Shown here: positions 1-64,000 of the stretch, in pieces
Position numbering within the stretch: the first letter of the stretch is position 1
Layout of the letters: each line of letters begins with the position of its first letter
From: Escherichia phage ECOP18
Sequence record: NC_105825.1
Length of the DNA: 64,000 bases
Strand: one strand, 5' to 3'
Program-made: the position numbers and the translations under genes
Notes under the pieces: generated by a model
Database searches by the model: none
What the model saw: the letters and a program-made list of their open reading frames with translations, nothing else
What the model was told of the DNA's origin: nothing

Positions 1-43
1 GGTTAGTCTTTTCTTCTTTTTTATTAGTCATAGCGATCCTTGA

Positions 44-796
44 TTATCCAACTAGTGGTTCTAGCTCTAAGTCACAGAAGTTATAAACTTCTAGTTTAAG
101 GTTATTGATACCATCGAATTTATTAACTAATTCGTGAGTAATATATTTTGCAGGAATACCACTTTCAGATGGATGATCTGATTTAATAGTGAACTTCTGC
201 TCAGCGGGTACTACATTTACTATCAAAGAATCCATATCTAAATGGTTTGTTTCTCTGAGTAACTCTCCTTCATTGGGGAATCTAACATCTGTTATTACGG
301 CGACATCTGGGTCGTCTTTAAAGATGGATTGCTCCAGAATTATGAGCCAAATGCGTTCATGCACCAGCTGCCTTCCTAGCTCTGTCCCTACGAGCTGTAA
401 CATTTTTCTCGGAGAAATAAATAAACTATAAAGTCCGTCTTCTTTATTCTCTGAGATAAGTTGTTGAGGATTAAGATATTTTTCCTCAAAAATAGGCCAA
501 ACGTACGAGAAGTCTTCAAACTTATCGATACCGTACTTAAACCACACATCTCTGGCTCGCTCCAATTGAGATTGTGTGACCGTAAACCATTGGTCAATCT
601 CTTTTCCTCTGCGCTCTCCTAGAAACTCTGGAGTTACACCGAGGATTACGGATGCAAGTTCATAAACAGGCTTAGCAAAACTATAACGACGGGATAAACA
701 CGTTGGATACGTGTCATTACACCAATCGATAATTAATTTTGCAACGGTATCTTTTCCCGAACCAGCTTCACCATGTAAACCAACTAATACTGACAT
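44..796 (-). CDS. dnk: deoxynucleoside monophosphate kinase
   Basis: N-terminal P-loop GEAGSGKDT; size and position as in T5-like early region. Confidence 0.6.
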   Translation of the reverse strand: MSVLVGLHGEAGSGKDTVAKLIIDWCNDTYPTCLSRRYSFAKPVYELASVILGVTPEFLGERRGKEIDQWFTVTQSQLERARDVWFKYGIDKFEDFSYVWPIFEEKYLNPQQLISENKEDGLYSLFISPRKMLQLVGTELGRQLVHERIWLIILEQSIFKDDPDVAVITDVRFPNEGELLRETNHLDMDSLIVNVVPAEQKFTIKSDHPSESGIPAKYITHELVNKFDGINNLKLEVYNFCDLELEPLVG

Positions 797-1149
797 TAAT
801 CTTTCCTATTGTTAATTGGTGGATAGTAAACTAAGCAACGTTTTTCTTGTAAATCTTGGCGATAGAAGCAAACCATACCAGTCAGTCGTGAGATATATGA
901 ATATTCTGCCTCGCGGCATTTTGCCAACATATTCCAATCTTTATATGGTACAACAACTACTACGCCATCTTCGCCATTTGTAGCTAATTTCTTTTCGAAT
1001 TTGAAATCAAAGCTACAAGGCTGAAGTCCTTTAGGCCAGTCTACATGAGCTTGCTTTAACTCATGAGATGACTCTGGTTTTATTTCTTCTGCACAGCCTG
1101 TGATTGTGATTGCGGCTGCGAGCAGTATTCCAAGTTTCCAGTTAAACAC
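796..1149 (-). CDS. lipoprotein, possible o-spanin
   Basis: Signal peptide with lipobox LAAAITITGC; start lies inside 3' end of upstream TM/coiled-coil gene in another frame. Confidence 0.4.
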   Translation of the reverse strand: MFNWKLGILLAAAITITGCAEEIKPESSHELKQAHVDWPKGLQPCSFDFKFEKKLATNGEDGVVVVVPYKDWNMLAKCREAEYSYISRLTGMVCFYRQDLQEKRCLVYYPPINNRKD

Positions 1150-1529
1150 GCTAATCTTTCCTCGAACTCTTTACTCTGCTTTTTAGCAATTAATGTTACC
1201 AATCCAGGCTTTGCAGCTATAATATCTTGGCGACTAAGAGCTTTATCTAACTGCTTAATCTTTTTGTCTAGATCTGCTTGCGAAATATTATTCATTGTGA
1301 AATACTGATTCATTCTAGTCTCACGAAGTTCACTTTCAGCTTTCACCTTATTAAGGGAAGCCTCTAGAGAAGAAATCTTTTTAGTAGCTACCGCAAGATC
1401 TCCCGCTAAAGTCTCCACTTTATCTACTAAGTGATAAGCACCGAATCCGATGCCTATCGCTAGACCTGCTCCCAGGATATACCACTTACCGTGCCATATT
1501 CCTGAAAGAAGTTTTTGTATCAAATCCAT
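1080..1529 (-). CDS. possible i-spanin (N-terminal TM anchor, coiled coil)
   Basis: N-terminal hydrophobic segment WYILGAGLAIGIGFGAY then charged helical region; overlaps lipoprotein gene. Confidence 0.4.
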   Translation of the reverse strand: MDLIQKLLSGIWHGKWYILGAGLAIGIGFGAYHLVDKVETLAGDLAVATKKISSLEASLNKVKAESELRETRMNQYFTMNNISQADLDKKIKQLDKALSRQDIIAAKPGLVTLIAKKQSKEFEERLACLTGNLEYCSQPQSQSQAVQKK

Positions 1530-2184
1530 GCGCTGCTAACCTGTCTTTATCTGATACTTTAATCATATCAGGCTCACCAGTTCCTAGTACACCGAAGATA
1601 TACTGTTCGAGAACTTGGTGTAAACGGTATAAGTTACTTTCAATTTCCTGCCACGGAATACCGGACTGATGGAAACGAATGTTAGTCTGAATTACGAAGT
1701 TACGAACATCATCGTTATCGTTCTTCTTAATACCTTTCACATATGCAATTGGTACACGCAGTTCGGATAAGATGCGTTCTGCTTTAGGTTTTGCTTCAGC
1801 GAGCAAATCACGCATTGTTTCACGAACATCTCCGAGACTCTTATCCATTAAGTAAGAGCGAGCATGTAATCCCATCTCTTCCATTTTATCGAACATAGAG
1901 TCGAGGTTGAACGTTTTGAAGCTAAATGCTGGATGCCAGCAGTATAGCTCGTGTAACCAGTAAACTTCACCTGCAACAAATAGTGGGTTTACAAAATATT
2001 CGAAATCACCACGGAAAGATAGCGAACCATCACGAAATACCTGGCGACTATGCACGATGTTCTTTTCTGCATCATCAGTTACTTTAACCAGTAACTCTTC
2101 AGTTTTACGCTCCCAAACACGATCTGGGTCGAACAAACTGTTCTGCAAATCATACACATCGGCGAACTTAGAAATAATCCTCAT
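1486..2184 (-). CDS. hypothetical protein
   Basis: 232-aa ORF, leftward gene block. Confidence 0.5.
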   Translation of the reverse strand: MRIISKFADVYDLQNSLFDPDRVWERKTEELLVKVTDDAEKNIVHSRQVFRDGSLSFRGDFEYFVNPLFVAGEVYWLHELYCWHPAFSFKTFNLDSMFDKMEEMGLHARSYLMDKSLGDVRETMRDLLAEAKPKAERILSELRVPIAYVKGIKKNDNDDVRNFVIQTNIRFHQSGIPWQEIESNLYRLHQVLEQYIFGVLGTGEPDMIKVSDKDRLAAHGFDTKTSFRNMAR

Positions 2185-2254
2185 ATTTAATCCTCTTGCC
2201 TCAATCTATAAACATATTATACAAAAGTTTGGGCATCTAAGCAACTAAAATTTT

Positions 2255-2294
2255 ATTATAAAAATAGCCCAGTCGCAAAAGTGCAGGCTGGGCT
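2255..2294 (-). terminator. rho-independent terminator
   Basis: GC hairpin AGCCCAG/CTGGGCT followed by T-run on minus strand. Confidence 0.5.
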
Positions 2295-2338
2295 TTGTCA
2301 TTATTTGCTTTTGCTAGTAAGCTGACTTAGTGTCAATC

Positions 2339-2719
2339 TTATGTAATATTAGTTTTTCTAGCTTTGTGCAGTACCCCTGCATTTCTCCATAACTTAATAT
2401 CATCTACTGTTTCTTTATAAGGAGCTATGGTAAAACCTAGTGGGCCAGCACTAAATAATCCTAAGAATCCTATTGCACGCATATAGAATAAGCATTCTTC
2501 GCCTGTCATTCCTTCAACTGCTTTTCTTTGTTTTTCGTTTTCAAACTCGTGCTCCTTGTTGTCTATACGAAGGTGTTTAATGAACCATTCAGCAGAATAT
2601 TCATCTAAGTGTCTAAGTATAGCTACTGCATACCCAGCGCCGATTAAAAACCAAGTGGTAACAAGAATTAGTACTATAGTCATATAATCTCCAGTTAAGG
2701 TCAGCGACCAACTCACCAC
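2339..2719 (-). CDS. hypothetical membrane protein
   Basis: ORF with hydrophobic N-terminal segment; terminator hairpin downstream. Confidence 0.5.
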   Translation of the reverse strand: MVSWSLTLTGDYMTIVLILVTTWFLIGAGYAVAILRHLDEYSAEWFIKHLRIDNKEHEFENEKQRKAVEGMTGEECLFYMRAIGFLGLFSAGPLGFTIAPYKETVDDIKLWRNAGVLHKARKTNIT

Positions 2720-2793
2720 TTACCGCACTAAGGGGCACGACTCCCTTATCCGTAACAGTTGCAGGTGACGCAACTCGGTCCTACGCGAGTTCT

Positions 2794-3078
2794 TTAGGTA
2801 TTCTGCATTTCAGCTTTAAATTTTTTCATATTACGAGTCTTTCTATAAAAGAAAAACACATATGTTGGGCCTAGAAGAATATCCACAATAAATATCATAG
2901 ATCTAGCACATCTGAGTAATGTTTTATCATCAAGAGGAGGCAGATCTAACGGTCGAGTTTTATGTATAACGTATAATATTACATCTTTATTCTTAGAAAT
3001 ATACAGATCATCAACCAAGCTGTAAATAGCTACTATAGACCCAATGACGAACCAAAGAGCAAATGGAGAAATAATCAT
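2794..3078 (-). CDS. hypothetical membrane protein
   Basis: 94-aa ORF, two hydrophobic segments. Confidence 0.45.
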   Translation of the reverse strand: MIISPFALWFVIGSIVAIYSLVDDLYISKNKDVILYVIHKTRPLDLPPLDDKTLLRCARSMIFIVDILLGPTYVFFFYRKTRNMKKFKAEMQNT

Positions 3079-3371
3079 TTCAGATCCTTTTCATTAATTA
3101 GAATATTAGTAAACAGTGGAGTAACCCCTAGACTCATAGTAGGTCCAAACGTATTCATGGCTACCCACAATTGCATAGTGATCATCCCATCTTTAATCTC
3201 CGGATCTTTATATTCTTCGATACGTTTTTTGGCAAAGGCAACTACATCTGGAATACTACCGTTCTTTACAACATGATCATGCCAAAACTGAGCGTTTTCA
3301 CTTCGTAGGAATGTTAAAACATCCTTAGTTGCTGGAATCTGCACTGTGCTATTGATGTTTAGTCTTTTCAC
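3075..3371 (-). CDS. hypothetical protein
   Basis: ORF start overlaps upstream stop (coupled). Confidence 0.5.
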   Translation of the reverse strand: MKRLNINSTVQIPATKDVLTFLRSENAQFWHDHVVKNGSIPDVVAFAKKRIEEYKDPEIKDGMITMQLWVAMNTFGPTMSLGVTPLFTNILINEKDLK

Positions 3372-3768
3372 GTTCTTCTCTCCGACGTTTAGATTCTTTC
3401 ATCATATGAGCTGCTACAACTTCGTGGTAGTAGTCATTAATGTTATCTTCTGGCAAGAAATGCTTAATAGTCTCTAGCTGACAAATAACTCGATGAAGAT
3501 GGCTATTTGGTAGACATAATTTCATCCCCGCAACAAATCCAGAGAAGCCTGGAACACTGAACATAGGTTGGGCTTCTACTCTACCTTCAGAGTTGATATT
3601 AAGCTCAATTGAGATACCCATTTTCATGCTGTAAAGCTGGCAGTACTCCCCATTACCAGACCTTGACCAAATAGTGAAGTCCTCATCAATTTGATCTTGG
3701 ATTTCTGTAATTGCAAATTTAATTCTAGGGTCTAAATTATTCATCTTCACCTTCAAAGTCGCAATCAT
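3349..3768 (-). CDS. hypothetical protein
   Basis: 139-aa ORF. Confidence 0.5.
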   Translation of the reverse strand: MIATLKVKMNNLDPRIKFAITEIQDQIDEDFTIWSRSGNGEYCQLYSMKMGISIELNINSEGRVEAQPMFSVPGFSGFVAGMKLCLPNSHLHRVICQLETIKHFLPEDNINDYYHEVVAAHMMKESKRRREEREKTKHQ

Positions 3769-4042
3769 AACGACAAGTAAAAGAATCAGAACTATTAGTA
3801 CGTTGAGTGGTTATTTCACCGCGTTTGCTAATAGTAACGGCTGGAGTAGAGAAGTTTTTATTAGTATATATTTCTACTTTACCATTACGTTCCTTAACAT
3901 CACGAACTTTACCATACTCGGTAATAATGCCGTTCTGTTGGACTTTAACATTACCATTTTTCATAGAAACTTTGGTAGATGCCAGAGAACCGAAACTAAC
4001 TGCGGAGATCATCAGTGCAATAATAAACTTATTCATCTTCAT
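3737..4042 (-). CDS. hypothetical secreted protein
   Basis: Start moved to internal MKMNKF (signal peptide FIIALMISAVSFGSLAS) to avoid overlap with upstream gene. Confidence 0.45.
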   Translation of the reverse strand: MKMNKFIIALMISAVSFGSLASTKVSMKNGNVKVQQNGIITEYGKVRDVKERNGKVEIYTNKNFSTPAVTISKRGEITTQRTNSSDSFTCRYDCDFEGEDE

Positions 4043-4310
4043 CCTCCCCACTACAATCACGACATACATCATAATCGTTGAAAGAACGTTCGTGAGCTTC
4101 ACACCACCAAGAACAAGAATCGCAGAGAAACATTTCGGTTTTCTCCAGTGCTTGACCTAAAAGATCATCAGCTTCCTCAGCAGTAATCTTCAATCCGCAC
4201 ACATCTGCCACACGTTCTTTAATTAAACGACCTGCTTCATGGTAGGACATACAGGTTCCCGCAACATCATGTTCAAGAACATGAATGGCACAGTCTAGGC
4301 GATTTTTCAT
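4029..4310 (-). CDS. hypothetical Cys-rich protein
   Basis: ORF downstream of consensus early promoter; several Cys pairs. Confidence 0.5.
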   Translation of the reverse strand: MKNRLDCAIHVLEHDVAGTCMSYHEAGRLIKERVADVCGLKITAEEADDLLGQALEKTEMFLCDSCSWWCEAHERSFNDYDVCRDCSGEDEDE

Positions 4311-4340
4311 TTCAAACCTCTCTCATCAATTTATAAACAT

Positions 4341-4369
4341 ATTATAGCAAGAAAAGAGAGGTTTAGCAA
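4341..4369 (-). promoter_or_regulatory. sigma70-type early promoter (TTGCTA-N17-TATAAT on the minus strand)
   Basis: Exact -10, near-consensus -35, A/T-rich upstream block. Confidence 0.6.
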
Positions 4370-4386
4370 ATGAATTATTTCAGAAT

Positions 4387-4734
4387 TTAGTCATAGCACC
4401 ACCATAACCCACGCTTACGCATGTCATGATCGCGATTATAATCATAATTTTCTGGATCTTTCATCACGCGGTGGAGTTCTTGACGATTCCCTTGACGAAC
4501 CATTTTATTAGAATGCCACTTAACATTCTTACTAATAGAATTCCAGTTATAACCATCCTTTTTCTCATTACGAATGGTTGCTTCCTTCATTTCTTTCTTG
4601 ATGTCGTCCCAGGATTTGGCATAAATAACACGAATCCAGTAGCCATTTTCTTTGAAGAAAGAATATTCTTGAGAAAAGTGTTCTTTAGACTTCCACCACT
4701 GATCACCAGATTGTTTACGATAAGTACGGCTCAT
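4387..4734 (-). CDS. hypothetical protein
   Basis: 115-aa ORF. Confidence 0.5.
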   Translation of the reverse strand: MSRTYRKQSGDQWWKSKEHFSQEYSFFKENGYWIRVIYAKSWDDIKKEMKEATIRNEKKDGYNWNSISKNVKWHSNKMVRQGNRQELHRVMKDPENYDYNRDHDMRKRGLWWCYD

Positions 4735-4805
4735 ATTACCTCCATTAAGTCTTTTAAATTAACCTAATGTGGATGAATTTTATTATACATAGATTATTTA
4801 CCTAT

Positions 4806-4844
4806 ATACAGAAAAACCCCAGACTACTTATTCAATAGCTGGGG
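4806..4844 (-). terminator. rho-independent terminator
   Basis: Hairpin CCCCAG/CTGGGG, T-run (TTTTTCTG) on minus strand. Confidence 0.55.
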
Positions 4845-4855
4845 TTTGTTATTAA

Positions 4856-5170
4856 TTACAGATCGGGGCGTTCATCTTCGAAACAGCCTGAGCTGATTCC
4901 TTCTCCGAATCCTACAAAGCCATCAAATTCATCATTTGAGATGCCCATAATCATCGCTTCCATTTTCCTGATCTCCGAGGTTTTCATGCCTGCTTTACTA
5001 TTCTTATAGTACTTGCGAGGGTTCCCGCACATCCAACAAGAACAGATGCAAGGAGTAGTAGTGATAATACCTAACCGCTTAGGGCTTTCTTCATGTGGAA
5101 AGACTGTCCAGTACTTCTTGCGGTTGTTCTTCACACGTTGCCGGTGATGGCGTCTTAATGCTCGATCCAC
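4856..5170 (-). CDS. hypothetical protein
   Basis: 104-aa ORF; terminator hairpin downstream. Confidence 0.5.
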   Translation of the reverse strand: MDRALRRHHRQRVKNNRKKYWTVFPHEESPKRLGIITTTPCICSCWMCGNPRKYYKNSKAGMKTSEIRKMEAMIMGISNDEFDGFVGFGEGISSGCFEDERPDL

Positions 5171-5251
5171 ACATTTCTCCTAAAACTTGGGAGATAAACG
5201 GAGTTTGCTCGACTACCTTACGTAGTTCGTAGAAACCGTACCCAAACCCCA

Positions 5252-5620
5252 TTACATCGCCTGAGTAAATGTACGACTAATAACATCGTTCTGCTGTTCA
5301 CGCGTCAGTGCGTTAAAACGTACAGCATAGCCAGAGACACGGATGGTCAACTGAGGATATTTTTCAGGATGTTTCTGCGCATCCAAAAGCTGATCACAGC
5401 TTAACACATTGACATTTAGGTGCTGACCACCTTCGATTTGAGGGGCGACTTCCACTTTGACTTCACGGAAGGCTTCGGGATCGAATTGTGGTGTGATACC
5501 TTCTAGATCTTCAACTAGAACTTTCTGTTTAAGTTCACCGTTGTCGGAGTATAGCTGAATAATCTGATTTTCATGAACAAGGTTAATTACGCCAGATTTA
5601 AGATTTTGATATGCTTTCAT
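5252..5620 (-). CDS. grcA: autonomous glycyl radical cofactor (GrcA/YfiD-like)
   Basis: C-terminal half nearly collinear with E. coli GrcA as recalled: [42 protein letters not shown]. Confidence 0.75.
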
Positions 5621-5662
5621 TAGATCTCCCCGATGTTAGAATTTGGCTCAGCTATTTATTCT

Positions 5663-5857
5663 TTATACTTTTCCATAGTATACGGAAACTGTCTTACCAG
5701 TTTGGTTCATGACATATGCTACTTCATCTTCTTTTAAAAAGATGGCTTGGTCTACTCCAACTATAGCCAATCTTTTATTTCTAGGATTAAAGCTTACACT
5801 TTTGCCTGTATGAATCTGTTCCCCATTCTTGGCTGACATTATTTTAATTGTTAACAT
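5663..5857 (-). CDS. hypothetical protein
   Basis: 64-aa ORF. Confidence 0.4.
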   Translation of the reverse strand: MLTIKIMSAKNGEQIHTGKSVSFNPRNKRLAIVGVDQAIFLKEDEVAYVMNQTGKTVSVYYGKV

Positions 5858-5904
5858 AGCTGCTCCTAAAGTTAGCTATCTCTAGCTCTTTTAATGGTAG
5901 TTAG

Positions 5905-5980
5905 TAGTGGATTTGAACCACTGTAGTCGCTCCGTATGAAGGAGGTGCATAACCACTCTGCCAACTAACTAGTTAATTCT
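5905..5980 (-). tRNA. tRNA-Met (anticodon CAT)
   Basis: Hand fold: CCA encoded, 7-bp acceptor, T-arm, anticodon loop TTCATAC. Confidence 0.7.
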
Positions 5981-6137
5981 TTATAGGTTAGATCTAGAAG
6001 ATCTTTCTTACTGATAAGTCCTTCTCTATATTGGTCAATAAACATATCTATTCTAGAGTTCTCTGAGACTTCTATATCAGAAAGTTCAGCAAATATTTTT
6101 GCAAGTTTATCAATATCTTCCATACATAACCTTAATT

Positions 6138-6214
6138 TGGTACTCCGGGAGGGATTTAAACCCCCGATCTCTCGGTTATCAGCCGAGTGCTTTAGATCGC
6201 TAAGCTACCGAAGC
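6138..6214 (-). tRNA. tRNA-Ile (GAT)
   Basis: Anticodon arm CTCGG/CCGAG with loop CTGATAA. Confidence 0.7.
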
Positions 6215-6215
6215 A

Positions 6216-6422
6216 TTAACATTTTACAGCAGAACGTTTGCCATTTCTAGGTGCACCTGGAAGTCGTGCACGTTCTGCCATTCTTCTCTTAATCTTTGAG
6301 ATATTTTCTAGTGTTTGTTCCTCCGGCTTAATACCTGAAACACTACACCACTGATTACCATCCCATGCGGTAATGATCATAACACCATTACTCATGATCT
6401 TTTCTGTAAAAGTAATCCTCAT
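6216..6422 (-). CDS. hypothetical protein
   Basis: Start trimmed to ATG overlapping upstream stop (TAATG). Confidence 0.4.
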   Translation of the reverse strand: MRITFTEKIMSNGVMIITAWDGNQWCSVSGIKPEEQTLENISKIKRRMAERARLPGAPRNGKRSAVKC

Positions 6423-6715
6423 TATAGCAACTCGTCTAAGCAAGAGGTATATTTAAGTTTACCATCTTTATCTACTTTGATTTCGACTTCCGCTCGTGGT
6501 ACTTGATGAACTACACCATGAATCATCTTATAGCGAATGCCTTTAGCTGGTTCATGCTCTTTTGGAAATACTTGCTTAACCGTTACTACCTTAAAACCCT
6601 CACGCGGTGTTAACACTACTACTTGATCACCTTCTTTGATCTTCCAAGAGCCAGGAAATTCATAGGTATAGCGTTGACCACCAGTTTGGAACACAACAGA
6701 AAGATAACGTTTCAT
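6422..6715 (-). CDS. hypothetical protein
   Basis: 97-aa ORF behind consensus early promoter. Confidence 0.5.
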   Translation of the reverse strand: MKRYLSVVFQTGGQRYTYEFPGSWKIKEGDQVVVLTPREGFKVVTVKQVFPKEHEPAKGIRYKMIHGVVHQVPRAEVEIKVDKDGKLKYTSCLDELL

Positions 6716-6745
6716 TTGGCTTCCCTCTCATTAATTTATATAAAT

Positions 6746-6774
6746 ATTATAACAATAAATAAGAGAGAAAGCAA
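6746..6774 (-). promoter_or_regulatory. sigma70-type early promoter (TTGCTT-N17-TATAAT)
   Basis: Same architecture upstream of gene 6422-6715. Confidence 0.6.
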
Positions 6775-6782
6775 ATGAATTT

Positions 6783-6950
6783 TTAATAAAGTTTAGTCAC
6801 TTCATAAACTATACTACGAGATTCTTTATTACGTTCTATTAAATTAGAATATGCTTTTTCAGCTTCATTTTTAGTATTAAAGTCTATAACGTGGGAGGTA
6901 TTCGCTCTATTTGATTGACTATACCAGATAACTACTAATAATTTAAACAT
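6783..6950 (-). CDS. hypothetical protein
   Basis: ORF trimmed to internal Met so it does not overlap tRNA at 6965. Confidence 0.35.
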   Translation of the reverse strand: MFKLLVVIWYSQSNRANTSHVIDFNTKNEAEKAYSNLIERNKESRSIVYEVTKLY

Positions 6951-6964
6951 AATAGTCCTTAAGT

Positions 6965-7051
6965 TGGTGCTGGGCACAGGATTCGAACCTGTAACGGGAT
7001 TACTCCTCCTGATTACAAATCAGGTGCATTCAACCATTCTGCCGACCCAGC
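6965..7051 (-). tRNA. long-variable-arm tRNA, anticodon reads TGT
   Basis: Perfect T-arm and anticodon stem CCTGA/TCAGG; 15-nt variable region; 87 nt. Confidence 0.5.
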
Positions 7052-7216
7052 AGAACCCGTTATTTCAACGGGATTTCTTTTTCAATAATAGGAGACTTAT
7101 CAGTCATAACCGCCATTGCCATTTGTTGTAGAAATTCAAAGGTGAAGGCTACACGTTCTTCACCAATCTCTACTTCTACACGTTTCTTTTGTTTATCGAT
7201 CTTGACTTTTAGGTTA

Positions 7217-7468
7217 TCAGCCATTAGAGAGTACAGTACTGGTAGTTGGCAATACTACAGATGAAGCAACAGTGTTTAAATGCTTTCTCCAGTCTAGGTT
7301 AAATTGTTTTCGAAACTCTTCATAAGGTTCTTCTGGATAAAAGCTAAAACCTCCTTTCTCATCATTCAGGATAACAGAGCCGTCAGTTTGTTCGTATGCT
7401 CGGTATGTTTCTCCAATAACAATAACTCGTTTTTCGGTACTTTTATTACGAAACTCAAAAACGTGCAT
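7217..7468 (-). CDS. hypothetical protein
   Basis: 83-aa ORF between tRNA genes. Confidence 0.45.
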   Translation of the reverse strand: MHVFEFRNKSTEKRVIVIGETYRAYEQTDGSVILNDEKGGFSFYPEEPYEEFRKQFNLDWRKHLNTVASSVVLPTTSTVLSNG

Positions 7469-7484
7469 AATGTTTCCTTAAAGT

Positions 7485-7560
7485 TGGAGCGGCTAGAGGG
7501 AATCGAACCCTACTCAGCGAGGCTTGGAAGGCCTGCGGCACAACCCGTGTGCTTAACCGC
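7485..7560 (-). tRNA. tRNA-Gly (TCC)
   Basis: Anticodon loop CTTCCAA. Confidence 0.65.
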
Positions 7561-7568
7561 TTATTGTT

Positions 7569-7644
7569 TGGCTGGAGAAGGAGGAATCGAACCTACCATT
7601 AACGGAGTCAAAGGCCGTTGTGCTAACCGTTACACTACTCTCCA
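7569..7644 (-). tRNA. tRNA-Gln (TTG)
   Basis: Anticodon loop CTTTGAC. Confidence 0.6.
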
Positions 7645-7650
7645 ATTATT

Positions 7651-7726
7651 TGGCTGGGATGCCACGGATCGAACGTGGAACCTTCGGAGTCAGAGGCCGA
7701 CGATCTGCCAATTGATCTACATCCCA
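7651..7726 (-). tRNA. tRNA-Gln (CTG)
   Basis: Perfect T-stem and acceptor stem; anticodon loop CTCTGAC. Confidence 0.65.
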
Positions 7727-7738
7727 ATAATTTTTATT

Positions 7739-7933
7739 CTACGGAAAAATTGTTGTTGGCTCAGATTCTTCCAAACGTTTGCCTTCATGATCAACACGAA
7801 TAACGCCGCATCCTTCGCAAATCACAACTGCACCATAACCTTCTTTGACCTCAGCTTCTGTAATCAAACCAGAAAGATCACCAGTATCTTTACCCCACAT
7901 ATCAATGGAGCATTGTTTGCAGAAATCAGCCAT
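7739..7933 (-). CDS. hypothetical zinc-ribbon-like protein
   Basis: CxxC ... CxxC spacing (CKQC, CEGC). Confidence 0.45.
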   Translation of the reverse strand: MADFCKQCSIDMWGKDTGDLSGLITEAEVKEGYGAVVICEGCGVIRVDHEGKRLEESEPTTIFP

Positions 7934-7958
7934 ATTTTATTTCCTATTTAAGTTAATT

Positions 7959-8035
7959 TGGGGTGGCTAGTGAAATTCGAATCCACATAGGCCTGATTCA
8001 CAATCAGGATCATTAACCAATTATGATATAGCCAC
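7959..8035 (-). tRNA. tRNA-His (GTG)
   Basis: Perfect acceptor and anticodon stems; loop TTGTGAA. Confidence 0.75.
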
Positions 8036-8401
8036 AATTGAAAACTCGCAGGGTTAGCGAAACCTTCCTCAATTAGCATGTTCTAGAATACTAATCAAGT
8101 TATCTCCTATTGCACGCAGCTCAAGACGAGTACGAATTTTCAATTGTGGCGGCTCTCAGAAACTCTTCTACTCTAGTCTTAGCAGCTTACTCCCGAACGC
8201 ATGTCGGGGAAGTCTTACTAAGCGCATCAAATAGCACCGTTACACTTTGAGCCATTGGTGTATTAAGAAGCAGAAGGACTTGAACCTTCACGAGATAGAC
8301 CATTTATCTCAGCCGCTTTATGAGGTATGTTGCAGGGAGTGGATGTTCCCTATAAACCTTTTAGGCAGCCCCGTCTACCGATTCCGGCATACTTCAGGAT
8401 T

Positions 8402-8496
8402 TGGAGGTAGGTAAGGGGATCGAACCCTTACACCGTATCACTACGATCAACCGATTTCAAGTCGGAGTCCAGCGCCAGCCATTGGATTGACCTACC
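8402..8496 (-). tRNA. tRNA-Ser (TGA)
   Basis: Type II, 95 nt; anticodon loop CTTGAAA. Confidence 0.7.
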
Positions 8497-8508
8497 ATAT
8501 AAATTGTT

Positions 8509-8599
8509 TGGCGGAAGAGGAGAGATTTGAACTCTCAAGCCGTTTTACCAGTCAGCCACTTTCCAAGCGGTTTTCGTCACCAATTCGATTTGCTCTTCC
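8509..8599 (-). tRNA. long-variable-arm tRNA, anticodon unresolved (possibly Ser GGA)
   Basis: Perfect acceptor stem and T-arm; D-loop AATTGGTGA; anticodon arm non-canonical by hand. Confidence 0.5.
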
Positions 8600-8711
8600 A
8601 ATAACAAGATGATGCCTCTATCACACCAGGCAGTTACGCCTCGCTGGGATTCGAACCCATTAAAACAGCTCAACCGAGATAGTAGGTTTAATTTACTCTG
8701 ACCATCAAATT

Positions 8712-8788
8712 TGGTGCGTGACAAGGGATTCGAACCCTCAAAACCCGACTTCTAAGGACGGTATGTATGCCAATTCCATCAATCACGC
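8712..8788 (-). tRNA. tRNA, anticodon reads TAG
   Basis: Acceptor and T-arm present; anticodon loop CTTAGAA; short variable arm. Confidence 0.5.
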
Positions 8789-8793
8789 GTATT

Positions 8794-8872
8794 TGGTGGA
8801 GAATAACGGAATCGAACCGTTCTGATGTCCTCGGTGCAAGCGAGGTGTCCACTCCATGCAGACCCATTCCCC
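8794..8872 (-). tRNA. tRNA-Ala (TGC)
   Basis: G3-U70 pair; perfect anticodon stem CCTCG/CGAGG, loop CTTGCAC. Confidence 0.7.
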
Positions 8873-9110
8873 AAATTATTTAGTTTACTAAGGCTATTAG
8901 CTCGGCGTAACTACAGCACCTTCGCTTCGAGCGGAAGGAACCGCGTCATCTCGCAAACCCGATACACTATTCAGTTGCCACTGAATCTAGTGGACTAATC
9001 TAGAACTTCTCCCGAATCGTAGGGATCGTGCTTTTTGGCAGCCAGTCCTAGGTCGAACTAATACCTTAGTGAACTATGATGAGGATTTCTCCTCATCAAT
9101 TTATATAAAT

Positions 9111-9139
9111 ATTATAACAAGAAATTAAGCATTAAGCAA
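9111..9139 (-). promoter_or_regulatory. sigma70-type early promoter reading into the tRNA cluster
   Basis: TTGCTT-N17-TATAAT; no ORF immediately downstream. Confidence 0.55.
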
Positions 9140-9157
9140 CTGCGTTTTTCTTGAAAT

Positions 9158-9236
9158 TGGTAGATCGCCTGGGACTCGAACCCAGAACCTTCCGATTAAA
9201 AGTCGGATGCTACTAAACCTATTGAGCTAGCGATCT
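9158..9236 (-). tRNA. tRNA-Lys (TTT)
   Basis: Perfect acceptor, T and anticodon stems; loop CTTTTAA. Confidence 0.75.
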
Positions 9237-9237
9237 A

Positions 9238-9405
9238 TTAGTAACCATTATACACTTCTTTAATAGAGTGGACTTTTAAGTAAGGGTGATTAGTACTAAA
9301 CTCTACCATTACTTCATCCCAATTTTTACCATAATGAGCGAGTAAGGATTTTGATGTATTCTTACCTAACCGTTTGTCACTTACTACTAATCGAAATACT
9401 TTCAT
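9238..9405 (-). CDS. hypothetical small protein (55 aa)
   Basis: Hand-translated ORF below the ORF-track cutoff, with GAGGA RBS upstream of ATG. Confidence 0.35.
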   Translation of the reverse strand: MKVFRLVVSDKRLGKNTSKSLLAHYGKNWDEVMVEFSTNHPYLKVHSIKEVYNGY

Positions 9406-9425
9406 TTCGAAATCCTCTATTAAAA

Positions 9426-9503
9426 TGGAAGCGGGTGCAGGAATCGAACCTACCTCTTTCTAGCTTATGAGACTAGCGATCTCTACCAGAGATCTAACCC
9501 GCA
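9426..9503 (-). tRNA. tRNA-Met/Ile2 (CAT)
   Basis: Anticodon loop CTCATAA. Confidence 0.6.
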
Positions 9504-9509
9504 ATTGTT

Positions 9510-9585
9510 TGGTCAGTGCGGCAGGACTCGAACCTGCGACCCGAAGCATCCAAGGCTCCCACGCTACCAACTGCGCTACGCACTG
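9510..9585 (-). tRNA. tRNA-Pro (TGG)
   Basis: Perfect acceptor and T stems; loop CTTGGAT. Confidence 0.75.
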
Positions 9586-9594
9586 TTAATTCTT

Positions 9595-9792
9595 TTATTG
9601 TGGAGGAATATTAATAATTCGTCCGTCTACACAATAAACGGTACTAGGAATTGTACTATATATGTAGAAATTCTTTATATTACTCTCTCCGCCACAGAAA
9701 TTTTTAGCAAATTCATACTCTTTATTAATGGTTGAGTCAAGTTTAAAACAACCAGTAAGTAGGAATACAGACAGCAGTAAAACTTTTTTCAT
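9595..9792 (-). CDS. small lipoprotein
   Basis: Signal peptide with lipobox LLTGC; consensus promoter upstream. Confidence 0.5.
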   Translation of the reverse strand: MKKVLLLSVFLLTGCFKLDSTINKEYEFAKNFCGGESNIKNFYIYSTIPSTVYCVDGRIINIPPQ

Positions 9793-9824
9793 TTTGCTTT
9801 CCTTCTCAACACTTTATAAGGTAT

Positions 9825-9853
9825 ATTATACAGAGAATTAAGCATAATAGCAA
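9825..9853 (-). promoter_or_regulatory. sigma70-type early promoter
   Basis: TTGCTA-N17-TATAAT upstream of lipoprotein gene. Confidence 0.6.
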
Positions 9854-10002
9854 ATGAATTTTTAATAAATTTACTTATTGTGTAGGCCACCTGGAGGCTA
9901 CCAACCCCACGGCTGACAAAGAAGTTTGCGAGACCTCTCTTAAGTGCCAGAATAGACCCGCCGATCTATCGGAACCTACATAATAAGTAAACTTTATAGT
10001 GT

Positions 10003-10123
10003 CATTCTAGACAGGACTCGAACCTGTTATCACTTGTGCGGACTTACGAGAACCATTCTTTCACTCGAATCGAACGAGCTTCTGCCCTCGCCAAGCTGGT
10101 TTCCCCATCAACCACGCTAGAAT
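10003..10123 (-). ncRNA. aberrant tRNA-like element (121 nt)
   Basis: Perfect 7-bp end pairing (ATTCTAG/CTAGAAT) and canonical T-arm, but no 7-nt anticodon loop and an extra internal hairpin. Confidence 0.3.
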
Positions 10124-10287
10124 GTTTGATTGTTTTCAGTGCAAGAGTCCGAGTCTTGGACACGACCGCTTCGCAAGTACATAGGCAGCTTATCATGAGT
10201 CAGCACTTCCGAATTGCTAGCTCCGTGTTCTGCACTGAAATTTTATTAGTTTAACCGTAAAGTATTATCTACTTCACCATTAATTGT

Positions 10288-10593
10288 TCAGCATTCTTCT
10301 GGGATTGCTGGTGTAGCCTTATATTCCCACCATTCAGAACCGTCGTATTCACCACGTTCTAACCAAGTTCCATCAGTAAACCACACGTTACCATAAAGCA
10401 ATTGCCCACCGAAACCAGAATCATATTTAAAGTCTAGATTATTTAGAAAATCTTCAATATCTTTTTCTGTATAACCTACGGGTAACACCCAAACTTCTTT
10501 GTCCCCATAATAACCGAATTCTATCTTAATACACTTAACTTCAGAATTAATATTCTTTAAGGCAAGTAACAATTCTTCTTTAGCATTAATCAT
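10288..10593 (-). CDS. hypothetical protein
   Basis: 101-aa ORF. Confidence 0.5.
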   Translation of the reverse strand: MINAKEELLLALKNINSEVKCIKIEFGYYGDKEVWVLPVGYTEKDIEDFLNNLDFKYDSGFGGQLLYGNVWFTDGTWLERGEYDGSEWWEYKATPAIPEEC

Positions 10594-10619
10594 AGCATAT
10601 TTCTCGTACTAGTTTAATT

Positions 10620-10696
10620 TGGCGCGACCGATGGGATTTGAACCCACATTCTCTCCCGTGACAGGGGAGTACCATTACCAAGCCAGCCCCGGTCGC
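10620..10696 (-). tRNA. tRNA-Asp (GTC)
   Basis: Perfect acceptor and anticodon stems; loop CTGTCAC. Confidence 0.75.
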
Positions 10697-10705
10697 ATAA
10701 TTCAT

Positions 10706-10891
10706 TTACTCAGCTTTGAGTTTTTCAATAGCTGCATTAAGTTCTTTAAGAAACTTTTTTCGTACATTAAGACGGTTGAGACTTACTAGTATATCATGTT
10801 TAAGTTCTTCGATGTATTTCTTCTCAACTTCAATATTGTTGATAGTGCTATCACGATGAACTTCTAGCTGTGCAATTACATTCTTGGACAT
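10706..10891 (-). CDS. hypothetical protein
   Basis: 61-aa ORF. Confidence 0.4.
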   Translation of the reverse strand: MSKNVIAQLEVHRDSTINNIEVEKKYIEELKHDILVSLNRLNVRKKFLKELNAAIEKLKAE

Positions 10892-10993
10892 GCTTGTTTC
10901 CTCAGTTATTAATGAAAATGGTATCTGTGACTGAATTCGATGTCAGCAATGATAGCTGGTTGGCTACCGGTTTACTTAACTCTACACAGAATT

Positions 10994-11076
10994 TGGCGGG
11001 CCGTGTAGGATTCGAACCTACGTTGTCTTTCGACATGGATTAACAGTCCACCGCCAAACCGCTTGGCTAACGACCC
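10994..11076 (-). tRNA. tRNA-Asn (GTT)
   Basis: Anticodon loop CTGTTAA; 13-nt variable region. Confidence 0.6.
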
Positions 11077-11228
11077 TAAATTTATATTGCTGACTAGGAT
11101 TTTCACCTAGACGGAGTTAGCACCGTAGCGTGTAGCGGCATACCTCTCCAAACCGTGCCTCATCTTTCAATTACGGAGACAGTGTTCCTACGCGTGCCTG
11201 AATTGATTTAACAACTCTTTCAGCAAAT

Positions 11229-11304
11229 TGGACGACCGCATGAGATTTGAACTCACATAAAAAGGATTTGCAATCCTTCGCCTAAGCCATTCAGCCAACG
11301 GTCG
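11229..11304 (-). tRNA. tRNA-Cys (GCA)
   Basis: Perfect anticodon stem AAGGA/TCCTT; loop TTGCAAA. Confidence 0.75.
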
Positions 11305-11373
11305 ATTTATCTTGTTCTGTCATGTTGCTTCTCCAGTTCAATTTATGTAATTATTATACAGAACTTTTGGAAA

Positions 11374-11661
11374 CTAAGCAACTACATTTTTTAAAAATTT
11401 GATGCCTTTCTTTTTCTTCTTATATTTCCACGTTAAGGGATTCTGTCGATTATGAACGCTTGAGATCTTTGTCTCGTCAAAGTTCTTCAATATCATGTAA
11501 TCACAGGATAATTGTTCTAATGGAATGTGATCACCGTCAAAAGCGTATACATAAGGCTGTTGACTAGCACGATAATGATAGACTTTGTTAATTCTACGTT
11601 TCAGCAACTTATCCGCGCAGTAAATAAAGAAGTTTTCAGGATGCATCAGCAGCTCCCTCAA
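11374..11661 (-). CDS. hypothetical protein
   Basis: 95-aa ORF. Confidence 0.45.
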   Translation of the reverse strand: MRELLMHPENFFIYCADKLLKRRINKVYHYRASQQPYVYAFDGDHIPLEQLSCDYMILKNFDETKISSVHNRQNPLTWKYKKKKKGIKFLKNVVA

Positions 11662-11663
11662 TT

Positions 11664-11737
11664 TGGTGCACCCTGTTCGTATCGAACGAACCTCTCAAGC
11701 TCTTCAGGCAAGCGCTAATCCATCTCAGCTAAAGGTG
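11664..11737 (-). tRNA. tRNA, anticodon unresolved (possibly Phe GAA)
   Basis: CCA, acceptor pairing and T-arm present; anticodon stem imperfect. Confidence 0.4.
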
Positions 11738-11744
11738 CAAATTT

Positions 11745-11821
11745 TGGCAAACCTACTAGGACTTGAACCTAGACCGTACGGTTTTGGAGACCGACATGCT
11801 GTCCAGTAACACTCTAGGAAT
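11745..11821 (-). tRNA. tRNA-like gene, anticodon unresolved
   Basis: CCA and perfect T-arm (CTAGG/CCTAG); acceptor has two mismatches. Confidence 0.3.
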
Positions 11822-11828
11822 GCAGGAT

Positions 11829-11905
11829 TGGCGTCCTGTGCGGGGATCGAACCCACAAATCCTACCTTGAAAGGGTAGTGACTTTACCAGTTTGTCTAAC
11901 AGGAC
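11829..11905 (-). tRNA. tRNA-Glu (TTC)
   Basis: Perfect acceptor and anticodon stems; loop CTTTCAA. Confidence 0.75.
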
Positions 11906-11911
11906 TTAAAT

Positions 11912-12003
11912 TTGGTGTTGGATGATGGAGTCGAACCACCCGAGACCCTTCCGAGTCGGCAGATTTACAGTCTGCTTCGCTACCTCTACGATACTAATCC
12001 AAC
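11912..12003 (-). tRNA. tRNA-Tyr (GTA)
   Basis: Type II, 92 nt; perfect anticodon stem GCAGA/TCTGC, loop CTGTAAA. Confidence 0.75.
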
Positions 12004-12131
12004 ATATTTAAAAGTATTCAAATACTAGTTTAAACACTTTTAGATATGTTTCCAAATTAGATAACTATTATATCAAGTTTTATGGCACTGAGCAAGTCAA
12101 ATTTTAAAGAACTTGCTCAGTGCTGTATTAG

Positions 12132-12407
12132 TTAGTCGAACTTAGGAGCGACAGTTAAGGAGAATGGAAGTTCGAAAACTTCTTCGCCCTCATCACTAAC
12201 AGTAATTACACGACCTTTAAGTTCAGACATTGAAATATCAATATCAGCTTTTGCATCTGGAGCCATGCCAGCTTCAATACATTTAGCTTTAACTTCCGGC
12301 AGAAGTTCTACATCGTAGAAATAAAGCCATTCAATCTCACCTTCCCAGCCTTCCCAGGATTTACAGATTGCACTTTCAATACCAGTTGCTATAACACGAT
12401 TTTGCAT
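12132..12407 (-). CDS. hypothetical protein
   Basis: 91-aa ORF; long hairpin downstream. Confidence 0.5.
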   Translation of the reverse strand: MQNRVIATGIESAICKSWEGWEGEIEWLYFYDVELLPEVKAKCIEAGMAPDAKADIDISMSELKGRVITVSDEGEEVFELPFSLTVAPKFD

Positions 12408-12497
12408 TCGTTAACTCCTTCATCAATTTATATAACTATTATACCAGAAATTTAAAGCAAAAGGCAAGTACATTTTTAAAAATTCTGTTTGGAGGAG

Positions 12498-12704
12498 CTA
12501 AACTCCAGATTCTTCAGCTAAGTCTAGGCTAATAAGAGATATAGCCATAATTGCTGCTCCGTGTTCTCTTTCTCCTGTCTCTTTAGCTAGGGTTATAATA
12601 TCAAGAAATTGCTTATGAAAGTCTGCAACCTCTTGAGTCATACCTGCCTCAGCAATCATGCCTTTAAGCATGAAACGTTGTGCGGTAATTTCGGGATTAG
12701 CCAT
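12498..12704 (-). CDS. hypothetical protein
   Basis: 68-aa ORF. Confidence 0.45.
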   Translation of the reverse strand: MANPEITAQRFMLKGMIAEAGMTQEVADFHKQFLDIITLAKETGEREHGAAIMAISLISLDLAEESGV

Positions 12705-12864
12705 GTTGTTTCTCCAGTTTCATGTTTAATAGTCTACAAATAAAATCAATGTCTTCATCTGTGCCTAGATCTCTATCTTCAAGAGTTGCCTTGAAGTTTT
12801 TCGTCAATTCCATGAGGATAACTTCTATAGAACGACGTGTTGGCGGAGGTGGATGTCTATACAT
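12697..12864 (-). CDS. hypothetical small protein (55 aa)
   Basis: Hand-translated ORF with AAGGAAA RBS; stop overlaps start of next gene. Confidence 0.35.
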   Translation of the reverse strand: MYRHPPPPTRRSIEVILMELTKNFKATLEDRDLGTDEDIDFICRLLNMKLEKQHG

Positions 12865-12879
12865 CTTATTTCCTTAAGT

Positions 12880-12956
12880 TGGTAGGGGTGGTGGGATTCG
12901 AACCCACAAAACCTGAATTTTAAGTCCAGTACCTATGCCAATTCGATTACACCCCC
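12880..12956 (-). tRNA. tRNA, anticodon reads TAA (Leu-decoding) with short variable arm
   Basis: Perfect T-arm; anticodon loop CTTAAAA. Confidence 0.55.
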
Positions 12957-13057
12957 ATGTAATCAGTTTATTAGTTGATACATATTATAGCCTAGTGAAA
13001 ATCCTACTACTAGTCCCACAAACCAACCAATATAATAATCTTTTAGTTTCACAGGTA

Positions 13058-13243
13058 TTATCCTCGTTCAATATCTAGGGAAACACCGCAGTTAGGATTA
13101 ATACCTGTACCGTTGCAATTTGAACAAATCCAGATATTGCAAAAAGTATCTCCTGCTTCTGCATCAGAACTTTCACCAATTCCCCTACACTCAGGGCAGG
13201 CACATTCTTCTAGCTCTTGCTTGAGTTCTTGAAACTTGGACAT
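13058..13243 (-). CDS. DnaJ-type zinc-finger mini-protein
   Basis: Two CxxCxGxG repeats (CPECRGIG, CSNCNGTG). Confidence 0.5.
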   Translation of the reverse strand: MSKFQELKQELEECACPECRGIGESSDAEAGDTFCNIWICSNCNGTGINPNCGVSLDIERG

Positions 13244-13252
13244 ATAGTCTCC

Positions 13253-13441
13253 TTAGTCAATTACTTTTGAGGCTTCAAGGGAGTCGATATAGTATACGTT
13301 TTCTACCATAATCATATAATCTGCCACTTTATCCATAGCTTGGGCCTCAGAGGTAGCTCTGGCTAACCTATATCCTTTTTTATATTCATCCGGGTATTCT
13401 CTATCTTGAATAAATACAACATAAACTATGTATAATTCCAC
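13253..13441 (-). CDS. hypothetical protein
   Basis: Track ORF 13253-13588 runs through two tRNA genes; trimmed to in-frame GTG with AGGGGA RBS. Confidence 0.35.
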   Translation of the reverse strand: MELYIVYVVFIQDREYPDEYKKGYRLARATSEAQAMDKVADYMIMVENVYYIDSLEASKVID

Positions 13442-13461
13442 TTGTAATCCCCTAATTAAGT

Positions 13462-13539
13462 TGGTGGCTCCCCGAGGATTCGAACCTACGTACCTTCCGG
13501 TTATGAGCCGGGTGCTCATACCATATGAGCTTGAGAACC
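13462..13539 (-). tRNA. tRNA-Met/Ile2 (CAT)
   Basis: Anticodon arm CCGG/CCGG with loop CTCATAA. Confidence 0.55.
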
Positions 13540-13545
13540 AGAATT

Positions 13546-13634
13546 TGGCGGAAGAAGTGGGAATCGAACCCACAAGGCTATATTTCAAACCGACAGATTA
13601 GCAATCTGCTGCAATACCGTTATGCTATTCTTCC
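13546..13634 (-). tRNA. tRNA-Ser (GCT)
   Basis: Type II, 89 nt; perfect acceptor and T stems; loop TTGCTAA. Confidence 0.75.
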
Positions 13635-13655
13635 GAATTTATAAGATATATTATA

Positions 13656-14174
13656 TTAGAAATTTAGCTTCATAGCAAGAAAATTTTTCAAGTTTTCGGT
13701 AGACATCTCATCCACATCTACGGGAGAAACAAAGCCGTTTAATTTTCTAGCAAATTTTTCACCCGCAGGATCGTTGTCTCCGACAGCTACCAATTTAAAA
13801 GGTAATAATTTCAGTTGCTTTAATAACGCTTTTCCTGGAGAAGAACCTAACATTGCCAGGGCTGGATAACCAGCGTTATGTAGCGCAACTGCCTTAAATA
13901 CAGATTCAGCGATCAATACTACTTTTTCATCTCCATTGAGAGTTTCTAGTCCCCATACACACTGGGTAGTAGAATAAGTAAAATATTTAGCTTCAAAGGG
14001 ACACTTACTATGACCTTTTGGAGCAGAAGGATTATACGTCTGATAGCCTCGCAACATCCCGGAGAAGTCATACAACGGGACTGTTAGCCATCCTTCCGGA
14101 CTTAACCAGCAATGATATTTATCTGTATCAAATCCTCTGGATAAGAGGTGCTGTGTTAGCTCATCAACATTCAT
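13656..14174 (-). CDS. Toprim-domain protein
   Basis: Conserved Glu (VVLIAES) and DxD (VAVGDNDPAG); start set to MNVDELT downstream of the promoter. Confidence 0.5.
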   Translation of the reverse strand: MNVDELTQHLLSRGFDTDKYHCWLSPEGWLTVPLYDFSGMLRGYQTYNPSAPKGHSKCPFEAKYFTYSTTQCVWGLETLNGDEKVVLIAESVFKAVALHNAGYPALAMLGSSPGKALLKQLKLLPFKLVAVGDNDPAGEKFARKLNGFVSPVDVDEMSTENLKNFLAMKLNF

Positions 14175-14349
14175 ATTTGGTTCCTCTCTCAAATTTATAG
14201 ATATATTATACAGAGAATTTAGCATTCAAGCAATCAAATTTTTTAACTTTTTAGAGGAAAATCATAGGGCACTTAAGGGTAGCAGATAAGTGGGGAGGAC
14301 CAAAATTTGTGACCCCACTAAAAATCCGGGGGCAATTTTTAAAGACCCC

Positions 14350-14378
14350 TTGACATTTTCGCTGGGGTAGTGTAAAGT
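14350..14378 (+). promoter_or_regulatory. sigma70-like promoter for rightward cassette
   Basis: Consensus -35 TTGACA, 17-nt spacer, TG then TAAAGT. Confidence 0.5.
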
Positions 14379-14440
14379 ATATGTTATGGATGAGTGATCA
14401 AAGAGACACACATTTTCTATATACTAGGAGGTGTCAAAAT

Positions 14441-15430
14441 ATGACAGAAGAAGTAGCTAAGAGTCCTGAGACCGTCGCTAGCGTTGCAGCAGAACTGCAC
14501 CGTCACGAGGAATCAGATAAGAAAAAGTGGGAGAAGGTCAGAGTCTACGAAGAAAAACATCGTGAACACGATGATGAAGAAGAAGATGACGATGATGAAC
14601 ATTGTCATAAATATGGAAAACATAAAATGCAAGAACCAGTAAACGTATTCACTAGTGGCTTCCCTGGCCTACTGGGTGGTTACCCAGCAAACGCAGGTGC
14701 TTTCGGTGGTGAAGGTATGGGACTATTCGGAGCTATCCTAATCGGTGCTCTATTAACCGGCGGATTCGGTGGTTTCGGTGGATTCGGTGGACGTGGTGTA
14801 GTTGGTGAAGGTACCGCAGTTGATGCAGTACTTCAGAACCAAGATACCGCTAGTATTCTAGCAGCTATCAACACTACTCGTACAGAGGCTAACCAGGGTA
14901 CTGGAGCTGTTTTAAGCGCAGTTAACAATGGTTTTAGCCAGACAACCCAAAACCAGAGCCGTGATACTCAGTCTGTACTAACTACGATCTACGGTACAGG
15001 TGCTAATCTGTCTAATCAGATCTGCCAGGAAACTCGCAACGTTATTCAGGGTCAGTTCGATCTTTCTCGCCAGATTGATCAATCTTTCGCAGCTAACCAG
15101 ATAGCTCGTGCACAAGATAAGTTTGATTCTGCACAGATCGCTTTCCAGCAGACTTTACAAACTAATAACCAGTTTGCCGCTGTTCAGGCTCAGATGTGTG
15201 CTAACCAGAACTCTCTGGAACGTCAGATCGCTGAATGTTGCTGTGAACTTCAGACTGCGATCGCTGGTGTAACTACTGCGCGTATCCAGGATGAGTTAGA
15301 CGCATGTCGCCTACGTGAAGCAATCGCTGCGGGTAGCGGTGCTAACGGTCAGGTAATTAATCAAATCGCTTTAAGTCTTGGTGCTATCACTCAGACTCTG
15401 GCTGGTCTGCAGGCTAAACTGCCGGCTTAA
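14441..15430 (+). CDS. low-complexity protein (acidic/His-rich N-terminus, Gly-rich hydrophobic segment, Q/N/A/T-rich C-terminal region)
   Basis: AGGAGGTG RBS before ATG at 14441; GGFGGFGGFGG segment; host-like codon usage; own promoter. Confidence 0.6.
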   Translation: MTEEVAKSPETVASVAAELHRHEESDKKKWEKVRVYEEKHREHDDEEEDDDDEHCHKYGKHKMQEPVNVFTSGFPGLLGGYPANAGAFGGEGMGLFGAILIGALLTGGFGGFGGFGGRGVVGEGTAVDAVLQNQDTASILAAINTTRTEANQGTGAVLSAVNNGFSQTTQNQSRDTQSVLTTIYGTGANLSNQICQETRNVIQGQFDLSRQIDQSFAANQIARAQDKFDSAQIAFQQTLQTNNQFAAVQAQMCANQNSLERQIAECCCELQTAIAGVTTARIQDELDACRLREAIAAGSGANGQVINQIALSLGAITQTLAGLQAKLPA

Positions 15431-15451
15431 TATTAAGGGGAGGAGCCCCTT

Positions 15452-15868
15452 ATGAGTAAATATGGTTTTGTAAATAACGGACTTAATCAAAGTATGGGCT
15501 CCCAGCAGCCCATTCCGGGTCTGGATAACCCCTACTTACAACAGTTGCAACAGCGTTTAGCAGAAGCGCAACAGATGCAGCAACAACTCCAGCAAAACCC
15601 TGGAAGTGTGAGTCCTATGCAAATGATGCAGCAAATGAGCGGGCAGTCGCAAATGCCTCAACAAATGCAGCAACAGGTGCCTCAGCAGCAAGTTCAGCAA
15701 CAAACCCAACAACCGCAGGTTTCTGCGGAAGGACAGGCAGTACTAGCCCTTTTCGAAGACTTCGCAAAGACAGAGGATGGGAAACAGCTTGTATCACTTA
15801 TGGGTAAGTTTAATAGCTTCTGCCAAAGCCAAGTTGCAAAAGCTCAAAATGGGGGTAGTAACTCCTAA
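15452..15868 (+). CDS. Gln/Met-rich low-complexity protein
   Basis: GGGGAGG RBS; runs of QQ/MQQ. Confidence 0.55.
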   Translation: MSKYGFVNNGLNQSMGSQQPIPGLDNPYLQQLQQRLAEAQQMQQQLQQNPGSVSPMQMMQQMSGQSQMPQQMQQQVPQQQVQQQTQQPQVSAEGQAVLALFEDFAKTEDGKQLVSLMGKFNSFCQSQVAKAQNGGSNS

Positions 15869-15877
15869 GGAGGAAAT

Positions 15878-16072
15878 ATGTGTTGCAGAAAATCTGTTTC
15901 GTGCTGCCCAGTGCCTGTAGCACGTTGTTGCTCTCCAGCAATGTTTACGCAAATACCGGCGTTCAATCCCTTTGCCTTTAAACCTACTCTTATCCTGCCC
16001 CCTAGAGTAGATTTTCAGTCAAGATTGGCCTCCCGTATGGGTGGTTGCTGTACACCGAGAGTATGGTTCTAA
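15878..16072 (+). CDS. Cys-doublet small protein
   Basis: AAGGAGG RBS; CC doublets; followed by terminator. Confidence 0.5.
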   Translation: MCCRKSVSCCPVPVARCCSPAMFTQIPAFNPFAFKPTLILPPRVDFQSRLASRMGGCCTPRVWF

Positions 16073-16082
16073 ACCAAAAACA

Positions 16083-16118
16083 AAAGCCCCTGCCGAAAGG
16101 TAAGGGGCTTTTTCTTTT
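16083..16118 (+). terminator. rho-independent terminator ending rightward cassette
   Basis: Hairpin AGCCCC/GGGGCT then TTTTTCTTTTG. Confidence 0.65.
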
Positions 16119-16124
16119 GCCTTA

Positions 16125-16165
16125 AATACAGAAAAGCCCGCGCTCTCGTAGGAAACGCGGGCTTG
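16125..16165 (-). terminator. rho-independent terminator after SPFH gene
   Basis: Hairpin AGCCCGCG/CGCGGGCT then T-run on minus strand. Confidence 0.6.
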
Positions 16166-16187
16166 GTTCGAAGATTACGTGTAACTA

Positions 16188-17135
16188 TTACTTGTTACGC
16201 ATATCCATGATCATTTGACCATCGTAGCCAGTACCTACCACAGTCTGAGGTACACCACCTTGATACTTCTGAGCACGGATCATTTCAACTTCCAGTTGTT
16301 TCCAACGAATCATTTCAGGAGTAATGGTACGTTGCAATGCGGCGTTAGCTTCAGCTTCTTTCTTAGCTGCGTACAGTTTAGCATCTGCGTCACGTTCATT
16401 AGCAATAGCTTGGTTGTTACGAGCTTCACGATCTGCTTCTGCTTGTTTAACTTTTTGCTGTGCTTCCTGTTCAACGCGAGCAAGTTCAGCTTTCGCAGCA
16501 TTAACTTGCTCTTCACGAACTTTGGTATTCTGTACCTGTTCCATGATTACTGGCGGCAAGGTAATATCCTGAAGGAATACCTGCTTAACTGTGTAACCAT
16601 ATGGGCGCGCATACTCTTCAACTTCCTGTTGAATTGCAGTTTGCAATTGAGCCTGAATTTTAGCATCAAATAAATCTTGTGCTTTAGGTACAGACTTACC
16701 AAACTCACGAATAGTAGACAGTAATTTTTCAGTTACATACTTGTCTAGTGCCTGATCCTGAGTACCTGCGTTAATACGGTTAATCGGTGCTTTAGAACCA
16801 TCAAACTGCAACATAACAGTCAGGTCAACAGTGGATTTAAACTTATCCTGGCTAGGAACCTGAAGTTTATCTAATTTTACAGCAATATCTTTTGTACTAA
16901 AAGTATCGAAAGATGCAAACGGGTTTACAAGATGGAAGCCCGGCAATACTGGATTAGGGTCTACTTTACCCAGGAATGTTTGGGTTTTAACCGTACCATC
17001 AGAAACAATAGTATATGAATTAAAAGCTAGGATTAAACCTGCTAAACCAACTACAGCACCAATACCCCAACGTTTAATAGTACGAATTACTTTCTGCTCA
17101 GAAGTCAGTTCTTTCATATTTTTAGTAGCAAACAT
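16188..17135 (-). CDS. SPFH/band-7 (stomatin/prohibitin/HflC-like) membrane protein
   Basis: N-terminal TM, SPFH-like core, Ala/Gln/Glu-rich coiled-coil C-terminus. Confidence 0.55.
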   Translation of the reverse strand: MFATKNMKELTSEQKVIRTIKRWGIGAVVGLAGLILAFNSYTIVSDGTVKTQTFLGKVDPNPVLPGFHLVNPFASFDTFSTKDIAVKLDKLQVPSQDKFKSTVDLTVMLQFDGSKAPINRINAGTQDQALDKYVTEKLLSTIREFGKSVPKAQDLFDAKIQAQLQTAIQQEVEEYARPYGYTVKQVFLQDITLPPVIMEQVQNTKVREEQVNAAKAELARVEQEAQQKVKQAEADREARNNQAIANERDADAKLYAAKKEAEANAALQRTITPEMIRWKQLEVEMIRAQKYQGGVPQTVVGTGYDGQMIMDMRNK

Positions 17136-17169
17136 ATATTTCCTTTGTTTTAGTTACAGTTAATAAAAT

Positions 17170-17244
17170 TGGCCGAGGTGACAGGATTCGAACCTGCATA
17201 AAGGAATTTAGAAGACTCCTGCCTCTCCCTTAGACTACACCCCG
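17170..17244 (-). tRNA. tRNA-Arg (TCT)
   Basis: Anticodon loop CTTCTAA. Confidence 0.65.
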
Positions 17245-18041
17245 TTTAAGTATTTTTAAGAACTCTCGTAAAAACTCTTAAAAATACAGACGATACCGGG
17301 AGAGTCATAAGTCTCACTCATTAAGTATTTCAAGACAAAATACAGTAACGTCTATTATTTTCCAGTTTAAGTCAGGGTGACTTAGTGGTTATGTCCTGCG
17401 GTATATTGAGGACTCGGTTAGGCTTGGGGTCATGACTTCCCACCTTTTGCTGCTACTCAACAGGAGTTATCGCGAATTACCTGTGCTATTGTGCACCATT
17501 AGTGACATCTCTCATGTCAGCATTTCCCACTTTGTGGATAGCTTGAAAAACTACTCCGATATGGAGAAAGAACTTCACTATCCTAGAATACCTTCTAAAG
17601 TTCTTCTTTAGCCTGGACATAGTTAAATCGTAATAAAACTATTCAGCAGACTGGTTGGTTAGTCTGGAACCAACTACCGCGTGGTTTAGGCAGTGCGCAA
17701 CTAACCTCGGAAGCTTTTATGTTAAAAGCATCAGTTATCCAGTTCTTACCGACCGTAGGATTCGAACCTACATCTTCCACCAGTTACGGCTTGATAATAC
17801 CAATTATACTAGGACGGCAGTGTTACTACATAAGTGATTTCCACACCCCACTATTTATAAATCAGAGAAGAGTTTAGGGGAGAGGTTTCAGACGCCTCAT
17901 TTTACACGTTCTAGCCACTAACCGGGATTGCCGCCCCCTGTGTACTAGTTTTACAACTAACCCACCGACTCTATTCAATGCGCTCCGGTTGGGATTCTGC
18001 ACTCAGCGTAATCGGCTCGCTGTTCCCTAATTTATGAATAT

Positions 18042-18070
18042 ATTATACAGAATTTATAAGCATTTAGCAA
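18042..18070 (-). promoter_or_regulatory. sigma70-type early promoter reading into ORF-free region and tRNA-Arg
   Basis: TTGCTA-N17-TATAAT; downstream ~800 nt has no credible ORF. Confidence 0.5.
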
Positions 18071-18078
18071 ATGAATTT

Positions 18079-18513
18079 TTAGAAAAATTCACTAGCAATC
18101 AAAGCAGTTGTTTTACCGTCATAACGTCCGGGAAATTCTGCCTTAATAGTTTTCATTAATAGAGCTTTGGTAATACCTGGGTTTAATTTAACCAGTTCTG
18201 CAAAATACTCACGAATCTGAACCTCAGTCAGTTGACTTGGCTGATACTCTTGCAGCATGGAATAAAGCAGTTGCTCATAGTCTACATCAGTAGGAACTTC
18301 CATACCAACTTTAATAGCGCGTTGTTTTGCATTTTCTAGAGCCTTAATCTGAGCTTTCAGATAGGCTACGAACTCGGTTCGAGTAACAATGTCTTTATCA
18401 ATACGTTGCAGATCACCAATCATGGTCTGAAGATTAAGTGCCCGTTCCTTATCACCGTGAGTACGTGCTAGACTAAGTAGTGCACGAAGGGTCATTAGAA
18501 TATTTTCACCCAT
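18079..18513 (-). CDS. hypothetical protein
   Basis: 144-aa ORF. Confidence 0.5.
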   Translation of the reverse strand: MGENILMTLRALLSLARTHGDKERALNLQTMIGDLQRIDKDIVTRTEFVAYLKAQIKALENAKQRAIKVGMEVPTDVDYEQLLYSMLQEYQPSQLTEVQIREYFAELVKLNPGITKALLMKTIKAEFPGRYDGKTTALIASEFF

Positions 18514-18683
18514 TATTTCATCCCCAATGCTTGGTTAAAAGATTGTTCTGTCATAACTGCTGAGACTTTGGCGAAATCAAACTTTTTAGGGTTCGTAGTT
18601 ATTTCAGCAACGTTAGAAGTTTTAACAGTTTTCGTAGTACGAATACCGCGAGTGTTAACACCAATAATTACAACTGATTTCAT
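18513..18683 (-). CDS. hypothetical small protein (56 aa)
   Basis: Hand-translated ORF with GAGGAAG RBS; stop overlaps next start. Confidence 0.35.
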   Translation of the reverse strand: MKSVVIIGVNTRGIRTTKTVKTSNVAEITTNPKKFDFAKVSAVMTEQSFNQALGMK

Positions 18684-18751
18684 ATTTCGCTTCCTCTCAT
18701 TAATTTATGAAAGTATTATACAGAAATTTAAGTAGCTAAGCAAGTAAATTT

Positions 18752-19219
18752 TTAAGTTTTAGTGACAACAGGTTTATAGAATGTATGTCCCTTAATCTTA
18801 GTTGTTTTCTTAAACTTCTTTGTCCAGTAAGGTTTATCTTTACCACTATGGAAGTATAGTGCTCCATATGTAGGATCTTGTGGTAAATCAACGTAGTATA
18901 TCACTCTAGCTAAATTCTTAGCGGTTTGCCAAGCCTCATCAGTTTTATCAACTTTTGGTCTCTTAGATACCCAAGAGAACTGGTTAGACTGATATACTAC
19001 TTTACAGTAGGAATCTGGGAATTTACCGGAGTTTACACGGTTTTTAGTAACATGTGCAATCGCCGTCATTCCCTTTATGCCCTCACCACGACTTTCGAAA
19101 TAGATATTTTTAGCAATGCAATCTATTTCTTTTGCATCGTGCGATGCCTGACTACTAAAGCTGAAGGTAAGGGCAGCTACTAAAAGCAAAGCTGCCTTCA
19201 TTCTTTTTACTCCTGCCAA
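18752..19219 (-). CDS. secreted cell-wall hydrolase (SleB/Hydrolase_2-like)
   Basis: Signal peptide; family resemblance recalled from motif NIYFESRGE. Confidence 0.5.
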   Translation of the reverse strand: MAGVKRMKAALLLVAALTFSFSSQASHDAKEIDCIAKNIYFESRGEGIKGMTAIAHVTKNRVNSGKFPDSYCKVVYQSNQFSWVSKRPKVDKTDEAWQTAKNLARVIYYVDLPQDPTYGALYFHSGKDKPYWTKKFKKTTKIKGHTFYKPVVTKT

Positions 19220-19524
19220 TCATATTCAACACGATTGGGATTTTCTTTATACCCTAAGTCAAGCAAATCATTACGCATATTTTGCTTAGCTACTGGGTTC
19301 GAGGTTACTAGTACCACTTTCTTTGGTCTCTGCCCAAATTCTAAGAGTAAACGAAGAATTTGATAACCTTCCATACCATCTACAGCCAAGTCATTATCCA
19401 TATAAACGAAATGGCCGGTGGTATCAGTTTTATTCAGAAACTCTACAGCGGCTTCTGGGGTTCGAATGATAATGTCCATTCCGTGAAGATTACGCACATC
19501 ATCAATCAAAATATGAAAAGTCAT
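19207..19524 (-). CDS. hypothetical protein, possible CheY-like receiver fold
   Basis: Acidic pocket pattern (IDDV ... DLAVDGMEG ... VVLVTSNP). Confidence 0.3.
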   Translation of the reverse strand: MTFHILIDDVRNLHGMDIIIRTPEAAVEFLNKTDTTGHFVYMDNDLAVDGMEGYQILRLLLEFGQRPKKVVLVTSNPVAKQNMRNDLLDLGYKENPNRVEYDWQE

Positions 19525-19966
19525 AATAGCCTCGTTTCATCAATTTAAAAATGTATTATACAGATAACTTAGTAAATTAGCAAATACATTTTTAAATTGT
19601 GAAACTAGTAAACCGATAAACAGCCTAGAGGCGCCACAGGCCATATCTTATGAGCCATGTACCTTTGATCTAGGGTTTGAATCATCAACGAATACTTTGC
19701 ATCTTTTAGCTTTAGAAGTTTAGAAGTTTGAGTTCTTTAAACTTTTCAGCTTTCATACTTAAATGTTGATCTTTGAAGTTGTGTCGGTAATATCAACGAC
19801 GCTTTGTTCTTACGTGTCAGCTTAAAAGGCTGGTGTAATAAACATAATCTCCAATAGATTATACTTTATAGTATGGTCAGCGGTCCTATTTAACCTCGTA
19901 TTTCAACCGCTGCTGCGAGGTAAGATGCTTGGGCTTTCGTCTACCGATTTACTAGCTTTTAAATTA

Positions 19967-20605
19967 TTACTCTACTTCAATGAAGGTAGAGGCGTTAGAC
20001 TCGGACAGAACAAAGTCAACATTTGTTGCAAAGTCCTGATATTCCTCGTCATGCTGCTTAATCAGCTTTTCCAGTTCCAGCGGATCAATCAAGAATGGAG
20101 TATTCTTGAGTTCCAGCAGGTTGAGCTGCATTTTAACTTCATCTTCGGAAGTTTTCTTATCGCGGGTAGCCATGCTATCCTGCAAACGCTCATATTTAGC
20201 ATCAAACTGTGCTTTCTGCGTATTAAACTTAACCGTAGCGGCATGGAACTGCTTACGCATGTTAGCCAGCAGTTGGGCTTTAAGTTCCATAGAACGCTTA
20301 GCTTCAATTGCTTCCGCAACAGTCATCTTACGAGAGCCAATCTCAACGATTGTTTCCGCATTGCTTTTAATCAGAGCAGCTTTGATACGATCACGCTGGG
20401 ACATCATATCCAGCAGAGACTGGAAATCAGTCTTAATACGAGTAGACAGATCAGCTACTTCGATTGCAGCGCCAACTACAACTTGGTTTTTATCCTTACC
20501 TTCACCAACAGCGATCAGAAGCTGCTGTTCAGTAGCTTTACGGATTTTAGCTTCCAGAGATTTGATAGTTGCCAGAGCGCGAGTTTTAGAAATACGAGTA
20601 GTCAT
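19967..20605 (-). CDS. hypothetical protein
   Basis: 212-aa ORF, helical composition. Confidence 0.5.
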   Translation of the reverse strand: MTTRISKTRALATIKSLEAKIRKATEQQLLIAVGEGKDKNQVVVGAAIEVADLSTRIKTDFQSLLDMMSQRDRIKAALIKSNAETIVEIGSRKMTVAEAIEAKRSMELKAQLLANMRKQFHAATVKFNTQKAQFDAKYERLQDSMATRDKKTSEDEVKMQLNLLELKNTPFLIDPLELEKLIKQHDEEYQDFATNVDFVLSESNASTFIEVE

Positions 20606-20658
20606 TATTTGCTTCCTTATATGAAGTTTGAGATTTGAATTTGTTTAAAGTTGGTCTA

Positions 20659-20841
20659 TTACAGACCAATTGCCAGCAGAGTGCGTAGAACAGTATCATT
20701 ACTGTTATCAATTTTAGGATTAGCACGATTTAGCAGATCAAAGATTTTCTGGGTACCTGATTGACGTTCAGCCATACGACGGATACCCAGATTACGAGTA
20801 GCTTTCTTACCATTTTTACGAACATTTTTAGATACTGGCAT
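20659..20841 (-). CDS. hypothetical basic protein
   Basis: 60-aa ORF. Confidence 0.4.
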   Translation of the reverse strand: MPVSKNVRKNGKKATRNLGIRRMAERQSGTQKIFDLLNRANPKIDNSNDTVLRTLLAIGL

Positions 20842-20911
20842 ATATGTTTTCCTTTTATTGTTTTCTCAAATTTATGAATATATTATACAGAATTTTGAGG
20901 CCGGAAGCAAA

Positions 20912-21613
20912 TCAAATTTTCATTTTTTCGATCATAGCTGCAACACAATAGCTTTCAACTAAGGCATCAAATGCAGGATCATGCTTAACCGGATAGATCC
21001 CATAACGAATAGTGTCCATCTTCTCCATTTTAGCTATTGCCCAGCTAATACCTTCGGTCTCTAGAGCTTTATAACTGTATCCAGCTTGCATCCAGAGATT
21101 ACGAAGAGATCGAACATTACCCAAATTCCAGAATTTCCACGGAACTACCTCTTCATTAGTTCCAGAATGGAACGTGTTTGCAGAGTAGATAGTCATATCA
21201 AACTCTGGGCCATTGCCATAATACAAAGCATTTTCACCTAGAGCCAACTCCATAATATTTTGAGCCATAGAGAAGGCAGCATAGTTTGAGCCTAATTTAT
21301 TAGTGCAATGATGTTTACCATTTTGGAAGGCAATCAGTTTTGGATTACGTTCCTTCATGGCTTCCATAATGTGGATAGCAGACGGGCTATTTTTAGCTTG
21401 ATCCATCCAGAATGCTAGAGTAGATGCTGTAACTTTGGCACCAGAATTAAGCTGATCCTGCACATCCAAAGTAACAAATACTAGATCAGGGTCTTTATCA
21501 ATTCCATGCATAGCCACAAAAGCGAAAGAAGGCATTGCGATATGAGTAGTACCACAATCTCCTGGAGTTCCCAGAGATTCAATATCTAGCATACCAAATG
21601 GTTTTACTTTCAT
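20912..21613 (-). CDS. putative DEDDh 3'-5' exonuclease
   Basis: Exo I-like LDIES near N-terminus and H-x4-D (HDPAFD) near C-terminus. Confidence 0.4.
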   Translation of the reverse strand: MKVKPFGMLDIESLGTPGDCGTTHIAMPSFAFVAMHGIDKDPDLVFVTLDVQDQLNSGAKVTASTLAFWMDQAKNSPSAIHIMEAMKERNPKLIAFQNGKHHCTNKLGSNYAAFSMAQNIMELALGENALYYGNGPEFDMTIYSANTFHSGTNEEVVPWKFWNLGNVRSLRNLWMQAGYSYKALETEGISWAIAKMEKMDTIRYGIYPVKHDPAFDALVESYCVAAMIEKMKI

Positions 21614-21641
21614 AACTTATCCTTTATTGTGTAGAAAACTA

Positions 21642-21878
21642 TTAAAGAGCTGTCTCTTTAATAGACTCCCACTTCTTGGGGTCTTTAAAACCAGGAAGCA
21701 TATCCTCACCGACATCCCAGTTTTCTTCCATAGAAAAATCGGGCCATTCATCCCAGCTACCTTCCAATTCTTCGTAACAGGTATCCATTACCTCATGACT
21801 AGAAAGTCGTGTATAATCTCTAGCGGACTTATGAGTGCTAGCACGATTAAAGTCATTCTTTGCTACAAAATTACGCAT
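21642..21878 (-). CDS. hypothetical acidic protein
   Basis: 78-aa ORF. Confidence 0.45.
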   Translation of the reverse strand: MRNFVAKNDFNRASTHKSARDYTRLSSHEVMDTCYEELEGSWDEWPDFSMEENWDVGEDMLPGFKDPKKWESIKETAL

Positions 21879-21883
21879 AGTTT

Positions 21884-21910
21884 CTCCAAATAAGAGGGGC
21901 TTTCGCCCCC
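21884..21910 (-). terminator. putative rho-independent terminator
   Basis: Hairpin GGGGC/GCCCC with TTATTTGG on minus strand. Confidence 0.4.
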
Positions 21911-21919
21911 TGATTTAAA

Positions 21920-22135
21920 TTACTTGCCCAGCAGTTTAAGAATATTTTCCATAATAGTTTGGGCAGACTTTTCACTCTTGTTGGTTTCAGCCAACTTTAA
22001 AGCGAGTTCTTCCTGCTGTTTCTGAATATCAGCAGCGATTTTTTGATCAGCCTCAATACGAGCTTGAAGCTCATCAGTGATAGTGGTAAAGGAAGCAATG
22101 ATTTCAGTAACGGAACGTGGTTTCTTAGAGAACAT
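21920..22135 (-). CDS. hypothetical protein
   Basis: 71-aa ORF; terminator downstream. Confidence 0.45.
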   Translation of the reverse strand: MFSKKPRSVTEIIASFTTITDELQARIEADQKIAADIQKQQEELALKLAETNKSEKSAQTIMENILKLLGK

Positions 22136-22198
22136 AAAAATATCCTTGATTAGTTAGAGAATCGGTAGATTGTAGGGGCAGAAGCCCCTACTTATCTA

Positions 22199-22714
22199 TT
22201 ACTTCGCTTTACGCTTGCGAGCTGGTTTAGCAGATTTACGAGCGGAATCACCAGTGAACTTAATGCCTACACCGTAACACAGAGCGCGAACATTATCTTT
22301 ACTATACTCTACGCCAAAGATATTTGGCTTAACAGAACCAAACTGTCCACGAGTATCACGCAATACATCTGCTGTTGGTTTACGCTTCTGGTTAACTGCC
22401 TTCTCATAGTCTTTCATAGACATACCATTACGAGAGAACAATTCAGCCCCAGCGTTGAAGCTCAGGGAAACTGGGACAGATTTGTGGCCGTAATTTTCTA
22501 CATACATAACCATTTTGTAAGATTTACGGGTGGTATTTTTAGCTTTAGGCTTTTGACGAATCGGAGCCGGATTATTCAGTGCTTGCGCAGCCTGAGCATC
22601 GGTAGGATGCTTACGCAGGTGACGTTCCAGACGAGCTTTGCGATTAGCCTCGGTCTGTGGGAAAGTTTTAACTGCCGGAGCTGCTTGAGTTTTTGCGTTT
22701 TTCTGCTTAGCCAT
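22199..22714 (-). CDS. hypothetical basic protein, possibly nucleic-acid binding
   Basis: Lys/Arg-rich termini. Confidence 0.45.
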   Translation of the reverse strand: MAKQKNAKTQAAPAVKTFPQTEANRKARLERHLRKHPTDAQAAQALNNPAPIRQKPKAKNTTRKSYKMVMYVENYGHKSVPVSLSFNAGAELFSRNGMSMKDYEKAVNQKRKPTADVLRDTRGQFGSVKPNIFGVEYSKDNVRALCYGVGIKFTGDSARKSAKPARKRKAK

Positions 22715-22797
22715 TATTTGTTTTCCTTTTTGTTTATCAATTTATGAAGTATATTATACGAGAATTTGAAGCGTTTAGCAAATGAATTTTTTAAAAA

Positions 22798-23076
22798 TTA
22801 TCTACCAACCATCTTAGCTTGTTCGGCATCTGAGACATATTGATACGCTCCTTTATTATACGCTGGAGCAGTACACATTTTCTTACGCTCAATCTCTTCT
22901 TGAGCTTTTCTTTCGCGTTCAGCTAATTCTTCATCCAGATAAACTAAACGTTGCTCTGGAGGAGGTGGGAGACGTGTTTCTGGCTCACCAATATTAGCCT
23001 TTCTTATTTGACGAGGTGATTGTGCACGTTTTCTCAATGGCTTAAATCCTAATGAATTTGAGTTATAAATCCGCAT
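22798..23076 (-). CDS. hypothetical protein
   Basis: 92-aa ORF. Confidence 0.45.
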   Translation of the reverse strand: MRIYNSNSLGFKPLRKRAQSPRQIRKANIGEPETRLPPPPEQRLVYLDEELAERERKAQEEIERKKMCTAPAYNKGAYQYVSDAEQAKMVGR

Positions 23077-23152
23077 AAAGCCCTCCTCACTTTCAATACG
23101 AATATTATACTAAATTAGAGGGCTTTAAGCAAGAAAATTTTTAATTTATTTA

Positions 23153-23629
23153 TTACATCTCGGCAAGTTCTTGCTCGGTAATAACTGTGTTACACAATGC
23201 ATCTACAGCCTCATTACCACTAATACCAGAATGCCCTTTAACCTTAATAAAGGTAGGATTAGTATTATGAAAGTTGATATACTGCTGTGTTAATCTAAAT
23301 GCTTCCTGCCAAAGTTCTAGATTAAGAGGGACTTCACCATCTGCTTTCTTCCAACCTTTCCTTTGCCAAGAAAACATCCAACTTTCCATACCATTTTTGC
23401 AATAAGCAGAGTCAGTATAGATAGCAATTGGTCTATTATCTTTTCTAACAGACCAACGTAGAGCTTCTACAATAGCTGTGAGTTCCATCTCATTATTTGT
23501 AGTTTTAGGATTATAACCAGATTTAGAACCTAAACGATCGTCGTTATCATCATAGACAATAAAACCCCAAGCACCTGGACCTGGATTAGACTTACAAGCA
23601 CCATCTGTGTAAATGTGGAAAACCGACAT
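23153..23629 (-). CDS. rnh: ribonuclease H
   Basis: RNase HI N-terminal motif IYTDGACKSNPGPGAWG. Confidence 0.75.
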   Translation of the reverse strand: MSVFHIYTDGACKSNPGPGAWGFIVYDDNDDRLGSKSGYNPKTTNNEMELTAIVEALRWSVRKDNRPIAIYTDSAYCKNGMESWMFSWQRKGWKKADGEVPLNLELWQEAFRLTQQYINFHNTNPTFIKVKGHSGISGNEAVDALCNTVITEQELAEM

Positions 23630-23892
23630 TATTTTTCACCTTCTGTTACAACTCTAGTTTTTGGCGGAGTAGGAGGCATTGGTGGAACTCTTTGGTACTC
23701 TCTTTGTGGACCATTTGATGCTAAACACGGCTCAGGAGGCTTAGGTTTTATAACCTCTAATTCCCTATCCAAGAATTCCTCTATTGCTCTATCTACAAAG
23801 TAGTCATAAGGTAAATGATAGTATTCTGATAGAGTAAGAAGTTTATGTTCTTGCCTTTCTGTTAAATAAATTTTCTTTCTAAAGAGTCCCAT
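23629..23892 (-). CDS. hypothetical protein
   Basis: 87-aa ORF coupled to rnh. Confidence 0.45.
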   Translation of the reverse strand: MGLFRKKIYLTERQEHKLLTLSEYYHLPYDYFVDRAIEEFLDRELEVIKPKPPEPCLASNGPQREYQRVPPMPPTPPKTRVVTEGEK

Positions 23893-23986
23893 ATGTGTAC
23901 CTCCAATTTATAAAATATATTATATTTAAATTTCACTAAATAAGCAAATGAAATTTAAATATAATAGCCCCGAAGGGCTATTTAAA

Positions 23987-24826
23987 TTAAGAAGACATTT
24001 TAGCTTTAAGAGCTGGATGCGGATCATATCCTTCAAGCTGGAAGGACCAAGCCGCAGTATTATTCTCTAATAAATCATAAAGGTCTACAAATTCTGGCAT
24101 TACTAGAGTTGGCAGAGGACGTGGTTTACGTTTCAGTTGCTCCTCTACTTGCTCTATATGATCACTGTAAATGTGTGTATCTCCACCACTAAAGATGAGA
24201 TAACGAGGTTTTAGCCCAGTCAGTTTTGCCAGGATATGTGTTAATAAAGCATAACTAGCAATATTGAAAGGTAGGCCTAGAAAACAGTCTACAGAACGTT
24301 GTGTCCATTTAAGATCTAAGTATCCATCATTACTTACGTAACACTGGAAACCATAGTGACATGGTGGTAGTGCCATCTTATCTAGTTCGGCAACGTTCCA
24401 TGCAGATACTAGGTGTCTACGACCATGTGGATTATTCTTGAGACCCTCAATGAGTTCTGTGATCTGATCTCGTCCACCAAAGTTGCGCCATTGTTTACCA
24501 TATACTGGTCCCAGATTACCTCTGTCATAACCCATGCTTATGGCTTGGTCTTCATAATTTGGAGTCCAGATAGTCCACTGTCCTTCGTCACGCCCAAATG
24601 TGGATACTCGCAAATCATGGAGATTTGTAGATCCAGATAAAAACCATAAGAGTTCTCCAACTACCGATTTCCAAGCTAGACGTTTAGTGGTTACGGCAGG
24701 GAACCCCTCACGTAGGTCGAACTTAGCATAGGAATCAAAAATTGAAACTGTGCCTGTTCCTGTACGATCGTTACGTGGTTCGCCTAGTAGAATTACATCT
24801 GTTAGAATTTTTAAATATTGTTGCAT
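23987..24826 (-). CDS. thyA: thymidylate synthase
   Basis: Active-site LPPCH and GPVYG motifs. Confidence 0.8.
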   Translation of the reverse strand: MQQYLKILTDVILLGEPRNDRTGTGTVSIFDSYAKFDLREGFPAVTTKRLAWKSVVGELLWFLSGSTNLHDLRVSTFGRDEGQWTIWTPNYEDQAISMGYDRGNLGPVYGKQWRNFGGRDQITELIEGLKNNPHGRRHLVSAWNVAELDKMALPPCHYGFQCYVSNDGYLDLKWTQRSVDCFLGLPFNIASYALLTHILAKLTGLKPRYLIFSGGDTHIYSDHIEQVEEQLKRKPRPLPTLVMPEFVDLYDLLENNTAAWSFQLEGYDPHPALKAKMSS

Positions 24827-25359
24827 TAATAAGTAACCAATTCCTGTACAAATCGCAGGCTGTTATCACTGTTTGCGCCAGTTGCGTAAACTAAACGAGT
24901 AGATTCATAGTTGTAATCTAGAATCGTATTATCCAGATGTACATCTGCCTCTAGTTTTTGATCACTAAAGATTGTGGATACGAAAGCACTTTCAATATGA
25001 CCGTGAATATACATTTCGTACAGTAATGTTGCGCCACCTAAAACCACTGTCTGTTGATCTTTTAAGAACGTAGGCAATGTATCCCCAATCTTAGAAATTG
25101 GGGTGTAAATATCATGTGTAATATCGTCTGGCAGTGGACGATCAGCACGAATAAATAGATCAGAAGCTCCAATCATACGTTCCCTAACGGCGTATGGAAG
25201 AGCTAAATAAGTACCAGCACCAATGATGATGTTATCTGGATTCAACACGTCCAGTTGAGAATAGAAAGCATCTAGTTCTTCTTTGAAGGAAGCCCACGGA
25301 AGTTTACCGCGGAGGCCGAACTCCCCATTCGGCCCAACTGCATACATTGCTGTAATCAT
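24826..25359 (-). CDS. dihydrofolate reductase
   Basis: DHFR-like VVLGGATLLYEMY; between thyA and nrdB. Confidence 0.55.
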   Translation of the reverse strand: MITAMYAVGPNGEFGLRGKLPWASFKEELDAFYSQLDVLNPDNIIIGAGTYLALPYAVRERMIGASDLFIRADRPLPDDITHDIYTPISKIGDTLPTFLKDQQTVVLGGATLLYEMYIHGHIESAFVSTIFSDQKLEADVHLDNTILDYNYESTRLVYATGANSDNSLRFVQELVTY

Positions 25360-26501
25360 AAGAAATCTCCAAATTCATTACCCAGATCTTTCAGAGTATC
25401 AGTAGAGGTTTCGGTGACTTGACCTACACGATATGCTGCACCAATCTGGATTTCTTGTGGAGCAGGCTGTAAAGAAGTGGTATCCAGCCAGTTCATGATC
25501 CACGGAATGGGGTTCTTGGTGATTACTGGTAAATGACTAGGCCATTCTACACCAATGTGCATAAATGCATTACGCCCCACAAAGTACAGATATTCTTCTA
25601 GAAGTTCTGCATTCAAGCCAATCAGACTACGACCTTTGAAAATGAAATGACCCCATTCAATTTCAGTTTTCAAAGTTTTCAGGAGCTGTGCTGGTGCTTT
25701 AGCCACTGCTTCATCTACCAGATCTTTGTCAAACTGCTGGAACATAATCTGGATGATTGCTTTGGACATCTGAGTGTGCAGAGCTTCATCTTTAGCGATT
25801 AATTGCAGATTTTTAGCAATACCTTGCAGAATATCGTTCTCTGCTAATGCAAAGGTACATGCAAAGGATGCGTAAAACTGCATTGCTTCCAGACCATAGA
25901 TCGCAAAGTAAGCGTCTAATAGTTTAGCCTGAGTTTCACGTTTAACTTCAGGGAACTCAGTTTCTGGATATGTATTGTCGCCACGATGATCGCGTACTGC
26001 GATGAAATACTGACCTAACTGATATAGCTCATCAAATAGCTCAACAGAATCAGCGATTCGTGCGAATGCTTCCTGGTTTTTGGTTACAGAATCAATAAAT
26101 TCTGCTGGGTCAGTCAGCACATTACGAATAATATTACTATAAGCACGACTATGCAGATCTTCGAAGTAGCTCCACTGCTTGAGCATACCTTCCAATTCTG
26201 GACGGCTTACAAGCGGCATAATAGCTGCTTCAGGGGCACGACTGATAAAGGAGTCGGTTTGGGTTTGCCATGCTAAGTTCAGGAGTGTAATTTCCTGAAT
26301 TTCACGTGGGAGATTAGGCCATTGTTTCTTATCTGCTTCCAGACTGATTTCAGTTTCAGTCCAAAATTGAGAGCGTTGCAGTAGTGCCAGACGTTCTAGT
26401 TCTGAATGTGCTACACGTACATAATCTGCGATACCGAGAGAATCTCCCAGGAAAAGGTCAGCGTTAGTATGATCCCAATTCAGGTTTAGTAAAGTAGTCA
26501 T
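25356..26501 (-). CDS. nrdB: ribonucleotide reductase class Ia small subunit
   Basis: 381 aa directly downstream of nrdA. Confidence 0.75.
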   Translation of the reverse strand: MTTLLNLNWDHTNADLFLGDSLGIADYVRVAHSELERLALLQRSQFWTETEISLEADKKQWPNLPREIQEITLLNLAWQTQTDSFISRAPEAAIMPLVSRPELEGMLKQWSYFEDLHSRAYSNIIRNVLTDPAEFIDSVTKNQEAFARIADSVELFDELYQLGQYFIAVRDHRGDNTYPETEFPEVKRETQAKLLDAYFAIYGLEAMQFYASFACTFALAENDILQGIAKNLQLIAKDEALHTQMSKAIIQIMFQQFDKDLVDEAVAKAPAQLLKTLKTEIEWGHFIFKGRSLIGLNAELLEEYLYFVGRNAFMHIGVEWPSHLPVITKNPIPWIMNWLDTTSLQPAPQEIQIGAAYRVGQVTETSTDTLKDLGNEFGDFL

Positions 26502-26569
26502 TGATTTTCCTCTTTCTCACTATTTCAGGAATATTATAGCAAATCTGGTAGCGATTAGCAAGTAAAATT

Positions 26570-26600
26570 TCAAAGAAAAAGGAGACCCGAAGATCTCCTT
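26570..26600 (-). terminator. rho-independent terminator after nrdA
   Basis: Hairpin GGAGA/TCTCC flanked by T-runs on both strands. Confidence 0.5.
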
Positions 26601-26607
26601 GTTTTTA

Positions 26608-29043
26608 TTAAATAGTACAACCACCGGATGCACAACCTGCTGCTTCTTCTCCAGCACCTCCACCATTTGCGGTATTGAAGTTAGCATAATACCAAGTTTT
26701 CCACCCATACTTAACAGCAGTCATGAAATCACGAACTACTACTGGGCCAGGAATAATTTCATTCTCAAACTTGGTGTAGTCATAGTACATATTCGTACTG
26801 ATAGACTGACTGAAGAATTTCTGCATAGTTGCTACCCATTTGATCCACTCGATACGATCTACATCATAAGCCAGTTTATAGCTCATTAACGTTTCCCAAT
26901 CGGTTGCACCCGGGGCAATTGCAATTACTTTATTCACTGCACTACCTTTGATAGATACAATCTTACGAGGCGGTTCAATAGAGTTAGTAACACCTAACAG
27001 AACAGAAGAACTTTCTCCCGGCATCTGAGCAGTCAGAACAGAGTTACGCATACCGTATTTCAGAATATCTGCACGTAGAGACTCCCAATCCATTTCTAGA
27101 CCTACGGATACCAGTTCATCAACAGTTTTCTTATACGTGTCGATTACTAGAATTCCTTTAGATGGTTTAGTACGATCAAACCACTCACATGCACCCTGTT
27201 CTTTAGCCAGGCGTACAGAGGCTTTATGCAGGAAGTAAGACAGTTTTTCAGCCTCACGGTGAATCCAGTTACGGGCTTCAATACCTTCGTAAGCCAGACC
27301 TTCTGCTGCCATTGCACCCGCTGCATTCATCAGGCCAATACCAACATTACGACGTTTCTTAGCCGTATATTCCATAGTTGGGAACGGATAATCCTGAATT
27401 TCAATAATTGTATCAACGAATTTCAGAAGGATGTAGCAAGTTTTTTCCCACTCAGCCAGAGATTCCATGCGTCCAAGTACAACACCACCTAAGTTACACA
27501 GGGATACTTCACCAATATCCTCCGGCTTCATTTGATCAAGCTGCTCTTTTGTCTTATACAGCTCTGTAATATGATGGAACGGGCGTGTAGGCTGAGTAAT
27601 TTCAACACAAAGGTTTGTCATGCGGATCGGATCAAGGAAGTTACCGTGACGATTGGATTCCCCAATGTGGTGAGCATACATACGTCCTGTTTCCATTCGG
27701 ATACGTAGCCAAGTATCTAGGATTTCTTTTGCAGAGACCTTAGGAGCTGCTGGAACTGTCTTTCCTTCGTGGTCGATCTTTGTAAGAGATGCCACACGTT
27801 TCTCCGCTGCCACATAGATTTCTTCAAATTTAGCCTCGTCATCACTATAAAACGCCTCATGAACTTCTGGAGCATAGAAGTATGACATTAGCGTAATATC
27901 TTCGTTTTTCAGATAACGTTTTAACAAAAGATTGTTGAAGCTCAGAGAATAATCCATCTTATCGATTTTATTCTCATCTGTAGCACGTTGTTGCTTAACC
28001 TGCATCAATTGAATGATTTCAGGATCGAAATATGGATAAGACACTGTAGCAGAACCACCACGAGTTTGCTGAGTATTGGCCTTTACTGAGCGGTCAATGT
28101 GTCGATAATATGGCAGTTTTCCGGAATGCGGGAATGCCCCATTTCGCACCGGATCAGCAATTGATCGGCTTTCAAGATGATACCCGATTCCCGCTCTGGC
28201 TGCGACCATTTTGAAGACGATGTGCTCGGCGGTGTCGATTGAATCCAACGTGTCAGTGGAATCCACGAGACAGCAACTAGCAAATCCACGGTCACTAGAG
28301 CGCAAGCCAACCAATGGCGGCGTAGGAATGTTGATTTTGTGTAGCGACATTGCGTTGTAGAGGTCGATTGCATCTAGAATTGTCCAATTAGGTTGAGATA
28401 ACATCGCCATTGCCATACCCATATAGGCAAATTGCGGAGTTTCGTAAATTTCGCCAGTTGCGATATTACGACGGGAATACTTATCAAAGAATTGTTTCAA
28501 TCCTCCGCTAGTGAAAAGACGGTCACGATCATGGTCAATAACCTGATTCAAAGCCTCAAACTGCTCATCGGTAATCCATGCACTCATGTCTTCCCATGCA
28601 CCTACACTAACCATATGATCGTGGAAGAAGCGTAGAGAAGGTGGTTCGAAGGAATCATAAAGGCGTTTACGCATCTGCGCAAGACGTAATTCCTTTGCTG
28701 GCACGTCGTATGCTGGGTTATCTTTAATAAGACTTTCAGCAGCCTTAATTAAAGCATCCATCAGAGTGTCGGAATCCACAACCCCTTTAGGCAGAGTTTT
28801 TTGGGCAGCCATAGTAATGGCAGACCAACTTACATCAACTGTTTTACAACCATACTCTGCCCAACCATTGAGTTTTTCAGGAGCAAAGTCTTCTACAGTA
28901 CCGTCACGTTTAATTACTTTTTCAATGCGATGGCTCATTTGGTTTTCCTTTTTATAGTTATCAGGATTTAGGAAATAGTTTACTTTATTCTCAGTCATTT
29001 GGCAAATAAAATTTTCTGATAGAAAAGGCCCGAGTATTTTCAT
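26608..29043 (-). CDS. nrdA: ribonucleotide reductase class Ia large subunit
   Basis: 811 aa; C-terminal Cys pair (CASGGC); GAAGG RBS. Confidence 0.8.
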   Translation of the reverse strand: MKILGPFLSENFICQMTENKVNYFLNPDNYKKENQMSHRIEKVIKRDGTVEDFAPEKLNGWAEYGCKTVDVSWSAITMAAQKTLPKGVVDSDTLMDALIKAAESLIKDNPAYDVPAKELRLAQMRKRLYDSFEPPSLRFFHDHMVSVGAWEDMSAWITDEQFEALNQVIDHDRDRLFTSGGLKQFFDKYSRRNIATGEIYETPQFAYMGMAMAMLSQPNWTILDAIDLYNAMSLHKINIPTPPLVGLRSSDRGFASCCLVDSTDTLDSIDTAEHIVFKMVAARAGIGYHLESRSIADPVRNGAFPHSGKLPYYRHIDRSVKANTQQTRGGSATVSYPYFDPEIIQLMQVKQQRATDENKIDKMDYSLSFNNLLLKRYLKNEDITLMSYFYAPEVHEAFYSDDEAKFEEIYVAAEKRVASLTKIDHEGKTVPAAPKVSAKEILDTWLRIRMETGRMYAHHIGESNRHGNFLDPIRMTNLCVEITQPTRPFHHITELYKTKEQLDQMKPEDIGEVSLCNLGGVVLGRMESLAEWEKTCYILLKFVDTIIEIQDYPFPTMEYTAKKRRNVGIGLMNAAGAMAAEGLAYEGIEARNWIHREAEKLSYFLHKASVRLAKEQGACEWFDRTKPSKGILVIDTYKKTVDELVSVGLEMDWESLRADILKYGMRNSVLTAQMPGESSSVLLGVTNSIEPPRKIVSIKGSAVNKVIAIAPGATDWETLMSYKLAYDVDRIEWIKWVATMQKFFSQSISTNMYYDYTKFENEIIPGPVVVRDFMTAVKYGWKTWYYANFNTANGGGAGEEAAGCASGGCTI

Positions 29044-29082
29044 ACCCAGGCCTTCTGTGTTGTCAGTCTAGTTTTTGGCCAC

Positions 29083-29280
29083 TTAAGTTCTCAGCAGAAT
29101 ATCTATCGAGGTACTTAGTTCATTATAATTGAAGGGCCGATTTGGATTTGAGGTTACAATTTTCCACGCTAGGGTAGTCTTAGGACTTTCTTCCCCTTCC
29201 TTACGTGTAATCATATTAGCAGCACTCAGTGAAGTACGATGTATTTTAGTTTTACGGTGTAGATGTACAACGTCTCCCAT
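29083..29280 (-). CDS. hypothetical protein
   Basis: Start trimmed to MGDVV immediately after phoH stop. Confidence 0.35.
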   Translation of the reverse strand: MGDVVHLHRKTKIHRTSLSAANMITRKEGEESPKTTLAWKIVTSNPNRPFNYNELSTSIDILLRT

Positions 29281-29281
29281 A

Positions 29282-30043
29282 TTACACCTTCCCCATGTCT
29301 TTAAAAATATCGTAGAATGCTTTAGACTCAGCAGAACGAACGTTATCAATCAATTCGATCATTGAGAATGGGGCATTTTCGTATTTCTCATAGACTTCCA
29401 TAAGTAGTGCTAGACCTGAGTCACATTTAATGTCTTTCTGAGCTATATCTCCGCAGATAATTAAACGGCAGTCTTGTCCTACACGAGTTAGGAGACAAAT
29501 CATTGCCTCAACGGAAATATTCTGAGCTTCATCGACAATTACATAGGAGTTGTTGAAAGTTCTGCCACGAGCATGTTCTACAGCCAAAAATTTAATTTTC
29601 TGACGTTCGACATATCCCTTATAGGCATGATCACCGATGGCCCATTTCATACCATCAGCTATTGGCTCTAACCAAGGCTCTAGCTTTTCCGCTAGATCAC
29701 CAGGAAGCATACCAAGAGACTTACCTAGAGGTTCATTAGGACGTACGAGGATCACTTGCTCAATATCTGAGTGAATGTCTACGAGTTCCTGAGCTGCAAG
29801 AACAGACGGGATAAAGGTTTTACCAGTACCTGGCTCACCGATACCCACAGTCACTGTGTTGTTCTTGATCATATTGATATATGATTTTTGCTCGCGGTTT
29901 TTACCTACTAGGGATTTAGCAACTGGGTTAGCGTAATCATTAGAAAAATCAGCCTGAATTACGTTATTCTCATATTTGTTGCCACGCTTTCTTGAACCAT
30001 TGCGGTTCTCTCTTTTTTGACGTGCTTTTCCCATAAATAACAC
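29282..30043 (-). CDS. phoH: PhoH-like ATPase
   Basis: Walker A GEPGTGKTF and PhoH-like layout. Confidence 0.7.
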   Translation of the reverse strand: MLFMGKARQKRENRNGSRKRGNKYENNVIQADFSNDYANPVAKSLVGKNREQKSYINMIKNNTVTVGIGEPGTGKTFIPSVLAAQELVDIHSDIEQVILVRPNEPLGKSLGMLPGDLAEKLEPWLEPIADGMKWAIGDHAYKGYVERQKIKFLAVEHARGRTFNNSYVIVDEAQNISVEAMICLLTRVGQDCRLIICGDIAQKDIKCDSGLALLMEVYEKYENAPFSMIELIDNVRSAESKAFYDIFKDMGKV

Positions 30044-30327
30044 TCCTATAGTGTACTTCGCTAACAGAGGATCAACAAAAAGATCTTGTTTATCAACTTA
30101 CAAATATATTATACCAATATATACAGTAAAAAGCAACTACAATTTTAAATAAGCCTATGATATTGCATTTAAATAAAAAATTTGCTTGCTTTTAACGTGA
30201 GATGTGTGATACTAGATAATCATTTTATATCGCGTGCACGAGTGCGTGATTATACAATTTTTAATAGAGATTGGCAAATAAAATTTTTTGACTCAGATCA
30301 TGTTACAGAACTTTATAGTAAAATATT

Positions 30328-30357
30328 GTTGACATCCGCCCTCGAATGAGTTATAAT
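30328..30357 (+). promoter_or_regulatory. sigma70 promoter for nrdD
   Basis: TTGACA-N18-TATAAT, 30 nt upstream of nrdD. Confidence 0.65.
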
Positions 30358-30386
30358 AGTAGTCTTAGTTAGAGAAGGAGAGTATA

Positions 30387-32261
30387 ATGAATCGCAATGA
30401 AGAACTAAAGTATAAAGAAATGCAGGCGTTAATTAGAAACTGCAAAGAGATTATCGAAGGGTCAGCAGATGAAGAGCTGCTGTTTAATAATGCCAATAAA
30501 CCCTCAGAACGTTTCCCTACACAAAGGGATATGCTTGCAGGTGAATTGAGTAAGTATCTGATTCTAGAAGAAATGCCCATTCAGATTCGAAATGCTCATA
30601 TGATTGGAGATATTCATTTCCATGATGCTGACTATGCTGCATTAGGTATGACTAACTGTTGTCTGGTAGCTCTGGAAGATATGTTGAAGAATGGTATGAA
30701 GGTTGGTAATGCTGAAATTAGCACTCCAAACTCTATCACTACTGCGGCAGCTATTACAGCTCAGATTATCACTCAGGTTAGCTCCCATCAGTATGGTGGT
30801 ACTTCTGTAGATCGCCTTGATGAAGTATTAGCCCCTTATGTTCGTAAATCCTATGACAAAAATCATGCGTTTGCAAAACGTTGGACTAAGGATGAAGCCA
30901 AAGCATCCGTAATGGCTACGGAGATGACTGAAAAAGAAGTCTATGATGCTTGTCAGGGTCTAGAGTATGAAATCAATACGATGTTCAACTCTAATGGTCA
31001 GAGTCCATTTATTACCTTTGGTTTTGGTCTAGGGACTTCTTGGGAAGCACGTCTAGTACAGAAAGCAATACTGAAAGTACGTATGGATGGCTTAGGCATC
31101 AATAAACGTACAGCTATCTTTCCGAAACTGGTGTTTGTTCTGCGTGATGGCGTAAATATGAAGCCAGGAGATGTTAATTATGACGTCAAGAAGTTAGCTA
31201 TGAAATGTACTGCTGAACGTATGTATCCAGATTATATCAGCTATGATAAGGTTGTAGAAGTTACTGGGGACTATAAAGTTTCTATGGGCTGCCGTTCATT
31301 CCTAGCTGCTACAGAAGATGGTGAAACTGCCGGTCGTAATAACTTAGGTGTTGTTTCTGTAAACTTGCCTAGAATTGCTATCGAAGCTGAAGGAAATATT
31401 GACCTATTCTTTGATTTGCTTGAGCTACGTGTAGATACAGCATTAAAAGCGTTGGAGTGGAGAGTTGATCGCTTAAAATACATTCAAGCTAAAGCTGCAC
31501 CCATCCTCTATATGTCAGGAGCCTTTGGGTTACGTTTGGGGCCTGATGAATATGTATTCGATCATTTCTATAACCGTGCTTCTGTATCTCTAGGGTATAT
31601 TGGTTGCCATGAAATGCTACAGTTCATGTTTGGCAAAGATGTAGACACAATGTCCGAGACCTGCATCAAGTTTGTTCAGCGTGTATTGCAGTACATGCGG
31701 GATAGAGTCGATCAGAAGAAGGAAGAAACTAAGTTAGGTTATAGCCTGTATGCTACACCATCAGAATCCCTATGTGACCGTTTTTGTCGTCTAGACCGTG
31801 AATACTTCCCGGAGCATGAAGATATTCTGTCCAAAGGATACTACACTAACTCTCACCACCTTGATGTAGAACGTAAAGTTGCTCCCAATGTGAAATTTGA
31901 TTATGAATCTAACTTTACGCCGATTGCTTCTGGTGGATGTATTTCCTATGTAGAACTACCGGATATGAAACGATTCCCAGATGCACTGGAATGGGTTATT
32001 AATTATGCTGCTAGTAAGGTTCATTACTTCGGTATTAATACTCCAGTGGATTCTTGTGGTAAATGTGGATTCTTAGGTGAAACAATAGCATCCGAAGATG
32101 GGTTTAAGTGCCCTATCTGTGGTAATCATGACCCTGAAACTCTTGAAGTAACTCGTCGAGTTTGTGGGTATCTTGGAAATCCGGGTGCTCGTCCATTTAA
32201 CCCCGGCAAACAGCACGAGGTTATGGGCAGAGTGAAACATCAGGATATTCGAGCTAAATAA
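30387..32261 (+). CDS. nrdD: anaerobic ribonucleotide reductase (class III)
   Basis: C-terminal glycyl-radical motif RRVCGYLG and CGKCG zinc site; TTGACA/TATAAT promoter. Confidence 0.85.
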   Translation: MNRNEELKYKEMQALIRNCKEIIEGSADEELLFNNANKPSERFPTQRDMLAGELSKYLILEEMPIQIRNAHMIGDIHFHDADYAALGMTNCCLVALEDMLKNGMKVGNAEISTPNSITTAAAITAQIITQVSSHQYGGTSVDRLDEVLAPYVRKSYDKNHAFAKRWTKDEAKASVMATEMTEKEVYDACQGLEYEINTMFNSNGQSPFITFGFGLGTSWEARLVQKAILKVRMDGLGINKRTAIFPKLVFVLRDGVNMKPGDVNYDVKKLAMKCTAERMYPDYISYDKVVEVTGDYKVSMGCRSFLAATEDGETAGRNNLGVVSVNLPRIAIEAEGNIDLFFDLLELRVDTALKALEWRVDRLKYIQAKAAPILYMSGAFGLRLGPDEYVFDHFYNRASVSLGYIGCHEMLQFMFGKDVDTMSETCIKFVQRVLQYMRDRVDQKKEETKLGYSLYATPSESLCDRFCRLDREYFPEHEDILSKGYYTNSHHLDVERKVAPNVKFDYESNFTPIASGGCISYVELPDMKRFPDALEWVINYAASKVHYFGINTPVDSCGKCGFLGETIASEDGFKCPICGNHDPETLEVTRRVCGYLGNPGARPFNPGKQHEVMGRVKHQDIRAK

Positions 32262-32303
32262 GCTAATCAGCCGGGTTGCTAGTCGACCTGGCTTTTATTT
32301 TAT

Positions 32304-32332
32304 TTGCTTTCAGCCAAAAATTTATATATAAT
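32304..32332 (+). promoter_or_regulatory. sigma70-type early promoter
   Basis: TTGCTT-N17-TATAAT. Confidence 0.6.
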
Positions 32333-32360
32333 AGATTTATAAATTTGAGAGGAGAAAGCT

Positions 32361-32642
32361 ATGAGCGAGTTGCTTCCTAAAGTAGATGTCTCCCATCTTG
32401 GAGAGCCTAGTGAAGAACGTAAGGCTCTAGATTGGTTGGGTGGATTTGATTATCGTCGTGTTGTTGCAACATGGAATGATAAGAAAGTTAAGAAGTTTCG
32501 GGTACATTATGTAGGTAAAGACAAGTGGCTCTGGATTGATTATGAAGAATCGAAGGGATCTACTAAGGCTGTGAAAATTTATCGTATGTATGGGTATTAT
32601 TATGCCCACTGTGATAAGAATGAATTTACAGTACAGAACTAA
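32361..32642 (+). CDS. hypothetical protein
   Basis: 93-aa ORF behind consensus promoter and GAGGAG RBS. Confidence 0.55.
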   Translation: MSELLPKVDVSHLGEPSEERKALDWLGGFDYRRVVATWNDKKVKKFRVHYVGKDKWLWIDYEESKGSTKAVKIYRMYGYYYAHCDKNEFTVQN

Positions 32643-32651
32643 GGAACAAGA

Positions 32652-32855
32652 ATGAAAAACGTAAAACATCTTAAATATCGCTTAATTTACAACGGACGTA
32701 TGGAAACAGAAGACCTGGCCCAGTTAGCTATTAATTCTAATGAGGTTACAGTGCGTGCGCTGGCAATTGAAAAGTTGCGTGCCTCTTATGAAAATCGTGT
32801 TATGGAATTGGAGGAGAAACTTTATGGCATTCTCGAAGCCGATGCTACCAGATAA
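32652..32855 (+). CDS. hypothetical protein
   Basis: 67-aa ORF. Confidence 0.45.
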   Translation: MKNVKHLKYRLIYNGRMETEDLAQLAINSNEVTVRALAIEKLRASYENRVMELEEKLYGILEADATR

Positions 32856-33045
32856 GGGTTTAAACGCCGCTTTGGAAAACGCATTAATGCAGCACTGGGA
32901 AACTGGTTATAAGGATGGTGTTGAATCCTGCGCTACTATGTTAGAAGTTATTGCTAATACCTTAATGGAGAAAGGCAATAAAGAATTAGCTGAGCTATTA
33001 GACAGTATTGGGCAAAACTTCAGAGAACAGGTGAAAAATGCGTAG
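32824..33045 (+). CDS. hypothetical protein
   Basis: Trimmed to ATG with GGAGA RBS; overlaps previous stop. Confidence 0.4.
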   Translation: MAFSKPMLPDKGLNAALENALMQHWETGYKDGVESCATMLEVIANTLMEKGNKELAELLDSIGQNFREQVKNA

Positions 33046-33865
33046 ATTAATTATTATTAGCGGTGCAGGTTTGAGTGTTGAAAGTGGTGTACGAGCTTTT
33101 CGTACTGATACTGCTAGTGGTAAAGCACTGTGGGATGATTATGATCTAGAAGAAGTATGTAATATTCATGCCTTTCGTGGTAATTTTTATCATAAAACCC
33201 ATATGTTTTACAACAAGCGTCGTGAAGAGCTAAAAACTGTTGAACCCAATCTTGCACATTTGCGTATTGGTGAATGGTATAAACAATATCCAGGTCAAGT
33301 AGTAAACTTGACTACCAATGTTGATGACCTTATTGAACGTGCAGGCGTTCCACATAGCGACATTCTGCACATTCACGGATATTTAAAAGAGGTTGTTGTA
33401 GCTGACAGCTACAATAGTAGTAATAAACGAATTATTGATGTTGGGTATAACTCTATTGACCCAGATGATTATAAATGGGTTAAACCTAATGTAATCTTCT
33501 TTGGTGAGCATGCTCCAGCATATACAGAAATGTACAATGTTTTTGATGGTATTACCAGTCAAGATATGATCATTGTGGTTGGTTGCTCTAACCAAGTAAT
33601 TAACTTCTACTGGGAATTATTTCCTGTTCTTAATTTGACTGCTGCCAAATTAATGGTAGTTAACTACTATGATAGTGCCCTAGCGACAGAGCCAGGCTAT
33701 CAAGGTATGACTCGTAGTGAGATGTACCAGTTGGAAGAACGCGGTGTCCCTTACTGGAGTAAAGGTGCGGTAGATGCTTTCAGTGATCCTGATTTTATTG
33801 CTCGTGTGGAAGCTCATTTAGAGGGTAGACCTTATATGCTGGGGAACAGACATGTCCATAGTTAA
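33038..33865 (+). CDS. Sir2-family (sirtuin-like) protein, no zinc ribbon
   Basis: NAD-binding motif GAGLSVESGVRAFR and HG (LHIHGY). Confidence 0.6.
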   Translation: MRRLIIISGAGLSVESGVRAFRTDTASGKALWDDYDLEEVCNIHAFRGNFYHKTHMFYNKRREELKTVEPNLAHLRIGEWYKQYPGQVVNLTTNVDDLIERAGVPHSDILHIHGYLKEVVVADSYNSSNKRIIDVGYNSIDPDDYKWVKPNVIFFGEHAPAYTEMYNVFDGITSQDMIIVVGCSNQVINFYWELFPVLNLTAAKLMVVNYYDSALATEPGYQGMTRSEMYQLEERGVPYWSKGAVDAFSDPDFIARVEAHLEGRPYMLGNRHVHS

Positions 33866-34034
33866 ATCTGTGTATACACATCCTGATGATATATTTGTAT
33901 GGGCGGACGGTAGTTGGTGCTATCGCTGTGAGCTGTGGGAAATGGACTATAAATCCGATGACTATGGTGTTATATATGTTGATACGGTTGAGTATGATAC
34001 GTTCTTAGAAAGGAACAAAGATGGAAATAAGTAA
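33852..34034 (+). CDS. hypothetical protein
   Basis: 60-aa ORF. Confidence 0.4.
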   Translation: MSIVKSVYTHPDDIFVWADGSWCYRCELWEMDYKSDDYGVIYVDTVEYDTFLERNKDGNK

Positions 34035-34527
34035 TACTCCAATTATTTTTCTAGACATTGATGGGGTGCTCAATTCGAGCATCTCCCACCATCATGCACC
34101 TGATGATGAAAAGATTTTCTTTGGAAGTGATTGGGTTTTCAAACCGCTTCTCAAGGCTTTTCAAGACTTTATTCGTTCTTCTCCAATAATGATTGTTGGG
34201 GTATCTTCATGGTTCTCTGTCAGGAATGAGATGGAGAACGTTCAGATTATGACCGGATTAGATCTTATCAATCGTTTTATTGGTACAACGGATTTTACTG
34301 GTGGTGGGCTATCTAGGGGTAATTCTGTTCTTCGCTTCGTTGAAAAGCATAAGCTCAAACATTGGTGTGTGCTGGATGATGCTGGTGCTATGATGTATCA
34401 GTACCCAACGGTTATAGTCAATGGTAGAACTGGAATAAACCTTCAAGATTTAAGAGCTGTTAGCTATATGTTAGAATTTAGTCCAGATCTTGAAATGTGT
34501 AAAGCTCTACAACAACTTAAGGTGTAA
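34021..34527 (+). CDS. HAD-superfamily hydrolase (putative nucleotidase/phosphatase)
   Basis: HAD motif I FLDIDGVLN near N-terminus. Confidence 0.5.
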   Translation: MEISNTPIIFLDIDGVLNSSISHHHAPDDEKIFFGSDWVFKPLLKAFQDFIRSSPIMIVGVSSWFSVRNEMENVQIMTGLDLINRFIGTTDFTGGGLSRGNSVLRFVEKHKLKHWCVLDDAGAMMYQYPTVIVNGRTGINLQDLRAVSYMLEFSPDLEMCKALQQLKV

Positions 34528-34529
34528 AT

Positions 34530-34955
34530 ATGTTCAATAATGTATTTTCTAAAGCTAACCCAATTTTGGTTAATTTTTGGCGTACTCTTCCAGCCAACCT
34601 GTATAATGAGGCTATTAACTCTTTGAAAATATGGTGTGAGAATAACGAAATCTCCTTTGCTTTTAAAGATGATATTGATGAGGCCCCTTGTATTGGTTTA
34701 ATTGTTCAGGTAGAGGAGGGTCTTGAAGAGATTGTGGGCTGGAAAGAGTTAGACGAAATGGGCTTAGTTTTTGCGTTAAATTATAAGCTGTTTATGCCTG
34801 CTAAGCATCGCCTTGTTGTTAACTATAAAACTAGTGAATCTCCTGGTTTTCAGGTTAATGAACGTTATGGTTGGTCTTACTCACCGGAAGAAGTAAATGA
34901 GGGGATTCAGAAACTTCGACGTTTCGGGTATATGATCCCAGGTTTAACTGCTTAA
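34530..34955 (+). CDS. hypothetical protein (paralog A)
   Basis: Shares motifs with next gene (DD.CIG, W.EL..MGL..ALN, C-terminal G.Y.PGL). Confidence 0.5.
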   Translation: MFNNVFSKANPILVNFWRTLPANLYNEAINSLKIWCENNEISFAFKDDIDEAPCIGLIVQVEEGLEEIVGWKELDEMGLVFALNYKLFMPAKHRLVVNYKTSESPGFQVNERYGWSYSPEEVNEGIQKLRRFGYMIPGLTA

Positions 34956-34964
34956 GGAGGCAGA

Positions 34965-35357
34965 ATGGAACAAGTATATTGGCGTCAGATTGATCCTAGT
35001 TTGGTGAAGCGTGCGGAGAAGCTGCTACAACGTTGGTTGGGGGTAAGACAAGCCTCCTTCACTTTTCCGGAGCAGCAAATAGACGATCCCTGTATTGGTG
35101 TTTTCCTATCAGGCTACGCTAGGGAATGGGAATTGGATTGGAATGAGTTGTCTGCTATGGGTTTAATTGTTGCCCTAAATTTCTCTTTGTTACACCCACG
35201 TGGTTTGGCTATATGTCGTGTGCCCGATGATGGTTGTTCGCCCCATCTTTTACAGGTGGAAGATGATATTTTGGAGTACACTCCAGATATTCTCAAAGAA
35301 GCTAAAGAACAATTAAACCGTGTTGGGATCTATGTTCCAGGCCTGAATGATGAATGA
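34965..35357 (+). CDS. hypothetical protein (paralog B)
   Basis: Tandem paralog of 34530-34955. Confidence 0.5.
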   Translation: MEQVYWRQIDPSLVKRAEKLLQRWLGVRQASFTFPEQQIDDPCIGVFLSGYAREWELDWNELSAMGLIVALNFSLLHPRGLAICRVPDDGCSPHLLQVEDDILEYTPDILKEAKEQLNRVGIYVPGLNDE

Positions 35358-35496
35358 TTTTTATTAGCTGAACTTTGTAATCCGGGCTATTAGTGCTCGG
35401 ATTATTACATAATCTTTTCAGTCGATTGACAGTCAAAATAAATTGTCGTTGACAATTTGGATGGATTATGTAATAATATATGTATTGGAGGTGAGG

Positions 35497-35949
35497 ATGT
35501 CATTCACACAGCAAGAACTTTTAGATAACTTCCGATATGAAGATGGTAAGTTATTTAGAACTACAGGAAGAAATGCAGGGAAAGAATGTTGTGTTTCTAC
35601 GGGTAACGGATATTACCGTATATCTCTAGGGAATAGGACTATGCTTCGGCATAGAGCAATATTTTTAATGCACCATGGATACTTACCTGATTTAGTAGAT
35701 CATGTGAACACTATAAAAGGTGATGATCGTATTGAAAATCTTAGAGAGCAGACGGTATCCGGTAATCTAAGAAATATCAAATACAAGAAAGGAATGCATG
35801 TTTACCCTTCTGGTAGTAAGAACTGGCAAGTAGTATTTACTATTAACCGTAAACGGATAGTTAAAGGAACATATGACAACTATGAGGTTGCATGTTCTAT
35901 GGCCAAGATGTTTAGAGGTCAATTATACGGTAGGGAATCAATCCAGTAA
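35497..35949 (+). CDS. HNH homing endonuclease
   Basis: HNH motifs (RHRAIFLMHHGYLP, VDHVNTIKGDDRIENL); start at MSFTQQ with GGAGGTGAGG RBS. Confidence 0.7.
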   Translation: MSFTQQELLDNFRYEDGKLFRTTGRNAGKECCVSTGNGYYRISLGNRTMLRHRAIFLMHHGYLPDLVDHVNTIKGDDRIENLREQTVSGNLRNIKYKKGMHVYPSGSKNWQVVFTINRKRIVKGTYDNYEVACSMAKMFRGQLYGRESIQ

Positions 35950-36483
35950 AATTTCATTTGCAAGGGAGTATTATTTTATAGTATAATATTCCCATAAATG
36001 AGAGACATTAGTAAAAATTGATTTTGCTAATTTTTCTTGTTTACAATCCGCGATACGGAACAGTTAGGCTGCCCCATTAAGGGTTGTTTTAACTGTTACG
36101 TGTTAGTTTTTAAACAAATAATTAATAGAATACTTAGCGATCTACATCCCGTAGGAACCCTGGTAAGGCCTCGAAGCAACCTAGTGTGAGGTGGTTGTGA
36201 AGTGAGACGGGAAGAGTGAAAAACTCTGAGAAGTGATGACGTAAGGTATACTGCATCTAGTATGAGCTAGTACATGAAGCATTAGGTGAGCAAATCTGGC
36301 TTAGCGGCCATCCTCAAGGATTTGTGCGGTATAGTGAAGCGGCAGTGTAGCGTGAAAGGGGAAGTTGCCACCCCCCTTCAGTATTTGCGATTAATTGTTG
36401 AGAAATTGACAGTAACAGTTGTTCTATTCTTTCTGAATAGTCCTAAAGAAAACTTATTTCATATCCAACACAGGAGTATTGTT

Positions 36484-39273
36484 GTGTTCTCAATCCTACA
36501 AGGTCATGCAGGATTTCATCGTGATTTAGCCACAGGCAATTGGCGAGAAGTTAAAGCAGAAGACTATCTTTTTGCTAAAAGATTTTCCTCAAAGCATCCT
36601 GAAGGTAAACCAGCTTCAATGCCCTTCAAGTTTGATGTAATTGATGAAGTTGATCCTCAAACCCTAGTAGAAATGCTTCCTCTTATGAGACGTTTAACGT
36701 CTGACCCTCATATCGTTGCGGTACGAGGTCGATGTCTTGCACCTAAAAATAATGTGCGACGTAAGAAGGGCAACTTTAATGTATCTAACCCAAGTCATAT
36801 AATCGCAATGGATGTGGATGGTATTGTAGATACAGGTGGTTGTAACAAGTTTGATCTTGTTGGCATGGCTCGACATATTATTAGAATGTTAAATAGTATT
36901 AGTGAGGATATGTTCCCTCTTGATGCAGGGTTTATCGCTCATGCATCGTCTTCGGCTGGGCTAAAACCAGGTATCCGAATGCACTTAATACTAGAATCTA
37001 ATGTTAAAGTAACTCAGGGTCAAATCAAATTCTTATTTACATCTATCAACGAAAGTAGTAGACAAAAGTATGGCTTTGATATTGCCGACTTAGCTTATTA
37101 CTCTTCCGTACAGCTTCATTATTTTGCAGATCCGTTATTTATCGATGGTATAGTAGATCCGTTTAAAGCGGAGGGTGCTTCACGTCTGGTATTTGTTAAG
37201 GGTTCTAAAGTAAATTTACCCAATAATCTGGTTGACTATGAAACAACTAGAGGAGAGTTTAAAGAGGAGTTCTACTCCTTACTCGATCAAATTAAAGGTA
37301 AAAAGGCTGCCTCTGATAAAGTAGAAGAAACCATCAGCGAGTTAGAAGAAGCCGAGGATGGAGTGTATCTACGTATTATTCCTAAACTCTATCACAGAGC
37401 TTTAGAGGATGGTGTTGATTTTGCATGGCTAGAAAAAGAAATCCGCCCAGCCTTATCAGAATATATTGCAACTAAAGATAATAGTCGTAATATTCAAGAC
37501 TACTTTAATAACGGTCGTAAACAGGCTCTGAAAGCGTTTGTTAATAATTCTAAACGCGATATACCTGATGTTTTAAAAGGTATTCCACTTAAAAAGCTAG
37601 AAACTAATTCTCTAGAAACTGATAACTTCTTGAAATTAAACACTGTACCACCAGAAGGTTATATGACTTTTGTAAAAGCAAGTCTAGGTACAGGTAAAAC
37701 TACGGCGGTTGTGCGTTGGTTGGATTCAGGAGTTATTAAAGGTAATTTCTTAGCAATTACCAATACTCGAGCACTGGTATCTTCAAATGCTAAGAAATTT
37801 AGTGCAGGACAATATGATAAGTCTGTAGATATGCTTAATTTTAAGCGTGGTGCTATTGACCGTATGTCCACAACTATTCACTCTTTGCATAAATTCAAGA
37901 GTTTTATTGGTCAAATTGACGCAATCTTTATCGATGAATGTGATGCAGTAATGAATGACCTATTATTCGCCCCGGTTGTTAAGCAACGTCGCGAGTGTAT
38001 TCAGGTTCTTAGGGATATTCTTGCAACTGCAAAAATCATTATATTATCCGATGGTGATATTAGTGCGGAAACAATTGAAGCATATGGTTCTTTGATTGAG
38101 TTCGATAAACCAGTTGCATTCTATAATCATCACCGTAAGATGCTGTCAAAAGCTCATGCTTATGAGTTCCCTGATGAATCCAGTATTTGGGTTGCACTTC
38201 AGACTTCTCTAGAGATGGGTGAGAAATCTATTCTAGTATCTGATTGTGGTCCTGATGAGCTGAATGAGAAGGGTATGGCACTACGTCGTAATACTGGTGC
38301 GTTAGTTAAGGAAATCCATTCAAACTCCACCTCAGATGTGGATATTCGACGTATTCTGGATTATACAACTAATGAGCTAATTGATCAACAAATTGATTGC
38401 TTATTATGTAGTCCATCCGTAACGAGTGGCGTTGACTTCAACTATTTCGATAATGTATTTGTTATTACTAGAACCAGTAATCAAGCGCCAAACATGCGTT
38501 TTCAAGCAATCAGGCGCGACCGTGGTGCTCAGAACATCTATTATTTTATTGATAAATCCACAAGTGGATTCTCCGCAGGTTCTGAACAATATAACATTGA
38601 TGAGGGTTGGCTGGAGTTAGCACAGCAATTATACGCACGTCGTAGGGAGCTGGAATCTAGGAACTATACTAGTACTTTACGTTATTACTTGCTTGATCAG
38701 GGTGCAACTATTGATATTTTCAGCGAAAGCTGGGGAACTATTGAAGGTGCTGGTAAAGAGTACACAGAAGAGCGAATCAAAGCTATTCTGCACTCAACTC
38801 CTGATTATTGTGCTCCACGTCATGCGGATGCGTATGAGGCTAAACTACTTCTTGTTCGCTATTATCATCTTGGGTCTATTAAAGATGTAACAGTTGAGCA
38901 TGTTGAACAATATATCAAAGATAAACCGAATGATCGAGCTGCATTCTTCCATAAGATGCACGAGATGTTCTGGGAAGATATTAAGAAGTGTTCAAATGTT
39001 ACTATCAAACCATTCATAGAAGCTCTGAAAGGTAAGAAGAAAGATTTCTTCCTTAAAACAGGTCAGAGTGCTAACCCAAAATATGCTAGAATGTATCTTG
39101 GTATGATGGGTATTGGTAAGGATATGAACACTGAAAATATTGTAGACTGGTACAGAACCTATTGTAAAATCGAGTGTATGCCAATTCCTTATAAGTTCAT
39201 GACTGACGAGGAAAAACATATGCATGATGAAGCAATGTCAGAGCTAGGTGCTAGAAATGACAGTGAAGAATAA
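36484..39273 (+). CDS. large P-loop ATPase / putative helicase
   Basis: Walker A LGTGKTT and Walker B FIDECDAV; start placed at in-frame GTG with AGGAG RBS (uncertain). Confidence 0.55.
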   Translation: MFSILQGHAGFHRDLATGNWREVKAEDYLFAKRFSSKHPEGKPASMPFKFDVIDEVDPQTLVEMLPLMRRLTSDPHIVAVRGRCLAPKNNVRRKKGNFNVSNPSHIIAMDVDGIVDTGGCNKFDLVGMARHIIRMLNSISEDMFPLDAGFIAHASSSAGLKPGIRMHLILESNVKVTQGQIKFLFTSINESSRQKYGFDIADLAYYSSVQLHYFADPLFIDGIVDPFKAEGASRLVFVKGSKVNLPNNLVDYETTRGEFKEEFYSLLDQIKGKKAASDKVEETISELEEAEDGVYLRIIPKLYHRALEDGVDFAWLEKEIRPALSEYIATKDNSRNIQDYFNNGRKQALKAFVNNSKRDIPDVLKGIPLKKLETNSLETDNFLKLNTVPPEGYMTFVKASLGTGKTTAVVRWLDSGVIKGNFLAITNTRALVSSNAKKFSAGQYDKSVDMLNFKRGAIDRMSTTIHSLHKFKSFIGQIDAIFIDECDAVMNDLLFAPVVKQRRECIQVLRDILATAKIIILSDGDISAETIEAYGSLIEFDKPVAFYNHHRKMLSKAHAYEFPDESSIWVALQTSLEMGEKSILVSDCGPDELNEKGMALRRNTGALVKEIHSNSTSDVDIRRILDYTTNELIDQQIDCLLCSPSVTSGVDFNYFDNVFVITRTSNQAPNMRFQAIRRDRGAQNIYYFIDKSTSGFSAGSEQYNIDEGWLELAQQLYARRRELESRNYTSTLRYYLLDQGATIDIFSESWGTIEGAGKEYTEERIKAILHSTPDYCAPRHADAYEAKLLLVRYYHLGSIKDVTVEHVEQYIKDKPNDRAAFFHKMHEMFWEDIKKCSNVTIKPFIEALKGKKKDFFLKTGQSANPKYARMYLGMMGIGKDMNTENIVDWYRTYCKIECMPIPYKFMTDEEKHMHDEAMSELGARNDSEE

Positions 39274-39490
39274 AAAATGGGAAACAAGGAAGTTTCCAGT
39301 AAAAGAACGTAAAGTTCCTATTTATGATACTTCGGAAAAGCTATGTAGGGTGGTACCGCACAGATTAGCTGGCATCCCTAACATATCCGAATGGTTACTT
39401 AAACAACGGAGGACTAACGTATCCCTTCGCATAGGGTTTGAGTTAGATAAAGTATACGCTGAACTTTCTTCTTTGCTCAAAGAATCATAA
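39248..39490 (+). CDS. hypothetical protein
   Basis: 80-aa ORF overlapping helicase 3' end. Confidence 0.35.
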   Translation: MLEMTVKNKKWETRKFPVKERKVPIYDTSEKLCRVVPHRLAGIPNISEWLLKQRRTNVSLRIGFELDKVYAELSSLLKES

Positions 39491-39498
39491 AAAATTTA

Positions 39499-39528
39499 TT
39501 TGCTTTCAGGAAAATTTTTCTGTATAAT
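39499..39528 (+). promoter_or_regulatory. T5 P_N25-type early promoter
   Basis: TCATAAAAAATTTATTTGCTTTCAGGAAAATTTTTCTGTATAATAGATTCATAAATTTGAGAGAGGAG matches P_N25 as I recall it. Confidence 0.75.
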
Positions 39529-39559
39529 AGATTCATAAATTTGAGAGAGGAGTTTAAAT

Positions 39560-40264
39560 ATGGCTGGTTCTCGCAGGAAGAAACATATCCATGAAATCCC
39601 GGATGAAGTCTTTAAAAAAGTTATAGAGCATCTGGAGAACGGTGGTACTAAGAAAGCAGCATGTGAAATGCTCGGCGTATCCTCCAATCCGACTATGGAA
39701 AGGATGATAGAAGAGTGGCAAGATCGCCAAATTCAAGTTGCCGAGATGAAGAAAAAGAAACGTGGTACACTCATTGAAGGTATTGAGTTGGCCAACGTTA
39801 TTGAACAGTATCTATCTGGTGATTCCTTTGAGGAGATTGCCGATCGTAATTATCGTTCTGTAGCAATGGTTAAATCTGTTCTGGAACGCTATGGTGCTCT
39901 GCTTCGTTTGAATGATATTGTAGACCCATTGAATCCGCCAATTATTCCTGATGATGCTGTAGCAGAAGAATTTGAGATAGGCGAGCTTGTTTGGGTTCCT
40001 GGATACCAGTGTATTGGTGAAATCAAAAAAGCAATGGATAACCCCGTTGGTTGCTACCGTGTATGGCTTCTATCGGAAGGCAAACAACAGAATGTTCATT
40101 ATATGAATTATGAATTAGCTTCTGTAAAGCATTTGGAAAAGCTGGGGGTAGATGTAAAATCTCTGGGATATAAATGGACTCGGGAAGAAGTCATTACATT
40201 GATTAACGAAGCTGTTAAGGCTGCCCTGAAACTTGATAAAGAAAAAGGAAAACGCCGTGAGTAA
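39560..40264 (+). CDS. HTH DNA-binding protein
   Basis: Behind the P_N25-type promoter; N-terminal HTH (GGTKKAACEMLGVS). Confidence 0.55.
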   Translation: MAGSRRKKHIHEIPDEVFKKVIEHLENGGTKKAACEMLGVSSNPTMERMIEEWQDRQIQVAEMKKKKRGTLIEGIELANVIEQYLSGDSFEEIADRNYRSVAMVKSVLERYGALLRLNDIVDPLNPPIIPDDAVAEEFEIGELVWVPGYQCIGEIKKAMDNPVGCYRVWLLSEGKQQNVHYMNYELASVKHLEKLGVDVKSLGYKWTREEVITLINEAVKAALKLDKEKGKRRE

Positions 40265-40493
40265 ACTAACTGATTTACTTAAAGATGGAGATGTAAAATA
40301 TCTCCAGCGGGATAGCTGGGAAAATAGTAAAGAATATACTGTACTATTGAAATTTGACGTAGACAGCAATACTGTACGCCAATACGTGTGGATGCCTTCA
40401 GACACTACGCTGCTGCCTAGTGATGAAGAGGTTGAATTAACACTAGACGAAGCTCTAGCGGATGATTGGGAGATTGTTGAGCTAGATGTGTAG
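40233..40493 (+). CDS. hypothetical acidic protein
   Basis: 86-aa ORF. Confidence 0.4.
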   Translation: MIKKKENAVSKLTDLLKDGDVKYLQRDSWENSKEYTVLLKFDVDSNTVRQYVWMPSDTTLLPSDEEVELTLDEALADDWEIVELDV

Positions 40494-40599
40494 CAATTAC
40501 CGAAAAATTTCAGTTGCTTAATCCTACAATTCTTGATATAATATTCTCATAGTTTGAAAGAACTATTCTGTTTAATTCTTAATTAAGGAAATATAAAAT

Positions 40600-41010
40600 A
40601 TGACTACTCCAACTCAGTGGACTGATGAACTGTTTGAAAAAATGTCTTCCGAATACGTTGCTCGTATGGAGCAATTCCCAGAGGATGAACGTCCGGGTGT
40701 TAGCATGGAAATTGTTAGCGAAATCGCCCAGGAAAATGGTGTAACTCCGAACGGTTTTCGTATGAAGCTGACTAAAGCAGGTTTGTATATCAAGAAAGCT
40801 GCTGGCTCTGCTTCTAAATCTAGCGCATCTACTGGAGAAAAAGCTTCCGGTGGTTCTCGTACCTCCAAAGCCCAAGCTCATGCTGATCTTCGTTCAGCAT
40901 TCTCTGATGCTGGCTTAGCACCAGATTTTCTGGATGATGCAATTATCGACAAACTGACCGGTAAAGCGGCTGCTCATATGGCAGAAGCAATCCGAGCTAT
41001 CACTAAGTAA
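40600..41010 (+). CDS. hypothetical protein
   Basis: 136-aa ORF behind consensus promoter. Confidence 0.55.
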   Translation: MTTPTQWTDELFEKMSSEYVARMEQFPEDERPGVSMEIVSEIAQENGVTPNGFRMKLTKAGLYIKKAAGSASKSSASTGEKASGGSRTSKAQAHADLRSAFSDAGLAPDFLDDAIIDKLTGKAAAHMAEAIRAITK

Positions 41011-41046
41011 TTTTTAGATAAATCCACCAACAAAAGGAACACAGTT

Positions 41047-41343
41047 ATGACCAAAGCTGAAATTATTGCACAATGTGAAAAATTTGGTGAGTTTTATCTT
41101 CATTACGAGAAACTTCGTCAGAAAGGAACCACGTACCTTCAGGGTACGATGGAATTTGATCCAGCCCAGGATAAATATCTGGCTGAGCGTATTAAACGTG
41201 AACGTATTCGTAAAGCGAAAGATGATGAGATCCTTGTCTTCTCTCGTACTAATGATAGCTTCCGTTTTATTCCTGTCGAGAAAGTCCGTCGTGTGACTAG
41301 CCTCCAGTCAGAGTTAGATCGTGCTTCTCCAGTAGGCCGATAA
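41047..41343 (+). CDS. hypothetical protein
   Basis: 98-aa ORF followed by terminator. Confidence 0.5.
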   Translation: MTKAEIIAQCEKFGEFYLHYEKLRQKGTTYLQGTMEFDPAQDKYLAERIKRERIRKAKDDEILVFSRTNDSFRFIPVEKVRRVTSLQSELDRASPVGR

Positions 41344-41353
41344 GAAACCAATT

Positions 41354-41378
41354 AGCCCCTATATGGGGCTTTTTGTGT
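41354..41378 (+). terminator. rho-independent terminator
   Basis: Hairpin AGCCCC/GGGGCT then TTTTTG. Confidence 0.6.
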
Positions 41379-41393
41379 ATTTGGGATATGTAA

Positions 41394-41699
41394 ATGAGCG
41401 AACAGGTAAATCAAAACTATGATGGACACGTTGATGACCAGTCCATCATACTTTGGGAGAAGGAGGGAGAACAAGTAAGATTAACAGTATCTGAATTTCG
41501 TGGGAATCTATACATGGGTATTCGTTACTGGCTTCTTGATATTAATGATGAATGGTTTCCAACGAAATCTGGCTTCTCTTTTCCTTACACCCTAGAAACA
41601 ACATCACAGCTTTTCTATGCGTTTACACAGATTCTTAGCGAATCTGAGGTTTTACATGAAGTACAGAAACGAGCTGAAGAACTCAAAGCCAAGAACTAG
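41394..41699 (+). CDS. hypothetical protein
   Basis: 101-aa ORF. Confidence 0.5.
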   Translation: MSEQVNQNYDGHVDDQSIILWEKEGEQVRLTVSEFRGNLYMGIRYWLLDINDEWFPTKSGFSFPYTLETTSQLFYAFTQILSESEVLHEVQKRAEELKAKN

Positions 41700-41772
41700 G
41701 CATTCTTGGCTTTTTCTTTATAAATGTATTTGCTTTCAACTCAGTTTTGTTATATAATATTTATATAAATTA

Positions 41773-41988
41773 ATGAGAGGATTAATCATGGCAATGACAG
41801 TAACACTTCCCAAGATTCAAGCAAAACTTAATCTACTTTCCACAGCACGCATTAATTATCAGGATAACATAGGCACAGTAAATCAAAAGGTGTACAAAGA
41901 TGCGTTTCTGAAAGAATCTGCTGATTTGATGGATATGGTTACACAATATAATAAAGAACTCAAGATGGAAATCGCCGATGATGAATAA
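41773..41988 (+). CDS. hypothetical protein
   Basis: 71-aa ORF behind consensus promoter. Confidence 0.45.
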   Translation: MRGLIMAMTVTLPKIQAKLNLLSTARINYQDNIGTVNQKVYKDAFLKESADLMDMVTQYNKELKMEIADDE

Positions 41989-42952
41989 TGTAAAAGACTT
42001 TATTAAGCGTTGTCAAGAAGCATATTATCAAGGCATGTCTTTAATCTCTGACGAAGAATATGATCGTCTGATTAAAAGATTTCCACTAGAAGAAGAGATC
42101 GGGCCTAAGGGTGATATTCCACACCTGTATCGTATGTATTCTTTACAGAAAGTTTATTATAATCGTGGAGATAAACCTCCGTTTAACCCATTAGGTCAGG
42201 TGGAAACTGATAAGTTAGATGGTTGTGCGATTTCTCTGCTATATATTAATGGCGATTTTGTTCAAGCACTAACTCGTGGTAACGGTATTTTAGGAAATGA
42301 TGTCACAAGCAACGTAAGATTGCTGAACATCCCCAAAAAGATTTCCCAAAAAGTACCTACTCAAATCACTGGTGAAGTTCTAATTACAAAAGAAGTAGAA
42401 AATAAACGTAACTTTGCCTCTGGTGCTATTAACCTCAAAGATAGCGATGATTTCGTACAACGTATCGGGGAAGGTGGTTTAATCTTCGTTGCATATGGTA
42501 TCCAGTGTTCTGCTGAATCTGTAGGTATTACAGAAGCATATTTAAAAGATATGCTTTGGCTAGAGAATGAGAACTTCTTAACAGTTGTTAATGTGCGTTC
42601 CTTCTTTAAATGGATTCCGACGGACGGTAAAGTTGTCCGTATTAATGATAACAACAAATTCTTCCGAGAAGGCTGGACTAATAAATTCCCTCGTGGAGCA
42701 TTCGCTATTAAAGAGGATGAAGAAGGCGAGATTACAACCCTTACTAAAGTTGAATGGCAGGTAGGGGCTTCTGGTAAAGTAACTCCAGTTGGTTATTTCG
42801 AACCGGTAATTATTGATGATGCTACAATTGTTAAAGCGACTCTTAATAACGTTGATTATATTAACTCTCTTGATTTAGAGATCGGTTGCCAGATTCGAGT
42901 GATTCGTGCTGGTGGTGTAATCCCGTGCATAGTAGAGCGAGTATACGATTAA
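41978..42952 (+). CDS. lig: NAD-dependent DNA ligase, N-terminal adenylation fragment
   Basis: KxDG adenylation motif (ETDKLDGCA). Confidence 0.65.
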   Translation: MMNNVKDFIKRCQEAYYQGMSLISDEEYDRLIKRFPLEEEIGPKGDIPHLYRMYSLQKVYYNRGDKPPFNPLGQVETDKLDGCAISLLYINGDFVQALTRGNGILGNDVTSNVRLLNIPKKISQKVPTQITGEVLITKEVENKRNFASGAINLKDSDDFVQRIGEGGLIFVAYGIQCSAESVGITEAYLKDMLWLENENFLTVVNVRSFFKWIPTDGKVVRINDNNKFFREGWTNKFPRGAFAIKEDEEGEITTLTKVEWQVGASGKVTPVGYFEPVIIDDATIVKATLNNVDYINSLDLEIGCQIRVIRAGGVIPCIVERVYD

Positions 42953-43095
42953 TACATAACCCTTTGCTACCCATCTACCATATCGGAATTATAAAGTGGT
43001 TATTGACATTTTCGCCGCTTAGGTATATACTATTATCATTCAGTTGAGGGATAGAAAGTTATGGCGAGGGTAAGCAAAGTTAGTTAAAATTGTAG

Positions 43096-43124
43096 TTGCT
43101 AAATGCTTAAATACTTGCTATAAT
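43096..43124 (+). promoter_or_regulatory. sigma70-type promoter inside the split ligase locus
   Basis: TTGCTA-N17-TATAAT upstream of the second ligase ORF. Confidence 0.55.
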
Positions 43125-43151
43125 ATTTATATAAATTGATAAGGAAGAAAT

Positions 43152-43925
43152 TTGATGAAAATCGAAATTCCAACACAATGTCCCTCTTGTGGTTCTAAGC
43201 TAGATCTTGTCAACGGACAATTATTCTGTCGGAATAAGTCCAACTGTCCAGCGCAATCAAGTAAGTTAATTGAGAACTTCTGTTCAAAAATGAAGTTAAA
43301 GGGCTTTGGCCCGAAAACTATTGAGAAGCTGGAGCTGACGAAGATTTCAGAACTCTTTTACCTAACCGAAGAAGATTTGGTTAGAGCCGTGGGTAGTAAG
43401 GTTGCCGCTAAGTTAATTAGCGAATTAAATACTAAAGTTCGCGGAGACATTGACTTTGGTTCAGTTCTCGGTTCTTTAGGAATCCCTCTAATTGGAGAGG
43501 TTGCAGCAAAGAAATTATCCCAAAATTGCACTAGCTTCCATGATGTGAAGGCTGACGGCAAGGCTGGAGAAAATTATAAAGCCTGGCTAAATTCCCCACA
43601 AGGCAAGGATGTTATCGAATTACCGTGGAAATTCTCAACTGGTGCTAAAGCTAAAACCGTCGTTACTGATGATTTAGTTGCCCAGCCAAATGGAATCGCG
43701 GTATGTATTACCGGATCTTTGCAAGATTTTGCAAATCGAACGGATGCAACAAACTACTTAGAAGGTCTAGGATACACGGTTAAGAAATCCGTTACCAAAG
43801 ACGTCAAATACCTAATCTGTGAGGATGAATCAAAACGTTCTTCCTCATCTTATAAGAAAGCCGAAACGAATGGGATAGAAATCCTGTCGATTAAAGAACT
43901 ATTGGAGAAAAATAATAATGTCTAA
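43152..43925 (+). CDS. lig: NAD-dependent DNA ligase, C-terminal fragment
   Basis: LigA-type zinc finger (CPSCGSKL ... CRNKSNC) with helical and BRCT-like tail; own promoter and RBS. Confidence 0.65.
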   Translation: MMKIEIPTQCPSCGSKLDLVNGQLFCRNKSNCPAQSSKLIENFCSKMKLKGFGPKTIEKLELTKISELFYLTEEDLVRAVGSKVAAKLISELNTKVRGDIDFGSVLGSLGIPLIGEVAAKKLSQNCTSFHDVKADGKAGENYKAWLNSPQGKDVIELPWKFSTGAKAKTVVTDDLVAQPNGIAVCITGSLQDFANRTDATNYLEGLGYTVKKSVTKDVKYLICEDESKRSSSSYKKAETNGIEILSIKELLEKNNNV

Positions 43926-44685
43926 ACTGAACTGGAACGTAGAAGGTGTAACCGAGTCTCTGAAAGCAAAAGCCACTGCTCTGGGTGTTGCTGTAATCTC
44001 TCAAGAACAAGTAGCTGCTATCGCTGCTGAACTGGCCGCTGAAACTGGCAAAGATGTTACCGCTCGCTCTGTTGGCTCTAAACTGCGTAAAGAAGGTTTT
44101 GAAGTACAGAAAGCTAACGAAGTACAGAAATCCCCGTGGACTCCTGAGCAGGAAGCTGAACTGGTTGATTTCCTGAACGCTCATGCTGGTCAGTATACCT
44201 ATGCTGAAATCGCTGCTGCTGTGGCTGGTGGTCAGTTCGGTGCTAAGCAGGTACAGGGTAAGATTCTGAGTCTGGAAATGACCGCTTCTGTTAAGCCAAC
44301 CGAAAAAGCTGCTGCTGTTCGTTCCTTCACTCCAGATGAAGAAACTGATTTTGTTAATCAGGTTGTTGCTGGTGCTACTATTGAAGCTATCGCTGCTCAC
44401 TTCGGTCGTAATATTAAGCAGATCCGCGGTAAAGCTCTGAGCCTGCTTCGTGAAGGTCGTATCGCTGCTATGCCGGTACAGGAAACCTCAAGTGCTAAAA
44501 CTAGTGAAGATCTGTTAGAAGGTCTGGATCTGGTTAACATGACTGTTGCTGAGATCGCTGAGAAAACTGGTAAGTCTGAGCGCGGTGTTAAATCTATGCT
44601 GTCTCGTCGTGGTCTGGTTGCTAAGGACTATGATGGTGCCGCTAAGCGTGCTAAACTGGATGCAAAAGCTGCGGCTGCTGAATAA
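43918..44685 (+). CDS. repeat HTH-like DNA-binding protein
   Basis: Four tandem ~55-aa repeats; GC-richer host-like codons; terminator downstream. Confidence 0.55.
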   Translation: MSKLNWNVEGVTESLKAKATALGVAVISQEQVAAIAAELAAETGKDVTARSVGSKLRKEGFEVQKANEVQKSPWTPEQEAELVDFLNAHAGQYTYAEIAAAVAGGQFGAKQVQGKILSLEMTASVKPTEKAAAVRSFTPDEETDFVNQVVAGATIEAIAAHFGRNIKQIRGKALSLLREGRIAAMPVQETSSAKTSEDLLEGLDLVNMTVAEIAEKTGKSERGVKSMLSRRGLVAKDYDGAAKRAKLDAKAAAAE

Positions 44686-44702
44686 TCTGGTAAATTAAAC
44701 CT

Positions 44703-44736
44703 AAGGGGAGGGGGCTATGCTCCTTCCCCTTTTTGC
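44703..44736 (+). terminator. rho-independent terminator
   Basis: Hairpin AAGGGGAGG/CCTTCCCCTT then TTTTTG. Confidence 0.6.
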
Positions 44737-44767
44737 ATTTAGAAGGCACGAAAGCGTGCAAAGGAGA

Positions 44768-46240
44768 ATGACCTTGTTTAACGTGCAAGCTGTAGTGTTG
44801 AAGATGCTTCTAGCTTCCGAACAGAAGCAAATAGCATTGGAAACATTCTCAAAACTGCATAAAGATCATTTTAATGACGCTTTCTCCTCAATTTACCAAG
44901 CCGTCCAGAATTATTATAAAAAATATAACACAATGCCGTCCATTGACGCACTTATGCTTGAAGCTAATAGGAACGCCCGCCTTTCTCAAGCTCTAGTCGT
45001 CTTAGCTAACACTCAAATTCCAGAAGTGAGCATGGAACAGGCACTTGAAGTCCTAGAGGCTGAATATACACAGGATTTATTCCTGAAGCTTCTAGAAACA
45101 GACGTGCTTCAAGATTTAACAATGCTGGATCAGGGAGAAATTCTCAACCGAGTTGCCTCCCTTCACTTAAAATTAGAAGAGAAAGTAACGAATACTGGAA
45201 AAGTATTCAACGCAGATAACATGCGTATTTTCCAGAGAGAAGAAGATACCAAACTGAACTTAATCGCTCTTGGTATTTGTAATGAGTTCGACGCTCAAAT
45301 TGGTTTAGCTCGCACAGAAACGTTACTGCTTGGTGGTTGGCGTGGTACTGGTAAATCCATTATCTGTTCAAACATACAGGTTCAGCAATATTTGAATGGA
45401 GATATTGCTCCATACTTCTCAATTGAGATGAAAGAACATGAAGTATTTAGACGTAATCTAGCCATGTTAGCCGGGGTATCAGCACTAGCAATGCGTAATA
45501 ATACTCTAGAAGGTGCAGCTCTATTGAGATTAGCCAGAACTAGAGCTAGAATGTTCAACGGTGGTGAAGAGCTTTTCGATAACTTCGTTAAACAGTATAC
45601 AATGGCTAAGATGAGTGATTTCTACGATATGGAGAGTAAGCTAATAGAAGGGTATGAACTACATACTCCTATGATTATCGTTTATGACCCTGAACTGTCC
45701 ATTACAACAGTTGACGTAGAATTAAATAAATTAGTTGCTAGATATGGTGATAAAGTTACAGTAGCTTTACTGGACTATATTAACCAAACCCGACTTCCAG
45801 ATTCTAAAACCATTGATATGTATGACTGGAAAGAACAGATGGTTGTTAGCTCGTCTTTCAAATCCATCTGCCAGAAACATAACGTGGCTGGCGTAGCTCC
45901 TTACCAGATCGATCAAGATGGTAGAACACGTATGTCAAAGGGGATTCTTGATTCCGCAGACATGGCTGCTAATCTTAATGCTGCAAAAGCTGATAATGGT
46001 CAAGGTGCTATTATGTTTGACTTCGTTAAGACTCGTTCTTCTGATAGCGTGAAGTTTATGCCTAAAATGAACTGGGAAACCCTGCGGATGGATAACACTA
46101 CCAATCTAGCAATGGAAGATATATCTCAAATGGAAGCTGAGTTCGTTATCCCTATTGAGAAGGATAAGCCGGCTCAACCTAAACGTGCTAAGAAAGACAA
46201 AACTGAAAATTCAACAGGTGAACAGGCCAGCGATATATGA
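44768..46240 (+). CDS. replicative DNA helicase (DnaB-like)
   Basis: P-loop GGWRGTGKS; start at ATG with AAGGAGA RBS downstream of the terminator at 44703-44736. Confidence 0.65.
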   Translation: MTLFNVQAVVLKMLLASEQKQIALETFSKLHKDHFNDAFSSIYQAVQNYYKKYNTMPSIDALMLEANRNARLSQALVVLANTQIPEVSMEQALEVLEAEYTQDLFLKLLETDVLQDLTMLDQGEILNRVASLHLKLEEKVTNTGKVFNADNMRIFQREEDTKLNLIALGICNEFDAQIGLARTETLLLGGWRGTGKSIICSNIQVQQYLNGDIAPYFSIEMKEHEVFRRNLAMLAGVSALAMRNNTLEGAALLRLARTRARMFNGGEELFDNFVKQYTMAKMSDFYDMESKLIEGYELHTPMIIVYDPELSITTVDVELNKLVARYGDKVTVALLDYINQTRLPDSKTIDMYDWKEQMVVSSSFKSICQKHNVAGVAPYQIDQDGRTRMSKGILDSADMAANLNAAKADNGQGAIMFDFVKTRSSDSVKFMPKMNWETLRMDNTTNLAMEDISQMEAEFVIPIEKDKPAQPKRAKKDKTENSTGEQASDI

Positions 46241-47127
46241 GTAGAATAACAGAACTACTTGATCTGAAAGGCATTGAATATAAAGACACAGGTGGGGACA
46301 TCCTCATCTGTTGTCTCAATCCAGATCATGACGATAAACACCCAAGTTTGCGTATTGATCCTGAAACAGGTATTATGCACTGCTTGAGTTGTGGCTTCGG
46401 TAAAGGTATACCGAGCATTTACCATTATTTTAATGAGACTCAGTACCGACAGTCTCCAAGACTATCGCAGGTACGTAAAAAGATTTCAGAGATTAGGAAT
46501 GGATCTACAAATCTTGCAATTCCTGAATCTGCTTACCTTTTCGAAGGTGATTTCCGAGGTATAAGTTCTAAGACCTTGAAGAAATATTTTGCTTTCCAAC
46601 ACCAAGCAGACTGGGAAGGCAGAATTGTATTCCCAATCACAGATGCTGTTGGACGCAATATCCTATTTTTGGGTCGTTCTATAAACAGTTCTGCCCCTCC
46701 TAAATACTTAGTAAAACCAAAACAAGTTTCACCACCGATTTTCCCTGTACGATATAATACTCCAGTTCTTATTCTAGTTGAAGGTATCTTTGATATGCTG
46801 AACCTAGAGGATAATGGTATAGACTATGCTTCTTGTTGCTTTGGTACACATCAGTTTACCTCGGATAATATTGCAGATAAGTTCAGCCCTTATATTATTG
46901 CTGGTGTAAAAGTTGTTGTTATCTTACTAGATAATGATGCTTCTGGTAATAAGGCTGCACAAGCATTGGCCAAGTTAATTCGTACAAAAACGCGTTTAAC
47001 ACCTGTAGTTGCTAACTTTCTTCTACCCGAAGGTAAAGACCCCGGTGACTTAAATAAAGAAGAAATTGATATGTTAGCAAAACGTATTGAAATTTTAGTT
47101 GCTGAATCGCTTAAAGATTTGGTATAA
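46237..47127 (+). CDS. DNA primase (DnaG-like)
   Basis: Zinc finger (CLNPDHDDKHPS ... CLSCGFGKG) and Toprim residues (EGIFD, DNDASG). Confidence 0.7.
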   Translation: MSRITELLDLKGIEYKDTGGDILICCLNPDHDDKHPSLRIDPETGIMHCLSCGFGKGIPSIYHYFNETQYRQSPRLSQVRKKISEIRNGSTNLAIPESAYLFEGDFRGISSKTLKKYFAFQHQADWEGRIVFPITDAVGRNILFLGRSINSSAPPKYLVKPKQVSPPIFPVRYNTPVLILVEGIFDMLNLEDNGIDYASCCFGTHQFTSDNIADKFSPYIIAGVKVVVILLDNDASGNKAAQALAKLIRTKTRLTPVVANFLLPEGKDPGDLNKEEIDMLAKRIEILVAESLKDLV

Positions 47128-47189
47128 TATATTGGTAAGTTAGAGAAGAAACACTGAAGTTATACTTACTTACCAAGAGGAGATTAAAT

Positions 47190-49757
47190 TTGAAAATCGC
47201 AGTAGTTGATAAAGCCCTAAACAACACTCGTTACGATAAACATTTCCAGCTATACGGCGAGGAAGTTGATGTATTCCATATGTGTAATGAGAAGTTATCT
47301 GGTCGTTTGCTTAAAAAGCACATTACTATTGGAACACCAGAAAACCCATTTGATCCGAATGATTACGATTTTGTTATACTAGTAGGTGCTGAACCTTTCC
47401 TGTATTTCGCAGGTAAGAAAGGCATTGGTGACTATACTGGTAAACGTGTAGAGTATAATGGATATGCTAACTGGATTGCGAGTATCAGCCCAGCCCAGTT
47501 ACACTTTAAACCTGAAATGAAACCAGTTTTCGATGCAACAGTAGAAAATATCCACGATATTATCAATGGTCGTGAGAAGGTTGCAAAAGCTGGTGATTAC
47601 CGTCCTATTACTGACCCTGACGAGGCGGAAGAATATATCAAGATGGTGTATAATATGGTTATCGGACCTGTCGCATTCGACTCCGAAACCTCAGCACTAT
47701 ACTGTCGAGATGGTTATCTGCTTGGTGTTTCTATGTCTCACCAAGAGTATCAGGGTGTATATATCGATTCTGATTGTCTCACAGAGGTTGCAGTATATTA
47801 TCTCCAGAAAATTCTGGATAGTGAAAACCACACTATTGTTTTTCACAACCTGAAGTTTGATATGCACTTTTATAAGTACCATCTGGGACTTACTTTTGAT
47901 AAAGCGCATAAAGAACGCAGGCTCCATGATACTATGTTGCAGCATTATGTTCTAGATGAACGTCGTGGTACTCATGGCTTGAAATCTCTAGCAATGAAGT
48001 ATACCGATATGGGTGACTATGACTTCGAACTAGATAAGTTCAAAGAGGATTACTGCAAAGCACATAAAATCAAGAAAGAAGATTTCACCTATGATTTAAT
48101 TCCGTTTGATATTATGTGGCCTTACGCTGCGAAAGATACCGATGCTACCATACGTTTGCACAACTTCTTCTTACCAAAAATTGAGAAGAATGAAAAACTT
48201 TGTAGTCTGTATTATGATGTCCTAATGCCTGGTTGTGTATTTCTCCAGCGTGTTGAGGATCGTGGTGTACCTATTTCTATTGATCGTTTAAAAGAAGCTC
48301 AGTACCAGTTAACCCATAATCTGAATAAAGCTCGTGAAAAACTGTATACTTATCCAGAAGTCGTTCAGCTAGAGAAAGATCATAACGAAGCGTTTAACCC
48401 AAACTCTGTTAAACAACTCCGTGTTCTTCTGTTTGATTATGTTGGCTTAACTCCAACAGGTAAATTGACGGATACTGGAGCAGATTCTACAGATGCAGAA
48501 GCTCTGAACGAATTGTCTACGCAGCATCCAATTGCTAAGACTCTACTAGAGATTCGTAAGCTAACTAAGCTGATCTCTACTTATGTTGAGAAGATTCTTC
48601 TGAGTATTGATGCAGATGGTTGCATTCGTACTGGTTTCCACGAACATATGACTACTTCTGGTCGTCTGAGTTCTTCCGGTAAACTGAACTTGCAACAGTT
48701 ACCTCGTGATGAATCTATTATCAAGGGTTGTGTAGTAGCTCCTCCTGGGTATCGTGTAATCGCATGGGACTTAACAACTGCGGAAGTTTATTATGCTGCT
48801 GTTCTATCTGGTGATAGAAATATGCAACAAGTATTTATCAACATGAGAAATGAACCAGATAAATACCCCGACTTCCACTCTAACATCGCACACATGGTAT
48901 TTAAGCTCCAATGCGAGCCTCGTGATGTTAAAAAGTTATTCCCAGCTCTGCGTCAAGCAGCTAAAGCAATCACCTTTGGTATTCTGTATGGTTCTGGCCC
49001 AGCTAAAGTAGCTCATTCTGTTAACGAAGCTCTTCTGGAACAGGCTGCTAAGACAGGCGAACCGTTTGTAGAGTGTACGGTTGCAGATGCTAAAGAGTAT
49101 ATAGAAACTTACTTCGGTCAGTTCCCGCAGCTTAAGCGTTGGATTGATAAGTGCCATGATCAGATCAAGAATCATGGATTTATCTATAGTCACTTTGGTC
49201 GTAAACGTCGTCTGCATAATATCCACTCCGAAGACCGTGGTGTTCAAGGTGAAGAAATCCGTTCTGGATTTAACGCAATCATTCAGTCTGCTTCTTCTGA
49301 TAGTCTCCTTTTAGGTGCTGTAGATGCAGATAATGAGATCATTTCTCTTGGCCTAGAACAAGAGATGAAGATTGTTATGCTGGTTCACGACTCCGTAGTT
49401 GCTATTGTTCGTGAGGATTTGATCGACCAATACAATGAAATCCTGATTCGTAATATTCAGAAAGACCGCGGTATTAGTATTCCTGGCTGTCCGATTGGTA
49501 TTGATTCAGATTCTGAAGCTGGAGGTTCTCGCGACTACTCTTGTGGTAAGATGAAGAAACAGCACCCATCAATCGCTTGTATTGATGATGATGAATATAC
49601 TCGTTATGTCAAGGGTGTATTACTTGATGCAGAATTCGAGTATAAGAAACTAGCTGCAATGGATAAAGAGCATCCAGATCATAGCAAATACAAGGATGAT
49701 AAGTTTATTGCTGTATGTAAAGATTTGGATAACGTGAGAAGGATTCTCGGTGCTTGA
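47190..49757 (+). CDS. DNA polymerase (family A)
   Basis: 855 aa starting MKIAVVDKALNN (TTG start), as I recall for T5 pol. Confidence 0.85.
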   Translation: MKIAVVDKALNNTRYDKHFQLYGEEVDVFHMCNEKLSGRLLKKHITIGTPENPFDPNDYDFVILVGAEPFLYFAGKKGIGDYTGKRVEYNGYANWIASISPAQLHFKPEMKPVFDATVENIHDIINGREKVAKAGDYRPITDPDEAEEYIKMVYNMVIGPVAFDSETSALYCRDGYLLGVSMSHQEYQGVYIDSDCLTEVAVYYLQKILDSENHTIVFHNLKFDMHFYKYHLGLTFDKAHKERRLHDTMLQHYVLDERRGTHGLKSLAMKYTDMGDYDFELDKFKEDYCKAHKIKKEDFTYDLIPFDIMWPYAAKDTDATIRLHNFFLPKIEKNEKLCSLYYDVLMPGCVFLQRVEDRGVPISIDRLKEAQYQLTHNLNKAREKLYTYPEVVQLEKDHNEAFNPNSVKQLRVLLFDYVGLTPTGKLTDTGADSTDAEALNELSTQHPIAKTLLEIRKLTKLISTYVEKILLSIDADGCIRTGFHEHMTTSGRLSSSGKLNLQQLPRDESIIKGCVVAPPGYRVIAWDLTTAEVYYAAVLSGDRNMQQVFINMRNEPDKYPDFHSNIAHMVFKLQCEPRDVKKLFPALRQAAKAITFGILYGSGPAKVAHSVNEALLEQAAKTGEPFVECTVADAKEYIETYFGQFPQLKRWIDKCHDQIKNHGFIYSHFGRKRRLHNIHSEDRGVQGEEIRSGFNAIIQSASSDSLLLGAVDADNEIISLGLEQEMKIVMLVHDSVVAIVREDLIDQYNEILIRNIQKDRGISIPGCPIGIDSDSEAGGSRDYSCGKMKKQHPSIACIDDDEYTRYVKGVLLDAEFEYKKLAAMDKEHPDHSKYKDDKFIAVCKDLDNVRRILGA

Positions 49758-50247
49758 TTTCAAATTGCCCGTATATGCTTTACGGGCTTTTGTATCAATT
49801 GAGCAAGAAGGTGATTATTCCGTAATTACAACAAGATATAATAAATATGTACTAGATAACAGGAAGTTGCCTGGCACTTTTTCTCAACGTAGGCTTATTC
49901 TATTTGAGAAACGGAAAGAATTACCATATAAGCTCTATCCTATTAGGGGCAGAATATCCATGTTGTCTCAATTAGTTGGGTCAAAGCGTAGCCAATTTAT
50001 AGATTCTGATGGAAATCTTATTAACTGGAAGAAAACTACGTTTTATGATGTTGTCACCTCTAAAGTTTTGCATTCAGCTAGAATTTACAACGGAAAATAC
50101 CAATGCTATGTAGCTAAAGTTCCATATCCATTTGTATTATCCTATGTTCCAGCTTATATAAGCTATATTCTGGTAAATAATAGCCCTGTTATTTACCAAG
50201 TCCATCAAGAGGAGCCTGAAATTCCTAGACTTAGAATAAAATTATGA
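49750..50247 (+). CDS. hypothetical protein
   Basis: 165-aa ORF coupled between pol and helicase. Confidence 0.5.
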   Translation: MLDFKLPVYALRAFVSIEQEGDYSVITTRYNKYVLDNRKLPGTFSQRRLILFEKRKELPYKLYPIRGRISMLSQLVGSKRSQFIDSDGNLINWKKTTFYDVVTSKVLHSARIYNGKYQCYVAKVPYPFVLSYVPAYISYILVNNSPVIYQVHQEEPEIPRLRIKL

Positions 50248-51596
50248 AGGTTGTTATATCTAATAAAGCCTATTTCAAGCCCGATGATGAACTTTGGGAT
50301 TATTGTAGTAAACAAACCACTTATCACATTGAGACAATGACTAGTAAATACCCTATTATGTATAAGAATAGTGGTGTTGTTGCCAAAGAGATTAAGTGGA
50401 TTCCTATCACGCGTCTGGATTTACTAGATGCTAAAGGAGTAAAATACGAATTAGTCGATAAACGCACATTAGCTCCAGTAGATATACCAAGACCTAAGTT
50501 CAAGCTGCGTGAAGAAGACCAGCTCCCAATATATGAAGAGTGCGATGATACCTGTATTATTAATGGTAAGCCTGGATTTGGCAAAACTATCCTAGCCCTG
50601 GCACTTGCGTATAAATTTGGCCAGAAAACTTTGGTAATTTGTACCAACACATCTATTCGTGAAATGTGGGCGGCAGAAGTTCGTAAATGGTTTGGGTTTG
50701 AACCAGGTATCATAGGTTCTGGGAAATACAATATTGATCCACCAATTGTGGTCAGTAATATTCAAACAGTGAATAAACATGCGAATAATCTTTCTAAAGT
50801 ATTCGGTACTGTTATAGTTGATGAAGTTCACCATTGTGTGGCCACAACTTTCACCAACTTCCTAGAAATATCATGTGCTCGCTATAAGATTGGGCTATCT
50901 GGAACATTAAAACGTAAAGATGGTTTACAAGTTATGTTCAAAGATTTCTTTGGATATAAGATCTTTAGCCCACCGGTTAATAATACTGTTGCACCTACAA
51001 TCCATAGGTACTCCGTGCCTGTTGAGTTATCAGGAAACCAAAACGTACCCTGGGCATTACGTGCTAATGATGTGTATAATCATCCTGAGTATCGAGAGAC
51101 TATTATAAACCTGGCACATTTATATGTGAATATTGGGCATAAAGTACTCATTGTGAGTGACAGAACAGAGTTAATCCAAACAGTACTAGAAGCTCTCACA
51201 CAGCGTGGTGTTACAACATATGAAATTATAGGGGCAACCCACTTGGATGACCGATTAAAAATTCAGGAAGATATAGCAAAAGGTGGACCTTGTGTACTTG
51301 CAGCAGCTCAAAGTATCTTCTCTGAGGGTATTTCCCTTAATGAATTATCTTGCTTAATAATGGGCAGTCTCATTAATAATGAGTCTCTCATTGAACAGCT
51401 CGCAGGGCGTGTTCAACGTATTGTCGATGGTAAACTCGACCCTATTGTTGTAGATCTAATTATGAAAGGTGGTACTGGGCTAAGACAGGCTTCCGGACGT
51501 ATGGCAGTATATCGTAACAACGGGTGGAAAACTATTACCATGACTCCTGAGAAAGCAGTTCAATTAGCTAAAATTGCATTTGGCAACAGCTCATAA
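50244..51596 (+). CDS. SF2 DNA helicase (T5 D10-like)
   Basis: Walker A GKPGFGKT and DEVH box. Confidence 0.7.
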   Translation: MKVVISNKAYFKPDDELWDYCSKQTTYHIETMTSKYPIMYKNSGVVAKEIKWIPITRLDLLDAKGVKYELVDKRTLAPVDIPRPKFKLREEDQLPIYEECDDTCIINGKPGFGKTILALALAYKFGQKTLVICTNTSIREMWAAEVRKWFGFEPGIIGSGKYNIDPPIVVSNIQTVNKHANNLSKVFGTVIVDEVHHCVATTFTNFLEISCARYKIGLSGTLKRKDGLQVMFKDFFGYKIFSPPVNNTVAPTIHRYSVPVELSGNQNVPWALRANDVYNHPEYRETIINLAHLYVNIGHKVLIVSDRTELIQTVLEALTQRGVTTYEIIGATHLDDRLKIQEDIAKGGPCVLAAAQSIFSEGISLNELSCLIMGSLINNESLIEQLAGRVQRIVDGKLDPIVVDLIMKGGTGLRQASGRMAVYRNNGWKTITMTPEKAVQLAKIAFGNSS

Positions 51597-51679
51597 ATGA
51601 TGTATAATATATACATAAATTTGAGAGAGAAAGTTTCGGATTGATAAGAAAGTCCGAAGCAGAAAAATAAAAATTTTAG

Positions 51680-51709
51680 TTGCTAAATTCTCTCGAAATC
51701 TAGTATAAT
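51680..51709 (+). promoter_or_regulatory. sigma70-type early promoter (one of a tandem pair)
   Basis: TTGCTA-N18-TATAAT; similar element ~100 bp upstream. Confidence 0.5.
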
Positions 51710-51816
51710 ATATACATAAATTCGAGGAGAAAACAAAAATTAAATTCTTCGATTATGAAAAGCTATACTTACTAGCTAGAGGAAATTCCGACCTAATTAT
51801 TAAGCTATTCAAAAGA

Positions 51817-52101
51817 ATGCTTACAGAGCCTGATGCTCACCAATTATTGGTCGGTCCTTCATTCATTTTGAATGAATCAACTATTGTTGATAATCCAAAT
51901 AAATTGTCTAATAGACAACTGGCAGAATATCTAGGAATTTTAAGTCTACGAAATTATGCCGAATACAAGTTTACAAACGATCCTAGTTTGGACATACAAT
52001 ATGTTCCAGTATGGATACCACGTTTAGTAATCGACACTAACCCACTAATCGCAATTAACAAATCAAAATTAATCTTTAAAGAGGAAATAAAATATGGCTA
52101 A
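51817..52101 (+). CDS. hypothetical protein
   Basis: 94-aa ORF behind tandem consensus promoters. Confidence 0.45.
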   Translation: MLTEPDAHQLLVGPSFILNESTIVDNPNKLSNRQLAEYLGILSLRNYAEYKFTNDPSLDIQYVPVWIPRLVIDTNPLIAINKSKLIFKEEIKYG

Positions 52102-52867
52102 GTCTTGGGGCGAAACTACTGGCGGTTCTAACGATAAAATCGAATTCCTGAAGTTCAACAACGGTATCACTCGTGTTCGTATCGTTTCTGGTGTTCTTCC
52201 ACGTTATGTCTATTGGCTGACTAATAAAGAGGGTAGCGTAGCTCCTTTCGAGTGTCTCCGTTTTAACCGTGACAAAGAGAGCTTTGTTCGTGGTAAAGCT
52301 GATCCGGTTCATGAGATGGGCTTCTTTGAGAAAGAGCTGGATAAAGATGGTAATCGTGTTCCGCTGAAACCGAAGAAAAACTATATCGCTTTTGTTATCG
52401 ACCGTTCTGATAACAAACTGAAAGTAATGGAAGTCAAGGCTACTATTCTGAAAGGCATCCAGTCTATCATGAAGCAGTTGAATCTGGCAACCCCATTTGA
52501 TATTGATATTTCTATCGAGAAAAAAGGTAAAGGTTTCGATACTGAGTATGATGTACAGCAGATTGCTGCTATGCAGTTCCAGATTAAGCTGCAAGATCCT
52601 AACAGTGCGGAATCTAAGCAATATGCTGCGGATGTCGATCTGATCGGTGAAGCTATGTGTGATGAAGATGGCGACATCATTAAGTTCGAAAAAGTTCCTT
52701 CTCTGGAACAAACCTATCCGGTTCCTACCTATGAAGAGCAGAAAGAAGCAATTCTAGCCTTCATGGAGGGTCGCGAGAATAAAGATGATGATGCCAAATC
52801 TGGTAATAGCAATGCAGGTTCCCAGAAAGGTATTGACTCAGAAGCTGCAAGCGATCTGGACGACTAA
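52094..52867 (+). CDS. putative ssDNA-binding protein
   Basis: Acidic C-terminal tail; position in replication module; terminator downstream. Confidence 0.4.
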   Translation: MAKSWGETTGGSNDKIEFLKFNNGITRVRIVSGVLPRYVYWLTNKEGSVAPFECLRFNRDKESFVRGKADPVHEMGFFEKELDKDGNRVPLKPKKNYIAFVIDRSDNKLKVMEVKATILKGIQSIMKQLNLATPFDIDISIEKKGKGFDTEYDVQQIAAMQFQIKLQDPNSAESKQYAADVDLIGEAMCDEDGDIIKFEKVPSLEQTYPVPTYEEQKEAILAFMEGRENKDDDAKSGNSNAGSQKGIDSEAASDLDD

Positions 52868-52874
52868 TAAATAG

Positions 52875-52899
52875 AGGGGCTTCGGCCCCTTTCTTTTTA
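52875..52899 (+). terminator. rho-independent terminator
   Basis: Hairpin AGGGGC/GCCCCT then TTTCTTTTT. Confidence 0.6.
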
Positions 52900-52903
52900 A
52901 CCA

Positions 52904-53881
52904 ATGAGAATATTATTTAGTGCTGATCATCATATCAAACTAGGACAAGATAAAATTCCAAAGGAATGGCAGAAGCGTCGCTTCCTGATGCTAGGAGAAC
53001 GGTTAAATGATATATTCCATAATCATAACTGTGATCTGCATATTGCTGGTGGTGATATACTTGATGTTGCCGACCCGTCGTCAGAAGAAATAGAACTGCT
53101 TGAACAGTTCATGTCAAGACTTGACCATCCAGGCAAAATCTTTACTGGAAATCATGAAATGCTAACTAAAACCATTTCATGTCTATATCACTATGCAGGA
53201 GTTATTAATAAAGTAACTAGTGGGAAGTGGGAAGTAATTACCAAACCATATCGTTCTCCTGAATTTGATATTGTTCCGTATGATGAGATCCATAAATCTA
53301 AGTGGAAACCATCTGAATCAAAACTATGTTTCACGCATGTTCGTGGTGAAATCCCTCCACATGTAAAACCAGAAATTGATCTAACTAAGTATAACTGTTA
53401 TGATACTGTAATTGCTGGCGATTTACATTCTTATACTAATAGCCAGACTATCGGATCTACTAGACTTCTCTATCCAGGGTCTCCATTAACTACATCGTTC
53501 CATAGAGAACGCACAAAAGGTACAAATGGTTGTTTTATCGTTGATACCGACACATTAAAAGTAGAATGGATTGAACTAGGTGATTTACCACAACTGATTC
53601 GTAAAACAATCGGAGTTGGTGAAGAGATGGAACCTAGTGATTATGATCGTGTAGTCTATGAAGTTACTGGTGACGTTGTTCAATTAAAGTCTATCAAAGA
53701 CTCTGATTTATTAGATAAGAAGATTAACCATCGAGTTACTAAAGACGCTAAGTTAAATCTTGTTGATCTTGATATGTTAGGTGAACTTGAACTTTACTTC
53801 CGTGAAGTTGAGAAGCTATCTCAAGGCGACATTGATAGAATCTTGGCTAGAGCTGCGAAATATGTCAAAGATTACAATTAA
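52904..53881 (+). CDS. Mre11/SbcD-like nuclease (T5 D12-like)
   Basis: Metallophosphoesterase motifs (SADHH, GNHE). Confidence 0.65.
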   Translation: MRILFSADHHIKLGQDKIPKEWQKRRFLMLGERLNDIFHNHNCDLHIAGGDILDVADPSSEEIELLEQFMSRLDHPGKIFTGNHEMLTKTISCLYHYAGVINKVTSGKWEVITKPYRSPEFDIVPYDEIHKSKWKPSESKLCFTHVRGEIPPHVKPEIDLTKYNCYDTVIAGDLHSYTNSQTIGSTRLLYPGSPLTTSFHRERTKGTNGCFIVDTDTLKVEWIELGDLPQLIRKTIGVGEEMEPSDYDRVVYEVTGDVVQLKSIKDSDLLDKKINHRVTKDAKLNLVDLDMLGELELYFREVEKLSQGDIDRILARAAKYVKDYN

Positions 53882-55700
53882 GACACTAAAATTTAGTAAC
53901 GTTATGTCTTACGGTAAGGACATCGTAATCCATTTCGATAAGAATCCAGTTACTCAACTAATTGGGGGCAATGGGCTAGGGAAATCCACCATTGCTACTG
54001 TTATTGAAGAACTCTTTTATAATAAGAACTCACGCGGTATTAAGAAAGATGCTCTGTTCTCTTGGTCTTCCCCAAAAAAAGAGTATGATATGCACGCTTA
54101 CTTCTCGAAAGATGAAGATGAGTACGAACTGCATAAAGTAGTTAAATCAACTGCTAAAGTAACTCTTATTAAGAATGGAGAAGATATTAGTGGACACACG
54201 GCAACTCAAACATACAAGATGATTGAAGAGATTATGGGTGGTGACTTCCAAACATTCACCAAACTGATTTATCAATCAGTGGGTTCCAATCTAGACTTTC
54301 TAAAAGCAACAGATGCAACACGTAAGGCTTTTCTTGTTAACTTGTTCAATCAAGAACAGTATAAAGAAATGTCAGAAACTATTAAGGCTGACCGTAAAGA
54401 AATAGCAAATACCTTAAATAATTTGCAGGGCCAAATGGCCGTAATTACGAAAATCCTTAATGGAAAGAATAATCTGGGAACTTTGCAGGAACCTGTAGAA
54501 GTACCAGAGTTTGATGAAGAGCCATTAGCACAAGAACTTACTGAATCGAAAATTAAGGCGGCATTAGCCAAGTCTCAAGAGGCTAATATTACTAAATTGC
54601 GTAATTTGGACAAAGCTGTACAAGTTGCCGAACAATCTTTCGAGCCTTTCAAAAATTTACCCGCGCCCACTGACCAAAATGAAGAGATCTCGAGTGTTAC
54701 GCGTGACCTAACGATTGTGACCTCACGTGCGAGCGAAGTTAAGAAACGTTATCAGAAGTTCAAGCAAGAGGCTTCAAATACTGAATGTCCTACCTGTGGT
54801 ACTCATCTGGATACAACTGCTGCGCAAAAAGCAATGGATATGGCTAGAACAGAATATGATCCTCTGTTCAAAGAGAAGCAATCTCTTGAAGCTAAGCTAG
54901 AACAGTTGAAGAAAGAACAACTTGAGTACGTTGCATATACTAGAGCAAAGGATGCTTTGGATAAGGCAGTAGCAGCTAGAGACGAGTTCAAAAATTCAAT
55001 GAGTGATGCTTCTTTTGAAGAACTCAATGTGCAAATCCTACAGGTGCAAATCCGACAATTAGAACAGGAAATAGCTGATGGACGTTCTAAGGTTGCAATT
55101 GCTAAAGAACATAATGCAAATGTTGAGTTAGCCAATGCAAAATATAAGGCGAAACTAGAACAGATTGAGAAAGCTGAGGCAGAAATGTCTGAGATTACTT
55201 CCAAACTGGATGGAGTATCAGAAGCTGTTGCTGATCTCGATATTCTGATTGCTGCATTAAAGAATCTAGTAGGATATAAGCTAGAGCATAGTGTGAAAGT
55301 ATTTGAAGAACTAATTAATAAATACCTTTCCATTATGACTGGTGGTAAGTTCGCACTTGGATTTGAGCTTGATGAAACAAAATTACAAGTAGTAATCTTC
55401 AATGATGGAAATCGTACCAGTATGGAGAACTGCTCTACTGGTCAACAGAGTAGAATTAACCTAGCAACCCTGTTAGCTATTCGGATGCTGTTAACATCTA
55501 TTAGTAAAGTTAATATTAATCTTCTATTCCTTGATGAAGTAATTAGCTTTATTGATACAAAAGGACTTGATACTCTTGTTGAATTATTAAATGAGGAAGA
55601 AAGTCTAAATTCTATCATTGTTTCTCATGGGCATACGCATCCACTAGCTCATAAGATTACTGTCAAAAAAGATGCAGAAGGATTTTCCTACTTAGAATAA
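53862..55700 (+). CDS. Rad50/SbcC-like ATPase (T5 D13-like)
   Basis: Walker A GGNGLGKST, long coiled coil, C-terminal LLFLDEV; start trimmed to MSKITIK. Confidence 0.65.
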   Translation: MSKITIKTLKFSNVMSYGKDIVIHFDKNPVTQLIGGNGLGKSTIATVIEELFYNKNSRGIKKDALFSWSSPKKEYDMHAYFSKDEDEYELHKVVKSTAKVTLIKNGEDISGHTATQTYKMIEEIMGGDFQTFTKLIYQSVGSNLDFLKATDATRKAFLVNLFNQEQYKEMSETIKADRKEIANTLNNLQGQMAVITKILNGKNNLGTLQEPVEVPEFDEEPLAQELTESKIKAALAKSQEANITKLRNLDKAVQVAEQSFEPFKNLPAPTDQNEEISSVTRDLTIVTSRASEVKKRYQKFKQEASNTECPTCGTHLDTTAAQKAMDMARTEYDPLFKEKQSLEAKLEQLKKEQLEYVAYTRAKDALDKAVAARDEFKNSMSDASFEELNVQILQVQIRQLEQEIADGRSKVAIAKEHNANVELANAKYKAKLEQIEKAEAEMSEITSKLDGVSEAVADLDILIAALKNLVGYKLEHSVKVFEELINKYLSIMTGGKFALGFELDETKLQVVIFNDGNRTSMENCSTGQQSRINLATLLAIRMLLTSISKVNINLLFLDEVISFIDTKGLDTLVELLNEEESLNSIIVSHGHTHPLAHKITVKKDAEGFSYLE

Positions 55701-55703
55701 AAC

Positions 55704-56186
55704 ATGGCTGTAGATAGTAGAGAGAAAGGTAAACGCGGTGAATATCAGGTAAGAGATATTCTACGTGAGCGTACAGGTCTTGAGTGGGAACGTGTTCCTG
55801 GCTCTGGTGCTTTTGGCCAGAGCCACGGACTGAAGGGTGACATCTACCTTCCACCACAAAGTGGACACATTAGTAAATACTGCTTCGAAGTTAAGTGGTA
55901 TAAAGATGATAATATCTCAAGTAATTTATTTAATGTTGGTGAATCCACTCTAGAGAAGTGGTGGCAGCAGTGCTCACGTGAAGGTGAGCAGATGAACTCC
56001 AAACCTGCATTAATATTCAAAAAAGACAGAGGACAGTGGTTAATAGCTTTGGATAGCTCAGACCCGATGGTTGACAACTTAATGAGTCGTACCCATATGG
56101 TGTTAAATAAAAAAGACATGGAAATCGTAATTGGTTTATTTGAGCCGTGGCTACATCATGCATCTGTTGAGGACTTAATTAAATAA
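55704..56186 (+). CDS. hypothetical protein, possible PD-(D/E)xK nuclease
   Basis: GDIY ... FEVKW pattern; between the SbcCD-like pair and flap endonuclease. Confidence 0.35.
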   Translation: MAVDSREKGKRGEYQVRDILRERTGLEWERVPGSGAFGQSHGLKGDIYLPPQSGHISKYCFEVKWYKDDNISSNLFNVGESTLEKWWQQCSREGEQMNSKPALIFKKDRGQWLIALDSSDPMVDNLMSRTHMVLNKKDMEIVIGLFEPWLHHASVEDLIK

Positions 56187-57061
56187 TGAGTAAATCCTGG
56201 GGAAAATTTATTGAAGAAGAGGAAGCTGAAATGGCTTCCCGTCGTAACCTAATGATTGTCGATGGAACTAACTTAGGCTTTCGCTTCAAACATAACAATA
56301 GTAAAAAACCATTTGCCTCAAGTTATGTTTCCACTATTCAGTCTCTAGCAAAATCTTATTCTGCTAGAACTACAATAGTTTTAGGAGATAAGGGGAAGTC
56401 TGCATTCCGCTTAGAGCATTTACCTGAGTATAAGGGTAATCGAGATGAGAAATACTCTCAACGTACGGAAGAGGAGAAAGCGTTAGATGAGCAGTTCTTC
56501 GAGTATTTGAAAGATGCTTTCGAGTTATGTGAAACTACATTCCCAACTTTCACTATTCGGGGTGTAGAAGCAGATGATATGGCAGCTTATATTGTTAAAC
56601 TGATCGGGCATCTATATGATCACGTTTGGCTGATTTCTACTGACGGTGACTGGGATACTTTATTAACTGATAAAGTATCTCGCTTCTCTTTCACAACACG
56701 TCGTGAATACCATCTTCGTGATATGTATGAGCATCATAATGTTGACGATGTAGAGCAGTTTATCTCCCTGAAAGCAATTATGGGTGATTTAGGGGATAAT
56801 ATCCGAGGTGTTGAAGGTATTGGGGCAAAGCGCGGGTATAATATTATTCGTGAATTTGGTAACGTTCTGGATATTATTGATCAGCTTCCACTGCCTGGAA
56901 AACAGAAATATATACAGAATTTAAATGCTTCGGAAGAATTGCTTTATCGAAACCTAATTCTGGTTGATTTACCTACCTACTGTGTGGATGCTATTGCTGC
57001 TGTAGGTCAAGATGTATTAGATAAATTTACAAAAGATATTTTGGAGATTGCAGAACAATGA
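56186..57061 (+). CDS. D15: flap endonuclease / 5'-3' exonuclease
   Basis: 291 aa beginning MSKSWGKFIEEEEAEMASRRNLMIVDGTNLGFRF, which I recognise as T5 D15. Confidence 0.85.
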   Translation: MSKSWGKFIEEEEAEMASRRNLMIVDGTNLGFRFKHNNSKKPFASSYVSTIQSLAKSYSARTTIVLGDKGKSAFRLEHLPEYKGNRDEKYSQRTEEEKALDEQFFEYLKDAFELCETTFPTFTIRGVEADDMAAYIVKLIGHLYDHVWLISTDGDWDTLLTDKVSRFSFTTRREYHLRDMYEHHNVDDVEQFISLKAIMGDLGDNIRGVEGIGAKRGYNIIREFGNVLDIIDQLPLPGKQKYIQNLNASEELLYRNLILVDLPTYCVDAIAAVGQDVLDKFTKDILEIAEQ

Positions 57062-57504
57062 TTAAAATTAAATTAACTCATCCAGATTGTATGCCTAAGA
57101 TTGGTTCCGAAGATGCCGCAGGTATGGATCTGCGAGCATTCTTTGGTACTAATCCTGCCGCAGACTTACGCGCTATTGCACCAGGCAAATCTCTTATGAT
57201 TGACACCGGTGTCGCGGTAGAAATTCCGCGAGGTTGGTTCGGTTTGGTAGTTCCTCGCAGCTCTTTAGGTAAGCGTCATCTGATGATCGCAAACACCGCA
57301 GGAGTGATTGACTCAGACTACCGTGGTACTATTAAGATGAACCTTTATAACTATGGTTCTGAAATGCAAACTCTGGAAAATTTTGAAAGACTTTGTCAGT
57401 TAGTGGTAGTACCGCACTATTCAACTTATAATTTTGAAATCGTTGACGAACTAGAGGAGACTGATCGTGGAGAAGGCGGCTTTGGAAGCTCAGGAAGTAA
57501 ATAA
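57058..57504 (+). CDS. dut: dUTPase
   Basis: 148 aa in the expected position after the flap endonuclease. Confidence 0.7.
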   Translation: MIKIKLTHPDCMPKIGSEDAAGMDLRAFFGTNPAADLRAIAPGKSLMIDTGVAVEIPRGWFGLVVPRSSLGKRHLMIANTAGVIDSDYRGTIKMNLYNYGSEMQTLENFERLCQLVVVPHYSTYNFEIVDELEETDRGEGGFGSSGSK

Positions 57505-57739
57505 TTCTGTTGACCCTACTCAAATAGAGATTGATGTTAATCAACACCCGAATTTCTATGATGTGATTGTAGCACCACCTACACTTGATAAGGTAGTATT
57601 AAAAGTGGATATGTTTGGCAATATAGAGCAGTGGGATGAAGAAGGTTTTATTAACCTATGTTCTGAGTCTCAAGATCCTACCCTTAGGGCTATGCTTGCC
57701 GTATATAACTTAGGTATTATCGCAGGTAGTAAAGAATAA
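57467..57739 (+). CDS. hypothetical protein
   Basis: 90-aa ORF before bidirectional terminator. Confidence 0.4.
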   Translation: MEKAALEAQEVNNSVDPTQIEIDVNQHPNFYDVIVAPPTLDKVVLKVDMFGNIEQWDEEGFINLCSESQDPTLRAMLAVYNLGIIAGSKE

Positions 57740-57740
57740 T

Positions 57741-57780
57741 AAAAAACCCCCAGTGGACAATCCACTGGGGGTTTTATTTT
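57741..57780. terminator. bidirectional rho-independent terminator at early/late boundary
   Basis: 11-bp GC stem flanked by A-run upstream and T-run downstream; between convergent genes. Confidence 0.7.
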
Positions 57781-60022
57781 ATTTAGCTTTCAGCTTTTTA
57801 ATTTCTAATTTGGCAGAATCTAACTCTTGTTTAAGAGTTGTAACAGCAGCTATTAAGTCAGAAATCAGAGCAGATGTACTAACATTTAATACCTCTTCTC
57901 CTTCCCCAACAGTTGATGAGTATACATAGGTAGGATCTACATCACGTAATTCCTGAGCAATATATCCTCTATCATGCCTACCTCCAGCTTTCCAGTCAAA
58001 CTCTCTAGGAGTGATTTTAGTTATTCTATCTAAGGCCCCTTCGGATGCTCTAACTATATTCTCCTTAAGTTTGATATCCGAACCTTCAATAGCAATAGTA
58101 CCTGCAGTGGAAGCAATCCTACCATCATTAGCTCTAAAGAACCACTGTTTTAACCCAAATGTATTAGAGTATATAGTTAAGGCTACAGCATCCAATACAA
58201 CAGAACCACTACGAACAGTCCCGAACTGGAACCTATCGTCATACCACCATCCTTGCAGCCAGTTAACATAACCACCAGAACCTACAGCACCTGGGGCATT
58301 ATTCAACTCGATAGCATTTCTCTCTGCCGCAGATACACCACAACCCCCACCGGGCATAGTATGTAGATCCGTAGTAGTAGTAGCAGCCTCTAAATGTAGG
58401 CCGTTGGCACCCGAAGCTTTTATCCAGGATTTATTATTAATCGAAGTAGGTAAGTTAACAACACCATTAGATTGTACTTCAAAGTTAGCAAGATCCCCAT
58501 TCTCCCTATTATGCGCTTGTAGAACAGCAACACTATAAGGATTACCAAATCTTTTGGCACTTACTATTAAAGCTGAGTGATTAACTGCTTCCCCTACTCT
58601 GTAGTCGCTATATGTAAAGCCACCATAAGTAGTAGTTCCATCAGCAGGGCGTGTAGAATCTCCATTAATAACATGATACTGTGAACCAGCAGCGTTAAAA
58701 GAACCGTTAGCACGGATAATCCAAATACCTGCTGCATGGTTAGGGTATAGATCACCAATAGGGCCGGTACCGCCAGGGTCTGATTGGTAAGCCACACCAC
58801 GACCATATGTCTTGCTACTTCTAGAGGCCGAAAATCCTAAGTGGTCTCCCTTATCTGTACCTCCTATAGTAAGGGAACTACCTGTATCTTGAGCATTTAA
58901 ATAAAAAGCCCCCATGGCATCTATAGCATCTGCGTTACTACCATGAGTATAGAAAGTACCAGTAATATTGGGGGCAACCTGATTCCACACCTGATTAGCC
59001 GAAGGTTCATTAGTAGCACCTGAACTACCAGATAAAAATAAATGCTTAATACTATTTAACTGAGTACCGTTAAGATCTGGAACTCGGAAAGTAGTAGAAC
59101 CATCACCAGTAGAGTAGGAAGCTCTCCAAGCGCAGGGTCTAACAGGATCCCCACTATTAATCCATAAAGCGTCGGAAACAGCGTAAAATAGACCACTAGA
59201 TACCGCAGACCATAGATCTGCTGTTTTAGCATCAGTACGGCTAACTAACTGACCATCTGCTGGTATATAGCCGGCTGGCAGTTTAGTACGGTTACCGTTA
59301 AACCATTCTACAGCACCAATGAAGTTATTCATAACCCCACTCATGCTAGCGTTGCCGCCACCAGAAATATTAGCTAGCTGACGAACAGTAACAGCATCAT
59401 AAGGTGCTTGACCATCGGCGGCTAATGCTAGAGGTTTACCATCTAGCAGCTTAGTTAAGGCCTCCGCAGGAGTACTAGCACCGGTACCACCAGATTGAAT
59501 AGGTAAAGGTATAAATGTACCAGAAGCTGTACTATAAACTCCCCAGGTAGTACCTTCACCAACAGTAAGATAGTTTGTCGCATAGGGACTATATACCAGA
59601 GTTTCGCCGGGCAACTGCTTAAACCTATTAAGATCTAAGTTAACTCTAGCGTTTTCCGCAGTGCTAGCCCCTGTACCACCCTGAGCAACCGTAATAGCCT
59701 TAGTAAGTGCGTTTAGTTCAGTAATATCGTTATTAGCACCTGTAGCAGCTTTAGTGTTGAGAGTACTATTAATACTACCAATTGCAATATTAATATTGCC
59801 AATAGCCTCTACATTGCTCTGAATGGAACTATCTATGCCAGTAAGACGAGTATTTAATTCTTGTTTATCTAAATTATATTTAGATATTTGTAAGTATTTG
59901 GAAGTTAGTACAACAGCACCAGCTTCTCCATCAACAGAGAAAACACCAGCTACTGCTGCGTCTCTGTTAACTACAACGTAAGGCGCCATTGCGCCAGATT
60001 TTGGCATTAAATTACGTGACAT
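57779..60022 (-). CDS. tail fibre with C-terminal intramolecular chaperone domain (LtfB-like)
   Basis: Gly/Ser/Thr-rich beta-type composition; C-terminal GSDIKLKENI ... coiled-coil auto-processing module. Confidence 0.7.
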   Translation of the reverse strand: MSRNLMPKSGAMAPYVVVNRDAAVAGVFSVDGEAGAVVLTSKYLQISKYNLDKQELNTRLTGIDSSIQSNVEAIGNINIAIGSINSTLNTKAATGANNDITELNALTKAITVAQGGTGASTAENARVNLDLNRFKQLPGETLVYSPYATNYLTVGEGTTWGVYSTASGTFIPLPIQSGGTGASTPAEALTKLLDGKPLALAADGQAPYDAVTVRQLANISGGGNASMSGVMNNFIGAVEWFNGNRTKLPAGYIPADGQLVSRTDAKTADLWSAVSSGLFYAVSDALWINSGDPVRPCAWRASYSTGDGSTTFRVPDLNGTQLNSIKHLFLSGSSGATNEPSANQVWNQVAPNITGTFYTHGSNADAIDAMGAFYLNAQDTGSSLTIGGTDKGDHLGFSASRSSKTYGRGVAYQSDPGGTGPIGDLYPNHAAGIWIIRANGSFNAAGSQYHVINGDSTRPADGTTTYGGFTYSDYRVGEAVNHSALIVSAKRFGNPYSVAVLQAHNRENGDLANFEVQSNGVVNLPTSINNKSWIKASGANGLHLEAATTTTDLHTMPGGGCGVSAAERNAIELNNAPGAVGSGGYVNWLQGWWYDDRFQFGTVRSGSVVLDAVALTIYSNTFGLKQWFFRANDGRIASTAGTIAIEGSDIKLKENIVRASEGALDRITKITPREFDWKAGGRHDRGYIAQELRDVDPTYVYSSTVGEGEEVLNVSTSALISDLIAAVTTLKQELDSAKLEIKKLKAK

Positions 60023-60065
60023 TTTATTTCCTTAGTAACTTAGGGGAGGAAACTCCCCTATGCCC

Positions 60066-63000
60066 TTATTTGTTAACTAGAGTAGCTACTAGAGCTCTTA
60101 ACTCTGCCAGCTCTGCCTTGACTGTTTTCAGTTCTTCCTGTGACTCTTCAAACTTAATAGATAAGTAGCGAACTGCTAAAGCAGTATCAATAGCAATTGG
60201 GTTGATATCTAAGGCTAGAGTATCATCATTATAACCAATGATCTTACCTTCTGCATTCTCAGCTTCACCATTACAGCAATGATGTTCTGGGATTTCTATA
60301 ATAGGAGAACCAGGTATTAACTTGACATATTCGGGGTCAATTTTATAAAGATCTTGAGCAATAACACCACGGCGTACACGATTATACTTATCTAGTTTAT
60401 AGATAAATGTGGTAGGTTTAAATTGCTTTATATTCTCATAGGAGGCTAACCCATCATCATAATTAATATCTCTTTTGATATCTCTATCTGAAGAAGGGTT
60501 CATAGCAATGTCATAGTTACCTCCCCAAGGATCATGACCCCAAGTATACATGCTACCATTTGTTCTAAAGTTGAATGAACGGTGGAACTGGCCATCCCCA
60601 TTTAACTTAAGAGCAGCATCAGGCCATGCAGCGTTACCATTAGAAATACATCCAAGCCCAACACGTAGTGAGTAGCCTCCTGTAGATACAGTACCACCAG
60701 AAACAAATGGAGACCAACCACCATCATTATTTGTTACAGACTCTGCAAAAAATGGGGCGCCCATGTAATTCCACTCTAAGCCCCAAGATCCTTGGATACA
60801 CTGACCACGAAAACCTCTTTGAGCAGTTATGTGCCCACCGAAAGAGTTATAGAAGTTAAACTCTTTCCAATCTGTACCAGCGTTGTTAACTCCAATACGG
60901 AAGCAGTCTAAGTCCAGTCCACTACCACGGATACCACCTACTTGCCAGTAACCGTTATACCAGTTACCATGTAGTAAGTTAACCCAAGAACCAGCACCAG
61001 GGTCATTATTAGGAGTAGGTACAGCCATACTAATTTCCCTGTTGCCACCACCTGTTTGCTGTATATAGATTTTTTCCCCACCTTTGATCCATCCCTGGGC
61101 TGTAACATAACCACTTGCAAGGTAGTTAACTGCATGTACATTCTGTAGCCCAGTTAAATCACCATTTTCTACAAACTGTATATAACGGTTTGCACTATTT
61201 AAAGTATTGTTAATATGAAGGGTAATTTTAGCCAAGCCTGATTGCATCTCATGATAGATTCTACCCTGAGTAATAACATTTTGATCAGATTCCTTTAGCC
61301 TGTTTAGATTAAGGACACCACTATGGGGTAGGCTTTCGGGATTAGATAGATCTACCCCAGTAAATCTAGGAGTATTATGATACCCCAATCCAAAGTTATC
61401 ACGCACCGCAACTTTATCAGTAGCTCCTGTACCACCAGAGGCTATAGGCAACGCAGCTACCGTTTCTTCACCCTTCTTCCAGACACCCCATGTTCCATCA
61501 TTAGTTATTCTAAACTCATTAATACCAGCAGGGCTCTGGAGGGAATTGAAAGCAGCATCAGCGGGACTATCATTACAGAAAACTCCACCAACTTCTAAAG
61601 CTTTCTTAGCAGCACTAACTGTGGTAGCTCCAGTACCACCTTTACCAACACTAAGAACTCCATTAGTATCACCATTTAGATCTGGCTTATTAACAGTACC
61701 ATAAAGAATATTAGTATGAACAATAGGGTTTTCACTATCTAAACCAGCATCATTGATTGCAGCTACAAATACTGCGGCACTACCATACCCAGCGCAGATA
61801 AATGAGTTAGTATCTGCTACCCTAGAGTAGAAACCTGCAGAATACGAGGGCAAACCATCAAATCCAGTATCATTGCGATAATACCCAGAACCAAAGGCTC
61901 TCATAGCTTTAAAGAAGGATACTAGATCCGGCTCATTTAACGTAATACCAGCACCACCTAAGCCAAAAGCACCACGAAGTAGAACTTCTCCATCAGTACC
62001 GTTCCAAGCATTCTTAGTAACAACGTTACCTAGTGCTAGGTTACCATTCTCATCAGGTATAATAGCACCATTAACCATAGCCACATAAGGGAGCTTAATA
62101 GCTCCAGTATCATCAGCAGGACTAATCCCATTCACAGTGGTAATATAAGGAATTTGTTCTTTGATAGCACCAGCATCTTCTTCACCCTTAGTTGGTGCAC
62201 GGAATGCCTGTCCCTGCATCATATCTGGTAGACGGAAAGTAGTAGTACCATTACCAGTGGAGAAATAGAGAGTTGCACCTGCTTGCCATTGTTCTTCGGT
62301 AACAGAAGGGATTAAGCCAGCCTCAATAGCTTCCCAAGTATCTGGGTAGTCTACACGAAGAACTTCACGACCATCAGCAGGAAGAACACCAGGGTAGCCA
62401 ACACCTGAATCTTTATCATAAGGGAACCAAGTAACTTCACCCAGCCATAAAGAGGGGTTACCACCAGGAAGAGTAATCTGTACGTTACCTGCGTCATCTG
62501 CACGAACGTTGTTAATAGAAACTAGCTTTTGCTCTGTCTCTACTAACTCTAATACTGGAGTCTCAGCAGTTCCAGCTACTTTGTACCAACCGTACTTTGA
62601 ATCAGTTTGATTCCATACTAAAATCTTTTCACCTAATACACGACTAGATACATCTGCATCAGCTTCAGCTTTAGTTTTATATACTTTGATAAATCCAGAA
62701 ATATCTTCTTTATCAAGTTTAGTGTCTACTATTTGAGCAGCACGATCAGCTTCTGCTTTAGCGCGATTAGCCTCAGTAGTTGCATTTCCTGCCTGATTAG
62801 TGGCTTCACCCTCAGATGCAGCAGCATTAATCTCAGACGTTTTAGCATTTAATTCCGATTGCTTAGCAGCAGCAGCATGTTCTCCAGCAGTTGTAGCAGA
62901 ATTAGCAGCTTTTATTTCGGAAGAGGCGGTTCTTTTCTCAGCAGCTTCTGCACCAGTTTGGGCTGTCTGTGCAGCTATTTTAGCCTGTTCAGCTAATAAA

Positions 63001-63416
63001 CGACTTTGTTCAGCATTCTGCGCTGCCAATTCGGCAGAGTCTCTAAATCCCTTTGATTCTTGCGCAGAAGCTGCAGAATTATCTGCACTGCTCTGGGCTA
63101 ATCCCGCCTGTTTTTCTGACTCAGTAGCAGAGGCAGCAGATTGAGTTGCTGAAGCTTCGGAAGCATCAGCATGAATACCTGCCTGAATCTCTGAATCTTT
63201 AGCTTTATTTTCAGAGTCTTTAGCTGCTATTTCAGAACCTTTAGCAGCAGCAGCGGATCCTGCAGCGGCCTCTACAGCAGCAGTTAATTCACCAGCAGTA
63301 ATAGAACTAATAGAATTACCTAAAACTACTGTATATTTAGGATACTTACTAGCAGTAGTTGTAGTATCATCTATGTTCAGAATCTGCTGTACAATAATTT
63401 TAGTTTTAAGTGCCAT
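60066..63416 (-). CDS. ltf: L-shaped tail fibre with C-terminal intramolecular chaperone domain (LtfA-like)
   Basis: N-terminal Ala/Ser/Glu-rich repeats, long Gly-rich fibre region, C-terminal SSDRDIKRDINYDD ... module. Confidence 0.75.
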   Translation of the reverse strand: MALKTKIIVQQILNIDDTTTTASKYPKYTVVLGNSISSITAGELTAAVEAAAGSAAAAKGSEIAAKDSENKAKDSEIQAGIHADASEASATQSAASATESEKQAGLAQSSADNSAASAQESKGFRDSAELAAQNAEQSRLLAEQAKIAAQTAQTGAEAAEKRTASSEIKAANSATTAGEHAAAAKQSELNAKTSEINAAASEGEATNQAGNATTEANRAKAEADRAAQIVDTKLDKEDISGFIKVYKTKAEADADVSSRVLGEKILVWNQTDSKYGWYKVAGTAETPVLELVETEQKLVSINNVRADDAGNVQITLPGGNPSLWLGEVTWFPYDKDSGVGYPGVLPADGREVLRVDYPDTWEAIEAGLIPSVTEEQWQAGATLYFSTGNGTTTFRLPDMMQGQAFRAPTKGEEDAGAIKEQIPYITTVNGISPADDTGAIKLPYVAMVNGAIIPDENGNLALGNVVTKNAWNGTDGEVLLRGAFGLGGAGITLNEPDLVSFFKAMRAFGSGYYRNDTGFDGLPSYSAGFYSRVADTNSFICAGYGSAAVFVAAINDAGLDSENPIVHTNILYGTVNKPDLNGDTNGVLSVGKGGTGATTVSAAKKALEVGGVFCNDSPADAAFNSLQSPAGINEFRITNDGTWGVWKKGEETVAALPIASGGTGATDKVAVRDNFGLGYHNTPRFTGVDLSNPESLPHSGVLNLNRLKESDQNVITQGRIYHEMQSGLAKITLHINNTLNSANRYIQFVENGDLTGLQNVHAVNYLASGYVTAQGWIKGGEKIYIQQTGGGNREISMAVPTPNNDPGAGSWVNLLHGNWYNGYWQVGGIRGSGLDLDCFRIGVNNAGTDWKEFNFYNSFGGHITAQRGFRGQCIQGSWGLEWNYMGAPFFAESVTNNDGGWSPFVSGGTVSTGGYSLRVGLGCISNGNAAWPDAALKLNGDGQFHRSFNFRTNGSMYTWGHDPWGGNYDIAMNPSSDRDIKRDINYDDGLASYENIKQFKPTTFIYKLDKYNRVRRGVIAQDLYKIDPEYVKLIPGSPIIEIPEHHCCNGEAENAEGKIIGYNDDTLALDINPIAIDTALAVRYLSIKFEESQEELKTVKAELAELRALVATLVNK

Positions 63417-63838
63417 TATTGAGTTACTCCATCGCTGATGTATACTTTACCTTCCATAATACGGAAAGAACTGACTTCAGAGCCAATTACATCACGAGTC
63501 ATTAGGATATCATAATAACCAGCAAAGCGTTGTCTTGGGTTATACTTATCACGTTCTTTAGATGCTTTTTCACCAATATTAGTAACGTCTGCAACGGAAA
63601 GACTAATTGCAGCAGCACCTTGAGCAGCATCAATAACGCGAGTTTTAAAGTTAGCTAGAACTTCGGCGTTCTCGTCTAAGCTAGACTTAATAGTTCCTCG
63701 GAGTGAATATCCGGTTAAGTTAACAGGAACTTCTGTTGGTGGATACACACTATCATCAACATCCATAAACTGCATGATAAGACCATAAGGCACTTTCTCA
63801 TCAACAACAATATCAATTACTCTATTTTCTGTACTCAT
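63416..63838 (-). CDS. hypothetical late protein
   Basis: 140-aa ORF coupled upstream of tail-fibre gene. Confidence 0.5.
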
Positions 63839-64000
63839 TATTTATTACCTTATATGGATATACCCACTATTTAGGTCTATCTTCATCTTATAGTATGCTT
63901 CAGGGTTCCCTGATAGCGCAGCATTTCTATCATAGATTATATTAACACCGATTTGTGATAAGAAGGCATTTCCTGCCACAATCTTATCGGCAGTCACAAC

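What the first reader, a model, noticed from the sequence alone, without database searches (positions are those of the whole stretch)
41978..43925. NAD-dependent DNA ligase split into two ORFs with a promoter between them
The adenylation-domain ORF (KxDG) ends at 42952 and the zinc-finger/BRCT ORF starts at 43152, separated by ~200 bp containing a TTGCTA-N17-TATAAT promoter. This may be a functional two-subunit ligase or a gene disrupted by an insertion remnant.
Basis: partly seen in the sequence, partly recalled or inferred. Interest (0 to 1): 0.5.

Follow-up and report, generated by a model that had tools for sequence, protein, structure and literature searches.

The report
Phage T5-type two-subunit DNA ligase
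This is the well-known two-gene (ligA/ligB) NAD-dependent DNA ligase of T5-like phages, with the known early promoters between the two genes; it is real and functional but not new.

Summary
The window is a T5-like phage (Tequintavirus, 97.8% identical to phage VEc33). ORF 41978-42952 encodes domain Ia, the adenylation domain and the OB domain of an NAD-dependent ligase. ORF 43155-43925 (true start ATG 43155, not TTG 43152) encodes the Zn finger, HhH and BRCT domains. The 202-bp spacer carries two tandem sigma-70 promoters, not one, and has stop codons in all frames.

All of this is already annotated in phage T5 (dnlj1/dnlj2 or ligA/ligB, promoters T5P36/T5P37). [quoted passage not shown] A homologue from phage PR1, about 55% identical, has been solved as a heterodimer on nicked DNA (PDB 9HU3, 9I5I).

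The split sits in the OB-Zn linker and loses only about 6 linker residues. It recurs at the same point in every Demerecviridae genus and T5-like contig I opened. Both halves are intact, and substitutions in ligA are mostly synonymous. I found no intron, intein, homing endonuclease or frameshift.

New side results:
- Unsplit compact orthologues (555-586 aa) exist in syntenic environmental T5-like contigs.
- Other lineages carry unrelated small genes between the halves.
- The spacer is unusually conserved, about 0.5% divergence against 3-5% around it.

Verdict: already known, low interest.

The parts
41685..41713 (+). Terminator-like hairpin ending the upstream transcription unit
   Evidence: The equivalent site is annotated as a putative rho-independent terminator in T5 record AY587007.
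41730..41777 (+). Early promoter serving orf71 and ligA (equivalent of T5P35). TTGCTT-N17-TATAAT plus a copy of the 25-bp promoter-core repeat at 41753-41777.
   Evidence: Sequence read. Repeat match with 2 mismatches. T5 annotation of T5P35 and 'repeat b copy 4'.
41773..41988 (+). 71-aa ORF of unknown function that overlaps the ligA start by 11 nt. Present in phage DT57C, absent in T5.
   Evidence: (no Pfam hit).
41978..42952 (+). ligA: ligase subunit A, 324 aa. Shortened domain Ia, nucleotidyltransferase domain (K79 of KLDG) and OB fold.
   Evidence: Pfam. PDB 9HU3_A at E=4e-104. Alignment to E. coli LigA. AlphaFold model with pLDDT 87.5 matches 9hu3_A/9i5i_A at TM 0.84-0.85.
42953..43154 (+). 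202-bp non-coding spacer between the two ligase genes. Stops in all three frames. Nearly invariant among Tequintaviruses.
   Evidence: No Rfam family reaches significance.
43003..43031 (+). First spacer promoter (equivalent of T5P36): TTGACA-N17-TATACT. Predicted transcription start near 43038.
   Evidence: T5 annotation. Conserved in position in the Roth39, Eos, DU_PP_V and PSTCR5 phages.
43096..43124 (+). Second spacer promoter (equivalent of T5P37): TTGCTA-N17-TATAAT with extended -10 TG. Predicted transcription start near 43131.
43119..43143 (+). 25-bp promoter-core repeat ('repeat b' in T5 record AY587007): -10 box plus initial transcribed region.
   Evidence: 6 copies in the window, 0 expected. 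T5 'repeat b copy 5'.
43141..43147 (+). Ribosome-binding site AAGGAAG of ligB, 7 nt before ATG 43155
   Evidence: Sequence read. Records KP143763.1 and NC_134264.1 list a ribosome_binding_site feature under the matched spacer.
43155..43925 (+). ligB: ligase subunit B, 256 aa. Four-Cys zinc finger, HhH domain and BRCT domain. Its stop overlaps the start of the D5 gene by 8 nt.
   Evidence: Pfam. PDB 9HU3_B at E=1e-81. Alignment.
43918..44685 (+). D5 DNA-binding protein gene, in the same transcription unit as ligB. It serves as a synteny marker.
   Evidence: Homologues follow the ligase in every related contig examined.

Best explanation
ligA (41978-42952) and ligB (43155-43925) encode the two subunits of the heterodimeric NAD+-dependent DNA ligase typical of T5-like phages (Demerecviridae).

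Subunit A carries the NAD+/NMN-binding domain Ia, the nucleotidyltransferase domain with the active-site lysine K79, and the OB fold. It can therefore adenylylate itself from NAD+ and perform the chemistry. Subunit B supplies the zinc finger, the helix-hairpin-helix domain and the BRCT domain. In single-chain LigA these complete the clamp around nicked DNA. The two chains associate non-covalently to seal nicks and Okazaki fragments during phage replication.

The break lies exactly in the OB-Zn linker. The 202-bp spacer is a regulatory region, not a scar. It carries two tandem early sigma-70 promoters and the ligB ribosome-binding site. As a result, ligB and the downstream D5, helicase and primase genes receive transcription in addition to read-through from the ligA promoter.

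Shown here: domain content, collinearity with LigA, conservation, intact catalytic residues, and homology to a solved heterodimer-DNA complex. Inferred: activity of this particular pair, use of the promoters, and a higher output of B than of A.
For: - Identity of the locus: 97.8% to Escherichia phage VEc33. [quoted passage not shown]
- T5 record AY587007 annotates dnlj1, promoters T5P36 and T5P37, repeat b, and dnlj2 in exactly this layout.
[quoted passage not shown] 2005 (PMC1684257). T5 ligA and ligB are listed as subunits in PMC3632103.
- Domains: Pfam aden and OB in A, BRCT and HhH in B.
- Alignment to E. coli LigA: A ends near Eco residue 394 and B starts near Eco 401, so only about 6 linker residues are absent. 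K115, R136, E173, R200 and K314 equivalents, the domain Ia YY..SDEEYD motif and the four Zn Cys are all conserved. These residues are invariant in 26 A-subunit homologues.
- Solved structures: 9HU3 and 9I5I chains A and B match at E=4e-104 and 1e-81. They are titled 'PR1 phage heterodimeric DNA ligase in complex with 21-mer nicked DNA'. The AlphaFold model of A matches them at TM 0.84-0.85.
- Selection: ligA synonymous to non-synonymous codon differences are 40:6, 43:5 and 19:3. Both ORFs are intact in all relatives examined.
- The split point is the same in Tequintavirus, Priunavirus, Hongcheonvirus, Thalassavirus, other Vibrio phages and metagenomic T5-like contigs.
- A truncated archaeal LigN with the same domain content as subunit A still forms the enzyme-adenylate (PMC1684257).
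Against: No biochemical assay exists for this exact phage's proteins, and the paper describing the PR1 structures was not in the searchable library.

The promoters are 'putative' even in the T5 record, and promoter-like hexamers are not enriched in this AT-rich region.

ligB shows a less skewed synonymous to non-synonymous ratio (13:10, 18:8, 10:9) and a 3-codon indel relative to the three relatives. Where they can be read against T5, the indel and several replacements lie in the linker before BRCT.

The E. coli K290 equivalent is Arg in the five phage sequences aligned and invariant in 26 A-subunit homologues. The consequence is untested here.
Confidence: 0.93

Rival explanations
1. The ligase is a dead gene. 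An insertion destroyed a single-chain LigA, the two ORFs are decaying fragments, and the phage relies on host LigA.
For: Unsplit compact orthologues exist in syntenic T5-like contigs, so an interruption event did happen at some point. ligB has a relatively high share of non-synonymous differences.
Against: Both ORFs are intact, and the break sits at the same point in every genus and contig examined. Hundreds of records carry both halves. ligA is under clear purifying selection. All catalytic and Zn-binding residues are kept. ligB has its own RBS, ATG and promoters. A homologous pair crystallised as a heterodimer on nicked DNA.
Confidence: 0.02
2. The split is a sequencing or assembly artefact, a frameshift in a single gene.
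For: None beyond the bare fact of two adjacent ORFs.
Against: The ORFs are 202 bp apart and in different frames. Every frame of the spacer has at least 4 stops. The spacer is 99-100% identical in 211 deposited genomes. The same layout is seen in distant genera with 116-bp to 1.4-kb intervals.
Confidence: 0.005
3. The two ORFs are expressed as one polypeptide, through an intron, a split intein, or ribosomal bypassing like T4 gene 60.
For: The two halves are collinear with single-chain ligases and lose almost nothing at the junction. The RNA from the spacer folds better than shuffled controls in this phage (z = -3.7).
Against: No Rfam intron or other family reaches significance (best 17.8 bits against a gathering score of 49). 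No Hint or intein domain is present, and there are no extra residues at either end. ligB has its own RBS and conserved ATG. PDB chain B starts at that Met as a separate chain. Other lineages have one to three complete genes between the halves. No conserved RNA structure or covariation was found across genera (consensus -3.5 kcal/mol).
Confidence: 0.01
4. The split was created and is maintained by a mobile element, a homing-endonuclease 'genes-in-pieces' arrangement as in Aeromonas phage Aeh1 nrdA. The spacer would be what is left of that element.
For: The interval between the halves is a hotspot for extra DNA. Thalassa has 3 ORFs, D375 has 2, L015 and L016 have 1 each, and the rest have 116-202 bp of non-coding DNA. 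T5-like genomes carry many HNH genes; one lies 2.2 kb upstream of ligA in L015.
Against: None of the inserted ORFs matches an endonuclease in Pfam or PHROGs; only the five Vibrio-phage ORFs were scanned. One of them is DprA-like and the rest are of unknown function. The inserted ORFs are unrelated to each other, and none leaves a detectable trace in the T5-type spacers. The spacer is occupied by conserved promoters.
Confidence: 0.05

Closest known systems
Bacteriophage T5 ligA/ligB (dnlj1/dnlj2; AAU05253/AAU05254; GenBank AY587007, AY543070)
   Same: Same genes in the same order. The A subunits are 323 and 324 aa; ligA DNA differs by about 5% (6 of 323 codons differ non-synonymously) and the spacer by 1 of 202 bases. 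The same two promoters and the same repeat are present.
   Different: Only strain-level differences. A 71-aa ORF lies upstream of ligA here but not in T5, and there is a 3-aa indel in the ligB linker.
PR1 phage heterodimeric DNA ligase (PDB 9HU3, 9I5I; chain B is identical to Providencia phage PSTCR5 ligB)
   Same: Same two-chain architecture and the same break point. By tblastn, chain B is about 54% identical to the ligB of T5-group phages. The window proteins match chains A and B at E=4e-104 and 1e-81. The predicted fold of A matches at TM 0.84-0.85 with 52-54% identity.
   Different: Different genus (Priunavirus) and host. The spacer sequence differs but keeps two tandem promoters.
Bacterial single-chain LigA (E. 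coli LigA, PDB 2OWO)
   Same: Same domain order Ia-NTase-OB-Zn-HhH-BRCT and the same catalytic residues.
   Different: One 671-aa chain against 324 + 256 aa in two chains. The phage form has a shortened domain Ia, a shorter NTase domain and a shorter HhH domain, and Arg in place of K290. Identity in the structural alignment is about 26%.
Compact single-chain ligases of uncultured T5-like phages (P0152, P0160, P0172 and others; 555-586 aa)
   Same: 39-46% identical to subunit A. They sit in the same neighbourhood: (PC4-like in L014) - ligase - D5 - DnaB - primase - PolA. The junction is collinear...IPKIINVLSSGTGRIIAPTECPSC... against ...IPCIVERVYD|MKIEIPTQCPSC....
   Different: They are not split. 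They are known only from metagenome contigs.
Genes-in-pieces created by homing endonucleases (Aeromonas phage Aeh1 nrdA-a/mobE/nrdA-b) and the T4 gene 39/60 topoisomerase split. Recalled from my own knowledge, not tested.
   Same: An essential phage replication enzyme encoded as two adjacent genes whose products reassemble.
   Different: No endonuclease gene lies between the halves in any locus examined. There are no bypass signals.

Membership tests
NAD+-dependent DNA ligase (LigA family) | Nucleotidyltransferase motif I KxDG with the active-site lysine | tested here: met
   K79-L-D-G aligns with E. coli K115-L-D-G. K79, D81 and G82 are invariant in 26 homologues. Pfam PF01653 scores 82.8 bits against a cut-off of 27.
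NAD+-dependent DNA ligase (LigA family) | Domain Ia with the NMN-binding residues that confer NAD+ specificity (E. coli Y22, D32, Y35, D36) | tested here: met
   AYYQG...ISDEEYDRL aligns with YHVMD...IPDAEYDRL. Y16, E27, Y28 and D29 are invariant. The domain is about 25 residues shorter than in E. coli.
NAD+-dependent DNA ligase (LigA family) | Other catalytic residues (E. coli R136, E173, R200, K290, K314) | tested here: met
   R100, E133, R144 and K245 are conserved. The K290 position is Arg (R221) in all phage forms, a conservative change whose effect was not tested.
NAD+-dependent DNA ligase (LigA family) | OB-fold domain after the NTase domain | tested here: met
   Pfam PF03120 scores 78.4 bits against a cut-off of 32.9. 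Residues 215-321 align with 2OWO residues 284-390.
NAD+-dependent DNA ligase (LigA family) | Four-cysteine zinc finger, HhH domain and BRCT domain | tested here: met
   CPSC...C...C in ligB aligns with E. coli C408, C411, C426 and C432. BRCT scores 32.7 bits against a cut-off of 21.3. HHH_2 scores 24.6 bits, below its cut-off of 27, but the region aligns with LigA residues 402-529 and with 9HU3_B.
NAD+-dependent DNA ligase (LigA family) | All domains on one polypeptide | tested here: not met
   Two ORFs 202 bp apart, in different frames, with stops in every frame between them. It is therefore the split variant, not a canonical LigA.
NAD+-dependent DNA ligase (LigA family) | NAD+-dependent nick sealing | not testable with these tools
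   This needs an enzyme assay. Indirect support comes from a homologous heterodimer solved on nicked DNA.
T5-type heterodimeric ligase (LigA/LigB of Demerecviridae) | A subunit of about 320 aa ending just after the OB fold, and B subunit of about 250 aa starting at the Zn finger | tested here: met
   324 aa and 256 aa. The break falls at the same alignment columns as in T5, PSTCR5, Thalassa and D375.
T5-type heterodimeric ligase (LigA/LigB of Demerecviridae) | Strong sequence homology of both chains to the characterised pair | tested here: met
   9HU3_A at E=4e-104 and 9HU3_B at E=1e-81. The nearest phage record, VEc33, is 97.8% identical over the region; ligA and ligB DNA differ from T5 by 5.0% and 3.5%.
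T5-type heterodimeric ligase (LigA/LigB of Demerecviridae) | Position in the early replication cluster: ligA - ligB - D5 - DnaB helicase | tested here: met
   The same order holds in all related loci.
Homing-endonuclease 'genes in pieces' | An endonuclease gene (HNH, GIY-YIG or LAGLIDADG) between the two halves | tested here: not met
   No ORF of 60 aa or more lies within the spacer. The inserted ORFs of the two Vibrio phages match no endonuclease family. The single ORFs in L015 and L016 have no Pfam hit on record.
Intron- or intein-interrupted gene | A structured intron RNA, or Hint-domain residues at the junction | tested here: not met
   The best Rfam hit in 42700-43400 is 17.8 bits, far below gathering scores. 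There is no Hint domain and no surplus residues.

The most novel reading that the evidence does not exclude
The 202-bp spacer may be more than two promoters. It is almost invariant: 1 of 202 differences to T5 and DT57C, where ligA differs by 5% and neighbouring intergenic stretches by 4-6%. 211 genomes are at least 99% identical to it. Its length of about 190-200 bp and its tandem-promoter layout are kept across several genera.

It could therefore be a cis-acting control module. One option is a device that sets the LigB:LigA ratio or the timing of the D5-helicase-primase operon. Another is a transcription-activated replication origin of the kind T7 has at its tandem phi1.1A/B promoters (that comparison is from my own knowledge).

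Separately, the scattering of unsplit forms among split ones in the tree leaves open repeated splitting or re-fusion.
Probability: 0.1. Interest if true: 0.45.

Novelty: already known. Interest (0 to 1): 0.12.

Why it matters
The feature shows that a six-domain replication enzyme tolerates being cut at the OB-Zn linker and reassembled from two gene products. This matters for ligase engineering and for understanding how phages place promoters inside operons. That point was made for T5 in 2005 and now has crystal structures, so this window adds only another instance. The modest additions here may help anyone studying how and why the split arose. They are the unsplit syntenic orthologues, the variable cargo between the halves, and the unusually conserved spacer.

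Tried and rejected
- Frameshift or artefact: rejected. The frames differ, every frame has stops, and independent genomes share an identical spacer.
- Intron or other RNA family: the Rfam E-value scan of 42700-43400 gave only noise.
- Conserved RNA structure in the promoter-1 leader: the window folds at z=-3.7. RNAalifold on five genera gives -3.5 kcal/mol with essentially no covariation, and single-sequence z-scores range from -0.8 to -3.2. Not supported.
- Homing endonuclease or common mobile element in the gap: Pfam and PHROGs on the inserted ORFs of the two Vibrio phages, all-against-all BLASTP of six inserted ORFs, and tblastn of those ORFs against five spacers all found nothing.
- Replication-origin idea: the cumulative GC-skew minimum is at about 30 kb, where gene orientation switches, not at 43 kb. 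There are no direct repeats or iterons in the spacer. The only repeat is one imperfect 14-nt inverted repeat bracketing promoter 1. No support.
- Phylogeny to count split events: the NJ tree of 126 A-domain sequences is star-like. Unsplit forms are mostly basal, but P0152, P0160 and P0191 nest among split ones. Unresolved.
- Search for the paper behind 9HU3/9I5I: five full-text searches found none in the held library. Wang et al. 2005 is not held.
Full report
**What is there.** The window is a T5-like phage genome segment. Region 41700-44100 is 97.8% identical to Escherichia phage VEc33. It matches 447 phage records, almost all Salmonella or Escherichia Tequintaviruses.

ORF 41978-42952 (324 aa) and ORF 43152-43925 exist as described. 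The first hits Pfam DNA_ligase_aden and DNA_ligase_OB. The second hits BRCT and HhH models. TTGCTA-N17-TATAAT lies at 43096-43124.

Two corrections apply.
- The ligB start is almost certainly ATG 43155, not TTG 43152. It lies 7 nt after AAGGAAG. The TTG is not conserved in the Roth39, Eos or PSTCR5 phages. T5 is annotated from the ATG, and the crystallised homologue starts MKIQIP.
- A second, stronger promoter match, TTGACA-N17-TATACT, lies at 43003-43031.

**It is already annotated and named.** The T5 record AY587007 lists dnlj1, 'putative early promoter T5P36', 'T5P37', 'repeat b copy 5' and dnlj2 in exactly this arrangement. The window spacer differs from T5 by 1 of 202 bases. [quoted passage not shown] 2005. 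It also shows that an archaeal LigN cut down to Ia+NTase+OB still forms the enzyme-adenylate (PMC1684257). A T5 helicase paper lists ligA and ligB as subunits (PMC3632103).

**Junction and catalytic residues.** I aligned A+B of this phage, T5, PSTCR5, Thalassa and D375 with E. coli LigA. Subunit A ends near E. coli residue 394 and subunit B begins near residue 401. Only about six residues of the OB-Zn linker are missing, and every domain is accounted for.

These features are conserved:
- motif I K79-LDG;
- R100, E133, R144 and K245 (E. coli R136, E173, R200, K314);
- the domain Ia motif YY..SDEEYD;
- the four zinc cysteines.

The same residues are invariant in 26 A-subunit homologues. The E. 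coli K290 position is Arg in all phage forms. Domain Ia, the NTase domain and the HhH domain are each shorter than in E. coli.

**Not an artefact, intron, intein or bypass.** ligA and ligB are in different frames, and each frame of the spacer has at least four stops. Rfam finds nothing near significance. There is no Hint domain and there are no surplus residues. ligB has its own RBS and start codon.

**Evidence of function.** Against T5, DT57C and phA11, ligA shows 40:6, 43:5 and 19:3 synonymous to non-synonymous codon differences. ligB shows 13:10, 18:8 and 10:9, plus a 3-codon indel relative to all three; against T5 the indel lies in the linker before BRCT.

PDB entries 9HU3 and 9I5I contain a 339-aa chain A (E=4e-104 to ligA) and a 248-aa chain B (E=1e-81 to ligB). 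The chain-B sequence read from that alignment (244 residues) is 100% identical to ligB of Providencia phage PSTCR5.

An AlphaFold model of subunit A (pLDDT 87.5) matches those chains at TM 0.84-0.85. The entries are titled 'PR1 phage heterodimeric DNA ligase in complex with 21-mer nicked DNA', one with the 'phage nick sequence' and one with a random sequence. They were released in January and February 2026. A homologous pair has therefore been solved as a heterodimer clamped on its substrate. I could not find the accompanying paper in the library.

**Distribution.** A ligB homologue is present in 930 phage records. These include Salmonella, Escherichia, Klebsiella, Providencia, Proteus, Pectobacterium, Serratia, Aeromonas and many Vibrio phages. 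The weakest hits are probably single-chain ligases.

In every Demerecviridae locus I opened, the break is at the same place. What lies between the halves varies:
- 189-202 bp of non-coding DNA in the window, T5, DT57C, phA11, Roth39, Eos, DU_PP_V and PSTCR5;
- 116 bp with a TTGACA-N17-TATAAT in metagenome contig L017;
- one ORF of 99 or 123 aa in L015 and L016;
- two ORFs in Vibrio phage D375;
- three ORFs in Thalassa, one of them DprA-like.

The inserted ORFs are unrelated to one another. None of those scanned matches a nuclease family, and none leaves a trace in the T5-type spacers.

**Unsplit relatives.** An exhaustive HMMER search with subunit A found about 60 clusters (50% identity) of 304-339-aa proteins. 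Interleaved with them at 39-46% identity are about 15 compact single-chain ligases of 555-586 aa.

Two of these were traced to contigs, P0152 and P0160. They sit in T5-like neighbourhoods: PC4-like protein (in L014) - ligase - D5 homologue (37-43% identical to the window's D5) - DnaB - primase - PolA. Their junction reads ...IPKIINVLSSGTGRIIAPTECPSC..., against ...IPCIVERVYD | MKIEIPTQCPSC... here. It is fully collinear.

The split therefore most likely arose from such a compact single-chain gene, when a stop, a spacer and a start entered the linker. A neighbour-joining tree is too star-like to say whether this happened once.

**The spacer.** The two promoters keep their positions in Klebsiella phage Roth39, phage Eos, Pectobacterium phage DU_PP_V and Providencia phage PSTCR5. 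The second promoter's -10 and initial transcribed region form a 25-bp repeat. It occurs six times in the window against none expected, always oriented with the local genes. One copy lies at 41753-41777, ahead of orf71 and ligA. Each ligase gene thus has its own copy of the same early-promoter module.

No terminator-like site was found in the spacer. ligB should therefore be reached by read-through from the ligA promoter as well as from the two spacer promoters. This is inference.

The spacer is strikingly conserved. It has 1 of 202 mismatches to T5 and to DT57C, and 3 of 202 to phA11. By comparison, ligA differs by 2.5-5.3%, ligB by 2.7-3.5%, and other intergenic stretches mostly by 4-6%. In a wider search, 211 records are at least 99% identical to it.

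I looked for a further function and found none that holds up:
- no conserved RNA structure;
- no iterons;
- no GC-skew feature.

**Verdict.** The finding is real and the 'functional two-subunit ligase' reading is right. It is the textbook T5 ligA/ligB arrangement, with its annotated promoters and a solved heterodimer structure in a sister genus. Novelty: already known. Interest: low (0.12). The only open threads are the unusually invariant spacer and the number of split or fusion events in the family.

Noticed in passing
window 42953-43154: The ligA-ligB spacer is much more conserved than its surroundings. It has 1 of 202 mismatches to T5 and DT57C, against about 5% in ligA and 4-6% in other intergenic stretches. 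211 phage records are at least 99% identical. Two 70-bp promoters cover most of it, but not all.
   Followed up: partly
window 42962-42975 and 43066-43079: An imperfect 14-nt inverted repeat (CTTTGCTACCCATC / GAGGGTAAGCAAAG, 79% complementary) brackets the first spacer promoter. It is not conserved in Roth39, Eos or PSTCR5 and may be chance.
   Followed up: partly
window 4322-4346, 6727-6751, 9092-9116, 12419-12443 (minus strand); 41753-41777, 43119-43143 (plus strand): Six copies of a 25-bp promoter-core repeat, TATAATATTTATATAAATTGATAAG with up to 3 mismatches, against none expected. Each is oriented with the local genes. It corresponds to 'repeat b' of T5 record AY587007.
   Followed up: partly
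loci L011 5790-7490 and L014 6001-7674 (metagenome contigs): Unsplit compact (566 and 557 aa) orthologues of the T5 ligase sit in syntenic T5-like environmental contigs. About 15 such 50%-identity clusters exist. I do not know whether these have been described.
   Followed up: partly
loci L004 1140-2343, L005 2051-2511, L015 4466-4765, L016 4459-4830: In other lineages the interval between ligA and ligB holds one to three small genes. They are mutually unrelated. One is DprA-like, and in Pectobacterium phage DU_PP_V the DprA-like gene sits upstream of ligA instead.
   Followed up: partly
window 41773-41988: The DNA just upstream of ligA varies in content. A 71-aa ORF is present here and in DT57C but absent in T5. 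Phage phA11 has an extra 90-aa ORF in the same place.
   Followed up: no
window ligA residue R221 (codon at 42638-42640): The position of E. coli LigA K290 (motif IV) is Arg in all split and compact phage ligases aligned, and invariant in 26 homologues.
   Followed up: no
window 5895-17244, minus strand: A cluster of 21 tRNA genes, typical of T5-like phages. GC skew changes sign near 30 kb and 58 kb, where gene orientation switches.
   Followed up: no
public records OR848168.1 (Listeria phage LM 4-14-1) and protein P0012 (Enterococcus faecalis, partial): Records labelled as Listeria phage and Enterococcus carry sequence identical to the T5-like ligase region. They are probably contamination or mislabelling.
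   Followed up: no
locus L010 1402-1445 (phage Eos spacer): In phage Eos the ligA stop is followed by an 8-bp stem (ATTGACTC...GAGTCAAT) and a T6 run, which looks like a terminator. The T5 group lacks this (read from the alignment). Transcriptional independence of ligB may therefore differ between genera.
   Followed up: no

What the first reader, a model, noticed from the sequence alone, without database searches (positions are those of the whole stretch)
57779..63416. Two consecutive tail-fibre genes, each with its own C-terminal intramolecular chaperone domain
Both the 1116-aa and 747-aa leftward ORFs end in a self-cleaving chaperone-type module (SSDRDIKRDINYDD... and GSDIKLKENI...) followed by a short coiled coil. 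T5 has a single L-shaped fibre gene as far as I recall; two such genes suggest branched fibres with two receptor specificities, as described for some T5 relatives.
Basis: partly seen in the sequence, partly recalled or inferred. Interest (0 to 1): 0.6.

Follow-up and report, generated by a model that had tools for sequence, protein, structure and literature searches.

The report
Two-gene branched side fibre of T5-like phage

Summary
Two complete leftward ORFs lie at 60066-63416 (1116 aa) and 57779-60022 (747 aa). Both end in a Pfam Peptidase_S74 intramolecular-chaperone domain that keeps the catalytic Ser/Lys pair (S976/K981 and S648/K653).

They are separate genes, not a frameshifted single gene. 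They sit in different frames, 43 nt apart, and the second has its own ribosome-binding site and N-terminal module.

The locus is the LtfC-LtfA-LtfB lateral tail fibre locus described for T5-like phages DT57C and DT571/2 (Golomidova 2016; Ayala 2023):
- LtfA residues 1-442 are about 90% identical to DT57C LtfA (PDB 8HQZ).
- LtfA residues 223-443 match the phiEco32/SU10-type region proposed to dock the second fibre.
- LtfB residues 1-45 are 92% identical to DT57C LtfB and 73% identical to the Kuravirus partner fibre.

The whole locus is about 92% identical in DNA to phages NBEco001 and DaisyDussoix. T5 itself has one ltf gene.

The branched geometry and the two receptor specificities are inferred by homology and were not tested for this phage. 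The only local particulars are a mosaic LtfB and a hairpin between the two genes. Interest is low.

The parts
63416..63838 (-). ltfC: collar protein (140 aa). In DT57C it forms the dodecameric ring that holds the LtfA N-termini on the tail tip.
   Evidence: Pfam PF23926 LtfC, 57.6 bits against a cut-off of 27. 95% identical to DT57C LtfC. Function taken from PMC10713586.
60066..63416 (-). ltfA: lateral tail fibre protein A (1116 aa plus stop), the tail-attached subunit.
   Evidence: ORF. phrog_5481 tail fibre, 1370 bits, full length. 93% aa identity to NBEco001, 90.5% to DaisyDussoix, 45.8% overall to DT57C LtfA.
63297..63416 (-). LtfA aa 1-40: N-terminal anchor. In DT57C this segment forms beta-strands that insert into the LtfC ring as a 'lasso'.
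   Evidence: 100% identical to DT57C LtfA over aa 1-50 and 64% to T5 pb1. Aligned to PDB 8HQZ chain d. Role from PMC10713586.
62724..63296 (-). LtfA aa 41-231: Ala/Ser/Glu-rich long helix, the trimeric coiled-coil stalk.
   Evidence: AF2 secondary structure gives helices H41-160 and H167-231. In DT57C the helix starts at T40.
62088..62750 (-). LtfA aa 223-443: phiEco32 gp14 / SU10 gp12-like module containing a collar-like motif; the proposed docking site for LtfB.
   Evidence: phmmer hit to PDB 7Z47_D (SU10 long tail fibre proximal protein), E 6e-42 for aa 223-443. 64-98% identical to DT57C LtfA in 50-aa blocks. At least 86% identical in 34 of 55 homologues. The docking role was proposed in PMC4728585.
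60492..62087 (-). LtfA aa 444-975: variable distal shaft and presumed receptor-binding region.
   Evidence: Only 12-30% identical to DT57C LtfA, but 92-100% to NBEco001. Beta-rich in the AF2 model, at low confidence. The receptor-binding role is inferred from the DT57C mapping.
60069..60491 (-). LtfA aa 976-1116: intramolecular chaperone (Peptidase_S74), with predicted cleavage before Ser976, Lys981 as general base, a beta-hairpin at 1031-1069 and a C-terminal helix at 1071-1115.
   Evidence: PF13884. S976 is invariant and K981 is present in 55 of 56 homologues. Aligned with T5 pb1 S1264/K1269. Fold hits: MyRF ICA 7DC3 with TM 0.64-0.71, endoNF 3GW6 and GA-1 3GUD.
60037..60064 (-). Stable RNA hairpin in the ltfA-ltfB spacer, with no U-tract after it.
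   Evidence: MFE -15.6 kcal/mol, z -2.64. A hairpin sits at the same place in four relatives, with the same stem core in DaisyDussoix and NBEco001 and a different sequence in DT57C and PGN6866. Function unknown.
60027..60033 (-). Ribosome-binding site AAGGAAA, 4 nt upstream of the ltfB ATG.
   Evidence: Sequence read directly.
57779..60022 (-). ltfB: lateral tail fibre protein B (747 aa plus stop), the second subunit, attached via LtfA in the DT57C model.
   Evidence: ORF. phrog_6921 tail fibre, 470 bits, full length. 90.4% aa identity to NBEco001 LtfB and 40.3% to DT57C LtfB.
59888..60022 (-). LtfB aa 1-45: N-terminal adaptor module (phiEco32 gp15-like), proposed to bind LtfA.
   Evidence: 92% identical to DT57C LtfB over aa 1-50 (alignment). 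33/45 identical to the second fibre of Kuravirus PGN6866. Role proposed in PMC4728585.
59399..59887 (-). LtfB aa 46-208: helical and beta shaft with GGTGA-type repeats; a recombinant patch.
   Evidence: Window 59400-59900 is 96.4% nt identical to Salmonella phage Sw2 but 71% to DaisyDussoix. The flanking parts are at least 94% aa identical to NBEco001/DaisyDussoix.
58082..59398 (-). LtfB aa 209-647: collar-like central domain (aa about 222-320) and beta-rich distal domain (aa about 464-643, pLDDT 80-90), the presumed receptor-binding region.
   Evidence: Pfam Collar PF07484 just under its cut-off, 23.2 against 24 bits. AF2 model. 20-46% identical to DT57C LtfB.
57782..58081 (-). LtfB aa 648-747: intramolecular chaperone (Peptidase_S74), with catalytic Ser648, Lys653 and a C-terminal helix at 716-746.
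   Evidence: PF13884. S648 is present in 59/60 and K653 in 60/60 homologues. The best PDB fold hit for the whole model is endoNF chaperone 3GW6, prob 0.97. pLDDT 78-89.
57743..57775 (.). Bidirectional intrinsic terminator between the convergent ltfB gene and the dut-side operon.
   Evidence: 15-bp stem with T-runs on both strands. T5 has an annotated 'efficient bidirectional rho-independent terminator' at the same position.

Best explanation
The region is the lateral (L-shaped) tail fibre locus ltfC-ltfA-ltfB of a T5-like phage (Tequintavirus), of the two-protein DT57C type.

Proposed assembly:
1. LtfA trimerises through a long N-terminal coiled coil.
2. Its first ~40 residues are locked into the LtfC collar ring on the tail tip.
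3. Its phiEco32 gp14-like module (aa 223-443) docks the conserved 45-residue N-terminus of an LtfB trimer. The fibre therefore branches into an LtfA tip and an LtfB tip.
4. Each protein folds its own distal trimeric beta-structure with the help of its C-terminal intramolecular chaperone.
5. Once the trimer is correct, the chaperone's Ser (S976 in LtfA, S648 in LtfB), activated by Lys five residues downstream, cleaves the chain and the chaperone is released.
6. The two mature tips then bind surface polysaccharides, most likely two different O-antigen types. This lets the phage get through the O-antigen layer before the central fibre binds its outer-membrane protein receptor.

Shown here: gene structure, domain content, catalytic residues, and homology of each module to the characterised system.

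Inferred by homology only: branching, cleavage, and dual specificity in this particular phage.
For: - Two intact ORFs in different frames, with the second having its own RBS.
- LtfC lies directly upstream and is 95% identical to DT57C LtfC.
- LtfA aa 1-442 align to DT57C LtfA (PDB 8HQZ_d) at E 4e-223, with about 90% identity.
- LtfA aa 223-443 match SU10 gp12 (7Z47_D) at E 6e-42.
- LtfB aa 1-45 are nearly identical to DT57C LtfB, and 33/45 are identical to the Kuravirus partner fibre.
- The gene order and flanking genes (D13, D14, D15, dut | ltfB, ltfA, ltfC, pb4) are the same as in DT57C, NBEco001 and DaisyDussoix.
- PF13884 is above its gathering score in both proteins.
- The Ser/Lys dyad aligns with T5 pb1 S1264/K1269 (mechanism in PMC4690869). 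It is invariant or nearly so in 56 and 60 homologues.
- AF2 models give the chaperone fold. LtfA matches MyRF ICA 7DC3 at TM 0.64-0.71, plus 3GW6 and 3GUD. LtfB matches 3GW6 at prob 0.97.
- For DT57C and DT571/2, genetics support the branched model: LtfB depends on LtfA, and LtfA binds O22 or O87 while LtfB binds O81 (PMC4728585). Cryo-EM shows no LtfB density on the tail core (PMC10713586).
Against: - Nothing here tests assembly, cleavage or receptor binding for this phage.
- The distal halves of LtfA (aa 444-975) and LtfB (aa 209-647) are only 12-46% identical to the DT57C proteins, so the receptors cannot be transferred.
- Even in DT57C, the LtfA-LtfB contact has never been seen at high resolution.
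- In Kuravirus SU10 the homologous pair is described as proximal plus distal subunits of one fibre, so the exact geometry (branch or serial joint) is model-dependent.
- The AF2 monomer models are of low overall confidence: mean pLDDT 55.5 for LtfA and 67.8 for LtfB.
- The upstream residues that complete the catalytic site in T5 pb1 (Asp1239 and Arg1250 from a neighbouring chain) were not identified here.
Confidence: 0.9

Rival explanations
1. LtfA and LtfB form one serial (proximal plus distal) fibre rather than a branch. LtfB would simply extend LtfA, as described for the SU10 long tail fibre (gp12 proximal, gp13 distal), so only the LtfB tip would meet a receptor.
For: The LtfA docking module matches SU10 gp12, which the SU10 paper calls the proximal subunit of a two-protein long fibre. 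The first fibre protein of Kuravirus PGN6866 has no S74 chaperone.
Against: LtfA continues for about 530 residues beyond the docking module. It ends in its own beta-rich distal region and a complete, catalytically competent chaperone, which is the signature of a free fibre tip. In DT57C and DT571/2, host specificity was switched by exchanging the LtfA C-terminal region.
Confidence: 0.06
2. The second ORF is a frameshifted or degenerate continuation of the first, or one of the two chaperone domains is dead, so the phage effectively has one functional fibre protein.
For: The genes are adjacent on the same strand and share short similar modules: the collar-like motif, GGTGA repeats and the S74 domain. 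A laboratory deletion that fuses ltfA and ltfB is known, in DT530(1), and a 'fused tail fiber protein' entry exists for DT571/2.
Against: LtfA ends with a full S74 domain, a C-terminal helix and a TAA stop. A 43-nt spacer with a hairpin and an RBS precedes the ltfB ATG, and the frames differ. LtfB aa 1-45 is a conserved start module found at the N-terminus of homologues in two phage families. Both Ser/Lys dyads are intact. The same two-ORF layout is annotated in NBEco001, DaisyDussoix and DT57C.
Confidence: 0.01
3. LtfB attaches to the virion independently of LtfA, for example to LtfC or the baseplate hub, giving two separate fibre sets rather than a branched one.
For: Weak densities near the DT57C tail tip were interpreted as LtfB folded back onto the tip. 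No direct LtfA-LtfB contact has been resolved.
Against: The LtfB N-terminus has no similarity to T5 tail proteins but matches the partner-binding N-terminus of Kuravirus fibres. DT571/2 ltfA mutants lose LtfB-dependent host range, and ltfB mutants lose all fibres. No robust LtfB density was found on the tail core.
Confidence: 0.03

Closest known systems
LtfA/LtfB branched lateral tail fibres of T5-like phages DT57C and DT571/2 (Golomidova et al. 2016, PMC4728585; Ayala et al. 2023, PMC10713586, PDB 8HQZ)
   Same: Same gene order, ltfC-ltfA-ltfB, next to dut/D15. LtfC is 95% identical. LtfA aa 1-442 are about 90% identical, covering the anchor, coiled coil and docking module. LtfB aa 1-50 are 92% identical. 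Both proteins end in Peptidase_S74 with the Ser-x4-Lys dyad.
   Different: The distal, presumed receptor-binding parts are different alleles: 12-30% identity for LtfA aa 451-1000 and 20-46% for LtfB aa 151-747. The O22/O87/O81 specificities of DT57C and DT571/2 therefore cannot be assumed. The chaperone of the window's LtfA is longer, 141 aa against 118.
Phage NBEco001 (NC_048853) and Escherichia phage DaisyDussoix/Bas31 (NC_105118) ltf loci
   Same: Nearest full-length relatives: 92.6% and 91.2% nt identity over 97% of the locus, with LtfA 93% and 90.5% aa and LtfB 90% and 89% aa identical. The ORF lengths are the same in NBEco001 (1116 and 747 aa); DaisyDussoix LtfA is 1107 aa.
   Different: LtfB aa about 50-200 are only about 52-74% identical. 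In the window that patch is Sw2/HdH2-like (96% and 93% nt). The LtfA coiled coil (aa 100-200) is also more divergent, at 62-80%.
[quoted passage not shown] 2015, PMC4690869; PDB 4UW7/4UW8 cited from memory)
   Same: The N-terminal anchor is homologous (60-64% identity over aa 1-100). The C-terminal S74 chaperone has the same Ser/Lys spacing (S1264/K1269), a beta-hairpin and a terminal coiled-coil helix. The genomic position is the same.
   Different: T5 has one 1396-aa protein, no LtfB, and no phiEco32-like docking module. Its tip binds polymannose O-antigen.
Kuravirus (phiEco32 gp14/gp15; SU10 gp12/gp13; PGN6866) two-protein long tail fibres
   Same: LtfA aa 223-443 match SU10 gp12 (E 6e-42). 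LtfB aa 1-45 are 73% identical to the N-terminus of the second Kuravirus fibre, and aa 180-747 are 32% identical, including the S74 chaperone. The two genes are adjacent with a hairpin between them.
   Different: These are podoviruses, and their fibre attaches to the adaptor rather than to an LtfC collar. The first Kuravirus fibre protein (PGN6866, 880 aa) lacks the S74 chaperone that LtfA has.
Endosialidase-type intramolecular chaperone / Peptidase S74 (K1F endoNF 3GW6, GA-1 gp12 3GUD, MyRF ICA 7DC3)
   Same: The fold matches in the AF2 models. The Pfam family and the catalytic Ser and Lys are present.
   Different: Sequence identity is only 15-19%. The passenger domains are fibres, not sialidase or neck-appendage domains.

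Membership tests
DT57C-type two-protein lateral tail fibre (LtfA/LtfB) of T5-like phages | Two adjacent fibre genes, ltfA then ltfB, directly downstream of ltfC in the T5-like tail module | tested here: met
   ORFs. LtfC identified. Synteny with DT57C, NBEco001 and DaisyDussoix.
DT57C-type two-protein lateral tail fibre (LtfA/LtfB) of T5-like phages | LtfA N-terminus homologous to T5 Ltf and DT57C LtfA (anchor into the LtfC ring, followed by a trimerising helix from about residue 40) | tested here: met
   aa 1-50 are 100% identical to DT57C LtfA and 64% to T5 pb1. Aligned to 8HQZ_d. The predicted helix starts at residue 41.
DT57C-type two-protein lateral tail fibre (LtfA/LtfB) of T5-like phages | LtfA internal module homologous to phiEco32 gp14 (aa about 223-471 in DT57C) | tested here: met
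   aa 223-443 match SU10 gp12 (7Z47_D), E 6e-42. phrog_10305 match over aa 173-443.
DT57C-type two-protein lateral tail fibre (LtfA/LtfB) of T5-like phages | LtfB N-terminal ~45 aa homologous to phiEco32 gp15-type fibres | tested here: met
   33/45 identical to PGN6866 fibre B. 92% identical to DT57C LtfB over aa 1-50 (alignment).
DT57C-type two-protein lateral tail fibre (LtfA/LtfB) of T5-like phages | Physical attachment of LtfB to the virion through LtfA (branched fibre) | not testable with these tools
   Needs virion proteomics, mutants or cryo-EM. Only genetic and indirect structural evidence exists, and only for DT57C and DT571/2.
DT57C-type two-protein lateral tail fibre (LtfA/LtfB) of T5-like phages | Two different receptor (O-antigen) specificities, one per protein | not testable with these tools
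   The distal regions of LtfA and LtfB share only short motifs with each other and differ from the DT57C alleles. This is compatible with two specificities but does not demonstrate them.
Peptidase S74 / intramolecular chaperone of endosialidase | Match to PF13884 above the gathering score at the C-terminus | tested here: met
   LtfA 39.2 bits and LtfB 43.9 bits, cut-off 22.
Peptidase S74 / intramolecular chaperone of endosialidase | Catalytic Ser at the cleavage site and Lys five residues downstream (T5 pb1 S1264/K1269) | tested here: met
   LtfA S976/K981 and LtfB S648/K653 align with the T5 residues. Conserved in 56/56 and 55/56 LtfA homologues, and in 59/60 and 60/60 LtfB homologues. Mechanism in PMC4690869.
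Peptidase S74 / intramolecular chaperone of endosialidase | Chaperone fold: mixed alpha/beta part, beta-hairpin, and a C-terminal helix that forms a trimeric coiled coil | tested here: met
   AF2 secondary structure, with pLDDT 71-89 in these segments. Foldseek hits to 7DC3 (TM 0.64-0.71), 3GW6 and 3GUD. Heptad periodicity. The LtfB fold hit is weak on global scores (E 6e-3, TMt 0.21).
Peptidase S74 / intramolecular chaperone of endosialidase | Upstream Asp and neighbouring-chain Arg that form the oxyanion hole and sense correct trimer folding | not tested
   Described for T5 pb1 as Asp1239 and Arg1250. The preceding regions are too divergent to align reliably, and only monomer models were available.
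Peptidase S74 / intramolecular chaperone of endosialidase | Actual autoproteolytic release of the C-terminal fragment | not testable with these tools
   Requires expression with SDS-PAGE or mass spectrometry. The predicted released fragments are 141 aa (LtfA) and 100 aa (LtfB).

The most novel reading that the evidence does not exclude
The most novel reading not excluded concerns this particular allele pair: an LtfA tip shared with many Salmonella phages, and a recombinant LtfB with an Sw2-like shaft and an NBEco001/DaisyDussoix-like tip. This pair might give a receptor combination not yet described, for example one Salmonella and one E. coli O-antigen. In addition, the structurally conserved but sequence-variable hairpin between ltfA and ltfB might be a regulatory element that sets the LtfA:LtfB ratio. 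Either would be an incremental addition to a known system.
Probability: 0.2. Interest if true: 0.25.

Novelty: already known. Interest (0 to 1): 0.12.

Why it matters
Lateral tail fibres decide which O-antigen-protected strains a T5-like phage can infect, so knowing that a phage carries two tips matters for predicting host range and choosing phages for therapy. That principle was established for DT57C and DT571/2 in 2016 and is found in roughly half of sequenced T5-like phages. This window adds one more allele combination and no new biology.

Tried and rejected
- **Frameshift or single-gene hypothesis:** rejected from the stop codon, spacer, RBS, frame difference and conserved LtfB start module.
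- **Solved relatives of the chaperone domains by sequence (phmmer against the PDB):** this reached only DT57C LtfA and an unrelated fibre, 8JOV. It did not reach T5 pb1, endoNF or GA-1. Those links came only from Pfam, a manual alignment and fold search.
- **Solved homologue of the LtfB N-terminal adaptor:** none found. Only the GGTGA-repeat region matched SU10 gp12 and a gp47 fibre.
- **Full-length AF2 monomer models:** overall confidence was low (pLDDT 55.5 and 67.8). They say nothing reliable about the receptor-binding tips or the LtfA-LtfB contact. No meaningful PDB fold match was obtained for either distal domain.
- **Receptor assignment for the nearest relative, DaisyDussoix (Bas31):** not found. 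The BASEL paper reports only that IrisVonRoten (Bas32) uses O16.
- **Promoter-like sites in the locus:** not clearly above the shuffled expectation (22 against 15.9 ± 3.9), so they were not interpreted.
- **Plus-strand ORFs inside the fibre genes (58011-58271, 61377-61598, 62800-63144):** treated as chance antisense ORFs.


Full report
**Observation**

The two ORFs exist exactly as described: 60066..63416 (minus strand, 1116 aa) and 57779..60022 (minus strand, 747 aa). Both proteins match Pfam PF13884 (Peptidase_S74, 'chaperone of endosialidase') above the curated cut-off, at aa 976-1032 and 648-700. Each match begins at profile position 1. The ORF directly upstream (63416..63838, minus strand, 140 aa) matches PF23926, the LtfC collar protein.

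**Context**

The window is a T5-like phage genome segment.
- It carries 21 tRNA genes.
- The SbcC-like D13, D14, D15 flap endonuclease and dUTPase genes converge on the fibre genes.
- The replication region is 96-97% identical to Tequintavirus-type phages.

The fibre locus itself is 92.6% identical in DNA to phage NBEco001 and 91.2% to Escherichia phage DaisyDussoix (Bas31), over 97% of its length. Both of those phages have the same annotated layout of two fibre genes plus ltfC.

**Are they two genes?**

Yes.
- The ltfA reading frame ends with a complete S74 domain, a C-terminal helix and a TAA stop.
- A 43-nt spacer follows, containing a stable hairpin and the ribosome-binding site AAGGAAA just upstream of the ltfB ATG.
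- The two ORFs are in different frames (from the coordinates).
- LtfB begins with a 45-residue module that is nearly identical to the start of DT57C LtfB. It is 33/45 identical to the start of the second fibre protein of Kuravirus PGN6866.

**Identity of the system**

LtfA aa 1-442 align to DT57C LtfA (PDB 8HQZ chain d) at about 90% identity, E 4e-223. In 50-aa blocks the identity is 100% at the N-terminus and 62-98% up to residue 400. It then falls to 12-30%.

LtfA aa 223-443 also match SU10 gp12 (7Z47_D, E 6e-42). SU10 gp12 is the proximal subunit of the two-protein long fibre of a phiEco32-like podovirus. This is the region that Golomidova et al. proposed as the docking site for LtfB (PMC4728585).

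LtfC is 95% identical to DT57C LtfC. In DT57C, twelve LtfC copies form a ring that clamps the N-terminal strands of nine LtfA chains, and the LtfA helix starts at T40 (PMC10713586). The AF2 model of the window's LtfA starts its long helix at residue 41.

Every sequence-level defining feature of the DT57C-type LtfA/LtfB system is met.

**Chaperone domains**

A MAFFT alignment of C-termini places LtfA PSS976DRDIK981 and LtfB EGS648DIKLK653 on T5 pb1 NTS1264DARLK1269. In T5, Ser1264 is the scissile/catalytic residue and Lys1269 activates it, and S1264A blocks cleavage (PMC4690869).

Conservation across homologues:
- Across 56 LtfA-type homologues, the Ser is invariant and the Lys is present in 55.
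- Across 60 LtfB-type homologues, the Ser is present in 59 and the Lys in all 60.

AF2 models built with these alignments are poor overall (mean pLDDT 55.5 and 67.8), but the chaperone segments reach pLDDT 71-89. They show the expected elements: short helices and strands, a beta-hairpin (long in LtfA at 1031-1069, short in LtfB at 700-714), and a terminal helix (1071-1115 and 716-746).

Foldseek against the PDB gives these results:
- For LtfA: the MyRF ICA domain (7DC3, TM 0.64-0.71, rmsd 2.5-3.3 Å), then the endosialidase chaperone 3GW6 and GA-1 gp12 3GUD.
- For LtfB: 3GW6 as the top and only chaperone-related hit (prob 0.97, E 6e-3).

The terminal helices have a heptad pattern. In solved homologues this helix is the central coiled coil of the chaperone trimer, so it is part of the domain rather than an appendage to it.

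**Mechanism**

The best-supported reading is the published branched-fibre model.
1. LtfA trimers are fixed to the tail by LtfC.
2. LtfB trimers dock by their N-terminal 45 residues onto the phiEco32-like module of LtfA.
3. Each protein's distal beta-structure is folded by its own chaperone, which then removes itself by Ser/Lys autoproteolysis.
4. The two tips bind different O-antigens.

For DT57C and DT571/2 this rests on genetics. LtfA tip swaps switch O22/O87 specificity. LtfB is needed for an O81 host. ltfA mutants lose both specificities. It also rests on the absence of LtfB density on the tail core.

For this phage the branching, cleavage and dual specificity are inferences. The distal regions are different alleles from DT57C and have no known receptor. 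The two tips differ from each other: only short shared motifs were found. That is compatible with two specificities but does not prove them.

**Local particulars**

LtfB is a mosaic. Window 59400-59900 (aa about 40-208) is 96.4% identical to Salmonella phage Sw2 and about 93% to HdH2 and HZ_ZJUN2, but only 71% to DaisyDussoix. The remainder is at least 94% identical in protein to NBEco001 and DaisyDussoix.

The full-length LtfA allele is shared at 88-91% protein identity with many Salmonella phages such as smaug and ABTNLsp9.

Such modular exchange is normal for tail fibres. Database searches found hundreds of homologues of both proteins, mostly on contigs of about 100-115 kb.

**Verdict**

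However, the arrangement was described in 2016, has been examined structurally since, and occurs in about half of sequenced T5-related phages. I rate it as already known and of low interest.

Noticed in passing
window 60037-60064 (- strand), ltfA-ltfB spacer: A stable hairpin (AGGGGAG-TTTC-CTCCCCT core, -15.6 kcal/mol, z -2.6) with no U-tract sits between the two fibre genes. A hairpin also sits at this position in four relatives: DaisyDussoix and NBEco001 share the stem core and differ in the loop, while DT57C and Kuravirus PGN6866 have a different sequence. It may be an attenuator or an mRNA-stability element.
   Followed up: partly
window 59400-59900 (LtfB aa ~40-208): A recombinant patch: 96% nt identical to Salmonella phage Sw2 and about 93% to HdH2 and HZ_ZJUN2, but only 71% to DaisyDussoix. 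DaisyDussoix matches the rest of the gene at 94% aa identity or better.
   Followed up: yes
window 57743-57775: A perfect 15-bp-stem bidirectional intrinsic terminator lies between convergent ltfB and the dut-side operon. It is at the same position as the annotated bidirectional terminator of T5.
   Followed up: partly
homologues P0154, P0220, P0164 and others; L004:1597-4239: Not all LtfA-type proteins end in an S74 chaperone. IrmaTschudi LtfA (679 aa) has none, TrudiRoth and several metagenomic ones end in PF25670, and the first Kuravirus fibre protein lacks S74.
   Followed up: no
homologue lists: Many close homologues are labelled as Salmonella enterica, E. coli, Shigella or Citrobacter proteins but sit on contigs of about 100-115 kb. 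These are probably complete T5-like phage genomes carried in bacterial assemblies.
   Followed up: no
window 5895-17244 (- strand): A cluster of 21 tRNA genes, typical of T5-like phages. Thr, Asn, Tyr and Ser are called with unusually long lengths (83-91 nt).
   Followed up: no
window 14381-15868 (+ strand): Two adjacent low-complexity ORFs lie in a locally GC-rich, positive-GC-skew patch, opposite in orientation to the surrounding tRNA region. The first is 349 aa with acidic, Gly-rich and Gln/Ala-rich stretches. The second is 138 aa and very Gln-rich.
   Followed up: no
window ~30000: GC skew switches sign from negative to positive, which marks a change of transcription and coding direction between the early and tRNA region and the replication genes.
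   Followed up: no
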